DNA of 64,000 bases from Macrostomum lignano (lineage: Eukaryota), in the NCBI GenBank assembly GCA_002269645.1, contig NIVC01000909.1, positions 118,258-182,257 of the forward strand. The letters are read 5' to 3'. Of this stretch, positions 1 through 64,000 are shown in pieces. Position 1 is the first letter of the stretch, and every line of letters begins with the position of its first letter. The position numbers and the translations under genes are program-made. The notes beneath the pieces were generated by a model. It was not told the origin of the DNA and did not search any database. It worked only from the letters and a program-made list of their open reading frames with translations.

Positions 1-856
1 ATGGGCCGCAGGGGATGGGGCAGCGGACGGAGCTACCGGAAAAAACAAAGAATAAAACAAAATAATTCTTACGCCAAACGATGGGGCAAGGGATGGGGCA
101 GGGGAATGGGCAGCGGATGACGGAAAGGGCCATCAGCGGGTCAGTAAATTGAGTCATTCGTCAAACAGTGGTAGTTTCGCCCTACCACACCACCCACTCT
201 GTTTCTGTTAGACAAATTTGAGATTTTTTCTACTAAAGTTCCTAAGAAAAATCCTCGATATAAACAAATAGATCGCAGGGCACCAGGAATAATAAAAGTT
301 CAAGGCTTTCATTTTCCACTTATCATTCTAGAATTTGTAACCATTTTTAGAATAATTCTGTAATTCTCAGTGAGATCAGTGAGATGATGTGATCATGGAG
401 ATCATGGAGATTTCTGGCTCCATGAGCTCAGTGAGATCGGAATTAGAGAAATCTAAATAATTCTAGAATAATTTCATTCACCTCAAGCTGCTGAGTAATC
501 TTACCTGTACATTGCTAATAGAAATGCATTGTTCGTTCATCTCTAGGCCCTAGCTAACCCCTCCCAACTGAACTGAGAAGCTGCGCTGAGACCCACTGAA
601 GTACTGCAGGAGAGCTAGAGGGCTTAAAGAAGAGAATCTGTCTCCTAGCTACAGTGTAGTCAATTTAAAAAAGCTTCTGTGTAACTAAAGGTTAGAGACA
701 GCAGAGGCTTATTGCGCTGCAGTGTTGCTTCTGCAAAAGTAGCTGGCAAATTATAAACTTTAAGACGAGAAAAGCACTTAGTTTGAAGCCGCCTGGGACT
801 GCTATAGCAGGACAGAAAACCAACAGAAAACCGCTACTTGAAAAAGCAGTTCGAGC

Positions 857-3220
857 ATGGCAACAGAGATGGAGCAAAAACTGAGAGCGGCGCTGGAGGC
901 TGGAGACAGCGTGGAATTGATGCAACTATGCGCTGGGACTGACGACAACATCTGGCTGACTGTTGGCGGGTATGATAAAGGAATGTTTCACTCTGATGTG
1001 CTGCACCAGTCACTGGCCCATCACGTGGCCTGCAAGCCGGTGAGTTTGTCCTGCCTGGAGCTGCTGATTGACAGATTCGGACCCGCCTGTTTGTTGTGTA
1101 GATACGATATGGGTGAGACTCCAGTGCACTTGACAGCCCTGCATAAAGACGAATCTTGGATGAAGCTGATTACAGAGAAGGGAGGCAGAGACATCTTGAT
1201 AAATGCAAATCATTGCAGAATGTCAGTCACTCACTTTGCTGCTATGAACAGAGAATGTAATTCGTGTCTGAAGTGGCTGGCGATGATAGGCAGATTTCAT
1301 ATCACAGTTCCTGACTATCGAGGTAACAGAGCCTTCCATTTAGCCGCCAAGTATCAGGGCATCGAGTCGCTGGAGTGGATCAAGAGTGAGATCGGAACTG
1401 ACTGCTTTCGGCTGAAAGGAGAGCGTAATAGAACAGCATTTCACTTTGCTGCTGAGAAGTCTGACAATTCAAATCTGAAGTGGTTTGTGAATGAGCTAGG
1501 AAGCAACTGTCTCACAATTCCTGATAGAGACGGCACCACGGCCGTCCACTTGGCCGCTCAGCATCAAAGCATCGAGTCGCTGGAGTGGATCAAGAGAGTC
1601 ATCGGCATTGACTGCTTTCGACGAAAAGATCATCATTGTAGATCCGCATGTCACTATGCTGCTCAGAACGCTGATTCTTCAATTCTAAAGTGGCTGATGA
1701 GAGAGTTTGATAGCGACTGTCTCACAATTCCTGACTCATCGCGTATCACGGCTGTCCACTTGGCCATCAAGCATCAAGGCGTCGAGTCGCTGGAGTGGAT
1801 CAAGAGAGAGATCGGAACCGACTGCTTTCGACAAAGAGGAGACCGTGTTAGATCAGTGTTTCACTATGCTGCTCAAAACATGGACCCTTTAAATCTAATG
1901 TGGCTGTCGAGAGCGTTCGACAACAGCTGTCTCACCGCTCCTGATAGAGACGGTAACACGGCTGTCCACTTGGCCTCTATGCACCAGGGCATCGAGTCGC
2001 TGGAGTGGGTCAAGAGTGAGATCGGCACCGACTGCTTTCGGCCTAAAGGATATCGTGATAGAACAGCATTTCACTTTGCTGCTAAGAAGTCTGACCATTC
2101 AAATCTGGAGTGGTTTGTGAAGGAGCTCGGCAACGACTGCCTCACAGTTCCTGATAGAGACGGTAACACGGCTGTCTATTTGGTCGCTAAGCATCAGGGA
2201 ATCGAGTCGCTTGAATGGATCAAGGGACAGATAGGAACTGACTGCTTCCGACTGAAGGGATTCTTAGATCGAGCAGCGTTTCACATTGCATCTTTAAAAT
2301 CTGAAAATTCAAATCTGAAGTGGTTGGTAAAAGTCATCGGCAGCGACTGTCTCACAGTTCCTGACGAATACGGTGACACGGCCGTTCATTTTGCCGCTGA
2401 GCATCAGAGCATCGACTCATTAGAATGGATAAAGAGAGAGATCGGAACTGACTGCTTTAAGATTAAGGGAGACCGTGATAAAACGGCATTCCACTTCGCT
2501 GCACAGAAATCTGATGATTCAAATCTGATATGGCTGGTGAACGAGTTTGACGACCGTTACCTGACTGTTCCTGACAAATCTGGTATCACGGCGATCCATT
2601 TCGCCACCAGATATCAGCAGGACACTCAGTCGCTGGATATGATAAAGAAGGAGCTCCCCGAATATGACTGCAGACGCTGCTTTGGGTTGAAAGATTTAAG
2701 TGAAAGAACAACATTTCATTACGCTGCTCAGAAGTCAGACAGTTCAAATCTTGAGTGGCTGGTGAGGTTGTATAACATTGACTGGCTCACGGCTCCTGAC
2801 AAATTTGGTGACACGGCCGTACATTTTGCCGCTCAGCATCAGGGCGTCGAGTCGCTGGAGTGGATCAAGAGACAGATCGGAACTGACTGCTTCTGGACAA
2901 AGAAGTTGAATAGAGCAGCATTTCACTTTGCTGCACAGAGGTCTGACGATTCCAACTTGAAGTGGATGGCGAAAAATATAGGCAGCGACTGTCTCACAGT
3001 TCCTGACTGTAGAGGTGACACGGCGGTCCATTTGGCCGCTGAGTATCAGAGTGTCGAATCGCTTGAGTGGATGAAGAGAGAGCTCGGAACTGACTGCTTC
3101 CGGACAAAGGGGTTTTTGGATAGAACAGCATTTCACTTTGCTGCTGAGAAGTCTGACAATTCAAATCTGAAGTGGCTGGTGAAGGAGCTCGGCAGCGACT
3201 ATCTCACAGTTCCTGACTGA
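857..3220 (+). CDS. Intronless ankyrin-repeat protein (787 aa to the first stop), built from tandem 70-aa two-repeat units
   Basis: ORF with recurring D.xG.TAVHLAA and DRTAFHFAA ankyrin motifs at a 210-nt period. No other domain recognised. Confidence 0.85.
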   Translation: MATEMEQKLRAALEAGDSVELMQLCAGTDDNIWLTVGGYDKGMFHSDVLHQSLAHHVACKPVSLSCLELLIDRFGPACLLCRYDMGETPVHLTALHKDESWMKLITEKGGRDILINANHCRMSVTHFAAMNRECNSCLKWLAMIGRFHITVPDYRGNRAFHLAAKYQGIESLEWIKSEIGTDCFRLKGERNRTAFHFAAEKSDNSNLKWFVNELGSNCLTIPDRDGTTAVHLAAQHQSIESLEWIKRVIGIDCFRRKDHHCRSACHYAAQNADSSILKWLMREFDSDCLTIPDSSRITAVHLAIKHQGVESLEWIKREIGTDCFRQRGDRVRSVFHYAAQNMDPLNLMWLSRAFDNSCLTAPDRDGNTAVHLASMHQGIESLEWVKSEIGTDCFRPKGYRDRTAFHFAAKKSDHSNLEWFVKELGNDCLTVPDRDGNTAVYLVAKHQGIESLEWIKGQIGTDCFRLKGFLDRAAFHIASLKSENSNLKWLVKVIGSDCLTVPDEYGDTAVHFAAEHQSIDSLEWIKREIGTDCFKIKGDRDKTAFHFAAQKSDDSNLIWLVNEFDDRYLTVPDKSGITAIHFATRYQQDTQSLDMIKKELPEYDCRRCFGLKDLSERTTFHYAAQKSDSSNLEWLVRLYNIDWLTAPDKFGDTAVHFAAQHQGVESLEWIKRQIGTDCFWTKKLNRAAFHFAAQRSDDSNLKWMAKNIGSDCLTVPDCRGDTAVHLAAEYQSVESLEWMKRELGTDCFRTKGFLDRTAFHFAAEKSDNSNLKWLVKELGSDYLTVPD

Positions 3221-3630
3221 AGAGGTGACACGGCCGTCCATTTGGCCGCTGAGTATCAATGCGTCGAATCGCTGGAGTGGATCAAGAGAGAGATCGGAAC
3301 TGACTGCTTTCGGCTGAAGGGACCGTGTGATAGAACAACATATCATATTGCTGCTGTGAACTGTGCAAACTTGAATCTGAAGTGGCTGGTTGAGGAGGTC
3401 GGAAGCGACGGTCTCAAAGTTCCTGACAGATACGGTGACACGCCCGTCCATCTGGCTGCTGAATGGCAGACAGTCGACTCTCTTCAGTTCATTTACGATA
3501 AAATTGGAGCAGAGAAGTGTTCAGCTGGAAGAACAACGAAGGCAAAACGCCAGCTGATTTTGTTGAAGATTCGTGGTGCAGAGATCGAACTGTGAAGCAG
3601 GGTTGGATTGGAGAATTTTCCTTAAGCTAA
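3221..3630 (+). pseudogene. Continuation of the ankyrin-repeat gene beyond an in-frame TGA, with a probable 1-nt frameshift near 3514
   Basis: The same frame continues RGDTAVHLAAEYQ after TGA 3218-3220. A shifted frame from 3514 reads EVFSWKNNEGKTPADF, a typical terminal ankyrin motif, and stops at 3628-3630. Confidence 0.65.
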
Positions 3631-3989
3631 AAGAAACAGATCGTCAAGCTTTTTTAAAAATTCTTCAATGTTTTTTCACATATTGACAAGGTTTGGATGT
3701 CCGTGAATTGATGTTCTGTCGTTTCTTAACAGGAGCAGCTATTGATTTTTTAAGTGCAAAAATAATGCCATCGTTTGATTTTAATTAAAAAAATCATTGC
3801 GCTGTGTGACCTAAAAGTAATTTGTTTCCTAGACATTTTATTGAGTCGTCTGAGTTTTGTTTATCTATTACGAGTAATAATGTTTTACTTGCTTTAATAT
3901 ACGTTCTCACTGCTAATCATTGCTTACATTTGAATTTGGTGGTTGCATATTTTATTGATCTTCTGTAGGCTTTTTTTTCTTGAGCAAGC

Positions 3990-4870
3990 TTTTCCATGTA
4001 AAATAATACGCCTCTTATTTAGTAGCTAGACTTCTAATGATGACACTTCGTAGATTCATTTGTGTTTTTTGAGTGCTACTGCTACAGATGTAAAAGTACA
4101 TGTTATTTTAGTTATTTACTCCTGAATTCAGTTCAACCATTTTTATAGATTTTTGTTGATTCTAAGAGCATTAAAAGTTTTTGAGAGTCGCTTACAGACT
4201 GGGCCTGTAATGTAAAAAAACCAGCTTGCCTTGTTGCGGTGAATTTACAATTTAGAGGCCTAGGAAGCTGTAGACACGTATTATTTTCTACATGTAGATC
4301 TCTTCTCTGCAGCCCTTCTATGACTTGCCGTGACCCGCTATTTAATGATGAGAGTCTTGCTTACATTTTAAGTTCGATGTTGGATGTTGTATATTTTATG
4401 GATATTGAAGATTTTTTTGACGAGTAGACTTTTATATGTAGAATCATACGCCTTTTATTAGACTTTTAATGATTTGTAACCTTGTAGATATATTTGTGTT
4501 TTTTGAGTGCTATGGCTACACATGCATGTAAACGTACATGAGTGTTATTTAAATGTACTAAAGTTTTCTTTTCTAAGCGTTAATCGATTTTTTTTATTCT
4601 AGGATATCATTGAAAGTTTTTGAGGCATGCAGTTACAGCACAGGCTGGGCCTACCCATGTAATGTAAAAGCTGCTGTTTCGTTGCGGTGTTTTACAATTT
4701 AGCGGCTTAGCTATGGCAAGCCACACATAATTTTCTTCTTCATGGATCTCTGCAGCCCTTCTGTGACTTGCCGCCTGTGACCCGCTGTTCAATGATCTGA
4801 TATTTCTCATTAAATTCTTGTTTTTAAGTTGTAGCAAATGATGAGCGTTGTGTTGAAAAAGATGAGACAC
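3990..4870. repeat. Diverged tandem duplication of about 440 bp
   Basis: Blocks such as atacgcc...tttgagtgcta, ctgggcct...gttgcggtg and tctctgcagcccttct.tgacttgcc occur twice, about 440 bp apart. Confidence 0.7.
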
Positions 4871-5080
4871 TGTTTTGATTAACAGGACTTTTACCATAAT
4901 ATAGCTACACAAATATTTTTGACCCAAAAATCAGCGTCCACTTTCTTTCATACAAACGGCAATTGTTCTGAAGCTACGAGAGGGTCGCCTGCGACATACA
5001 TGTCGGGGCGCCTGGACGGCGCTTGGCACCTGTGGCTCGCGCGCCATATGGTAGGGTGTACATGTCGGGGTACATGTCGA

Positions 5081-5288
5081 GAGGGTCGCCTGCGGCATAC
5101 ATGTCGGGAGGGTCGCCTGCGGCATACATGTCGGGAGGGTCGCCTGCGGCATACATGTCGGGAGGGTCGCCTGCGGCATACATGTCGGGAGGGTCGCCTG
5201 CGGCATACATGTCGGGAGGGTCGCCTGCGGCATACATGTCGGGAGGGTCGCCTGCGGCATACATGTCGGGAGGGTCGCCTGCGGCATG
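5081..5288. repeat. 27-bp minisatellite (gtcgggagggtcgcctgcggcatacat), about 8 copies
   Basis: Direct reading. A partial copy lies at about 4980-5010. Confidence 0.95.
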
Positions 5289-5551
5289 AGGTGGTTGACA
5301 CCCACCTCACCTCCAAAAAGGGACCTTACGAAGTTGATTAGTAGTCAGGCAGACTGGCAGACATTGATGCTCCATCTGCAACACAGCTCATATCTATGCG
5401 AAAAGCCATGTACACTGTACTCGTAGCTGAAAAACCACTCCATACATACCGGTTTCAATATGCCTCACTGCAGTCAAACAGCCATCATTCGCGGTGATGG
5501 TGGAGCTGTGCAGCGAGATCTGCATGTACGGCTTCCGGTATTTTAGAGTCA

Positions 5552-6380
5552 TGGTGATTGGGAGTGACTAGCTTTCTGGTGATTGGGAGTGACTTTCTGG
5601 TGATTGGGAGTGACTTTCTGGTGATTGTGAGTGACTTTCTGGTGATTGGGAGTGACTTTCTGGTGATTGAGAGTGACTTTCTGGTGATTGAGAGTGACTT
5701 TCTGGTGATTGGGAGTGACTTTCTGGTGATTGGGAGTGACTTTTTGGTGATTGGGAGTGACTTTCTGGTGATTGGGAGTGACTTTCTGGTGATTGGGAGT
5801 GACTAGCTTTCTGGTGATTGGGAGTGACTTTCTGGTGATTGAGAGTGACTTTCTGGTGATTGTGAGTGACTTTCTGGTGATTGGGAGTGACTTTCTGGTG
5901 ATTGAGAGTGACTTTCTGGTGATTGGGAGTGACTTTCTGGTGATTGGGAGTGACTTTCTGGTGATTGGGAGTGACTTTTTGGTGATTGGGAGTGACTTTC
6001 TGGTGATTGGGAGTGACTTTCTGGTGATTGGGAGTGACTTTCTGGTGATTGGGAGTGACTTTCTGGTGATTGGGAGTGACTTTTTGGTGATTGGGAGTGA
6101 CTTTCTGGTGATTGGGAGTGACTTTCTGGTGATTGGGAGTGACTTTCTGGTGATTGGGAGTGACTTTCTGGTGATTGGGAGTGACTTTCTGGTGATTGGG
6201 AGTGACTTTCTGGTGATTGGGAGTGACTTTCTGGTGATTGGGAGTGACTTTCTGGTGATTGGGAGTGACTTTCTGGTGATTGGGAGTGACTTTCTGGTGA
6301 TTGGGAGTGACTTTCTGGTGATTGGGAGTGACTTTCTCAACTGGTGATTGGGAGTGACTTTCTCAACTGGTGATTGACTT
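5552..6380. repeat. 21-bp minisatellite (ctggtgattgggagtgacttt), about 39 copies, with a degenerate tail to about 6520
   Basis: Direct reading. Confidence 0.95.
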
Positions 6381-8303
6381 TTTTGTAATCAGGAGTGACT
6401 TTCTCGACTCAACTGGTGATCAAAGAGTGACTTTCTGGTAATTAGGAGTGGCTGTCTCAACTGGTGATTGGGGGTTACTCTGTTGGTAATTGGGTAATTG
6501 GGAGTGAATTTCTGGTGATTGTGGGATTTAAACCCCGGGCATCGAGTGTGGCATAGCTTCAGCACCCCAAACATTGGTATAAAACTATACATGTATATAT
6601 TAAAATTGATGCAAGAACAGATAGAAGAACATTTGAGCTCTGCCCCCAATTGATTTCACCTGGAAGCAAAAAGAGCAGGGCTTGGAGTTATCCGGAGCTC
6701 GGCTCGGCGCAACCCCCCTACCGCGGCCTCACGCCATCTTCCCCAGTCCAGCCTCCCAGCGTCCGACTGAGTGAGGCAGCGAGGAGAGGGCGGGAACGTG
6801 CTCAGCCCAGATTCAGAAGGCGCTCCACTCGTTATAATGTCACCGGCACGGCAACCCGAGAAACGAACCCCCAACCCATTCTCATCCCCCCGAACTGAGG
6901 CCTACTATAGCTCCCTTCTTTGTCAGCTCCTTTTTTGGCAGCCGCGTAATTGACAAAAGCCTCGCACTGTTGCGCCGAGTTTGCCGCACCTTCGAAGTAA
7001 TTGCTTGTTCAACACGTCGAAGCCCCCTCTCGGGTCGGGGGGGGGGGGGGGGGCGCCCGAGACCATGCTAGCTAATTGCCGGTCAGTTGAAACCTGGGCT
7101 CGTCGCGTCAGGTTGGGGTGGACTTTCTTAAGTTCTTGAGAGTGCTAAGTGACTTTCCGGTAAATTGGGAGTGACCTCTGGGGTGGTGTGTGGTGCTGGG
7201 AGTGCTGAATTTCTGGAAGATTAAGAGTGAAGTATCGGGAGGTTGGAAGTGACTTTTTGGGGTTCGGGAGTAACTCGATCTATGCTCTTGGTAATAATTA
7301 ACCTTTTCTCGGGTGCTGGGAGCGACTCAGCTCAGACTGGGAAGCGCCTAACTATGACACGCCTCAACTGTTTCCTTCTAGCGCATAACCTGTTTTTTGC
7401 TATAGCGCCTAACCTCTTTCCTTCCAGCGTCGCACATGCTCCTTTATAATTTCTGGCGCTTTGCAGTATCATTGCAATTAAAAACAATGCTAATCACATC
7501 GCCGTGTCTTTCCATCACACCTTCGCAGCTTAGAGTACAGCGCCAATTAGCTGCTCACCTGACTGAAGGCTCACCGGATGTACAATTAAAAGTACCACGA
7601 CAGGCCAAATAAAGTGCAAAGTGCAATACTCAGTTTCAGTCAAACTACTCAAAACGGCGCAGACAGATCAGTGCTCAGCTCCTATGAGCTAAGTTGGAAT
7701 TTAAGTAGACTCTCTAGATCAACATCCTATAGATCTCACCCAACCGAATCAGATCTAGAAACTTAGACAAGGACCACTTGAAGTAACTAGTGGTCCTCGA
7801 ACTCAAAGTTGCCGACCGATGGCCAAAAAGGAATCCTACATGTATAGTATGACGCCAGCCACATGTACCATGTACATACGTATAGTCTTCGAATCAGCCG
7901 CAAGTTGGATGATCTGCTGGCTGCATTTTTTAAATTATATTAAAGACATTTTATCACCCTTAATTTTAGTTTTACCATCTGTATACTTGCTGCTGCCTAC
8001 TTTTATACGTGTATGCAGAGCTTGCATCGGCTATATAGGGCCGGGTAATGTACATGCATGCAAGGACAACTTAAGTAGATACTGCAGGAGTACGCATCCT
8101 TGCATGCAATGTACTACGAGTACTACATCACAAGTTTTTACAGCTCCAAGTTATATGGAGTCTATGTAGCTTATAAATTTACAATTGCAAGTGCAAATGC
8201 GAATGTATGTAGTAGGAACCAAGTGCATAATTGCAATGCAAATTCAAACGAATGAGCTAGGATTTGCAGCTTTATTAAAATAACCTAATTGGCGCATGCA
8301 TGC

Positions 8304-8453
8304 GCAACCTAGGGATTCACCCGGCCGTTTCTATTGGCAACACTCATAAAGGTCGCTATTCGCTGAGAGTAGTCACGTGACTACTATTCCGTCCAATAGC
8401 GACTTACATGTGTGTGTTGCCAATAGAAACGGCCGGGTGAATCCCTAGGTTGC
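8304..8453. repeat. Nested inverted repeat (foldback or MITE-like)
   Basis: Perfect 40-bp arms at 8304-8343 and 8414-8453, 9-bp inner arms at 8352-8360 and 8395-8403, and a central 18-bp palindrome agtagtcacgtgactact at 8368-8385. Confidence 0.9.
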
Positions 8454-9016
8454 ACCCAAGCATGCTTGGCGGAGGCGACTACGCATTTTAAATAAGTTAA
8501 CTAATTTTTATACGCTTTGCTACTAAAGACTATTCTTCAAGAACACTCAATAAAAGCTTTAAGTTCTACTGTTTTTTTAGTTCCGTAACTATTTTGTTAT
8601 AATCTGTAACTTTTTTGTAGAAATTCTGTTTTACAAAATTTTACAAAATTCGAATTTGACCTTGGGATCGGGGACTCAAATACGGACGGACGCGCGCGCG
8701 CGTCGAACGGGTGGTTGTCACGCAAATCTGAGCTGTTTAAGTTAGTTTATTTTGCTGCATTTGTTAGAAATTGAATATCAGTACGAATATCTATGGGGAA
8801 ATAGATACGTGAACGGGGGGGAGGCGGCGTGGTCTTCGGCTGCTAGTTGTTTTTATATATGGGCATCTCAGACTTAGACCAGACTGATCAAATCGGTAAC
8901 TGTCCACTTCGCCACTTCGGTAAATGGGAAAACTTTTGAGACCCTAACTGGTAGCACATTATACTCATACCCAATCAGATTTAATGAATACAATGCACTT
9001 CAAAGAAGATAATAGT

Positions 9017-9204
9017 CAGTAGCGCAACCAGAAATTTTTCAAGGGGGGGCGGATTCTGAGGGTAAAGTCCCGGGAGGGGGGGGGGGCGGCGAAGGGGTGG
9101 CTCTGTTTTTGGCGAAAATTCGCTTGGTCCCCCCTTTGATTTTTTTTGGTCCCCCGCCTAAGGGGGGGGCGACTGCCCCCCGCCCCCCCCAGGTTGCGCC
9201 ACTG
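9017..9204. mobile_element. Non-autonomous hAT-like MITE (188 bp)
   Basis: 13-bp TIRs cagtagcgcaacc / ggttgcgccactg (1 mismatch). Flanking 8-mers ataatagt / atgatagt match 7/8, consistent with an 8-bp TSD. GC-rich interior in an AT-rich context. Confidence 0.75.
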
Positions 9205-12200
9205 ATGATAGTATAGCCTAATATAATAATATGCTTAGTATCAGTACAGTAAGTTAAGCCAAGGTCTAAAAAGTTCCCATACATCTAGTTTGTATAAATA
9301 AAATAGTGTCAAGCCTCCTAGATGTACTGTTGTAACATGTTGATAATCAATGAATTATTTATAATTTATAAATAAATAGGCTTAATATCATTATAATGCA
9401 ATTTCAAGGATAATTTACTATAGTATAGGATTTTTCAGTAGGTATTTTACTTTTAAAACTTGTTTTAAAAAAGAAAATATTTTTTATTTGATATTTATTG
9501 ACCTGTACCGTAGGCATAGGCCTTTTAATAATTTAAAAGTATGTCTAGTGTCCACAATACAAATATTTTATTCATTTAAAATTAGGCCTAGTTTTTTTAT
9601 TTTTAAAAGTTTGGTAGCATTAGAATATTAGAATAAAACAAAGAAGTTAAAAATTATATTAAAAGCTAGCCTACTAAAGTAAACTTATAAATTCTAATAC
9701 TGTCAAAAATATTAGCTTCAAAAATCGATTACCAATATTGGTATAAAAATGCAAATTTTTCTATCAAAATTCTCTCATTCATTACATAAGCCCTATTGTA
9801 CTTAGTCAAAATGGTCCAAAAAATTAGAAATCAATTAAAAAGGCAAAGGAAAAATATTGGCACAAATGCAAAGTGTGTTAAGAATAGAAGTCTTATCACT
9901 AGGTTTTTTTGCCCAAGACAAGATACAAAACTGTACCTTATGCCTATTTTCAAGGTGCAAGTTAAGGCTCAAAGTGCAATTTCTCTTTTTTCTTATGTCA
10001 AGGCAGCAAATAAGGCTTAAAAGGAAAAATAAGTTATGAGACCATGCCCAAACACTATCCACTTTTAATTTTAGGGTGCAATTTCAATTTTTAAGATGCA
10101 TAAACCTATGCACACTTTGTGTACAAAAATCCCCAGCTTAGCATCAGATTTAACTATAAATTAAAGACTAAGAACTTGCTATAGTTGTTCATTAGATCAA
10201 CTATCATTTAAAATACTCATTGTTAAAGTACTATATAAAAAAATTCAAGGCTTATAGAGTATTTTAAATAATATTTATTTATTATTTTTTACTTTAGCAA
10301 TTTAGCTATGGCATGTTAATAGAAATATATTAATGCCGAGAGAAAAGGCAGGGATGGAACAAGTGGTGATCAAGCATAGCAAGGCAGGCGGCAGCAGCCT
10401 CCTCTGAGTGGCATAAGCACCCTTTCACACTGAGCTAAACAACAAATAAATAAGGCACACACACACTGGGGGTTAGGGGTACTAGTCAGAGCACTTATGT
10501 ACAGCGCATAAAACAAGTATAAGGCAATAAAAAAGGGGGCAGCAAGGCAGGTTGCTCTCCCATTAAAACTGGATAAAGCTTACTTGCTTTACCCGCCTAA
10601 TAAAAAAATTGAAGTGATTAAATTCAATTGAGTATCTGATAGAACATCAATTTGAATATCAAATAATACCAAATATAAATATTCCTATTAATAATATATC
10701 CACCTTATTTATTTGTCCCTTTGCTAATAGTGCTAATTAGCAGTTGAATGAATTTATGCTAAATAGATTGCTATTACTTATCATTCACTTTTTAAAGCAT
10801 ATTATTTAGTATTTATTAGACTATATTAGAACTATTTATTATCTTTCAAACAATAGGCCTATATCTTTACTTACTTTTTAATAAAATGCACCTAAACCAA
10901 ACAGCAACTTACCTTTCCAAGTTTGTAGAATTGTGGGAATTAATATCTCCAAATCTATGTTCTATAAGCTTGAACATTAATGCTCCATTTTTTCTAAAGC
11001 CTTAATTCCAAGCACAACATACTTGTGACTACTCAAGCACTATTGCCTTTCCTTAAGACATGCCATGTATTGTACCTTCCTTAATTCCTTCTCTTTATTT
11101 ATAAGCCATCAGTCCATAACCCCTAATTCTCTTGACTCTTTAAACTCTCTATTCCTCCCAAAAGCCTTCTTATATTGTTGTAGGGGTGGTTGCTCTCTCT
11201 GAAATTATCCCACTGCTGCAACCAAAGTTGTGCTAGGGGTAACTTCTGTCTTTATAAATTGTTTTAATGTTGGTAGCTGCCACCAAGACTATTCTATTAA
11301 TAAATGATGAGTTTATTAATCTTTGAATAAGTCTGAGAAATGTTTCTTGGAATTAATCTGAGTATATATCTGATTAGTTGTCTGAGTATATATTTGAGAA
11401 TTTGTCTGAGTATATTGTTCTTAGAATACTATTTAGCCCTTACAAGTATCGCTATCCTGTTATTCTGGTAGCATTTACTATTATTCTGGTAGCATTTACT
11501 GTTATTCTGGCCTGAGCAGTATATTGGCTTACTGGTATATGTATTGCATGTACTTCCAATCCTGGGCATTACTGAGATCAGAGAGCCACAGCCTCCAGTT
11601 ATTCTTTCATGTATCAATTTAGGATCTACTTTGTAGTCTCTTACTACTTCCACTTCTCAGTAGTATATACTGTATGTGTTCTCTGCCACTTCACTTCTCT
11701 TCTGCAAATGAATAACTCGAAAAACAATCTTCAATAATGATTACTCGGAACTCTTACTATTTGCTATTAACTGTTTTGTTATCAAACTGCGATGCACAAG
11801 GTTGGTCTTTCCTCTGCTGAAAATGCTTCTATTTATACTAAAATTTACTGCTAGTTTAAACAAAAATTAGTTCATGTAAATATTATAAAAAATACATGTA
11901 TTATAACAAATGTGTTTTTCTAGATTTAGCACACATTCAAAATGAGTTGTACAATTATCAATTTTATAAAAGAATTGGGAGGGGCCCTGCACAATATCTT
12001 AATACAATGTGTTCAATTGTTATATCTCTAATTAAGTCAGAGCTGATGCAGACACATGTGGTCAACATGCTGATGAAATTTGGAGGCTTGGCAAGGCTGC
12101 ACTGAGGCACAGTGCTGATTGGTGCATAGGGGTATACTGAATACACTAGTGCTTATGGGAAAAATCTGACCTGGCAGAATTGTTGAATATCTTGATGGTC

Positions 12201-12803
12201 TGTAGGGCTAGCGACTTGATTCTTGTTTGAGAAGGTAGGCAACAAAAAGTAAGCCCTGTGTTCTTGAATTTTGTGTGCCTGCATTGCTCTATTCCATTGC
12301 AGCAAAAATGTCAGGAGGGGGAAAGCTCTCCCTCTTGGTATAGTTCTATTGTTAATATTAGATGTGAACCTATAAAATCCATGCCAAATAGTGTTGCCAA
12401 AGTCTGAGCCAAAGGCCATGTTTTTTAAAATTGTTACTCTTCTAGAAATCAAATTGATAAAGCCTCAGACAACATCTAAAGGGTATAAAAAACAGCTGGT
12501 TAAAAATTGGAAATGAAACCAAGCTGCAATTTGTAAATTAACAAGCTTGATTGGTGCTGGTGCAAAGCAAGAAGTCATATTTTAAACTTATACATATACA
12601 GTTTCTATTTTTAGCAGCTGATAATAATATCCAGTCATTTAGGTGCATGCACTGATGTCAATAAAGTTAAAGCGATTTTTTGTTGTAATTTTTATACTAT
12701 TTAAAATCCAATTCAATCTGTGCATTTATTTTATCATTTCCAGCCTATCTAAGTTTGTTAAACACTTATAAAGATCAAACATATTGCCCATTCAGTTGAA
12801 ATT

Positions 12804-13055
12804 ATGACTAGTCAAAAGTTGCAGAGCTGCAATACTGATAGCGATAGTTCAAGCAATTTCGACAGTGAGATTGCTAAGGCTACAGTTCCAAAAACTAAAT
12901 CTTCATTTTCAACTGTTTGTGGAAACAGTATTGGATTAGAATCTGATGTAATTGATGATGATGATGAGATCATCAGTCCGCATAAAAACCGGCGCTCAAT
13001 GGTCCTCTCCGATGATGAGGAAGAGCATCTTGTTAGGTTAGATCTACACGAGCAG
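12804..13055 (+). CDS. Orphan acidic/Ser-rich protein, exon 1 (84 codons, phase 0)
   Basis: ATG at 12804 with an upstream in-frame TAA. Donor cag|gtgagc. Confidence 0.65.
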
Positions 13056-13080
13056 GTGAGCATTCTTTTGGCTTACAAAA

Positions 13081-13734
13081 GACTGACTGACTGACTGACT
13101 GACTGACTGACTGACTGACTGACTGACTGACTGACTGACTGACTGACTGACTGACTGACTGACTGACTGACTGACTTGAGTGAGTGGGTGACTGACTGAC
13201 TGACTGACTGACTGACTGACTGACTGACTGACTAAGTGAGTGGGTGACTGACTGACTGACTGACTGACTGACTGACTGACTGACTGACTGACTGACTGAC
13301 TGACTGACTGACTGACTGACTGACTGACTGACTGACTGACTGACTGACTGACTGACTGACTGACTGACTGACTGACTGACTGACTGACTGACTGACTAAC
13401 TGACTGACTGACTAACTGACTGACTGACTGACTGACTCACTGACTGACTGACTGACTGACTAACTGACTGACTGACTGACTGACTAACTGACTGACTGAC
13501 TGACTGACTGACTGACTGACTGACTGACTGACTGACTGACTGACTGACTGACTGACTGACTGACTGACTGACTGACTGACTCACTGACTGACTCACTGAC
13601 TCACTGACTCACTGACTCACTGACTCACTGACTCACTGACTCACTGACTCACTGACTCACTGACTCACTAACTCACTGACTCACTGACTCACTGACTCAC
13701 TGACTCACTGACTAACTGACTGACTGACTGACTG
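13081..13734. repeat. (GACT)n microsatellite with CACT variants, intron 1 of the orphan gene
   Basis: Direct reading. Confidence 0.97.
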
Positions 13735-13818
13735 GCATAATATTTATCTGACCGTTAAGGCAAAAACGCTTGCCGGCCCATACCCTGATTTAATAGCTAA
13801 TTTGTGTTTTTTCTTTAG

Positions 13819-14025
13819 GCGCACGAGGAACAGCTTGAAAGTCTGATTAACCTGGGCGTAGCCGAGAGGCGCTGCCCCGTACCTGACCGGATGAGAACCG
13901 TTGTCCGAGAGGTTGACGGTCGTAAGCTATTTTCTGTGGAGCCGGCTGCTGCAGTGTCGGATGATGAATTTCAGAACGATGCTGCTCCGGAGGAAGCTGC
14001 AGAGATAGAGGACAAGGATGATGAG
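13819..14025 (+). CDS. Orphan protein, exon 2 (69 codons)
   Basis: Acceptor ttttctttag|gcg, open frame AHEEQLESLINLG...EDKDDE. The donor gag|gttcga is weak and was chosen for phase fit. Confidence 0.55.
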
Positions 14026-14342
14026 GTTCGAGTTGCAGATTGCTTTTATTGTTGAAGCGTAGCATTGGAGTTTGTTGATTATTAGTGACTGGGTGCCAGG
14101 GTTTATGGCCGGGTTTTTGATGCTCAGTTTAATTTCAAGGTGGACCCGTTAGAAACGATACCATGTGACAAGAGTCAAAAGCGACTGTTGCATCGCAATT
14201 GCGTCACGTGAGTTGTAGACTCGTAAGAGTTTCGAAAAAGTCGTCCAATAATCGTTGCGCTGGCGCTTAACTTCCTACAACTCAGTAGGATTGTTAAAGT
14301 GCAAATAGGGTTCAATAGGCTAAAACTGAGTGTTTATTGCGC

Positions 14343-15010
14343 GATGAAAACGGTAGAACTATAAAAGAAGTGATTCTAAACGACTCTATAAAACAACGAG
14401 AGGTCACGTTACAAATCACCAAAAAAGTCGCAGAAGCTCTTCAGCGTCGCTGTAGAATCGTTAGTGCATCACTTCTGAGTCGATGAGCATGCATCTTCTA
14501 TTCGCCCAGAAATGACGATCCAGCAGTCTGTTAAAGGTCGGTAGTAACGACTCTGTAACGCGTCCAGAACGCCCCAGAAGTGACGCACTAACGATTCTAG
14601 TGACGCAAAAACGTTTCTGTGACTTTTATGCGACTACAGAACGCCGCTGAAACGCCGGAGATGTAACTTTAGTTCATCAAGCGACGCAAATGCGTTTCAA
14701 GCACAACTCAGTGCCTCTAATGCGGCTCTGAAATGCCTCAAATACGACTCTAAGGCCCCAGAATTGTTGCACCGTCGCCTCAGAGTCACTAGAGCCGTGC
14801 ACGTTTCAAAGTCGCAGACAATAGAACGCTTCAAAGTGATTCTGAAGCGACTCTTTGACGAGTTTTTGGCGACTTGTACCGTGACATTTCGTCGTTTTAG
14901 AGTCGTTTAGAATCACTTCTTTCCTATTTGACCTATGTCATCTGCAACGCGTCTGAAACTACTCTGAAGTGACTCCCGGGATGCTTCTTGGCCTGGGTAC
15001 CGTTTTCATC
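14343..15010. repeat. Multi-arm foldback element in intron 2 of the orphan gene
   Basis: Inverted matches: 14343-14355 vs 14998-15010 (13 bp), 14365-14388 vs 14898-14921 (24 bp, perfect), 14453-14477 vs 14575-14599 (25 bp, 1 mismatch). Confidence 0.75.
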
Positions 15011-15222
15011 AAGGGATAAAATTTTTATATTGTGTCAGGTACCATAAAATTTCAATTGATTTAGTGTGTCAGGTGGGAATTGATTGGGTTCAGCATGTCA
15101 TTGTAGATCAGTTTTAATTGGCCGCTTTACTACGAACTATGTTGGGATTTTAGTACGGCTTGATTTCCCAGATGCTGGATTTAACCCATGCGCATCAACC
15201 CATTATCCCCTATTTATAACAG

Positions 15223-15586
15223 CAATCTGATGCAAGCGCCAAGACTAAAGACAAGGACCAGAGGAAGGACGACAGCGGCAGCTCCGGCGACGAGGACAAA
15301 GACTTTATCGTTAGCGACAGCGCCACCCCCAGCTATCACGAATCCGCCGGGCCGTCCAGCTCTGACGATGAGGCGGAGCCAGACAGCGGTAGTAAGACAG
15401 CTGGCACAGCGGCCGGGGTGGAAGCTGATAAAGCCGGCCATGCTAGCGAGTGCCGGTGCCAGTGCCAGTGTCCGTCGTGTCGACGTTGCGAATTCAAGTG
15501 TCGAAAGCGCTGGCGCCAGAAGCGCCAACAGCAAAGAGCTACTGGAGCTGCCGTTGAAGATTCCGAGGATGATGATGCTATTGCTG
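15223..15586 (+). CDS. Orphan protein, exon 3 (acidic, Cys cluster, basic patch)
   Basis: Acceptor tttataacag|caa, open frame QSDASAK...CRCQCQCPSCRRCEFKCRKRWRQKR...DDDAIA, donor g|gtaatt (phase 1). Confidence 0.65.
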
Positions 15587-15777
15587 GTAATTTTGGGGAT
15601 AGAGAACAGGGGGAATGGAGAGAAGAGATCTGAAAAAAAGACAAACCTTGATCTGGCCGGATTGCTATTGGGAAGTTTCAAAAAATCCGAGTGCCGGATA
15701 GAGAAGCTTAGCGGGAGGAGTTTTCTGACCTCTGTACTGAAGGCTGGGATAGCGGTTCTCGTTGACCGCGTAGCTGA

Positions 15778-15925
15778 CACTGAATGATAAACAGTTCTTG
15801 CTGAAGGAGTCACTGTCACTGACACTGAAGAATAAACAGTTCTTGCTGAAGGAGTCACTGTCACTGACACTGAAGGATAAACAGTTCTTGCTGAAGGAGT
15901 CACTGTCACTGACACTGAAGGATGA
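15778..15925. repeat. 45-bp tandem repeat, about 3 copies
   Basis: Unit tgaaggataaacagttcttgctgaaggagtcactgtcactgacac. Confidence 0.9.
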
Positions 15926-16034
15926 ACAGCTATTGCTAAATTGCCTATAAAAAGGAGGGATAACTGCGTATTTAGCCATCTACTTTTAGTAGTTGCAAAA
16001 AACTAAAAGCAATTTTTTCTAACTTTTGTTTTAG

Positions 16035-16108
16035 AAAAGAAACGTCGTTCCCGTAGCAGCGGCAACAACAGCAAAAGCAGAAGACTATCAAGTAGTAGCG
16101 ATGACTAA
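16035..16108 (+). CDS. Orphan protein, exon 4 (terminal)
   Basis: Acceptor ttgttttag|aa, phase 1 matches exon 3, reads EKKRRSRSSG...SSSSDD*. The joined CDS is 897 nt. An AATAAA lies at 16441. Confidence 0.6.
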
Positions 16109-17149
16109 CAAAATAATCGGCGACATTAACAAGTCAATTGGTGATGGTGTTATAACTCTTAAGTCTTCCTTATGACCAAAGTTTACATCATTGTAACTCG
16201 TAAAAATCATCATCTTTCATTTAGGACAAGATAGCAGCAATTACTTTTAATTTTTGCATTTTTTAAGTTGATTTTTTCTACTTTAAAAAGTTTCTTATCT
16301 GATATTTTAGTGCGTTTATGATAGCGTATTTTAACATTTGACCTTTGTGTTGTGCGTTGTTATTTTACCCTCTCAAGACTAGACAATGAATGTATAGCTT
16401 TGTGAACCCACTAAAGTTGAAGTAATCTGGACTGCACTGTAATAAAAATGTCAAACTGTCAAACTTTGAAGATAAATCAACAGTTTCTTTTGTTCAGTTA
16501 TTTATACTAATGACTATGAATTTAACAGTAGTGTAGATACGTAGTAGTAACTTGGAAATTTGGAAACTATACCCTGTACTACAGTACAAGAGAACTTGCC
16601 GATAAATGGAAGACATTTTTTTGTCTTCCATAAAATATCTAAGCAGTTTACACAAAATTCCCACATTGGTGAATGACGAAATGACTTCCTTAAGTTGGTG
16701 CATGTTAATTAAGATGACAAAGTGACCCAAATTGAGGTGCATGGGTTGATAGACCTTTTTTGATGTGTTAAAAGCGTCAAATTTGATTGACTAAGGACTT
16801 CTCATCCACACTTGAATAAAATGTAGGCCAAAATTCATATTTTGAAAGTCTTAGGACTTTAGGCTTATTCTGGTGCTAAGACAGACAGCCTGTCAATTTA
16901 AGGCCCCTACTTCAGTTTTTCGACAACTTTCTTGTCACTAGGAGGTGCACTTGGTTCTGTACTGAGTCGCATAACGAAAAATACTTCAGATTTCTTGTCA
17001 ACTCCTACTCTAAATTGGAGCTAAATTGTGAAACTTCACTGCTATGCTACACATTTGATTGATTTTTACTGCAATTCTGAATTTTTGGGTTCTAGATCCT
17101 GTACGGAAGCCCTTGACTCCTATTTTCACACTTCAAACATAAAACCTAC

Positions 17150-17810
17150 ATTCTGACACCTGACTCCCGTATTATGACACTTCCTGACTCACATTCTGAC
17201 ACCCGACTTCCACATTCTGACAAATGACTCCTACAATCTGACACTTCCCAATTTCCAAATTCTGACATTTCCTGATTCCCACAATCTGACACCTGACTAT
17301 CACATTCTGACCCTTCCTGACTCCCACATTCTGACAGACTGACATCTGACTCTCACATTCTGACACTTCCTGACTCCCACATTCTGACACCCGACTTCCA
17401 CATTCTGACACCCGGCTTCCACATTCTGACACCCGACTTCCACATTCTGACACTTCCTGACTCCCACATTCTGACAGTTCCTGACTCCCACATTCTGACA
17501 CTTCCTGACTCCCAAATTCTGACACTTCCTGACTCCCACATTCTGACAAATGACTCCTACAATCTGACGCTTCCTGATTTCTACAATCCGACACCTGATT
17601 CCCACATTCTGACACCTGACTCCCACATTCTGACACCTGACTCTCACATTCTGACACTTCCTGACTCCCAAATTCTGACACCTGACTCTCACATTCTGAC
17701 ACTTCCTTACTCCCACATTCTGATACTTCCTGACTCCCACCACATTCTTACACTTCCTGACTCTCACATTCTGACACCTGGGTCTCAGATTCTGACACTT
17801 CCTGACTCGC
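17150..17810. repeat. Variable-unit minisatellite with core cacattctgacac
   Basis: Direct reading. Units about 21-24 bp. Confidence 0.9.
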
Positions 17811-18315
17811 TAATTTTGGCACCCTCCTTCACATTTGTAATTTTCGTGACTCCCATTATAATTCTGCTTCTGACGTAAAAAATACAATTTTAACCCGACT
17901 TAAGATATTTTTTCGAGCCTTGTCGCGCACTTATAATGGTTAAAATGCTGTTAAAAATCATCTGAATGTGCCCAAAGGGTCCGAAGGTGATTGCTGGTTT
18001 TGGGTAAAGCTACGTGCTAATTTACATGATGATAAAACGTCGAGATCAGTGTCGCTACACTCGTTTACATGCTTGAAGTAATAACCAATGCTGACAAACA
18101 GCAACATATTCTCTACGTGCAGCCAATCCGATCTTCCTTTTCCTGCCAACTTTCTTGTCCTTGCGGAAGAGAGCAAGACAGGATGCAGATTCATTAGTAA
18201 TTTAGTTAGCATAGGTCCATAGGCTTTGGCCTTGCTCTTAATTAACAGCCTGTTTTCCTTCGTTTCTGAGGTTGCTTCTGTAGAGTAATTCTATTAGCCA
18301 CGGGAGGCTTTGGTA

Positions 18316-18405
18316 TCTATCTATCTATCTATTTATATATCTATATATATATCTATCTATCAATCTATCTATATATATATATATATCTATCTATCTATCT
18401 ATCTG
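18316..18405. repeat. (TATC)/(TA) microsatellite
   Basis: Direct reading. Confidence 0.9.
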
Positions 18406-20942
18406 AACTAGGGCACAAATAAATATTTACACCTTTCCATGTTCCATAGTAGGAGTTCTTGCCAGTTCCAACAGTAATATTGTGGTGCTATATATCCTGT
18501 ATAGCCTTTTCTATTGTGCTGGTCGTAAAAGCTTCAATGGCATACATTTTCACAATTTAAATTCCCAAGCTACATGTATATATAAACATATATAGTTTGA
18601 GCTTCTGAAAAATTATAAAAGCTACGCGTACTTGTGCATGCATGCGCTAGAATTTCAACTCTACATTTCTTCCGTAGTTTCACTCCTTTTTGTTACTCTC
18701 CTTTTTAATCATTCAAACAAACCATTGAGCAACATTTCCTGCATTGAGCTTCCTGGCTTTGAACGAATGAAGTTGTCAACGCACTTTTCTTTTCTATGCA
18801 ATCTTAGCGTATTGACAGTGAAGCTTGGCGAAAATAAATTAAATAATAAACATCGTATTAGATTATTAATAGCTCAATCTAGACTGAAAGCAATGGCAGT
18901 TTTCAAAGGTGTATTTGACGTAACTATGTGTGTTTATAAATATCATATTGCTTTACTATTCTGATCATTGCGGCAGGCATATTGTTAAATACAATTGTAT
19001 TATTCAGCAAACAATAGTAAACGTATATACGGATAATTGAGGAAATTGGCAGAGTAAATCAAATACTAACAGTATCTAATTAATGAATTTGCTAATGCAA
19101 CTTTCACAAAGATAAAGCCAAGTAGCTTAATTCTAAATTTGCTAAGTTCGCTAAAGCATGATACATGTATCAGTGTAAGAGTGATACATGTAGTTTTGTG
19201 TGAGAAACTGTCCTTATAATTCATTAAATATACGCCTCTAACCTTCTTTCGTCAAGCAGCTACAATCAATGTTTGTAGAAAATCGCATAAATATTGAATA
19301 TATTATGAGAGCTAAAATAAATATCAGGTTTGATCGAGTGAACGAAGATAAAAACCAAAATGGACTCGAAGGTCAGTAAAAATTTGACAGGTTGGGCTGT
19401 CTAATTAGTTTGAAAAGAAGAACTTCCGTTTGAGTCTTCTTTTACAGCAAAGCGTATAAACTTTTTTAATACATTACAGTAACTAAGTAGTTTATAAATG
19501 AATTTAAATGTATCAATAATCGAAAATAATGGAGAAAGTTATTGAACAGAAAATTGCCAGAAATGGATCTTATTTAGCATCAAAAGTGTTGGTAGAGTTG
19601 ACTTTTGAGCTTAAAAAACCGGTTATTATGAAAGGCAGAACTATAAGTTAGCGAAGCGAAACGGTTTTAGAAATAAAAAGATTGTTTAACTGCAATAGCT
19701 ATAGTTATTAGCAATTCGAAAGCGAAAGTTCATTTAAAGCACATTTGAATTAACAGATGGTTTCTTTATGGTTGAATAAGTTAAGTAATATATGGTATAA
19801 AAGTGACTATTTAACTCGACAATTATAAAAGTAGAATCATTATAAGTTAGACGCCAAAACTCTTAAACAAACCACCATTTAAAAAGCCATTTGGACTTAC
19901 ATTAATCACTGTAACGAAAGAATAGAAAATCAATGTTTTTTATTATTCGTCTGTTTTGATAGTAAACGGTAATTTTACCAGTTTCAAGTTTAGAATTCTA
20001 GTTCTTATCCAATGGCTTTTTCAGTGGTGTAGGGTTACAATTATCAAAAGAGACAAAAACATAAGGCGAAGGCCTATATCAAAACACAGAAACCACGTAC
20101 CAAAACTTAGGAAAACAAAGTTAATGCTCTATTAACAGCTCAAACAAAGTAATTTCGAGCTTACTAAACTGTTACTTATTGAGCAGACGCGTTAACAGTG
20201 CATTTGCTGAATACGGCCATCAGATAAAAGATAAAAAGTTCTAATCAAGCAAACGACGCTAATTATCTAACTAGGCGTGAATTGCTAGGAGGAAAACAGT
20301 CAAAGAAAACGGCGTGATCGATGACGCGAGTTTAATTTGTACTTTTGTATTTTATTGCAGATCAGAGTATGCGTGCGAGCTGTGTATTTTCCCAGCTCTA
20401 TGAGTTGTCTTTATGAAGTAGCCGAATATGCAGATAAGAGGGCGCAGGTTTTTCTCTTAATTAAGCAGCAAAAGACTGTCACACGCGACTTTTTTGCGTG
20501 ATATTTTGTTATAAATGGCTGACCAAGTTGCTGAGATTGGATGCTCAGATATATTAGTGCGTCACTACTCATGTTACTTTTATTTCTTTACAAGCTGCTC
20601 TAAAAGTAATTAAGTAAAGTAATTTAATTACTAGCTACATCGATTGCGTTACCACCCCTTTCAACCCTTGTTAGAAATCACATACTAAATTATTAATGAG
20701 AGTTTCTTGCTTGAACCAATTTAGTGTTTGTTATAAACAGTTGACATTTGGATTTAACCAATCTGTAAGTATAGCGCACTAATGTATCCTTAAAAACTGA
20801 ATTTCATAAACTCATGGTATATCATTTATATCAGTTGGCAACAACTATAATTGATATCGATGCAGTAATAGATTTGCTAATAAATGTTTAACTTTTTGGG
20901 CGTCAGTTTTTCGTAGTTCAGCCTCTGCATTTTCATTGCTGA

Positions 20943-20971
20943 TCATCGCGCTGCTGCCGGAGGAGTGCCGT
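20943..20971 (-). CDS. ank2: Candidate terminal coding exon of the short ankyrin isoform (DGTPPAAAR*)
   Basis: Acceptor ccatttttcag|ac, phase-1 compatible. Short and unverified. Confidence 0.3.
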
Positions 20972-21559
20972 CTGAAAAATGGCAATTTTAAACAAAATAA
21001 TATTTTTGTGCTTCAAAATAAACACGGTCATACTTCATTGTACGCAGCGACAACTCAGGATTCAAGCAAACGCGCGAGTTTTTGTTAGTTCTCAAGCTGC
21101 TGAATAAATACTTCACACATAAGTGCATGGACAACGATAAGAAATATTTGTGAGCTGAAAATGATAATTCACGCGTGTATATTGAACGCGGACAAAGAAA
21201 ATACTTGCAGTGTATAGCAGTACTTGCACTTGTTTTGGGGCGGTTTCTACGACTACAAACAATTCAATGACATGTTAAGTGCAGAGGTACACATGTTCGT
21301 GTAAATGTAAAATCGTCCTTTGTTTCAAGGACACACTGTTGCGTATCTTACTAGTACTATTCACGAAATTCTTCTGGTATTCCTTGGGACAGGAAGTGAT
21401 CGTGCTCTCTAGGATCAATTTCAACTACATAGTCTTCGTCCATACTGATTAGAGACATTTCTGCAATATAGTGGAAGTTTTATTCATCTATTAGATTTTG
21501 ATACAGCAATAAGATAGTCGCTGCTGGCCATGCCATAGGCCTGACCTAACTTCTCATAT

Positions 21560-21755
21560 TGTCACAGCTATGACCTTGAACAAACTGGCTCATAGGATCA
21601 CAACCCTGACTATACTGCTCATAGTTTGACAGCTATATGACCCTGAGTACACTGCTCATAGCGTCACAACTATGACCCTAACTATACTGCTTATAGTGTG
21701 ACAGTTGTATGACCCTGAGTAGACTGCTCATAGTGTCACAGCTATTATGACTCAT
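21560..21755. repeat. Degenerate ~35-bp tandem repeat (gtcacagctatgaccctga.ta.actgctcatag)
   Basis: About 5 diverged copies. Confidence 0.6.
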
Positions 21756-21780
21756 ACTGAACTGCCCATGAGTATCTCAC

Positions 21781-22026
21781 CGTGTCCTAGCTTTTTTCCA
21801 ACTGCACCAGTTGCTGGGACGGCCTGGCCAGCATGACCAACTGCTCCCTGCCTTTCCGGAGCACTGCCTATCGCAAGAAGTTGAGTCTGTTCCTTTTTGG
21901 ATGTCTGCTGATTTTGCAAGTGCTGTGGCTTCAATGTTGCCTCAGGCAGCTGGGATTCTGTGTTACTGTCTTCCTTCTTGACCGCCTCTTGGACGTTCGG
22001 AGCGTCTTGAGAGGAGCTCATCTGGT
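21781..22026 (-). CDS. ank2: Ankyrin alternative exon downstream of the giant exon (82 codons, phase 1-1)
   Basis: Acceptor ttatttctag|ac, open frame DQMSSSQDAP...KKLGH, donor g|gtgaga. Confidence 0.55.
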
Positions 22027-22611
22027 CTAGAAATAATTCAATGCTTTTGCGTCCAACTGACAGGAATCTTCTGTCTCGTCCTCTCAACTGCGTCAATCTG
22101 GTTTAGCCTCACTAAGGGAATTTATACTCATTTTTATTATCTAAGTAGAAGTCGACTGTTATTGGTTGTTCCATGGAAGAATTTTCGTTTTTCTTCGTTT
22201 TTGACGATTCTAACAATGCACTACTTGCAGACAGTAGTATAGTAGCATTCTGAGAATGTTTTAAAGCGTCTAGAAAAAAAATTGTCAGAAAATAAAACAT
22301 AAAGTAAGTGATTGCCCTGTGCTGCACTAACCTCAAAATACAAGCTAGAAACTCAAGTGAGTAATTAGTGAAGGAAAATATTAGGACTCACCGACAGTGT
22401 TAGATTGCGACAACATAAATAACAGATTTATCAATACTCGCTATATACAACAGCAGCGGTGTTAGACTTAGCCAAACTGGCAGCTCTTGTGCAGCTATCG
22501 AGGCATCAGACACCCGATGCACTAGCTGCTAAAGCTGCCACTCCAGGGCAAGGGACTCGGACAGGGGGATAGTAAGAAGGGACTTGAGACTTCTTTCTCG
22601 ACTCTCTGTAC

Positions 22612-25600
22612 CTATAGAGTATCCTCAGGTGACGTAGTCTCTGCTCCAGCTGAAGTCTCCCAGTCGAGGCTGTCAGTCGAACTAACCATCCCTGGGCCAG
22701 GCTCCGGTACCACCCGGACCTTGTCGGTGCTCATTGAGTAGCCTAGAGTCCAGCCGCCACCGCCGCTGCTGCCATCGCCGCCTGCTGTCGAGGACGCCTC
22801 CGCATCGATGCTATCGACACTGCGGGTCATGGCCAGCTGGGCCTCCTCGGTGAGTGAGTCGGCCTCACTCGGTGCGCACACAGACGACGCCATCGACGAC
22901 TCCATCACCGGGGCAATCTTTTTCGACCGGCCGGGCGGGAATCGCCTCTGAGCTACGGCGGCCGCGACCGGCTCTTCGTCCTCCTCGTCCTCTTCACCAA
23001 GACTATCGGCGTCTTTACCAGCGTCCGCTTCCTCGAACCGAACCTCTGGCACTTTCAGCGCTTCAGCAATCTTAGACGCTTCGGAATAGATCTGACTGTC
23101 GGCCTGGTCTGGTTCGACAGAATCCTCTTCATCATCTTGTTGAATGTCCTCGTCAACTTCTTCGACATCCTCCATTACCGACTCTGCAGGCTCCTCCGCT
23201 GTCTCCAGCTCCCGCTCGAGCCGCTCAAACTCGGTCAGCGAGCCCGATGCCGCGTCTTCTTGCGGTGCGGCGATCATCTCGAAGTCGGATTCGCCCGAAT
23301 CGACAGGCGAGTTAGACTTCTGCTGCGCACTCGGCCTGTAAGATTCTTCGCTTTTGTCGACCTGCTTCTGTTGAAGCATCTCCGGAAAACGGTCCGATTT
23401 TTTCGAGCCAAACGAGGAGGAAAGTCCAGCTGCTGTTGGCGTCTCATCTTCTTCAGTAAGTGGCGGCTCGATTTCGAAGCCGATTTTTGGTGGAGACTTG
23501 GCCACTTGTAGCTGCTGCTGCATTGACGGCTGGAGATGCTTCTCCGGCTGCGGTTGTTGCTGTTGTCGTTGTTGTTGAGACAAGCGCTGCTCTGGAGAGC
23601 TCTCCGGTGTTTCCTTTAACTCCATGATTGGCGACAGAAGATTGTCATCGATGACCACCTGTTCAACAGCCTTATTCGTCATAAAAACGTACGCGGCTTT
23701 GGGAGAAGCGCCGAGTGGTTCTTCGCCCTCGTCATCATCCTCGTCGTCTTCTTCATCTGATTCTTCAGCGTAGTCGTCTCCTTCCTGATACACAGCTCCC
23801 TGGAACAGCTCCGAGTCGATGTCGCCAACCGAGGTCCGAAAGCCTTCGTGTTCTTGGCTCTCGGCATTCTCATCTTCAACGTCATCCTTTTCGCCTTGCT
23901 TCATCATTATCTGTTCGGCAGCCTTTTCGAAATCCAACGCTAGTTCTTCCTCTTGTAGCGAGCGCTCCAGTCTCTCCTGTGCTGTGCGCTCGAATTCCTC
24001 CGACTTGACGGCATCCGCAGCGGAGCTCAAAGCACGAGAAGCCAACTGACGAGCCGCTTCGTCGCTCTGATCCGACGGCACCTCCAATTCCTCGAACGCC
24101 TCACCAGACATTGTAGGGCTTATTGGTCCACCCGATGTGGTTGATGAAGATAGGGTTGAACGTTGTTGTGCTTCTTCTAAAAGTACTCCTGCATCATCCG
24201 CATCGGCCGTCTCTTCCTCACATTCTGAGTTCTGCACCGTATCGTCGTCCTGTCCAGCTAGCGTGGAGGCAACGTCACTAACCAGAGAAGTTGACACATC
24301 CGTTGCGTCATCAAATTGTCTGCGAGCAACTTCCGTTTCTTCTTCAGCTTCTCCGCCGCTCTCGAAGTCAATATCTGAAGCGGCGTCATCTCGAGTTAGC
24401 AGTATAAAGCCGCTGTCATCTTGTCCTACAATGCTGGGAATGTCATCAGCAGTTGCCGAAGGGCCAAACCGGTTGTCGGTTACACTGATGCCGGAGCTAA
24501 GAACTTCGCTAGACTTAGAGGCGTCCTGGCTAAGCGAAGACGCGTCCCGTGGCAGTTCGGAGGAATGAGCCATTGGCGGCTGGCTGGTCTCGGAGTCCTC
24601 AAGCGTAACCACAGACGCTTCCATGGTTCCAGTGTCTAGGCGTTGCGCTTCCAACTGGCCCTCCGGATCCTCCAACTGAAACTGGCACTCGTCAGGCGAA
24701 GCGGAGTTGGTGCCGCTCATCGCAGAAGTGCCCCTAGCCAGTCCAGGAGAGACAGGACTCGTCCCAACCGACTCGTCCAGGTTTCTGGGCTCCTCCGCCG
24801 TTGACGCCGCCAGGCTGAGATTGGCCAGCGCCGGCAGAGACCGCTTGATGACGGAATCAAATGATTCAGGACTCTGAGCGGATTCGCCAGGAATCTCCTC
24901 GTCGTATTCTGGCAGCTCGCTCGGGCCAGCAGAAACCGCAGGGTTAACAATAGCAGAAGCAGCCTCATCAGACTGCTCAACAAGTATAAAGGCGTCCGGA
25001 CCGAGTAGAATACGAGCCTCAGGCTCAGCGACAGCTGGTTTAGTTTGGTGACGAAAAATATTCTGGTCCGATTGTGGTACAGCAGCTTCTTCATCACTTG
25101 CTGCCTCATGTTCCTGTTGTAGCGAGCCTTCACGACCCGCTGGTCTTTCGTCATCCTCGCCTTCGGCATCAAAATCATCTTCGAAACGGGCGTCGCTGCC
25201 TGGTTCGCTCTCGTTAGAATACAGCATTTCTTCTTCATCCTCGACGACTCGGGCCTCATCTTCGTCCAGCTGCTCAGACTGAAGAGACTCTGAAAGTTTA
25301 TGACCCTCTTCGCCTTCCTTACGAGTAGGAGAGGTACTCTGCATTTGTGAGGGTGAACCTGCTTCAGCCTTTCGTCCATCATCTGCAAGCTCATCAGCCT
25401 CGATGGACTCAACAGGCAGCTCTTCAGTCTCTCTGTACTCAACAGGCTGCTCTTCAGTCTCCGTGTAATCAACAGACTGCTCTTCAGTTTCTTTGTACTC
25501 AACAGGCTGCTCTTCAGTTTCTTTGTACTCAACAGGCTGCTCTTCAGTTTCTTTGTACTCAACAGGCTGCTCTTCAGTCTTTCTGTAGTCCACAGGCTTC

Positions 25601-28600
25601 TCTTCGGAGTCTTGGTAGTCAACACGCTGCTCCTCAGATTCTTTGTACTCCACTGACTGTTCCTCAGGGTCCTTGTACTCGTATTCAACTGGTAGCTCCC
25701 CCGGAGAAAGTTGAGACGCGATAAACTGGGACTCTGTGTCGCGTAAATCGTTACCCGTCGATACAAAAGTGTCCATACCGCTTGATATCCTTAGTTGAAC
25801 GGCCAGCACTAATGTTTCAGTTCTAGCAACACTGCATGTAGGTTCAGTCATATTGGGAAGAGGCTCTGTTTCCTGCTTTGTCACAGCTTCCTCGGGCTCT
25901 TTAAGCGGCTGTGGCTCAGTGTCCTTGTGCTCAACCGAAAGAATCTCAGCTTCCCCGGGCTCTTGAAGCGGCTGTGGCTCAGTGTCCTTGTGCTCAACCG
26001 AAAGAATCTCGGGTTCCTCGGGCTCTTGCACTGTACGTGACTCAGTGTCCTTGTGCTCAACCGAAAGAATCTCAGCTTCCTCGGGCTCTTGAAGCGGCTG
26101 TGACTCAGTGTCCTTGTGCTCAACCGAAAGAATCACAGCTTCCTGGGGCTCTTGAATCGCGTCCTTGTGCTCAACTAGAAGGGTTTCAGCTTCCTCGGGC
26201 TCTTGAACCGAATCTGTCTCAGTGCCCTCGTGCTCAACTGAATGTCTAACGCCCGAAAGGCTCTTTAAAGCGGCGATCAAAGCTTTTTGAACACAATCTC
26301 TCGCACAGGCGTCAATTAGTGAGTCATCGGTTTTCTGATCTGAGTCCAAGTCATCTGATTGAGCAGTACCTTGCTCCACACCTTTTAATTTTACTTCGTT
26401 AAGTTCTGCAACATTCTGCTCTTCATTTGATGGCTCATCACCCTTTTCTTCCTTATGCTCGGACATATCCGAAGTTTTTGCATCGTGAATCACAATTTCT
26501 GAAACTTTTTCAAGCGAAGACGCTGCTTCAGAGTTTTCAAGAATTTCCTCACTTTCTGTTTGTTCCTCAGCATCCTTATGAGCATCTGTTGTTTTTAGCT
26601 GTTCCTCTACATTATCATGAGAAGCAGCAGACTGCGGCCGTTCTCCAACTCCAGAGAGAACTGCTGTATCGGTCTCCTTATCTGAAGCCTGTAAGTCAGT
26701 ACCTTCTTCATCAGTAAACTGTGAACCAGTGGATCGGAGTATCAATTGAACAGGTAATGATTGACACTCCGTCTCAGTGATTTCAAAAATGCAAGGCTTC
26801 TCAACGGACTCAACAGTGCGAGGCTCCTCCTGTGACTCGGGCTCAAGGGACTCAACCGTGCGAGGCTCCTCCTGTGGCTCGGTCTCAATAGACTCAACAG
26901 TGCAAGGCTCCTCCTGTGGCTCGGGCTCAACAGACTCAACAGTGCGAGGCTCCTCCTGTGGCTCCGGCTCAAGGGACTCAACAGTGCGAGGCTCCTCATG
27001 TGGCTCGGGCTCAAGGGACTCAACAGTGCGAGGCTCCTCCTGTGGCTCGGTCTCGACGGACTCAACAGTGCGAGGCTCCTCCTGTGGCTCCGGCTCAAGG
27101 GACTCAACAGTGCGAGGCTCCTCCTGTGGCTCGGTCTCAAGGGACTCAACCGTGCGAGGCTCCTCCTGTGGCTCGGTCTCGACGGACTCAACAGTGCGAG
27201 GCTCCTCCTGTGGCTCGGTCTCGACGGACTCAACAGTGCGAGGCTCCTCCTGTGGCTCGGGCTCAAGGGACTCAACAGTGCGAGGCTCCTCCTGTGGCTC
27301 GGTCTCGACGGACTCAACAGTGCAAGGCTCCTCCTGTGGCTCCGGCTCAAGGGACTCAACAGTGCGAGGCTCCTCCTGTGGCTCGGTCTCAAGGGACTCA
27401 ACCGTGCGAGGCTCCTCCTGTGGCTCGGGCTCAAGGGACTCAACCGTGCGAGGCTCCTCCTGTGACTCGGGCTCGGTCTCGACGGACTCAGCAGTGCGAG
27501 GCTCCTCTTGTGGCTCGGTCTCAACAGAGCGAGGCTCTTTCTGTGTGGTACCATTTTGCTCGAAAATACCTCTGAATCTGGACTCTTCAGCACGTAACGC
27601 CGTTTCAATTGCGTCATTCACCAGCTTTTTTACCAAATCAAACTCAAAATTTTCTACTTTATACGTCACTTCATCTTTGTTTTGAATGCCATCCGATGTG
27701 TCTTCTTCTGGTAGGTTTTGTTTGATAAATACTTCTGGGTCATTTTTGCTGGGAACGAATTCTGGTCCAGTGGCTCTGTCTGAAGCAACAATATCCTTGT
27801 CAGTAACTGCTTCAAGGTCACTTGGCTGACGTAACTCCACAGGAAGAACTTGTGTTCCAGTCAGTACAGATGTCTTCAGTAAGTCTTCAGGAACTTCAGG
27901 CTCTTCTGGCTCAGCAAGCGCTTCAGTCTCCTCAGGCTCGGCACGAGCTTTAGTCTCTTCTGGTTCAGCACGAGCTTCGGCCGCTTCTGGCTCAGCAAGA
28001 GCTTCAGTCTCTTCTGGCTCAGCACGAGCTTCAGTCTCTTCAGGCTCAGCACAAGCTTCAGTTTCTTGAGGCTCAGCACGAGCTTCAGTTTCTTCTGGCT
28101 CAGCACGAGCTTCAGTTTCTTGAGGCTCAGCACGAGCTTCAGTTTCTTCAGGCTCAGCACGAGCTTCAGTCTCTTCTGGCTCAGCACGAGCTTCAGTCTC
28201 TTCAGGCTCAGCACGAGCTTCAGTTTCTTGAGGCTCAGCACGAGCTTCAGTTTCTTCTGGCTCAGCACGAGCTTCAGTTTCTTGAGGCTCAGCACGAGCT
28301 TCAGTTTCTTCAGGCTCATCACGAGCTTCAGTCTCTTCTGGCTCAGCACGAGCTTCAGTTTCTTGAGGCTCAGCACGAGCTTCAGTTTCTTCAGGCTCAT
28401 CACGAGCTTCAGTTTCTTCAGGCTCATCACGAGCTTCAGTCTCTTCTTGCTCAGCACGAGCTTCAGTCTCTTCTGGCTCAGCGCGAGCTTCAGTCTCCTC
28501 AGGCTCAGCACGAGCTTCAGTCTCCTCAGGCTCTGCATGAGCTTCAGTCTCCTCTCTTTCATCACGGGGTTCAGTTTCATTCTCACTCGGAACGAACTTT

Positions 28601-31600
28601 GATCCAGTGGTTCTATCTGACACGACAATGTCCTTGTTGGCAATGGCTTCAGTCAGCTCATCTGGTTGACGCAATTGTACAGCAAGAACTTGGGTCTCAG
28701 TGAGTGCAGATGTCTGCTCAGGAGCAATTGTAGCTGATGTCTCCGCAGGATCAGTTGGTGTCTTCTCAGACTGAATTGTACCTGGTGTTTCATCTAGTTC
28801 TGCACGAGCTTCAGGCTCTTGAGGCTCAGCACGAGCTTTAGTCTCTTGAGGCTCAGCACGAGCTTCAGTCTCTTCAGGCTCAGCACGTGATTTAGTGTCT
28901 TCTGGCTCAGCGCGAGCTTCAGGCTCCTCAGGCTCATCACGAGCTTCAGTCTCTTGAGGCTCAGCACGAGCTTCAGTCTCCTCTGGCTCAGCACGAGCTT
29001 CACTCTCTTCTGGCTCAGCGCGAGCTTCAGTCTCTTCAGGCGCAGCACGAGCTTCAGTCTCCTCAGGCTCAGAATGAGCTTCAGTATCTTCAGGCTCAGC
29101 ACGAGCTTCAGTCTCATGAGGCTCAGCACGAGCTTCAGTCTCCTCTGGCTCTGCATGAGCTTCAGTCTCCTCTGGCTCTGCATGAGCTTCAGTCTCCTCA
29201 GGCTCAGAAATAGCTTCAGTCTCTTTTGGCTGAGCACCAGCTTCAGTCTCTTGAGGCTCAGCACGAGCTTCAGTCTCTTCTGGCTCAGCGCGAGCTTCAG
29301 TCTCTTCAGGCTCAGCACGAGCTTCAGTCTCCTCAGGCTCGGCACGAGTATCCGCCTCTTCTGGCTCTTCAGTATCTTCAGGCTCCGCACGAGCTTCAGT
29401 CTCCTCAGGCTCAGCACGAGCTTCGGTCTCTTCTGGCTCAGCACGAGCTTCAGTCTCTTCTGGCTCAGCACGAGCTTCGGTCTCTTCAGGCTCATCACGA
29501 TTTTCAGTCTCCTCAGGCTCTGCATGAGCTTCAGTCTCTTGAGGCTTAGCACGAGCTTCAGTCTCCTCAGGCTCAGCACGAGCTTCAGTCTTCTCAGGCT
29601 CAGCACGAGCTTCAGTCTCCTCAGGCTCTGCATGAGCTTCAGTCTCCTCTCTTTCATCACGGGCTTCAGTTTCATTCTCACTCGGAACGAACTGTGATCC
29701 AGTGGTTCTATCTGACACGACAATGTCCTTGTTGGCAATGGCTTCAGTCAGCTCATCTGGTCGACGCAATTGTACAGCAAGAACTTGGGTCTCAGTGAGT
29801 GCAGATGTCTGCTCAGGAGCAATTGTAGCTGATGTCTCCGCAGGATCAGTTGGTGTCTTCTCAGACTGAATTGTACCTGGTGTTTCATCTAGTTCTACAC
29901 GAGCTTCAGGCTCTTGAGGCTCAGCACGAGCTTTAGTCTCTTGAGGCTCAGCACGAGCTTCGGTCTCCTCAGACTCACCACGAGCTTCATTCTTTTGAGG
30001 CTTAGCACGAGCTTCAGTCTCCTCAGGCTCAGCACGAGCTTCAGTCTCCTCAGGCTCTGCACGAGCTTCAGTCTCCTCAGGCTCAGCACGAGCTTCGGTC
30101 TCCTCAGGCTCAGCACGAGCTTCAGTCTCTTCAGGCTCAGCACGAGCTTCAGTTTCTTGAGGCTCAGCACGAGCTTCAGTTTCTTCTGGCTCAGCACCAG
30201 CTTCAGTTTCTTGAGGCTCAGCACGAGCTTCAGTTTCTTCAGGCTCATCACGAGCTTCAGTCTCTTCTGGCTCAGCACCAGCTTCAGTCTCTTCAGGCTC
30301 ATCACGATTTTCAGTCTCCTCAGGCTCTGCATGAGCTTCAGTCTCTTGAGGCTTAGCACGAGCTTCAGTCTCCTCAGGCTCAGCACGAGCTTCAGTCTTC
30401 TCAGGCTCAGCACGAGCTTCAGTCTCCTCAGGCTCTGCATGAGCTTCAGTCTCCTCTCTTTCATCACGGGCTTCAGTTTCATTCTCACTCGGAACGAACT
30501 TTGATCCAGTGGTTCTATCTGACACGACAATGTCCTTGTTGGCAATGGCTTCAGTCAGCTCATCTGGTTGACGCAATTGTACAGCAAGAACTTGGGTCTC
30601 AGTGAGTGCAGATGTCTGCTCAGGAGCAATTGTAGCTGATGTCTCCGCAGGATCAGTTGGTGTCTTCTCAGACTGAATTGTACCTGGTGTTTCATCTAGT
30701 TCTACACGAGCTTCAGGCTCTTGAGGCTCAGCACGAGCTTTAGTCTCTTGAGGCTCAGCACGAGCTTCGGTCTCTTCAGGCTCAGCACGAGATTTAGTGT
30801 CTTCTGGCTCAGCGCGAGCTTCAGGCTCCTCAGGCTCATCACGAGCTTCAGTCTCCTCAGGCTCAGCACGAGCTTCGGTCTCTTGAGGCTTAGCACGAGC
30901 TTCAGTCTCCTCAGGCTCTGCACGAGCTTCAGTCTCCTCAGGCTCAGCACGAGCTTCAGTCTCCTCAGACTCACCACGAGCTTCATTCTCTTGAGGCTTA
31001 GCACGAGCTTCAGTCTCCTCAGGCTCAGCACGAGCTTCAGTCTCCTCAGGCTCTGCACGAGCTTCAGTCTCCTCAGGCTCAGCACGAGCTTCGGTCTCCT
31101 CAGGCTCAGCACGAGCTTCAGTCTCTTCAGGCTCAGCACGAGCTTCAGTTTCTTGAGGCTCAGCACGAGCTTCAGTTTCTTCTGGCTCAGCACCAGCTTC
31201 AGTTTCTTGAGGCTCAGCACGAGCTTCAGTTTCTTCAGGCTCATCACGAGCTTCAGTCTCTTCTGGCTCAGCACCAGCTTCAGTCTCTTGAGGCTCATCA
31301 CGAGCTTCAGTCTCTTCTTGCTCAGCACGAGCTTCGGTCTCTTCAGGCTCAGCACGAGCTTCAGTCTCGTCAGGCTCATCACGAGCTTCAGTCTCTTCTG
31401 GCTCAGCGCGAGCTTCAGTCTCTTCAGTCTCAGCACGAGCTTCAGTCTCCTCAGGTTCAGCACGAGCTTCGGTCTCTTCTGGCTCAGCGCGAGCTTCAGT
31501 CTCTTCTGGTTCAGCACGAGCTTCGGTCTCTTCAGGCTCATCACGATCTTCAGTCTCCTCAGGCTCTGCATGAGCTTCAGTCTCTTGAGGCTCATCACGA

Positions 31601-34600
31601 GCTTCAGTCTCTTCTTGCTCAGCACGAGCTTCGGTCTCTTCAGGCTCAGCACGAGCTTCAGTCTCGTCAGGCTCATCACGAGCTTCAGTCTCTTCTGGCT
31701 CAGCGCGAGCTTCAGTCTCTTCTGGCTCAGCACGAGCTTCAGTCTCTTCTGGCTCAGCACGATCTTCGGTCTCTTCAGGCTCATCACGATTTTCAGTCTC
31801 CTCAGGCACTGCATGAGCTTCAATCTCTTGAGGCTTAGCACGAGCTTCAGTCTCCTCAGGCTCAGCACGAGCTTCAGTCTTCTCAGGCTCAGCACGAGCT
31901 TCAGTCTCCTCTCTTTCATCACGGGCTTCAGTTTCATTCTCACTCGGAACGAACTTTGATCCAGTGGTTCTATCTGACACGACAATGTCCTTGTTGGCAA
32001 TGGCTTCAGTCAGCTCATCTGGTTGACGCAATTGTACAGCAAGAACTTGGGTCTCAGTGAGTGCAGATGTCTTCTCAGGAGCAATTGTAGCTGATGTCTC
32101 CGCAGGATCAGTTGGTGTCTTCTCAGACTGAATTGTACCTGGTGTTTCATCTAGTTCTACACGAGCTTCAGGCTCTTGAGGCTCAGCACGAGCTTTAGTC
32201 TCTTGAGGCTCAGCACGAGCTTCGGTCTCTTCAGGCTCAGCACGAGATTTAGTGTCTTCTGGCTCAGCGCGAGCTTCAGGCTCCTCAGGCTCATCACGAG
32301 CTTCAGTCTCCTCAGGCTCATCATGAGCTTCAGTCTCTTGAGGCTTAGCACGAGCTTCAGTCTCCTCAGGCTCAGCACGAGCTTCAGGCTCTTTTGGCTC
32401 AGCGCGAGCTTCAGTCTCTTCAGGCTCAGCACGAGCTTCAGTCTCTTCTTGCTCAGCACGAGCTTCAATCTCTTGAGGCTCAGCACGAGCTTCGGTCTCT
32501 TCAGGCTCAGCACGAGCTTCAATCTCTTGAGGCTTAGCACGAGCTTCAGTCTCTTCTGGCTCAGCACGAGCTTCAGGCTCTTGAGGCTTAGCACGAGCTT
32601 CAGTCTCCTCAGGCTCAGCACGAGCTTCAGTCTCCTCAGGCTCTGCATGAGCTTCAGTCTCCTCAGGCTCTGCACGAGCTTCAGTCTCCTCAGGCTTAGC
32701 ACGAGCTTCAGTCTCCTCAGGCTCACCACGAGCTTCAGTCTCTTGAGGCTCATCACGAGCTTCAGTCTCCTCAGGCTCAGCACGAGCTTCAGTCTCCTCA
32801 GGCTCTTCACGAGCTTCAGTCTCCTCAGGCTCAGCACGAGCTTCAGTCTCCTCAGGCTCTTCACGAGCTTCAGTCTCCTCAGGCTCAGCACGAGCTTCAG
32901 TCTCCTCAGGCTCTGCATGAGCTTCAGTCTCTTGAGGCTTAGCACGAGCTTCAGTCTCCTCAGGCTCAGCAAGAGCTTCAGTCTCCTCAGGCTCTTCATG
33001 AGCTTCAGTCTCCTCAGGCTCTGCACGATCTTCAGTCTCTTCTTGCTCAGCACGAGCTTCAGTCTTCTCAGGCTCAGCACGAGCTTCAGTCTCCTCAGGC
33101 TCTGCATGAGCTTCAGTCTCCTCTCTTTCATCACGGGGTTCAGTTTCATTCTCACTCGGAACGAACTGTGATCCAGTGGTTCTATCTGACACGACAATGT
33201 CCTTGTTGGCAATGGCTTCAGTCAGCTCATCTGGTTGACGCAATTGTACAGCAAGAACTTGGGTCTCAGTGAGTGCAGATGTCTGCTCAGGAGCAATTGT
33301 AGCTGATGTCTCCGCAGGATCAGTTGGTGTCTTCTCAGACTGAATTGTACCTGGTGTTTCATCTAGTTCTACACGAGCTTCAGGCTCTTGAGGCTCAGCA
33401 CGAGCTTTAGTCTCTTGAGGCTCAGCACGAGCTTCGGTCTCTTCAGGCTCAGCACGAGATTTAGTGTATTCTGGCTCAGCGCGAGCTTCAGGCTCCTCAG
33501 GCTCATCACGAGCTTCAGTCTCCTCAGGCTCATCATGAGCTTCAGTCTCTTGAGGCTTAGCACGAGCTTCAGTCTCCTCAGGCTCAGCACGAGCTTCAGG
33601 CTCTTTTGGCTCAGCGCGAGCTTCAGTCCCCTCAGGCTCAGCACGAGCTTCAGTCTCTTCTTGCTCAGCACGAGCTTCAATCTCTTGAGGCTCAGCACGA
33701 GCTTCAGGCTCTTCTAGCTCAGCACGAGCTTCAGTCTCCTCAGGCTCAGCACGAGCTTCGGTCTCTTGAGGCTTAGCACGAGCTTCAGGCTCTTGAGGCT
33801 CAGCACGAGATTTAGTGTATTCAGGCTCAGCACGAGCTTCAGTCTCTTGAGGCTTAGCACGAGCTTCAGTCTCCTCAGGCTCTGCATGAGCTTCAGTCTC
33901 TTGAGGCTTAGCATGAGCTTTAGTCTCCTCAGGCTCAGCACGAGCTTCAGTCTCCTCAGGCTCTGCATGAGCTTCAGTCTCCTCAGGCTCAGCACGAGCT
34001 TCAGTCTCCTCAGGCTTAGCACGAGCTTCAGTCTCCTCAGGCTCACCACGAGCTTCAGTCTCTTGAGGCTTAGCACGAGCTTCAGTCTCCTCAGGCTCAG
34101 CACGAGCTTCAGTCTCCTCAGGCTCTTCACGAGCTTCAGTCTCCTCAGGCTCAGCACGAGCTTCAGTCTCCTCAGGCTCTGCATGAGCTTCAGTCTCTTG
34201 AGGCTTAGCACGAGCTTCAGTCTCCTCAGGCTCAGCAAGAGCTTCAGTCTCCTCAGGCTCTTCATGAGCTTCAGTCTCCTCAGGCTCTGCGCGATCTTCA
34301 GTCTCTTCTTGCTCAGCACGAGCTTCAATCTCTTGAGGCTTAGCACGAGCTTCAGTCTCCTCAGGCTCTGCATGAGCTTCAGTCTCTTGAGGCTCACCAC
34401 GAGCTTCAGTCTCCTCAGGCTCAGCAGGAGCTTGGGTCTCCTCACGCTCAGCGAAATGTTCGTACTCCGCAGAACCAGAGAGTGTATCTTTATGCTTATG
34501 TAATTTCACAGCTAGAACTTGCGTCTCGGTTTCTATGGCGACACCTTCAGCCTCTTCCTCTGGCACAGCAGCCTCGGGTTCGCTCAGCTGCCGACTCCAA

Positions 34601-35576
34601 TCAGGTTCCAGACGATCCGGAGACTTTGAGGCTGCTGTTGTAGTTGACACCAGCATGCTGTCAGGTATGACGCGATCAATCTCAAGGCCAACCTGTTCAA
34701 TATCTTCGTCAATACCAGTGTAGCGGTTGACAATGACGCACTCTGCCTCAGCCATCAGCTCTTCGGCTCGTTGTAGTCTGGCATCGAATGCCGAATTTTC
34801 ATCCTCTTGAGATGGGGCAGGCTGAGGTGACTGCTCCGGCGCAGCAGGTTGCTGGTGCTGAGGAGGAAACTTCTTGTAAGCGTCCACTGGACTCTGCACT
34901 GGACTGTCCAGCTTCTCCTCCATCCTACGGTAGGTGTATTCAGAGGATACAAGCGCCGAGAAACGACGTCCGGGCTCTGCAGTTTCTTCTTTCGTGGGTG
35001 ACACGAGCTCCTCCGGCCGGATGCCGCCGGAGTGAAACAGGCTGGATGACTGGAGCTGCGGCTCCGTCCAGCTTCGCCCGGCAGCCTCATCGTCGTCTTC
35101 TTCTTCTGTGGCTGAAGCGTAGGAAGACGACTGCGCTGAGGGGAGCTCTCGGGCTTTTTCAAACGCTTCCTCAAGTGCCTCCTGACTAGAGAATTCGGCG
35201 GCTGCTGAGGCGGCTGTGTTGGCAGATTCAAAGCTTGGAGCAACATCCTGCACCGGGGTGGCCATCTCGGAGTCGACCGTTTCCATCGGCGATATCGGCC
35301 TTGACATTTCCTCGCTGATTGACTTCTCTTCAACCTGCGGCGTTGCGTCCGGCGCGTTTAGCGCTTCATCAATACTCAGACTGCGCATCTCCGAACGGAG
35401 ACTGTCCTCGTGCTCCATCGCGCGAATCATTAACGAGTTCAAAGAGCGTCGGCGTTCGGCATCGGTAGCAGCATCGGATGAATCGGCGTCGACTTTGGCA
35501 GGCTCGATGTTGGCAGCGGCAGCTTTGGCTGGCGTGAGCGGCAAGCTGGCTGGCGGAGTTGGACGCTTCTGACCGG
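22612..35576 (-). CDS. ank2: Giant exon of ankyrin (12,965 nt, about 4,320 aa, highly acidic and repetitive)
   Basis: Uninterrupted ORF. The only phase-1 acceptor near its start is ttcaatctgcag|cc at 35576, which matches the upstream donor at 36110. Ends in TAG at 22612. Confidence 0.88.
25400..25690 (-). repeat. Coding 30-bp repeat (EEQPVEYKET), about 9 copies
   Basis: Seen in the giant-exon translation and the DNA. Confidence 0.9.
25880..26200 (-). repeat. Coding 63-bp repeat (QEPEEAEILSVEHKDTESQPL), about 5 copies
   Basis: Seen in the giant-exon translation and the DNA. Confidence 0.9.
26800..27540 (-). repeat. Coding 42-bp repeat (EPQEEPRTVESLE[T/P]), about 17 copies
   Basis: Seen in the giant-exon translation and the DNA. 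Confidence 0.92.
27895..34430 (-). repeat. Coding 27-bp repeat (EPEETEARA) in six blocks, separated by five near-identical ~249-bp modules
   Basis: Modules ELDETPGTIQ...RDERE at about 33369, 32157, 30702, 29895 and 28800. Confidence 0.95.
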
Positions 35577-36109
35577 CTGCAGATTGAATGTTCACCGAGG
35601 CGTTTTCGGAGATTGGTTCGAGAGGGTTGATTTTTGGTAATGGAGTTGGTGCGTGTCGATAGAGATGGAATGGGCAGGATGGAGTGGGGGCGGAATGCGA
35701 GAAGGTTGTAATATTTGAATGTCAGATTTCGAATACATTAATGCGCTGGCATGTAAATGTGGCCAGTTCTACTTTATTATTTCAAAAATGCGACTTCCAC
35801 CGTTAAATATTGTTCGTGCAAATATACTTTTTCCTAAGAAAATTTTTTTAGGTATTAATAGCTAGGATTCTTAAACAGGAAGCCAAGACAAATAGTGCAG
35901 CCATGTTACACACTTATAAATTTTGAACAATTTCGGAGCGTATTTTAGTGCCCTACACGCATGCGTTTCCATAGAAATGCTTTATCTTAGACTTAGCGGA
36001 ATGGTTGCAGAACGGCAAATAAGCGGCAAAGCTCATTCGTTAGCTTTTTTATTGTGGAGCAGCGGCAGCAGCAGCAGCCGCAGAACACAGGCAGTAATTG
36101 GCAGCTAAC

Positions 36110-36643
36110 CTCCTCCTTCTCCTGATCCATCGTTTCCTCTGCGCCGCTGCATCCGCAACGACAGCCTCTGTTGCAGCCGCCTTCGCTGCCTTTCAGTGTC
36201 GGAACTGTACAGCGGATAACTTTCGATGTCGTCTTCAATGAACTGGGAGGCGCTGGACACGGTTCTCCTTGCACTGGCCGCTGCGCCAGCGGTGGAATGA
36301 TCGCCCAGTGAGTCAAAGCTAGTAGTTGTGTCCGTGGTGGTCAGGGTGGCATCCTCTGGGCCGGACTCGGACACGAGAGAGCGGCGGTACCTGTCCAAGC
36401 TGCCAACTGTGCCGTGGTGACCGGCTATGGCTGTTACTTCGGTCAGATCCGGCGTGTAAGAAGACGAGATGTCGGACATTGTTGACGCCTCCAAGGAGGA
36501 GGTGTCGATTCCAGGCGTGGACGAGTGCGACAGCTGCTTCTTGTGATGTCGCTCAGAGTCTGGTGTTGTCCAACTACCCGAGTCCCACTGCTGCGGCTGC
36601 TGCGGCTGCTTTTGCCTCAGCTCAATATTTGAGCTGGTCTGGC
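36110..36643 (-). CDS. ank2: Ankyrin C-terminal-region exon (178 codons, phase 1-1)
   Basis: Acceptor tttttctag|gc, frame GQTSSNIELR...GSGEGG, donor g|gttagc. Confidence 0.7.
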
Positions 36644-37311
36644 CTAGAAAAATAATTCTCCACTATAAAAAATGAATATTAACGTTTCTATTGTAAAACA
36701 TTTTTTCTTAAAAGTATCAGACACACAGGCAGGCGCACGAAGTCTAGCAGAGCCCTAACTGCCTGAGTCCTACCTCCGCAGGCGTTTGCAACATCGTCTT
36801 CAATTTCCAATGCCTGTTGCTCAAACGATGCATCTCGAAAAAGCTTATCTGCAATGAAAAAAATTGAGTTAAAAAATCGTTGATCCATGGCAACCATCTG
36901 GTATTTAATATATTACGTTTTTAACAAGAATAGGCCTACTCACCATAAGATAGTTCGTGCTCAAGATAGTACAAAATAACTGCAGTGCGAGGAGGTGCTG
37001 CTGACAACAGTTAATTGTAGAGTGCTAGCTAAGTAAAATTATTCGCTTCGCACCTCTGGTTTAGGCTGCGACGTTTTGTGCTTTCAAAATTACGAAAATA
37101 TGATTATTCGAGCATAAACTAAAGCCAGGCGAGTCAGGCACTCAGAATAATCAGTCATTACTTTTGTCTCTATGAAACAACAATAAAACAGTAAAAGTGC
37201 TTAGGAAAACTTGTCAGTTGTTGTTGCTACACAACGTAAATTAAGGTGCGCGAGTATCGTCAAATATAAGGAAAAATTCAGCGTAAAAGAATTATGCTTG
37301 ATTAGACTTAC

Positions 37312-37377
37312 CTGACTTTGGCACTGCTGCAGGTAGGGCAGTATGACTGACCGCCACTGATTTCGGAACTTCGACCA
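37312..37377 (-). CDS. ank2: Ankyrin small exon (22 codons, phase 1-1)
   Basis: cgtattttag|tg...tcag|gtaagt, reads VVEVPKSVAVSHTALPAAVPKS. Confidence 0.6.
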
Positions 37378-37487
37378 CTAAAATACGGGAAAGAATTGAA
37401 TCGCGTTTATCCTTAACCCAAGTTCCTGGGTGGCATAGCCCGTACCATTCATGCAAAATCATTTATTGAAGCGCAAATTTTATTTAC

Positions 37488-37640
37488 CATCTTCTGGCGG
37501 CTCAGCCTCCGGAGCCATGGATTGATCCGGTAGAGAGTCTAATTTTGACAGCAGCTCTTCCACCTGAGTCGGACTGCTTGCTTCCCCCGATTCCACCTGT
37601 TTTCGGGCTTTGGCCGAGATCGCTTCCTCTTCGATAGGCT
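37488..37640 (-). CDS. ank2: Ankyrin exon (51 codons, phase 1-1)
   Basis: aaccacag|ag...gatg|gtaaat, reads EPIEEEAISAKARKQ...EAEPPED. Confidence 0.6.
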
Positions 37641-38017
37641 CTGTGGTTTTCAAGGCAAATGGGTTTTAGCGTCGCAGCCAGGTACGCCCATGCAGGGTGT
37701 GCAGTACCGCTTAATTTCCTATCGTCAGAAATGTACATTCAACAAGATTTTAAAGTTCCCCTTTTACCACTCTCCTCACCAGCCTAAGCCAGGGCCTTGT
37801 GTTGCTAATAGCATCATTCACGTCACAGTTGCGACGAGAATCTCGTGGGTTTGAATTATACGGCGAGCAAGTTTGATGTGGCCGTGCACGAGATCGAAAC
37901 TTCTGATGTAATTGAGTCAGGCGAGTTACCGCTAACCTACTTTACCTCCTTGTTTCACTGCCCGATAGAGTTTTTCAATAGAAAAGAGCCTCGTCAAGCA
38001 CTCACTCAAGCACTCAC

Positions 38018-39002
38018 CTGCGTCCTTCCAGTCCCGATCATGTGAGTTAATCAAGGACTCCGGATCTGGGAGCATCTGATCCAGCGACTCAAGCAGTCCA
38101 ACGTAGGCGTCGATCTTCACGCGACGAGCTGCCTCCGCTTCCTCGGCGGTCGGCGCCGACTTTGGTTTCGGCCGTGTCTCGTCCAGCTGAGGCACCACGT
38201 CGGCCTCGTGCACCTCGACAGCCGTTTTTGAATCGTCTTTACCGTCGAGCAGCGCTCGCGCCTGCTCGTGCTCCTTTGGCTCTGTAACGTACTGCACGTT
38301 GCGCATGCACTGCTTCACTACGTCATCTCGTCCAATGCGTCGCAGAGCGGCCTCGAGCGCGTTGCCGGTTGCCTCACCACTGGGCTCTTTGATTCGGCGC
38401 CATCGACGCAGCATTGACATGGCGCGCTCTCGATCATCTGGCCGATTAGCAGCTATTTCAGCGATGTCCGAGTCGGTCAGGCCGAGCTCTTGAGCTGCCA
38501 GAGACCAGTCTGAGCGCAGCTTCTCCGCCACGTCGCGAATGTCCAGCTCAGCTCGAGCGATGGTGTCGCTGGTGAGACGCAACGGTTCCGGCGTAGTTTC
38601 TCTCGACGACGGATCGGAGAGTCTCTGGGGCTGCTGCCGGTCTGACTGCGGCGGCGTCGGCATCGGCGGCCCATCGTATTCGGGCAGTGCCAACTCGACA
38701 CTGCAGGCGCTGCCCGATGCCGGCTCCAGGACGAGTCGTCCAACGGCCGGTCGGTCGGGCTGACTTACGCGGACCTGGCAGGACAGGCGGTTCTCGCGGA
38801 ACGGCCGGACTGTCATTGTTAGCGATTGACGCTGCTGCTGCTCCGACTGCTGTTGCTTCTCCAGTGTTGCTTCGTGGTCAGCAATGACTGTCAGATTTCC
38901 TGGCGCATCCGTCACCCAGCGTTTTCGACCGTCGAGTACCTCAAATTCGGCAGATTCTGCTTTGCGTTCGTAGCCTTCCGCGCATTCCAGGGTTTTATCC
39001 AG
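38018..39002 (-). CDS. ank2: Ankyrin exon: rest of the UPA domain plus the death domain
   Basis: ccaccttcag|ctg LDKTLE...EFEVLDG, MTVRPFRENRL. Death domain DIRDVAEKLRSDW...GNALEAALRRIGRDDVV at about 38305-38570. Donor gcag|gtgagt. Confidence 0.88.
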
Positions 39003-39386
39003 CTGAAGGTGGAGTAAGAAAATTGCTTTGCTTGCCTATGGATTCAATGGGAATCGATGAAGACAATGGTTCAAGGGAAGTCGCTTTGATCGGGATAATT
39101 CGTAATTGTACACAACCCCTTATTTGGGAGCATGCACTTAAAATACTTTAGTACGATGTCATTCCCCACGAAACTTAATTTTAATCTGATAACGCCTGTC
39201 AGCAATCAACTCTGGCCTGTACGGTTTCTGAGTCATTAATCTTCGTTGGATGTTCCTAACCGCTGAGCTAGGACACATGCATTCGATGTTCGATTGTGCA
39301 ACCCTTTTTGCACAAATCAAAGGATCGAGTTTCATAGAGTTTCATATTAAATTTCTCTATTACTGAGTAATTTCCCCGAAACTAAC

Positions 39387-40443
39387 CTTATCGTCAGTGA
39401 CGCAAAGGCAACGCAACATTGCACCGTCCGGTCGATTTCGTTTAGCGTAGACAACAAATCGTCCGATGTAGGGCACCGGCAGGCAATCTCGGTAAATTCT
39501 AGTCGCCAGCGAGACTGCATCCGTGCCGTTTGGACAGTCCAACAGCCAGAACCTGGCGCTGACTGTTGTAGTGAAAGACACGCACTCCTTGACTCGGGAC
39601 AACGGCGTCGAACCCGTGATGTCTTCCCAGGCGGCTACCTGAGCTCCGCCAGTGATGCTGCACATGAGGCGCAGCGTCCAATTATCGGTCTGGCCTGACG
39701 GTCTCGGTGGCACCGGGATCGTCAGCGTGATCGGCTTGTGAAACTTTCGACGCCTCGGCTCGATGGTGACAATAGGCGAAGCTGACACCACCTGGGCAAG
39801 CTGTGCGGCTGTCTCCAATGGAATCGGCATCACCTGGATTGCGACGCGAATCTTTTTAGTCAATGCGCCGTCTGGAAATATGGCCTGCACCTGACGGCTG
39901 ACACCAGTGGAGGTGATGGCGCCGCCTTCGGGACCGATCAGAGCCGTCTCTTGGCGAGGTCGAGTCACCAAGGCGAAGTACTGAGGCATGCTAGTGGTCA
40001 GGATTCTGATTATTCGCTTCTCTCGCAGCTCTTCGGACGTCTCCAAAGGTCCAGGAAGGCCACTGAGTGCGTCCAGCACCGCAGCAGAGTCCTGGCCGCC
40101 AGCTTCCGTTGGGTGCTCCTTCCAGACGTCGCCAGTCTCCGAGCGGTAGACCACAACCTCGCGTTCACCGTTTCTCAGCGCGGCAATGTGCGGCACCTCC
40201 AGCACAATCGGCGATCGGAACGTGCCGTCGACACCGCCTCCGCCGAGCTCGAGGATGCGGCTGGCGAGGCCCTCGCCGTCGCAGAGCTGCGGCGGGCTGG
40301 TCAGGCGGTCGGGCCGTAGCAGGCGGCAGGTGAGGCGCAGCGGCTCGCCAGCGGCTTTCGGCGGCACCACGACGCGCAGGCCGGGGCAGCGCGCTCCGGT
40401 CATGGCACCGCCGCGCGCGTCCACGATGAAGGACACGAGGAAG
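39387..40443 (-). CDS. ank2: Ankyrin exon: ZU5-ZU5 and start of UPA (spectrin-binding region)
   Basis: FLVSFIVDARGG, GEGLASRILE, SPIVTIEPRRRKFHKPITLTIP, SFTTTVSARFWL. Acceptor ccacag|c (phase 2), donor aag|gttagt. Confidence 0.92.
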
Positions 40444-41391
40444 CTGTGGCGATGAGCAGTGATGTTTGTTAGACTATTTCCAGCACTCTTTGTCCATAGA
40501 TTGAGGTCGTTAGCTTGAGCACGCTCCTCTATACATTGAGTACTAATATCTTTCATACCGAAATCCTGACATTTCTCCACACATCAAAAGCATTACACTC
40601 TGCGAAAAGCTTACTATTAGTAGAGTAAAGAGCATATTCCTACAGTTTGTTCAAATATCAAAAGATTTCTATTTAAACGAAAGCCGTCATCTTGAATGAT
40701 AATTTCCGGAATGATCCCCGACGCAAAAAGATGCTTTCTTTACGATCAGTCAAACAAAAAACACCCAAAACTTTTATCCTAATTAGAAGTCGAAGTTGAG
40801 ACCTAAACTAAAAAGACTATCGAATTCCATCAGTTGCGTTATACAGGAGGTACAGTTTCTTGTCTATGTAATTAGTTGAGAGGAAAACTGGACTGCTAGC
40901 TCGTAGAAGCCGGTGGCATCAACGTCAGTCTGTGCAGTCGTAAATCTTCATCATAATTTGGTAAGACTTTGTGCTGCATGCGTTTCTGCATTATTAAGGT
41001 CAAAACATGTTAGCAGCCTCTTTAATTCCAGTGCTTTGTCTTCGGACAGAATCCCAGTGCTTTCAGTTCTTTTATTTACGCACTGTAGCAGACAGTTCCT
41101 TAGATAGATCTGTCTGCACCAGAGACCCCTTGCGTCATAAATTAATCTGCTTTATGTCTGGCCTGGGGCTCTGGCTGGGCCCAAGTCCGACGCGAGGCTG
41201 AGAGAGAAAAGCTGACTGATAAAGACAGACGGTATATGGAGAAGATTTCTTGGGAGCTGTGCTAGCAAACATTTTGGTTGAGCAATGGAATCGGGAGAGG
41301 TAGAAACAGGAGTAAAACTAAAGTACACAGGAGAAAAGTGGGTGATAGAGTGATTAGAGAAGAGAGAGTGAACAGAGTGACTAAAAGAGAG

Positions 41392-41640
41392 TAAACAGAA
41401 CAGAGATGAGGCAGGAGAGTGAAAAGAACAGAGATGAGGCAGGAGAGTGAACAGAGCAGAGACGGGAGGAGAGTGAACAGAGCAGAGACGGGAGGAGAGT
41501 GAACAGAGCAGAGACGGGAGGAGAGTGAACAGAGCAGAGACGGGAGGAGAGTGAACAGAGCAGAGATGGGAGGAGAGTGAACAGAGCAGAGACGGGAGGA
41601 GAGTGAAAAGAGCAGAGATGGGAGGAGAGTGAACAGAGCC
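41392..41640. repeat. 26-bp minisatellite (gaacagagcagagacgggaggagagt), about 9 copies
   Basis: Direct reading. Confidence 0.9.
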
Positions 41641-41658
41641 AAATACCAATAAACTCAC

Positions 41659-41766
41659 ACAGCTGTATTTTTCTGTTGAGCATGCTCACGATGCTCTTCA
41701 GCAAGTGCAGGTTGCTGCTGTTGCTGCTGTTGCTGCTGCTGAGCGCAAAGCCCAGAACTCGTGGAA
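41659..41766 (-). CDS. ank2: Ankyrin linker exon, poly-Q (108 nt, phase 2-2)
   Basis: cttctgcaag|t...gt|gtgagt, reads SSTSSGLCAQQQQQQQQQQPALAEEH. Confidence 0.55.
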
Positions 41767-42539
41767 CTTGCAGAAGCAGACACAGTCATGTTGAATCGAT
41801 AATTAATCTCTAAGTTTTTTATGCCTTCAGCTTCTCAAGCACAAGCAGATGAAATGTTCTGACTAATATAAGATGTTGCTACTTATATATACGAGCTCTG
41901 GAGGCTAAGCTAGAAGGAATAGCTCATTTCTGCAAGTTGACACTATTGCTAGCAACAAAAAACTTATGTAGAGTTATGACTGGGCTGTATTGCGCATGAT
42001 ATGGCTTGAAGCTTTAGGATTTTTTTGGAAGAGGCAGAGAGGGTAGCGAGAGAATAGATTGCAACAAGAAAACAAGCAATATCTACAGAGCAAACTGCGA
42101 CTTCAAGTGAAAGCTAACTGACTATAGGATATACAAATGTAGGTCTCGATCAAACGACTGTCCAAGATGGAAGCCTCTCGCCAGTGATTAATAGCCTCTT
42201 GTCTAGCGGGCTTAATAGCGGGCCTCGGGTATGGCCTGAGCTACAGCAGCTGTGTGGTGAGAAATAGCAGTTTCTGAACACTGGAACAAATCTGCTTTCG
42301 CTTCTTTTTTTACCACGCGCGGGCCACGCAGAGACAGAGGGGAGTGCGGGGTGGGTCCTGCAGCCCTCCCTCAGTCAGGCTTTGGCTGAATCCCCTTGTG
42401 CAGCTTTTTTTGCGACTCCGTCCCGTCCCATGGCTGCGCGGTGTCCAATTGTGATGGGCGTGTGGGGCTGTCTGGTGTGAGACAGTCAGTGCACTCTTGT
42501 CTGTGCATGTCTGTCTGTTGCTATGCTGCAGTAGGTCTG

Positions 42540-45475
42540 CGGTGTTTTGTTTGTCTGTGTCAGTCTGTCTTAGTGTCTGTCTTAGTGTCTCTCTGTCTGT
42601 CTGCCTGTCTTGGTGTCTGTCTGTCTTGTGTCTGTCTGTCTTGTGTCTGTCTGTCTTGTGTCTGTATGTCTTGGTGTCTGCCTGTCTTGGTGTCTGCCTG
42701 TCTTGGCGTCTGTCTGTCTTGGTGTCTGTCTGTCTTGGTGTTTGTCTGTCTGTCTGTCTTGGTGTCTGTCTGTCTGTCTGTCTTGTGTCTGTCTGTCTTA
42801 GTGTCTGTCTGTATGTCTTGGTGTCTGCCTGTCTTGTGTCTGTATGTCTTAGTGTCTGTCTGTCTTGGTGTCTGTCTGTCTGTCTGTCTGTCTTGTGTCT
42901 GCCTGTCTTGTGTCTGTCTGTCTTGTGTCTGTATGTCTTAGTGTCTGTCTGTCTTGGTGTCTGTCTGTCTGTCTGTCTGTCTTGTGTCTGTCTGTCTTGT
43001 GTCTGTATGTCTTGGTGTCTGTCTGTCTTGTGTCTGTCTGTCTTGTGTCTGTCTGTCTTGTGTCTGTATGTCTTGGTGTCTGTCTGTCTGCCTGTCTTGG
43101 TGTCTGTCTGTCTTGTGTCTGTATGTCTTAGTGTCTGCCTGTCTTGGCGTCTGTCTGTCTTGGTGTCTGTCTGTCTTGGTGTCTGTCTGTCTGCCTGTCT
43201 TGGTGTCTGTCTGTCTTGTGTCTGTATGTCTTAGTGTCTGTCTGTCTTGGTGTCTGTCTGTCTGTCTGTCTTGTGTCTGTCTGTCTTAGTGTCTGTCTGT
43301 CTGTCTGTCTTGTGTCTGTCTGTCTTGTGTCTGTATGTCTTGGTGTCTGCCTGTCTTGGTGTCTGTCTGTCTTGGTGTCTGTCTGTCTGTCTGTCTTGGT
43401 GTCTGTCTGTCTGTCTGTCTTAGTGTCTGTCTGTCTTGGTGTCTGTCTGTCTGTTGTCTTGTGTCTGTCTGTCTTCTGTCTGTCTGTCTTGTGTCTGTCT
43501 GTCTGTCTGTCTTGGTGTCTGTCTGTCTTGGTGTCTGTCTGTCTTGGTGTCTGTCTGTCTGTCTGTCTTGGTGTCTGTCTGTCTGTCTGTCTTGTGTCTG
43601 TCTGTCTTAGTGTCTGTCTGTCTGTCTGTCTTGTGTCTGTCTGTCTTGTGTCTGTATGTCTTGGTGTCTGCCTGTCTTGGTGTCTGTCTGTCTTGGTGTC
43701 TGTCTGTCTTGTGTCTGTATGTCTTAGTGTCTGTCTGTCTTGGTGTCTGTCTGTCTGTCTGTCTTGTGTCTGTCTGTCTTAGTGTCTGTCTGTCTGTCTG
43801 TCTTGTGTCTGTCTGTCTTGTGTCTGTCTGTCTTAGTGTCTGTCTGTCTGTCTGTCTTGTGTCTGTCTGTCTTGTGTCTGTATGTCTTGGTGTCTGCCTG
43901 TCTTGGTGTCTGTCTGTCTTGGTGTCTGTCTGTCTGCCTGTCTATGTGTCTGTCTGTCTTGTGTCTGTATGTCTTAGTGTCTGTCTGTCTGTCTGTCTTG
44001 TGTCTGTCTGTCTTAGTGTCTGTCTGTCTTGGTGTCTGTCTGTCTTGGTGTCTGTCTGTCTGTCTGTCTTGTGTCTGTCTGTCTTAGTGTCTGTCTGTCT
44101 TAGTGTCTGTCTGTCTTAGTGTCTGTCTGTCTTAGTGTCTGTCTGTCTGTCTGTCTTGTGTCTGTCTGTCTTAGTGTCTGTCTGTCTTGGTGTCTGTCTG
44201 TCTGCCTGTCTTGGTGTCTGTCTGTCTTGTGTCTGTATGTCTTAGTGTCTGTCTGTCTTGGTGTCTGTCTGTCTTAGTGTCTGTCTGTCTGTCTGTCTTG
44301 TGTCTGTCTGTCTTAGTGTCTGTCTGTCTGCCTGTCTTGGTGTCTGTCTGTCTTGTGTCTGTATGTCTTAGTGTCTGTATGTCTTGGTGTCTGTCTGTCT
44401 TAGTGTCTGTCTGTCTGTCTGTCTTGTGTCTGTCTGTCTTAGTGTCTGTCTGTCTTGGTGTCTGTCTGTCTGCCTGTCTTGGTGTCTGTCTGTCTTGTGT
44501 CTGTATGTCTTAGTGTCTGTCTGTCTTGGTGTCTGTCTGTCTGTCTGTCTTGTGTCTGTCTGTCTTAGTGTCTGTCTGTCTGTCTGTCTTGTGTCTGTCT
44601 GTCTTGTGTCTGTATGTCTTGGTGTCTGCCTGTCTTGGTGTCTGTCTGTCTTGGTGTCTGTCTGTCTGTCTGTCTTGGTGTCTGTCTGTCTGTCTGTCTT
44701 GTGTCTGTCTGTCTTAGTGTCTGTCTGTCTGCCTGTCTTGGTGTCTGTCTGTCTTGTGTCTGTATGTCTTAGTGTCTGTATGTCTTGGTGTCTGTCTGTC
44801 TTGTGTCTGTCTGTCTTGTGTCTGTATGTCTTGGTGTCTGCCTGTCTTGGTGTCTGTCTGTCTTGGTGTCTGTCTGTCTGCCTGTCTTGGTGTCTGTCTG
44901 TCTTGTGTCTGTATGTCTTAGTGTCTGTCTGTCTTGGTGTCTGTCTGTCTGTCTGTCTTGTGTCTGTCTGTCTTAGTGTCTGTCTGTCTGTCTGTCTTGT
45001 GTCTGTCTGTCTTGTGTCTGTATGTCTTGGTGTCTGCCTGTCTTGGTGTCTGTCTGTCTTGGTGTCTGTCTGTCTGTCTGTCTTGGTGTCTGTCTGTCTG
45101 TCTGTCTTGTGTCTGTCTGTCTTAGTGTCTGTCTGTCTGTCTGTCTTGTGTCTGTCTGTCTTAGTGTCTGTCTGTCTGCCTGTCTTGGTGTCTGTCTGTC
45201 TTGTGTCTGTATGTCTTAGTGTCTGTATGTCTTGGTGTCTGTCTGTCTTAGTGTCTGTCTGTCTGTCTGTCTTGTGTCTGTCTGTCTTAGTGTCTGTCTG
45301 TCTTGGTGTCTGTCTGTCTGCCTGTCTTGGTGTCTGTCTGTCTTGTGTCTGTCTGTCTTAGTGTCTGTCTGTCTGTCTGTCTTGTGTCTGTCTGTCTTAG
45401 TGTCTGTCTGTCTGCCTGTCTTGTGTCTGTCTGTCTGTCTATCTGTCTTAGTGTCCATCTGTCTGTCTGTCTGTG

Positions 45476-45518
<43 letters not shown>

Positions 45519-45519
45519 G

Positions 45520-45588
<69 letters not shown>

Positions 45589-45600
45589 GCCTGTCCACGT
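42540..45600. repeat. Compound (TCTG)n array with TTGG/TTAG/TATG interruptions, about 3 kb
   Basis: Direct reading. Confidence 0.97.
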
Positions 45601-46006
45601 GTCTGTCAGTCTTAGTGAAGAGTTATTTTGCGCGCGCTAAGGACGCCTCGCTGTTGTTGAATTATGCAAATCCTTGTTGGATTTGCCACCGTACCAAGCA
45701 GCTTCCCATGTCTGATTCTCCGTCAACAACTCCGCAGATATACTTTCTCTGTAGCTCAGTACGCAGCTAAATTTGTCATGGTCCGGGGCCTCGGCTTAAA
45801 AACTCCCCCCCCTCTATCTCCACACCCTTCCGACCCAGTTACCTGTCTCTCTCCACACTGAAGGATTTTCGTGGGAATTAAGCGCGTGACAAGTACCGTA
45901 GGTGCAGACTGCAATGTCTCTACTGCCTGCTGCACCCTATTGTTCTCAGTTGCCTAGCTTAAATGCAGCAGCAAATTGAAATGCCTTCTGCACCATCTAT
46001 CTATGA

Positions 46007-46730
<724 letters not shown>

Positions 46731-46747
46731 TCTACTCATAAACTCAC

Positions 46748-46899
46748 CTGGTCAGCACAGGCATCTGGTCGCTTGGCGTCTCCTGCTGCTGCTGAAGCAG
46801 CAATAGTTTCGGCTCCAGCTGCTGAATATTTGGCACGGGAACTGAAGCAGCCGCCGTAGCCGCTGACTGCTTCTGGCACTCGGGTTCCGGCACTGCAGC
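46748..46899 (-). CDS. ank2: Ankyrin linker exon (152 nt, phase 0-2)
   Basis: caaaacag|gct...ccag|gtgagt, reads AAVPEPECQKQ...QQQQETPSDQMPVLT. Confidence 0.6.
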
Positions 46900-47344
46900 C
46901 TGTTTTGATTTGAAACAGAGAGTCAGAGTCAGAGTCAGAGAGACATGGGAGATACAGGTGTGAGATAAAATGTATTTCTTAATTACCCTGTAGGTTAGCT
47001 TCAAACAAATTAGTTGTATAGAAAAAATACTAATAAGTCATCGAATTACGAGCGTATTATCCGATAGTTCTAAGAAAAACTGAAATAGATGGATTGCCTG
47101 CAGGGCGTGGCACCGAGTATAGTCATGAAAATGGGGAGCATTCGTATGAAACGATACTAAAACCTTATAACATAAAGGCTTATCTTTCTGCATATCTGAG
47201 TCGGGTTGGCTATCTTTTTTTTACTAATCTTTGATTGCAGCTGAAAAGCCGCTGTCAACAGTATCGGCATTCTATTGGATTCTGTGTTTGAGTCTGTTGA
47301 AGCATATTCAACCTTGATTGTGCTAAAAATAATAGAGGGTACAG

Positions 47345-47670
47345 GAGAGAGGGTAAGTTAGAGAGGGTAAGGGAGAGTTGGTAAGGGACAGAGGGTAAGG
47401 GAGAAAGGGTAAGGGAAAGAGTCTAAGGGAGTGAGCGTAAGGAAGAGAGGGTAAGGAAGAGAGGGCAAGGGAGAGAGGGTATGGGAGAGAGGGTAAGGGA
47501 GAGAGGGTAAGGGAGAGAGGGTAAGGGAGAGAGGGTAAGGGAGAGAGGGTACGGAAGAGAGGGTAAGGGAAAGAGTCTAAGGGAGAGAGGGTAAGGGATA
47601 AAGGGTAAGGGAGAGAGAGAGGGTAAGGGAGAAAGGGTAAGGGAAAGAGTCAAAGGAACAGAGGGTAAGT
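47345..47670. repeat. 14-bp purine-rich minisatellite (gggtaagggagaga)
   Basis: Direct reading. Confidence 0.9.
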
Positions 47671-47688
47671 CAGGGTGTCATAACTTAC

Positions 47689-47774
47689 TTGATTCACATT
47701 TGTTCGAGAGGCACCAGGAACTTGCAGTTGATTTTGCTTCTGCTGCTGCTGCTGTTGATCTTTTGCTTGCCCGT
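47689..47774 (-). CDS. ank2: Ankyrin linker exon, poly-Q (86 nt, phase 1-0)
   Basis: tttaaag|ac...caa|gtaagt, reads DGQAKDQQQQQQKQNQLQVPGASRTNVNQ. Confidence 0.6.
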
Positions 47775-48029
47775 CTTTAAATTCGAAAATGTTGAGACAT
47801 TAGGATTTTATGGTATTAATTATTTATAATTTACTTGAATCATCATCGTGAACGAAGCTTACCGGCTACAACTCCAGAGTCTGGTCGCGAGAATATTGGC
47901 GAGGCTGGCAACTGCGTGAATGTCGCCTCCGTCATGTGCGCTGCGGTGAGGGATTAAAGGCAGTTTGCGGATGAGACTAAGGTTTTAGACAGAGTTGTGG
48001 GGCAGGTAGATATGGTGGTGAAGATGAAA

Positions 48030-48700
48030 GTGGGGTGAAGGGAGAAGGCGTGAAGGGAGAAGCGGGTGAAAGAAGAGGCGGGTGAAGGGAGAGGCGGGTG
48101 AAGGGAGAGGCGGGTGAAAGAAGAGGCGGGTGAAGGGAGAGGCGGATGAAGGGAGAGGCGGGTGAAGGGAGAGGCGGGTGAAGGGAGATGCGGGTGAAGG
48201 GAGAAGGCGTGAAGGGAGAAGGCGTGAAGGGAGAAGCGGGTGAAAGAAGAGGCGGGTGAAGGGAGAGGCGGGTGAAGGGAGAGGCGGGTGAAGGGAGAGG
48301 CGGAGGCGTGAAGGGAGAGGCGGGTGAAGGGAGAGGCGGGTGAAGGGAGAGGCGGGTGAAAGAAGAGGCGGGTGAAGGGAGAGGCGGGTGAAGGGAGAGG
48401 CGGGTGAAGGGAGAGGCGGGTGAAGGGAGAGGCGGGTTAAGGGAGAGGCGGGTGAAGGGAGAAGCGGGTGAAGGGAGAGGCGGGTGAAGGGAGAGGCAGG
48501 TGAATGGAGAGGCGAGTGAAGGGAGAGGCGGGTGAAGGGAGAGGCGGGTGAAGGGAGAGGCGGGTGAAGGGAGATGCGGGTGAAGGGAGAGGCGAGTGAA
48601 GGGAGAGGCGAGTGAAGGGAGAGGCGAGTGAAGGGAGAGGCGAGTGAAGGGAGAGGCGAGTGAAGGGAGAGGCGGGTGAAGGGAGAGGCGGGTGAGGGGA
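48030..48700. repeat. 16-bp purine-rich minisatellite (gggtgaagggagaggc), about 40 copies
   Basis: Direct reading. Confidence 0.95.
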
Positions 48701-49490
48701 GAATTATTGGAATCTATATGCCAGAATGGTAAACAAGTTAAGCCAAGCACCTATTATTATATTGTTATAATATAATAAGCCAAATTACTAATAATCATGG
48801 CCTGAGTTTATAAAAGTAGTATTCTCCTAGCTAGTCACGAGGGCAATACGACACTTCACGCATTGATTTGGAGACTGAATGATTTGAATAGTCAGCTTTA
48901 TCTAGCTCGTATTATAACTAAGCCCATCATTGTAAGGCGAGACACAATAGCCTCTTCATACCGTCGGGTCTGCCCTATTCCGCCTTTGGTGCAGCAAAAA
49001 AAAGTTGCACTTCCTTCTTGATCGTAATTTTTTTCCTTTCAAAACGCCAGAGAGCCTCCCGACCCACCCTAGCGACTGCTGCATGCAGACCAACTAAGAA
49101 CCGAAAGCAAACGTACTGCAAAAGTGCAACTAGACAAAACTAGCGCGGCCAAGTCCCATATTTTTCTCTTTAGCCGTTTTTTCGCTATCTTTCGTATTAT
49201 TGGCAAGGCACAAAGTGCAGCGCGTGAGTGACAAAAGGCGTGAGAGAGGATTTAATGATCATTTGGAAACGATACACTCGCAGTTCGCAGTTCGCAAGTC
49301 GCAAATCTTTAAAGGGTTCCGGTTACCAACTAGAGAGTCTTGAAAGGCCGACGCAATCAGATTTTTGTCTAGACTAGAAAGTCCCATCGATCTCCAATTA
49401 GTACGGCTCATTATCCTAAGAAAAGTTGGTCAATGCCCAAATTCTTCTACTTACAGTAGGCAAATTCAGGTTTTATTCTATTTTATTTAC

Positions 49491-49674
49491 CAGTTTCATC
49501 GTCTGACTCGGAAATCACGGTGGCTAAATCCTCCGATATGGCGGATTCTGGAGCCCTGTCAGCGTCGTCTTTGACTTCGGCTTGCCACGCTGAAGAAGTT
49601 GTGAGCGGCTTCAGCAGCTCAAATATCTCAACTTGATTGGTTTGATTTGCTAAGTGTGCCGGTGTCAGGTTTTG
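49491..49674 (-). CDS. ank2: Ankyrin exon: last ANK repeat and start of linker
   Basis: tttccag|caa QNLTPAHLA...PESAISEDLATVISESDDET g|gtaaat. Resembles the conserved PE..SDDEG linker start. Confidence 0.75.
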
Positions 49675-50129
49675 CTGGAAATTGTAATATATTATTAATT
49701 TTAGAAATAGTAATGATGAATGTAACCGGCAGAAATTCATCATTTACAGAATTTATTGACTCAACGAATTCGATCAAATAAAAGATAAGTTTTTTGAGAT
49801 TTCCTGGAAAATCTCTTTTATTTTCTGCCCGTAAGAATCTTGAGTAGTTAAGTATAACAAATTGCCTAATTACCATTTTAAATCCCATTTTTAGGAAGCT
49901 GGTTAGCTGGTTAGCTGGAAGACGGGGTAAAGCTATACCTGCTTTCAGAAGCCTTGAAAATCAACTAAGTAAAATCAATGCACTTGTGCTAACACGCCTA
50001 CATAAGTTTCAGGTACGTTCGGTCAGGAAACAACTACGAGTACTTAGGTGGTCCCTAAAGATTCTGTTGGGTGCCAAAATAATTACAATTGAGTGTTAGG
50101 AGTGGTACTTAGGTGTCAGAGGACATCCT

Positions 50130-50810
50130 TGGGTGTCAGAATACTGTGCTTGAGTGTAAGAATTGATGTACTTGAGTGTCAAAAGAAATTCTTGAGCGTC
50201 AGGAGATGCACTTGAGTGTCAGAAGATTTACTTGAGTGTCAGAAGATTTACCTGAGTGTCAGAAGATTTACTTGAGTGTCAGAAGATTTACCTGAGTGTC
50301 AGAAGATGTACTTGAGTGTCAGAAGATTTACCTGAGTGTCAGAAGATGTACTAAAGTGTTAGAAGATGTACTTGAGTGTCAGAAGAGGTATTTGAGTGTC
50401 AGAAGATGCACTTGAGCGTCAGAATATGTACTTAAGTGTCAGAATATGTACTTGAGTGTCAGAAGTGATGCTTGAGTTTCAGAAGAGATGCTTGAGTGTC
50501 AGAAGATGTAGTAGTTGAGTGTCATAAGATGTACTTGAGTGTCAGAAAATGTACTTCAGTGTCAGAAGAGATGCTTGACTGTCAGAAGATGTAGATTGTA
50601 CATAATTGTCATTATAGAGATGCTTGAGTTTCAGAAGAGATGCTTGAGTTTCAGAAGAGATGCTTGAGTTTCAGAAGAGATGCTTGAGTTTCAGAAGAGA
50701 TGCTTGAGTTTCAGAAGAGATGCTTGAGTTTCAGAAGAGATGCTTGAGTTTCAGAAGAGATGCTTGAGTTTCAGAAGAGATGCTTGAGTGTCAGAACATA
50801 TACGTGAGTG
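50130..50810. repeat. 20-bp minisatellite (cttgagtgtcagaagatgta), about 33 copies
   Basis: Direct reading. Confidence 0.92.
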
Positions 50811-50933
50811 TCCCTAGGGGAAAAGAAAAATTCACCAATTTAGACTCATTCTATGAAATAGTTTCTAATTGGATCCTCCGATCACTATATTCAGTGCTCT
50901 AAAGAATCGCCAAAACGCTGCAAAACAGCTCAC

Positions 50934-51536
50934 CGCATTCCGACAGTCAGCTGTAACACCTGGCTGATCCAGCAGCAGCCGAACAACTTCAATGTGGCCC
51001 TCCCTGGCGGCCAGGTGCAACGGTGTCTGACCGCTAGAGCCTCCAGTGCACTGCGGCTTGGCTCCAGCCTTCAGTAGGGACGCCACGGCGTCTGCATGAC
51101 CTCGACGTGCGGCCGCGTGCAGAGGTGTCCAGCCGCCTTCAACTCCGATGTCGCTGTTGCCGCTGACGCTGGTGGTGGCGGTGCTGCTGCTGCTGCTGAA
51201 GCAATTCGGGTTGGCTCCAGCTGAGAGCAGAGCCTGCAGCGCTTGGAGACGGTTGCCGTTGGCGGCCAGGTGCAGCGGCGTCACGCCGCGACCGCCGACG
51301 CAGTTCAGATCAGCTCCGGCCTCCACGAGCTGCCGGGTCACAACCGCTTGATCGCTTCGAGCCGCCAGGTGAAGCGGCGTCGCGCCCTTTCGAGTCACCG
51401 GCTGCAGCCGAGCGGCCGGCCACTCCTGCTGCTGCGAGTTCAACAGGATTCGAATCACGGCGTCATGCCCTTCGCGGGCGGCAAAGTGCAAACCGGTGTA
51501 GCCGTCGCGACAGGCCGCGTCGGGATTCGCTCCCGC
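50934..51536 (-). CDS. ank2: Ankyrin exon: five ANK repeats with insertions (201 codons)
   Basis: cccacag|gcg...gcg|gtgagc, GYTGLHFAAREGH, GATPLHLAA, GVTPLHLAA, GWTPLHAAA, GQTPLHLAAREGH. Confidence 0.88.
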
Positions 51537-52082
51537 CTGTGGGTGTGAGGATTTATGAAGAAGAAAGTCATGCGGTTCCAACACCAGTTTAACCGGCTTC
51601 CTGTGATTCGATTTCAAGATTTGCGAAGCGACTCGTGCAGTCAGGTCACATCATCCGCGCCGAGGTCGCACTGCCCACAGACGGTGCAGGTGGAGCTCCT
51701 GCTCTAACGCTCCAGGCATCCTACCGGCAATGACAAACGCTTACTCGACAATTCGTCGACTTCCTTGTCGTCCATCAATGACATTGTAGCGTTATTGTAG
51801 AAATGTACCCGTGTCATTTTACTAGCGCTTCGGTAGCGTGTTCTAAGCAATCCTTTTCTTACAATACGTAGAAACAGTTCTTTGTGTACCAAATGACGCT
51901 TACGTATGGTGGATGGCTTGGGTCTTGCTTGTTCGGATTAAATTTTCAACGAGAATTAATTCAAAATTGCATTATAACTTTTTCTTGTGCGGTTGCTAAG
52001 ACGGTATATTTTCGGACCTTAAAATTTATTTAACAGCTACATGTAACATATACTGCGAAACTACGAGGTAGCAAAGCCTCAC

Positions 52083-52958
52083 CTTGAGTAGAAGTTCCAC
52101 AGCTTCAGCGTTGCCAGTCCGACACGCCACATGAAGCGACGTCTGTCCGTCTGTTGCAGCGGCGTCCGCGTTCACCTTCGTCTGTTCGAGCAGGAGCCTG
52201 GCTGTCTCGGTATGCCCGCCTCGCATAGCCATGTGCAGCGGAGTCTCCCCCTTGGCTGTCACCGCGGACGCATTCCCCCTGCCCCTGTCGACGAGTAGCG
52301 CGGCGCAAGCTGTCTGTCCTAAGAACGCGGCCACGTGCAACGGTGTCAAACCCGTGACATCCGTGGCTGCGTCCGGTTCGGCTCCGTAGTTGAGCAACAG
52401 CTCAACAATGCGCACCCGGCCCTTCTTGCAGGCGATGTGCAGCGCGGTGAAGCCATTTAACGCTCGTGCGCTCGCTCTACATCCGCTGTCTAGTAGTAGC
52501 TGCGTTGAGCTGACGTAGCCGCAGTGGGCCGCAACGTGCAACGGTGTCAGCTGATCCACGGTGACGTCCTCGCTGTTGGCGCCACGAGCTAGCAGCAGTC
52601 TGGCACAGTCTGTGTGGTCACCTTGCACGGCCATGTGCAACGGGCTCAGGCCGCTCCTTGAGCGCAGATCAATACCAGCGTTCAACTCGAGGAGCAGCTT
52701 CAATACGGCCGTCTGTCCAGATCTGGCGGCGCAGTGAACGGCTGTCAATCCGTCGCGCGTTCGAGCGTCGACCGCGGCGCCGCGTTCAATGAGCTTCTGC
52801 GCCACGGACAGCATGCCCCATTTGGCGGCCACGTGCAGCGGAGCGATGCCGTTACGCGCCGGGAAGTTCGGGTCGGCGCCGCGGTCCAGCAGCAGGCTGG
52901 CTACACCTGCGCTGCCGTAGTGGGCGGCAATGTGCAACGCCGTGAAGCCGCTGCCGGC
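52083..52958 (-). CDS. ank2: Ankyrin exon: ANK repeats 7-15 (292 codons)
   Basis: ctaccag|gcc...aag|gtgagg, GFTALHIAAHYG, PLHVAAKWG, TPLHVAAHCG, ALHIACKKGR. Confidence 0.92.
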
Positions 52959-53421
52959 CTGGTAGGAAATACACGAGCGTAGTGTTGTCGGAATTTTCGT
53001 CTCAGCTAACAAGAAGACGATTTTCAAATAGCTAGATAAACTTTTAACATTCACGTTGAAGCCCCAGACGAAACAATATATGATAAAGTTCACGAACATA
53101 CTTTCAATTACAATTATACTTGACAAAGAATGTTTCAGGTGCATAGCCAATGAGCAAGGATGCTTTGCCCTAATAGGCTCGCAAAAGTACCTTTCCCGTT
53201 GATTTGGCGTCTCCGTTTTCAATATTTAGGTAATTCCACAACTAATTGGGCCTACCGCTGCTGGAGCCCCCATGATGGCGCTCCTTTCCGACGGCGCAAT
53301 CAGGATGATCATCCCAAAGTGTCCCAAAGCGATAATATTCGATAAGATTCGACAATAAATTATGGAAAATTCGTCGTACCCTTAGTAGTCTTTGACTTGC
53401 ATTGTTGTCAGCACCACTCAC

Positions 53422-53898
53422 CTGATGATTGGGATCGCAGTCGGATGTGAGCAGCAATCCTGCACTGCGTACGTCGTCCTTCTTCGCGGCCACGTGCAGC
53501 GCCGGCATCCGCGACCGGCAGCGAGTGTCCGTCTCCAGGAGCACCGCGACCACTTTGTCGTGTCCCTGTTGAAGCGCCACCGCTAACGGAGTGAATCCGT
53601 CGGTTGTAGCCAGACTCTGCGACGCACCCGACGCTATCAGGTGTCGAACAACTTCCAGATGATTCTCCTGAGCGGCCATGTAGAGCGGTGAGAAGCCCGC
53701 CTGCGACTGGCAGTTCACTTTGGCACCCCGTTCGATCAGCAATTTCACAACTTCGAGCTGGCCTGCAAGCGATGCGATGTGCAACGCGCTGTTGCCTTTC
53801 TTGGTGCGAGCGTCCGGGTCTGCGCCTCTGGATAATAGCTCCTGTACCACCGCCGTGTGGCCTTCCTTGCTGGCCAGGTGCAGAGCGTTGAGTCCATT
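53422..53898 (-). CDS. ank2: Ankyrin exon: ANK repeats 2-6 (159 codons)
   Basis: cgcacag|aat [14 protein letters not shown]...[18 protein letters not shown]...cag|gtgagt. These are diagnostic canonical-ankyrin repeats. Confidence 0.93.
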
Positions 53899-54039
53899 CT
53901 GTGCGGGTTTTAAATAGTGAGAAAGTATCAAAATAATTTCTATATTAATCTGTACTCGAAAGAGACTGCGACAAGTAACTCAGATGAGGTAAAAGCGTAG
54001 CTGAGCGAGACTAGCGGTAGCTTTACCACTCAGGAGAAA

Positions 54040-54530
54040 TTTCTCGGATTGCGAAGTACTCAATGAGGAATTGCTCAGATTGTCAAGTACTCAATGGGAA
54101 ATTGCTCAGATTGTCAAGTACTCAATGAGAAATTGCTCAGATTGTCAAGTACTCAATGAGGAATTGCTCCGATTGTCAAGTACTCAATGAGGAATTGCTC
54201 AGATTGTCAAGTACTCAATGAGGAATTGCTCCGATTGTCAAGTACTCAATGAGGAATTGCTCAGATTGTCAAGTACTCAATGAGGAATTGCTCCGATTGT
54301 CAAGTACTCAATGGGGAATTTTATCGGACTGTCAAGTACTCAATAGGGATTTTCTCAGATTGTCAAGTACTCAATAGGGATTTTCTCAGATTGTCAAGTA
54401 CTCAATAGGGATTTTCTCAGATTGTCAAGTACTCAATAGGGATTTTCTCAGATTGTCAAGTACTCAATGGGAAATTTCTCAGATTGTCAAGTACTCAATG
54501 AGGAGTTGCTCCGATTGTCAAGTACTCAAT
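54040..54530. repeat. 31-bp minisatellite (gtactcaatgaggaattgctcagattgtcaa), about 15 copies
   Basis: Direct reading. Confidence 0.93.
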
Positions 54531-55914
54531 CAACATAGACGAGTATCAATGGCTAGATGAAGAACCGAAGAAAATTAGCCTGTGTAACGAATCCCCTACC
54601 TTTTCGTCGTAGAAATTCAAATACCGTTCAATATCCGGCGGTACCGCGTGCCGATGTCTTTTCAACGATTTGGAAAAAAGTTTGGCGGTCCCAGCCGCTG
54701 ACGAGCTCATGATTTAGTTCTGCCTTTCGGGCTACAAAATAACCAGTTTATTAGCTACTGTGAAGCACCCCCAACTAAACGAAAATCGGCAGAAATTCTG
54801 GCGGTAGTGTATAATTGAGCCAATTCGAACAGCACAAAATGATTCGGCCGGGTGCTGCGAAGGTGAAAAAGTAACTCTCTTCTCTTCTAATAACTGGTTG
54901 CACGCGGCTCTCTTTATTTCTTTGTAATTCGCACGCTTGTCTCTCCGAATTTTTGCCGAACAGAAGAAGAAGGCGAAAGAAAGACAGATAATGATGGAGA
55001 GAGCTAACGCAAAGTAGAAGAAGAAGAAAGTCGAAGAACTTTTCTCCTTCTACTGCGTCAGATACTGGCAAACAGGCCTTTTCACTCTCCTCTCGGGCTA
55101 GGGTGGGCAAAGGTAGTCAAAGGAAAAATTTCCCCAGTTCGCAGTGGTTGGCCAGCTAATTCCTAGCAGCAACCGACGTTCAATTTTGTTTTCATCCTTC
55201 ACTCTCTCTCTCTCTCTCTCACACACACACAGGATGCGTATTGTGCTTTTCCTTACCAGCCAACTGGGGAGGCGTCCGTCCACCTATAGATACTAAAATA
55301 ATCCGCATTTCCCAACGTCAGTCTTCGATCCCTACCCCCCCCTCTACGCGATGCCAAGCTTTGACCTTCGGGTTGTGGAGTTGGGGGTGGGGGTGGGGTG
55401 AAGGTAAGGAGCGAAAGTAGTTCGTTGCCGTTGGCTGTATTGGAAAGGTGCGCGATCTGTGCGATGGCAGCTATTTCGCTAGGGTTAGGGTTGGCAGTAA
55501 ACAGTCCCCAATAGATTTTGCTGCATATCTGCCTACCTGCAAACAGTTTTAGGCGAGTATATCGCGAATCACGGCAAAGTGCAGCAAGCATAGGCACACA
55601 ACCTTTCATGTACTATACTGGCTTCGAATAATAAATGCCAACCTGCTATCGTCAGTAAAGACGCTTATCGTGAGGATTCTATCGATTTTTCTACGGTCTG
55701 ACAACTGCGTTTCGCGAAGTGGGTGTGAGAGAGAGAGATAGACAGCCATGATAGCTTATATTAGGGCGACACAGAGCTTTACTTACTACTCTTGCTAAGT
55801 AGTTTGATAAGAAGTTACTTGAGAAAATTTGGAAAACTTGTTTAAAGTTCTACAACTAAGGAGAAGTCCTACTAAACTCTTCAGCTATCCACCAAATTCT
55901 CCTTCGTTGAGGGA

Positions 55915-56175
55915 GTAATTCCCTTCTCAGCAATGGTGTACATGTAATTCCCTACACAGCAATGGTGTACATGTAATTCCCTACACAGCAATGGTGTACA
56001 TGTAATTCCCTACACAGCAATGGTGTAATTCTTTAGTCAGCAATGGTGTAATTCCCTACACAGCAATGGTGTAATTCCCTACACTGCAATGGAGTAATAC
56101 CCTACTCAGGAATAGAGCAATTCCCTAGTCAGCAATTGTGTAATTCCCTACTCAACAATGGCTTAATTCCCTACA
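55915..56175. repeat. 23-29-bp minisatellite (aattccctacacagcaatggtgt)
   Basis: Direct reading. About 10 copies. Confidence 0.85.
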
Positions 56176-56669
56176 TTCCACTATGTAGTAGTAAAAGTCA
56201 ATATTCTTGTTCAATAATTGAAGAAAACTGATAAATGCTTAATGGCATCTAACATTTACCGTATCCATAGTTTACAAGTAAAATGTACTGTTTTGACTAA
56301 TCCGTTTCATTACCCCGTGAATCCTGTTGGTGATTAATCATAAAATTTCCATCTTTTCATTGTACAGTACGACGCGGTGAATATACCATAAGATCACGAT
56401 AAGCCAGACAGAAAAGTATATTGAAGCAGACTATGCTTTCTCTGTACTGAAGTATTGGCTAACGAAAAAATACCAACTATAGATGGATGATGTACTTTTC
56501 TAAAATCCGAGCGTAGCTTATACTTCAAGTAGTAACTACAACCTTATTGCAGGTATTTCGGCTCAACTCAAGGCATGCAGACAATATTTATCGTGATAAA
56601 TGCCAATTAGTGCTTATGACAGAAAATTAGTGCAAGGGTGTGAAATTTGAAGAGTTTGACATTCACAGG

Positions 56670-57340
56670 ATGTGTCATTCTAATGGTGTGACATTCTAAT
56701 GGTGTGACATTCTAATGGTGTAACATTCTCACGGTGTGACATTCTAAAGGTGTGACATTCTAACGGCGGGACATTCTAACGGCGGGACATTATTCTAACG
56801 GCGGGACCTTATTCTAACGGCGGGACATTCTAACGGCGGGACCTTATTCTAACGGCGGGACATTATTCTAACGGCGGGACCTTATTCTAACGGCGGGACA
56901 TTCTAACGGCGGGACATTCTAACGGCGGGACATTCTAACGGCGGGACATTCTAACGGCGGGACATTCTAACGGCGGGACATTATTCTAACGGCGGGACCT
57001 TATTCTAACGGCGGGACATTCTAACGGCGGGACATTCTAACGGCGGGACATTCTAACGGCGGGACATTCTAACGGCGGGACATTCTAACGGCGGGACATT
57101 CTAACGGCGTGACATTCTAACGGCGGGACATTCTAACGGCGGGACATTCTAACGGCGTGACATTCTAACGGCGGGACATTGACATAGAGTGACCTTCTAA
57201 TGGTGTGAAATTTCAAGGGTGTGAAATTATAAGAGGGTGACGTTCTAAGAGTGTATCAATCTAAGAGTGTGACAATCCTGAGGGTGTGACATTATAATGG
57301 TGACATTGTAAGGCTGTGACTTTCTAAGGACATGACATTC
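56670..57340. repeat. 16-bp minisatellite (gacattctaacggcgg) with degenerate flanks
   Basis: Direct reading. Confidence 0.92.
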
Positions 57341-57452
57341 CAAGGGTGTGAACTTTTAGCGATTTTAAGCATGTGTACTTATTACTATGCGCTCTGTAGA
57401 CACCTGTGAAAAAAACGATAAGCACTTTCAAGCCGAGAGCAAAAACACTCAC

Positions 57453-57554
57453 AGCATTGCTGGTATCGATTCTGGTTCCGCACTCCAGGTAGTCCAAGAC
57501 CTTCTCCAAAGTTCCGGCCCTGGCAACGCGCAGAAAATTCTGACTTGGGTCCGA
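57453..57554 (-). CDS. ank2: Ankyrin exon: ANK repeat 1 (34 codons)
   Basis: cattccag|tcg SDPSQNFLRVARAGTLEKVLDYLECGTRIDTSNA|gtgagt, matching the canonical SD...FLRAARAGNL first repeat. Confidence 0.9.
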
Positions 57555-58104
57555 CTGGAATGAACGGAAGAAGCGGGGGGGGGCAATGATTTAACAATCT
57601 TGCCTCGAATAGTTGCTATATGCTGAGCACCTTCTGATCACTTTTAAGTCGGTGAAATTTAATGCGCTCTGGCATCTTAGTTGAATAATTTCCTAAAAAT
57701 ATTTTATCAAGTATTTTTTAGTACATAAAAATCGATATATTAATCATAAAAGTACATTTTTCATTGAGTCCCTACCAGGGTTGACATTAGATGAGGCTCA
57801 ACTCACAAGCGCCCAAGGCTTTTCACAAATTGTGTGACAGATCAAGGAAACGGGGTGGGGGTGGGGGGTGGCTAACGCTTGAAACTTGAAGCTCAAGTCC
57901 AGTGATCGATGAAACCTGATACCGCATCAGCTCCATCATTTTCTATCATTAGCATATTAATTATGGTATATATATATATATAGTATAACACTCCATTCAG
58001 AAATAGTCTTTATTTTGTCAAATTGACATCGAGAATATTTATTCGATACACTGATAGCTGTGAGAAGTAGTTGCATGAAGTCATTTTAAAGTTGAAATGT
58101 TTAA

Positions 58105-58500
58105 GGGTGTGACATTCTTATAGTGTGACATTCTGAGGGTGTGACATTCTAAGAGTGCGACATTCTAAGAGTGTGACATTCCAAAGGGGGTGACATTTCA
58201 AAGGGGGTGACATTCTAAGGGTGTGACATTCCAAAGGGGGTGACATTTCAAAGGGGGTGACATTCTAAGGGTGTGACATTCCAAAGGGGGTGACATTCTT
58301 AAGGTGTGAAGTTCTAAGGATCTGAAATTCTAAGGGTGTGACATTTCTAGGGTGTGACATTTCTAGGGTGTGACATTCAAATGGTGAGAAATTTTAAGGG
58401 CGTGAACTTCCAAGGGTGTGACATTCCAAGGGTGTGACATTCCAAGGGTGTGACATTCCAAGGGTGTGACATTCTAATGGTGTGACATTCTGAGAGTATG
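58105..58500. repeat. 16/17-bp minisatellite (gacattctaagggtgt), related to the 56.7-kb array
   Basis: Direct reading. Confidence 0.85.
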
Positions 58501-58645
58501 ACTTTCAGACGTTGTGATATTCTAAGAGTTCTAAAACTTTTAAGTGTGTTAGAGTCTCAGGATCTGACACTGATGCACATCGATCCAGCCACGAGTTTGG
58601 ATTAGTGAAGACTATTAGCCTCAGGAAAGAAATATAAAGACTTAC

Positions 58646-58678
58646 ATCAAGTGAGAAGGCGCTGCCAAGACTATCCAT
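58646..58678 (-). CDS. ank2: Candidate first coding exon (MDSLGSAFSLD)
   Basis: ATG with an in-frame TGA two codons upstream, phase-0 gtaagt donor. Confidence 0.35.
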
Positions 58679-59108
58679 AAGTCAGCTGGTTTCAATATTT
58701 ACACTTATTTATCTGTCCGTATTTATGAATTGTTAACACCTGTTCACAATACCATAATACCTTTTAAGATAGGAACCTAAATAGGATTTCCAACTTGACT
58801 ATACAAACTAAAACCAAATATATTGGATTCCTTAGTGCATCATAAATGATGATGGCCAGAAACCCATGCGGTACACGAGTTGTGGTGGTGAATTCTTTAA
58901 AGCTTTCACCCGTTCACTCTCTCTCTCTCTCACTCCCCTCCCTCTGCCCCCATTTTCTACATGACTGAATGAACATTTTGGAAGGAATTGGGTCTGGGCC
59001 TGGTTGCATACCGCATTGCTTTTGTCTTCCTCTGCCCCACTATGCGGTACGTTTGGACTTTCCTAACCCACGGAGGGGGATGGGTCAGTTGCTGATTTCT
59101 TCCCTCAC

Positions 59109-59150
59109 CTCTCTGCTTTCTTCAGCCTTCAGCGCATATCTAGCCAGCAT
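59109..59150 (-). CDS. ank2: Candidate alternative first coding exon (MLARYALKAEESRE)
   Basis: ATG plus a phase-0 gtgagg donor. Confidence 0.3.
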
Positions 59151-59469
59151 GGTTCTGTTTGGGCCAGTTGGAGAGCGGATTCAGAAGATGTAACAATCCA
59201 AATTGCGTGAAAATGTGGCCAGAGTAACATTTTTTGTTTTGTTCAACCTGATGTCGGGGTTTTATCAAAGTGTTTTTTTTACATAAAAAGACAGATTACA
59301 TTTCTGGAGCTCGAAGATAAAATTGTGTGGCAAGTTTTCTAAGAATTCAATGAGTTTTACTACTTTTCAGTAGACTTGGCGTGTATATGAAATTCAAGCG
59401 GTTGTCGTAACTTGATGGCATTCAAGATAGCATGAGTGTTTAAATATTTTTCTAAAATAGATTCATTTC

Positions 59470-61470
59470 ACAGAAACACCTAATTAAAACCTGCAGAAAC
59501 ACCTAATTAGAACCTGCAGAAACACCTAATTAGAACCTGCAGAAATACCTAATTAGAACCTGCAGAAACACCTAATTAGAACCTGCAGAAACACCTAATT
59601 AGAACCTGCAGAAACACCTAATTAGAACCTACAGAAACAACTAATTAGAACCTGCAGAAACACCTAATTAGAACCTAGATGAAACACCTAATTAGAACCT
59701 GCAGAAATACCTAATTAGAACCCACATGAAACACCTAATTAGAACCTGCAGAAACACCTAATTAAAACCTGCAGAAACACCTAATTAGAACCTACATGAA
59801 ACACCTAATTAGAACCTAAATAAACACCTAATTAGAACCTACATGAAACACCTAATTAGAACCTATAGAAACACCTAATTAGGACCTACATGAAACACCT
59901 AATTAGAACCTAAATAAACACCTAATTAGAACCTGCAGAAACACCTAATTAGAACCTACATGAAACACCTAATTAGAACCCACATGAAACACCTAATTAG
60001 AACCTGCAGAAATACCTAATTAGAACCTGCAGAAACACCTAATTAGAACCTGCAGAAGCACCTAATTAGAGCCTACATGAAAAACCTAATTAAAACCTAC
60101 ATGAAACACCTAATTAGAACCTGCAGAAACACCTAATTAGAACCTGCAGAAACACCTACTTAGAACCTACAGAAACACCTAATTAGAGCCTACATGAAAA
60201 ACCTAATTAAAACCTACATGAAACACCTAATTAGAACCTACATGAAACACCTAATTAGATAGAACCTGCAGAAACACCTAATTAGAACCTAATGAAACAC
60301 CTAATTAGAACCTAATGAAACACCTAATTAGAACCTAATGAAACAACTAATTAGAACCTGCAGAAACACCTAATTAGAACCTGCAGAAACACCTAATTAG
60401 AACCTGCAGAAACACCTAATTAGAACCTACATGAAACACCTAATTAGAACCTGCAGAAACACCTAATTAAAACCTGCAGAAACACCTAATTAGAACCTGC
60501 AGAAACACCTAATTAGAACCTACATGAAACACCTAATTAGAACCTGCAGAAACACCTAATTAGAACCTGCAGAAGCACCTAATTAGAACCCACATGAAAC
60601 ACCTAATTAGAACCTGCAGAAATACCTAATTAGAACCCACATGAAACACCTAATTAGAACCTGCAGAAATACCTAATTAGAACCTGCAGAAACACCTAAT
60701 TAGAACCTGCAGAAACACCTAATTAGAACCTGCAGAAACACCTACTTAGGACCTACAGAAACACCTAATTAGAGCCTACATGAAAAACCTAATTAAAACC
60801 TACATGAAACACCTAATTAGAACCTACATGAAACACCTAATTAGAACCTGCAGAAACACCTAATTAGAGCCTACATGAAAAACCTAATTAAAACCTACAT
60901 GAAACACCTAATTAGAACCTACATGAAACACCTAATTAGATAGAACCTGCAGAAACACCTACTTAGGACCTACAGAAACACCTAATTAGAGCCTACATGA
61001 AAAACCTAATTAAAACCTACATGAAACACCTAATTAGAACCTACATGAAACACCTAATTAGATAGAACCTGCAGAAACACCTAATTAGAACCTGCAGAAA
61101 CACCTAATTAGAGCCTACATGAAAAACCTAATTAAAACCTACATGAAACACCTAATTAGAACCTACATGAAACACCTAATTAGATAGAACCTGCAGAAAC
61201 ACCTACTTAGGACCTACAGACACACCTAATTAGAGCCTACATGAAAAACCTAATTAAAACCTACATGAAACACCTAATTAGAACCTACATGAAACACCTA
61301 GATAGATAGGTACTTAGATAGAACCTGCTGAAACACCTAATTAGAACCTGCAGAAACACCTAATTAGAGCCTACATGAAACACCTAGTTAGAAACTACGG
61401 AAACACCTAATTAGAACCTGCAGAAACACCTAATTAGAACCTACAGAAAGACCTAGTTAAAACCTACAGA
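59470..61470. repeat. 23-bp minisatellite (gaaacacctaattagaacctgca), about 85 copies
   Basis: Direct reading. Confidence 0.96.
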
Positions 61471-61949
61471 AATCCGAAACCTTTGCCCCATCACCAGTGG
61501 GTCACCCACCGATCTGTCCAGCTGCCTCAGAGGTGGTGACGCCTCCTCCTGGGTCGCCTGCATCGTCCTTTAGACCGACACTTGCTGAAGATTAGCCCAA
61601 GATTCGATGCAATTTGCTATGCGGTCTCCAGTTGAGAAATCGAGTTGGTGGTGAAGTTGCTCTTTCTTCCGTAGACGACTTGTTTTGGCTCGAATTTTGC
61701 GCGAGTTGCTATCCAGTTTTTGGGGGTGAGCCTTGAGCTGGGAGAATGAGACTGGTTCTGATAGGATCTTAGGGCGTGGGGATTTTACTGTCTTCATCCA
61801 TCTTTTTCCGCAGAGCAATGGGCAACGGAGGCTTGACTACACCAATCTCTGTGTGTGTGTCACTGCCGCTGCGATCTCTCAGCTCTTGCCAGCTCAGTTG
61901 CTTTTCATTCGATGCTGGGCGCAGTTTATCGGATACGCACTGGCACTGA

Positions 61950-63341
<1,392 letters not shown>

Positions 63342-64000
63342 CCCTGGTTAGTCACCCAGCAGCACTCATATCTGAGTCAGCGATTCGTCATCCCCAATGC
63401 TCCCCAAGCAGTCCTTCTCGCTCCCCATCTACTAAAATTCCTCAACCCAGCTGGCAGCAGAATGCAGAGTGCAGCGATGGCGCAGACTCAGACGGAGATA
63501 GCGAACGCTGAGGATGACTGGGCGTTTTATATTTCCTGGGCGCGTTTCCTGTAACTTTATTCGCCGACAAATTTCATCCCCTTAACACATCCATATGTCC
63601 CTTATCTCGTCTGGAGCGTGCCTGCGCCCCAGCATCCCAGTCGTCATGTGCACTCTTGCGGGAAATATCCCCAGAGAATCGGGGATGTCAGTCTCAGTTT
63701 GGTTTTGAGTTAGAACTCACCGGCAATGCAGACTGACTGAGCCCGCGGGGCAATCCCGTGAGCCATTAAGTGAATCGAGTCTGTGGAAACCATCTGATTA
63801 AATATTAACTAACTTCAATTTCATTTAATTTACTTTCGAAAAAACGCTAAAATGAAATTAAATCGATTTCCAGACGGTGGTGTGAAGTCATCTAAAGTCT
63901 GCTCATATTTTCTACTTGACTAAAAAATCCATGAAGATGCTATTTGCACTACTTTTTTGTTTTATATAAGTAGTTTTGTTACAAAAATTGCTGGTATTTC

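What the first reader, a model, noticed from the sequence alone, without database searches (positions are those of the whole stretch)
22612..35576. A 13-kb single exon makes this a giant ankyrin, with the exon after the death domain
Seen: 14 hand-spliced exons total 18,348 nt in frame (6,115 aa plus stop, before a first exon). The order is ANK-ZU5-ZU5-UPA-DD-giant exon, and the DAR spectrin-binding motif is intact. Established: vertebrate AnkG/AnkB giant exons precede the death domain, while fly Ank2-L/XL and worm UNC-44 long regions follow it, and giant ankyrins organise axons and the axon initial segment. Inference: if this genome is lophotrochozoan, it is an informative and probably uncharacterised giant ankyrin.
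Basis: partly seen in the sequence, partly recalled or inferred. Interest (0 to 1): 0.75.

Follow-up and report, generated by a model that had tools for sequence, protein, structure and literature searches.

The report
Flatworm giant ankyrin with 13-kb exon
The window holds a giant ankyrin gene of the flatworm Macrostomum lignano whose last exon is a 13-kb open reading frame placed after the death domain, which is the arrangement already known from other protostomes, so it is a real and tidy but largely expected find.

Summary
On the minus strand, an uninterrupted 12,965-nt exon runs from the acceptor at 35576 to the stop codon at 22612-22614. It lies downstream of exons that encode ANK repeats, ZU5-ZU5-UPA with an intact DAR motif, and a death domain. 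All junctions I could place use GT-AG and keep the frame.

The source is Macrostomum lignano (Platyhelminthes, Lophotrochozoa). UniProt A0A1I8GX06, a 1,167-aa fragment, is reproduced exactly by the window and already joins the death-domain exon to the giant ORF.

A paralogous locus carries a GenBank model built from a transcriptome assembly (PAA50710.1). That model links 24 ANK repeats and ZU5-ZU5-UPA to a terminal long exon. Its non-repeat flanks are collinear with, and homologous to, those of this exon (E 4e-35 and 7e-47).

Half of the exon is a 27-nt array of about 244 copies encoding EPEETEARA. The tail is 32% acidic and has no Pfam domain.

A long exon after the death domain is the published protostome and echinoderm pattern (Jegla 2016), but that survey included no flatworm. 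I therefore rate this a new member of a known kind.

This copy has 21 ANK repeats, not 24.

The parts
57453..57554 (-). Exon A: start of ANK repeat 1 (SDPSQNFLRVARAGTLEKVLDYLECGTRIDTSNA). The ATG-bearing first exon lies further upstream and was not identified.
   Evidence: Acceptor CAG|TCGGAC and donor GCT|GTGAGT. 74% identical to residues 14-40 of paralog PAA50710.1.
53422..53898 (-). Exon B: ANK repeats 2-6.
   Evidence: Pfam Ank/Ank_2. GT-AG sites, phase 0.
52083..52958 (-). Exon C: ANK repeats 7-15.
   Evidence: Pfam Ank_2 E 2.6e-84. Splice sites.
50934..51536 (-). Exon D: ANK repeats 16-18, a Ser-rich insert (51135-51203) where repeat 19 should be, then two more repeats.
   Evidence: Pfam. 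Alignment to the 24-repeat paralog and to vertebrate ankyrins.
49491..49674 (-). Exon E: last ANK repeat (equivalent to repeat 24) and start of the linker. The donor ACTG|GTAAAT leaves phase 1.
   Evidence: The paralog exon ends at the same place (VMSESDDEAG versus VISESDDETG).
46748..46899 (-). Candidate linker exon L1 (unverified).
   Evidence: Best coding-potential segment in the E-F interval. Acceptor ACAG|GCTGCA, donor CAG|GTGAGT. In frame in the 12-exon model.
41659..41738 (-). Candidate linker exon L2 (unverified). It ends in phase 2, as the ZU5 exon requires.
   Evidence: Acceptor CTCAG|CAGCAG, donor GCTGT|GTGAGT.
39387..40443 (-). Exon F: ZU5N (DAR motif at 40413-40421), ZU5C and the start of UPA.
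   Evidence: Pfam ZU5 E 2e-31 and UPA_2. 50-64% identical to ankyrins of vertebrates, insects, annelids and flatworms. DAR located.
38018..39002 (-). Exon G: rest of UPA, death domain (about 38307-38540) and a C-terminal segment. The donor GCAG|GTGAGT leaves phase 1.
   Evidence: Pfam Death E 3.4e-13 and UPA_2. Splice sites.
37488..37640 (-). Exon H: phase 1/1 cassette exon. It is present in A0A1I8GX06 and conserved in the paralog.
   Evidence: tblastn to L002 gives E 1.8e-5. Collinear alignment.
37312..37377 (-). Exon x: phase 1/1 cassette exon (VVEVPKSVAVSHTALPAAVPKS).
   Evidence: Present in A0A1I8GX06. Acceptor TTTTAG|, donor CAG|GTAAGT. Conserved in the transcript-derived paralog (LSVPRSVAVSHSA).
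36727..36848 (-). Exon y: used in A0A1I8GX06. It ends in phase 0 and pairs with the alternative acceptor at 35568.
36110..36643 (-). Exon I: candidate alternative phase 1/1 exon (178 aa). If its donor is read through, the frame stops at once (GGAG|GTTAG), and an AATAAA follows at 36053.
   Evidence: 185-codon open stretch with the best codon-usage score in frame. In frame with J. Absent from every database protein found. Only a weak motif match to the paralog. Poly(A) signal.
22612..35576 (-). Giant terminal exon J: 12,965 nt, 4,321 codons plus stop. An alternative acceptor lies 8 nt downstream at 35568.
34423..35574 (-). Non-repeat N flank of the giant exon (384 aa), homologous to the start of the paralog's long exon.
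   Evidence: 39-50% identity, E 4e-35 and 5e-16. Codon-position GC and codon usage favour the ORF frame.
27894..34452 (-). 27-nt tandem array of about 244 copies (EPEETEARA-type nonamers). It is cut into blocks of 269-485 aa by five spacer modules of about 105 aa that are 98-99% identical to each other.
   Evidence: TRF. Spacer identities. Motif counts.
25389..27524 (-). Three further in-frame arrays: 42 nt x17 (26800-27524), 63 nt x4.3 (25884-26156) and 30 nt x9.7 (25389-25680).
   Evidence: TRF. All periods are multiples of 3.
22615..25431 (-). Non-repeat C flank (939 aa), homologous to the end of the paralog's long exon. Both proteins end just after the sequence STDSLD.
   Evidence: 34% identity over 542 columns, E 7e-47. 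Among 1.84 billion representative proteins the only relatives are two M. lignano proteins.
22133..22138 (-). First AATAAA after the stop codon (474 nt downstream): a candidate poly(A) signal.
   Evidence: consensus match only.

Best explanation
This is one of several ankyrin paralogs of the flatworm Macrostomum lignano, and it can encode a giant isoform of about 5,900-6,100 aa (about 665 kDa, pI about 4.2).

Shown:
- The core is a canonical ankyrin. It has an ANK-repeat membrane-binding domain (21 repeats here), a ZU5-ZU5-UPA spectrin-binding module with the DAR motif, and a death domain.
- After the death-domain exon come small cassette exons (H, x, y and possibly I), mostly phase 1. They splice into a 13-kb terminal exon at one of two acceptors 8 nt apart (35576 or 35568).
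- The giant exon has two conserved non-repeat flanks around a young, rapidly expanding core of in-frame tandem arrays. The tail is extremely acidic (32% D+E, net charge about -960) and has no recognisable domain.

Inferred from fly Ank2-L/XL, worm UNC-44 and vertebrate giant ankyrins:
- The core anchors membrane proteins to the spectrin skeleton.
- The long tail projects into the axoplasm as an extended polyanionic spacer.
- The conserved flanks are the likely contact sites for microtubules or associated proteins, so that the protein organises axonal cytoskeleton spacing and membrane domains.
- Short isoforms are probably made by ending the transcript before the giant exon, for example at the read-through stop of exon I with AATAAA 57 nt downstream.
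For: Domains and order.

Homology of the core to ankyrins across Bilateria.

Exon ends and frame-preserving GT-AG junctions.

Unique openness of the frame.

Coding signature in the non-repeat parts.

Tandem-array periods: all four arrays inside the exon have periods divisible by 3 (27, 42, 63, 30 nt). The arrays in this gene's introns have periods of 4, 16, 20, 31, 32 and 23/47 nt.

UniProt A0A1I8GX06 joins ZU5-UPA-DD to the giant ORF and is reproduced exactly by the window.

The paralog:
- PAA50710.1 comes from an annotation built from StringTie/TACO transcripts that were cut at experimentally mapped trans-splice and poly(A) sites (PMC5730564).
- It carries 24 ANK repeats and ZU5-ZU5-UPA, followed by exons H' and x' and a terminal long exon.
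- The region across the junction is collinear between the two loci (35% identity, E 2e-31).
- The long-exon flanks are homologous and both proteins stop at the same place.

Composition: S+E 32.9% and S/E/T/D/K/P 58.7%. This fits the published signature of ankyrin long exons, and the position after the death domain is the protostome rule (PMC5135030).
Against: - There is no direct RNA evidence for this locus. I did not establish how the A0A1I8GX06 model was made, and it is a fragment that stops where the repeat array begins.
- This gene's giant region was not found among GenBank proteins.
- The ANK-ZU5 linker exons and exon 1 are unresolved.
- GC3 in the giant exon (0.49-0.55) is lower than in the core exons (0.70).
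- This copy has lost three ANK repeats. In a recently duplicated genome it could therefore be a relaxed or decaying copy.
- Neuronal expression and any microtubule contact are inferred from other phyla. The tail has no detectable homolog outside M. lignano and contains only one small basic patch.
- The length of a 6.6-kb array of 27-nt units may be mis-assembled.
Confidence: 0.8

Rival explanations
1. The giant ORF is a separate gene. It would either be transcribed on its own or be released from a polycistronic precursor by spliced-leader trans-splicing at the 35576/35568 acceptor, starting at an internal ATG (MIRAMEHED...). On this reading it only appears to continue the ankyrin frame.
For: M. 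lignano trans-splices about 39% of its genes, and about 7% of its assembled transcripts are multi-gene precursors (PMC5730564). There is no junction-spanning RNA evidence for this locus. The tail contains no ankyrin-type domain.
Against: Two acceptors 8 nt apart each keep the frame with the upstream exons that fit their phase. The ORF is open from the acceptor itself, about 70 codons before the first ATG. In the paralog, a pipeline that cuts transcripts at mapped trans-splice sites left the ankyrin core and the homologous long exon in one mRNA. Exons H and x, which lead into the long exon, are conserved between the two loci.
Confidence: 0.07
2. The structure is real, but this copy is a redundant duplicate from the recent genome duplication. 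It would be under relaxed constraint or silenced, with an ORF that is still open only because it is young and repeat-rich.
For: The copy has 21 instead of 24 ANK repeats, with repeat 19 replaced by a Ser-rich insert. GC3 and codon-usage score in the tail are lower than in the core. The spacer modules are 98-99% identical, which shows very recent array growth. No GenBank protein for this tail was found. The genome is known to be heavily duplicated.
Against: The two paralogs are only 64% identical in the ANK and ZU5 regions, so the duplication is old. Even so, 2,300 non-repeat codons of the tail remain stop-free, where shuffles expect about 53 stops, and they align to the paralog at 34-50% identity. 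All core motifs, including DAR, are intact. The GenBank submission deliberately dropped transcripts overlapping repeat annotations, which may explain why this gene is absent there.
Confidence: 0.1
3. The exon exists, but its stated size of 13 kb is partly an assembly product. The array of about 244 27-nt units, with its near-identical spacer modules, could be collapsed, expanded or chimeric between duplicated loci.
For: The array spans 6.6 kb. Its five spacers are 98-99% identical and its blocks are of unequal length. The older gene model A0A1I8GX06 breaks off exactly at the start of the array. The genome is 15% simple and tandem repeats and contains duplicated blocks.
Against: There are no Ns and no frame break anywhere in the array, despite 4% indels between units. 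The non-repeat parts alone (about 6.4 kb of the exon) already make it a long exon by published standards, where the mean is 8.1 +/- 4.9 kb.
Confidence: 0.3

Closest known systems
Macrostomum lignano paralog PAA50710.1 (BOX15_Mlig013172g1; locus NIVC01003580.1, fetched as L002)
   Same: Same species and same overall plan. The ANK, ZU5-ZU5-UPA, exon H and exon x equivalents are all present, followed by a terminal long exon whose N and C flanks are collinear and homologous with this one. Both proteins end just after STDSLD. The cores are 64% identical.
   Different: The paralog has 24 ANK repeats against 21 here, and no detectable death domain. Its terminal long exon is 5.5 kb, with an unrelated 15-aa repeat (EEPSQQHLRESPVPT) in place of the 9-aa EPEETEARA array. 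It also has two further long ORFs upstream of that exon which this locus lacks.
Drosophila Ank2-L / Ank2-XL
   Same: A protostome neuronal ankyrin with long exon(s) downstream of the death domain. The XL exon has a large core of tandem repeats that has been proposed to act as a molecular spacer. [quoted passage not shown]
   Different: The tails share no detectable sequence homology. The fly has two long exons and 76-aa repeats. This locus has one long exon, 9-aa repeats and a far more acidic composition. No function has been tested in the flatworm.
C. elegans UNC-44 giant isoform
   Same: An invertebrate ankyrin with a long exon after the death domain, required for axon growth and identity (PMC5135030).
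   Different: No sequence similarity in the tail. UNC-44 is the lone ankyrin gene of the worm, whereas M. lignano has at least three loci with related tails.
Vertebrate giant ankyrin-G (480 kDa) and ankyrin-B (440 kDa)
   Same: The same core architecture, and a single multi-kb exon encoding a low-complexity tail with a similar S/E/T/D/K/P bias.
   Different: The vertebrate exon sits between UPA and the death domain. Here it follows the death domain. Only two loose S/T-x-I/L-P matches were found, and there is no homology.
Mollusc and annelid giant ankyrins surveyed by Jegla et al. 2016 (Lottia, Aplysia, Glossoscolex)
   Same: Lophotrochozoan ankyrins with giant isoforms, and the long exon after the death domain is described as the broad protostome position.
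   Different: No flatworm was included in that survey. I did not compare sequences with these proteins directly.

Membership tests
Canonical ankyrin (ANK1-3 / Ank2 / UNC-44 family) | N-terminal ankyrin-repeat solenoid collinear with the canonical membrane-binding domain | tested here: met
   Pfam Ank and Ank_2 hits in exons B-D. Collinear alignment with vertebrate ankyrins and with the M. lignano paralog; identity to the paralog is 63.8%.
Canonical ankyrin (ANK1-3 / Ank2 / UNC-44 family) | Exactly 24 ANK repeats (the typical number, not strictly required for membership) | tested here: not met
   The model has 21 repeats. Repeat 19 is replaced by a 23-aa Ser-rich insert, and repeats 21-22 are absent relative to the 24-repeat paralog. 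No further ANK-like exon was found by tblastn or in the open stretches. I read this as a derived loss in this copy. A missed exon cannot be fully excluded without cDNA.
Canonical ankyrin (ANK1-3 / Ank2 / UNC-44 family) | ZU5N-ZU5C-UPA supermodule | tested here: met
   Pfam ZU5 (two stretches, E 2e-31) and UPA_2. 50-64% identity to ankyrins over 356 aa.
Canonical ankyrin (ANK1-3 / Ank2 / UNC-44 family) | DAR motif of ZU5N, which the first-stage reader cites as the spectrin-binding motif | tested here: met
   FLVSFIVDARGG, with DAR at 40413-40421. Actual binding was not tested.
Canonical ankyrin (ANK1-3 / Ank2 / UNC-44 family) | Death domain C-terminal to UPA | tested here: met
   Pfam Death E 3.4e-13, 50 bits against a cut-off of 22.6, at about 38307-38540.
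Bilaterian giant ankyrin (long-exon isoforms, Jegla et al. 2016) | One unusually long exon (several kb of unbroken ORF) inside the ankyrin locus | tested here: met
   12,965 nt, with 0 stops in frame against 70-732 in the other frames. The published mean is 8.1 +/- 4.9 kb.
Bilaterian giant ankyrin (long-exon isoforms, Jegla et al. 2016) | Long exon downstream of the death domain (the protostome and echinoderm position) | tested here: met
   The death domain is at about 38307-38540, and the giant exon at 35576-22612 on the same strand. The rule is stated.
Bilaterian giant ankyrin (long-exon isoforms, Jegla et al. 2016) | Composition bias: S+E about 25% and S/E/T/D/K/P above 55% | tested here: met
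   S+E is 32.9% and the six residues together 58.7%. The bias is driven by E (26.6%), with A, P and T next; S is only 6.3%.
Bilaterian giant ankyrin (long-exon isoforms, Jegla et al. 2016) | Long exon contiguous with the ankyrin core in mature mRNA | tested here: inconclusive
   Frame-preserving GT-AG paths exist. UniProt A0A1I8GX06 joins the two parts. A transcript-derived model does so in the paralog. No RNA data for this locus were available to me.
Bilaterian giant ankyrin (long-exon isoforms, Jegla et al. 2016) | Neuron-specific expression and a role in axon organisation | not testable with these tools

The most novel reading that the evidence does not exclude
M. lignano carries at least two anciently diverged giant-ankyrin paralogs. 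Their terminal long exons keep homologous flanks and the same stop position, but their repeat cores are unrelated: a 9-aa EPEETEARA unit in about 244 copies here, and a 15-aa unit in about 16 copies in the paralog. If both are expressed, this would be a within-genome demonstration that ankyrin long exons persist while their cores are replaced by fresh tandem arrays. That is the mechanism proposed, but not shown, to explain why long exons of different phyla share no homology. This copy has lost three ANK repeats and gained a tail with a net charge of about -960, so it would be a neofunctionalised polyanionic tether. It would sit in a flatworm where transgenesis is already available to test the spacer idea by changing the array length.
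Probability: 0.35. Interest if true: 0.5.

Novelty: new member of a known kind. Interest (0 to 1): 0.35.

Why it matters
Giant ankyrins organise axons, and Jegla et al. 2016 argued that they date back to the bilaterian ancestor. That argument rests on finding long exons in every major phylum, and flatworms were not sampled. This locus fills the gap with the expected arrangement: the long exon lies after the death domain.

The more useful by-product is the pair of paralogs. Conserved flanks, a conserved stop position and unrelated repeat cores give a concrete picture of how these exons evolve.

M. lignano has published transgenesis (PMC5730564) and a simple nervous system. The proposed spacer function of the repeat core could therefore be tested there.

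Tried and rejected
1. My secure exons give 17,936 nt. A strict search for four linker exons summing to 412 nt found none. A two-exon linker (L1, L2) gives a clean 18,168-nt CDS, but it is unverified. The paralog's linker exons have no detectable counterpart in the window.

2. Species identification through neighbouring ORFs. The 787-aa ORF at 857-3220 is not on record. The identification came from the junction query instead.

3. The first homology search returned only proteins of 620 aa or less and missed the 100%-identical M. lignano entry. The absence of close relatives there was an artefact of candidate selection, not biology.

4. The search with the ANK region found no M. lignano protein, so it did not help with exon 1 or the linker.

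5. ENA contig L001 (ZU5-UPA 54-64% identical to the window's) shows only ZU5-UPA-DD matches, and no long gene was called in the 3.3 kb after the death domain. It is uninformative.

6. The locus of A0A1I8GX06 in another assembly is not on record.

7. Pfam on the three non-repeat parts of the giant exon and on exon I found nothing.

8. A scan for S/T-x-I/L-P motifs and basic patches as possible microtubule or EB contact sites found two loose motif matches and one basic patch near the C terminus. This is too little to build on.

9. A death domain in the paralog locus was not found, even at E = 5.

10. Ka/Ks between the paralogs was not attempted, because I judged that at 34-50% amino-acid identity synonymous sites would be saturated.


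Full report
**What is there.** The feature lies on the minus strand.
- An ORF of 4,327 codons runs from 35595 to 22612.
It ends with TAG at 22614-22612.
- The coding frame has no stop. The other five frames have 70 to 732 stops.
- In the two non-repeat flanks, base-shuffled controls give on average 14 and 39 stops, and never fewer than 5 and 25.
- The exon contains no Ns.
- In the non-repeat parts, GC at codon position 1 matches that of the ANK exons, and codon usage scores best in the ORF frame. GC3 is lower than in the core exons, 0.49-0.55 against 0.70.

**The rest of the gene.** Pfam finds the following upstream on the same strand:
- Ank repeats in four large exons (53898-53422, 52958-52083, 51536-50934 and 49674-49491), with the start of repeat 1 in a small exon at 57554-57453.
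- Two ZU5 domains and the start of UPA in one exon (40443-39387).
- The rest of UPA and a death domain (E 3.4e-13) in the next exon (39002-38018).

The ZU5 exon begins FLVSFIVDARGG, so the DAR motif is intact (40413-40421). Every junction I placed uses GT-AG, mostly with GTGAGT-type donors. The order ANK, ZU5, ZU5, UPA, DD, giant exon is therefore confirmed.

**Splicing into the giant exon.**
- The death-domain exon G ends in phase 1. Three downstream open segments are phase 1/1 cassettes: H (37640-37488), x (37377-37312) and I (36643-36110). The acceptor at 35576 is also phase 1.
- G-J, G-H-I-J and G-H-x-I-J therefore all read through to the single terminal stop.
- A fourth small exon, y (36848-36727), ends in phase 0 and fits a second acceptor 8 nt further on, at 35568.
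- With two candidate linker exons, a 12-exon model gives 18,168 nt, 6,055 aa, 665 kDa and pI 4.24, not counting the unidentified first exon.
My ten secure exons sum to 17,936 nt. The difference of 412 nt is 1 mod 3, which is what is needed between exon E (donor in phase 1) and the ZU5 exon (acceptor in phase 2).
- That linker is not conserved, even with the paralog, so it cannot be settled from sequence alone.

**Whose genome.** I queried the span from the death domain into the start of the giant exon. It returned one protein, UniProt A0A1I8GX06 of Macrostomum lignano ('Death domain-containing protein', 1,167 aa), at 100% identity. The path F-G-H-x-y-35568 in the window reproduces that entry residue for residue. 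This database model already joins the ankyrin core to the giant ORF. It is a fragment that breaks off where the tandem array starts.

**Independent support from a paralog.**
- A full HMMER scan of 1.84 billion representative proteins with the last 939 aa of the exon found two relatives, both from M. lignano.
- One of them clusters with PAA50710.1 (2,938 aa, partial). This protein has 24 ANK repeats, ZU5-ZU5-UPA and a long tail.
- The GenBank annotation it belongs to was built from StringTie/TACO transcripts. These were cut at experimentally mapped spliced-leader and poly(A) sites (PMC5730564). The core and the tail are therefore in one assembled mRNA.
- At its locus (L002), the last 1,384 aa of the model come from a single ORF of 1,844 codons (34680-40214).
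- That ORF aligns collinearly with the N flank (39-50% identity, E 4e-35) and the C flank (34%, E 7e-47) of the window's giant exon. Both proteins end just after STDSLD.
- Exons H and x have counterparts in the paralog.
- The two loci are only about 64% identical in the ANK and ZU5 regions. The duplication is therefore old, and the conservation of the flanks indicates constraint.
- This is the best available evidence that the giant exon is a genuine terminal coding exon of an ankyrin transcript. It remains indirect for this copy.

**Anatomy of the exon.**
- The exon has a 384-aa non-repeat N flank.
- A 27-nt array of about 244 units follows (27894-34452), encoding EPEETEARA-like nonamers.
- After it come arrays of 42, 63 and 30 nt, and then a 939-aa non-repeat C flank.
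- The 27-nt array is divided into blocks of 269-485 aa by five spacer modules that are 98-99% identical at the DNA level. This shows very recent growth.
- A short motif, TQVLAVQLR, recurs nine times at block starts.
- All four arrays in the exon have periods divisible by three. The arrays in this gene's introns have periods of 4, 16, 20, 31, 32 and 23/47 nt.
- The tail is 26.6% Glu, 13% Ala, 9% Pro and 9% Thr, with a net charge of about -960. S+E is 32.9% and S/E/T/D/K/P is 58.7%. This fits the compositional signature reported for ankyrin long exons.
- It has no Pfam domain and no detectable homolog outside M. lignano. This agrees with the reported rapid turnover of these exons.

**How it probably works.**
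- Shown: a complete spectrin-binding and death-domain core, and a very long, acidic, low-complexity C-terminal extension with conserved ends.
- Inferred from fly Ank2-L/XL, worm UNC-44 and vertebrate giant ankyrins: the ANK repeats hold membrane proteins, ZU5N binds beta-spectrin, and the tail reaches from the membrane skeleton into the axoplasm. There the repeat core would act as an extended spacer, and the conserved flanks would make the specific contacts, most likely with microtubules or their partners.
- Also inferred: short isoforms. Reading through the donors of exons H and I gives an immediate stop. AATAAA overlaps the donor of H (37484) and lies 57 nt after the end of I (36053).

**Comparison with what is known.** Jegla et al. 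2016 found giant ankyrins in tunicates, cephalochordates, echinoderms, molluscs, annelids and arthropods, alongside the already known fly Ank2 and worm UNC-44. They showed that the long exon lies after the death domain in protostomes and echinoderms, and before it in chordates. No flatworm was in that survey, and I found no paper describing a flatworm giant ankyrin. The locus is therefore a new member of a known kind: it confirms the expected arrangement in one more phylum. It departs from the canonical plan in having 21 rather than 24 ANK repeats. Repeat 19 is replaced by a Ser-rich insert, and repeats 21-22 are missing relative to its own paralog.

**Caveats.**
- No RNA evidence for this copy was available.
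- Exon 1 and the ANK-ZU5 linker are unresolved.
- Which of exons x, y and I are used is unknown.
- The length of the 6.6-kb array may not be assembled correctly.
- Function is inferred from distant phyla.

Noticed in passing
window 857-3595 (+): A 787-aa ATG ORF, continued by a further ORF at 3242-3595, is built from about ten 210-nt (70-aa) tandem units that score as ankyrin repeats (Pfam Ank_2 E 4e-51). It is a separate gene, convergent with the giant ankyrin. The exact product is not on record.
   Followed up: partly
window 50934-51536 (-), insert at 51135-51203: This ankyrin copy has 21 ANK repeats, not 24. Repeat 19 is replaced by the insert CFSSSSSTATTSVSGNSDIGVEG, and repeats 21-22 are absent relative to the 24-repeat paralog.
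   Followed up: yes
L002 26625-29255 and 30135-33131 (+): The paralog locus has two more long ORFs (876 and 998 aa), rich in repeats of the type ETSETDIQVCPGVTTELEVT. They lie between its UPA exon and its terminal long exon and are not part of the annotated product PAA50710.1. They may form a second, XL-like long exon.
   Followed up: partly
L002 (whole locus): The paralog has no detectable death domain. PAA50710.1 has no Pfam Death hit, and tblastn with the window's death domain finds nothing even at E = 5.
   Followed up: partly
window 35568-35578 (-): Two acceptors lie 8 nt apart (GCAG|CCGGTCAG|AAG). The first fits upstream exons that end in phase 1, and the second fits exon y, which ends in phase 0. 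Both keep the giant frame.
   Followed up: yes
window 49488-49491, 37484-37488, 36053-36110 (-): The donors of exons E, H and I are each followed at once by an in-frame stop if not spliced (GTAAATAA, GTAAATAA, GTTAG). AATAAA overlaps the donor of H and lies 57 nt after I. These could be the ends of short isoforms.
   Followed up: no
window 25792-34521 (-), nine sites: A short motif (T-Q-V-L-A-V-Q-L-R and variants) recurs at the start of every repeat block of the giant exon, including blocks with different repeat units. Its role is unknown.
   Followed up: partly
window 42548-45613, 46012-46734, 48033-48702, 50113-50812, 54034-54530, 56676-57180, 59470-61472, 61951-63341: The region upstream of the ZU5 exon, made up of the introns and the stretch beyond exon A, is packed with tandem arrays: (TGTC)n of 3 kb and 1.4 kb, (CTAT)n, and units of 16, 20, 31, 32 and 23/47 nt. 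This fits the repeat-rich M. lignano genome. These arrays create long spurious ORFs on both strands.
   Followed up: partly
P0243 (UniProt A0A1I8JMR8): A third M. lignano protein, named 'ELMO domain-containing protein' by its source, carries a tail homologous to the C flank of the giant exon (E 1e-9). It has no Pfam hit in my scan. It is probably a fragment of a third giant-ankyrin locus under a misleading name.
   Followed up: partly
L001 (ENA ERZ25070786, contig ctg99901l): A 7,965-bp contig in an ENA assembly encodes an ankyrin ZU5-UPA ORF (54-64% identical to the window's) followed by a death-domain ORF, from an unidentified animal.
   Followed up: no
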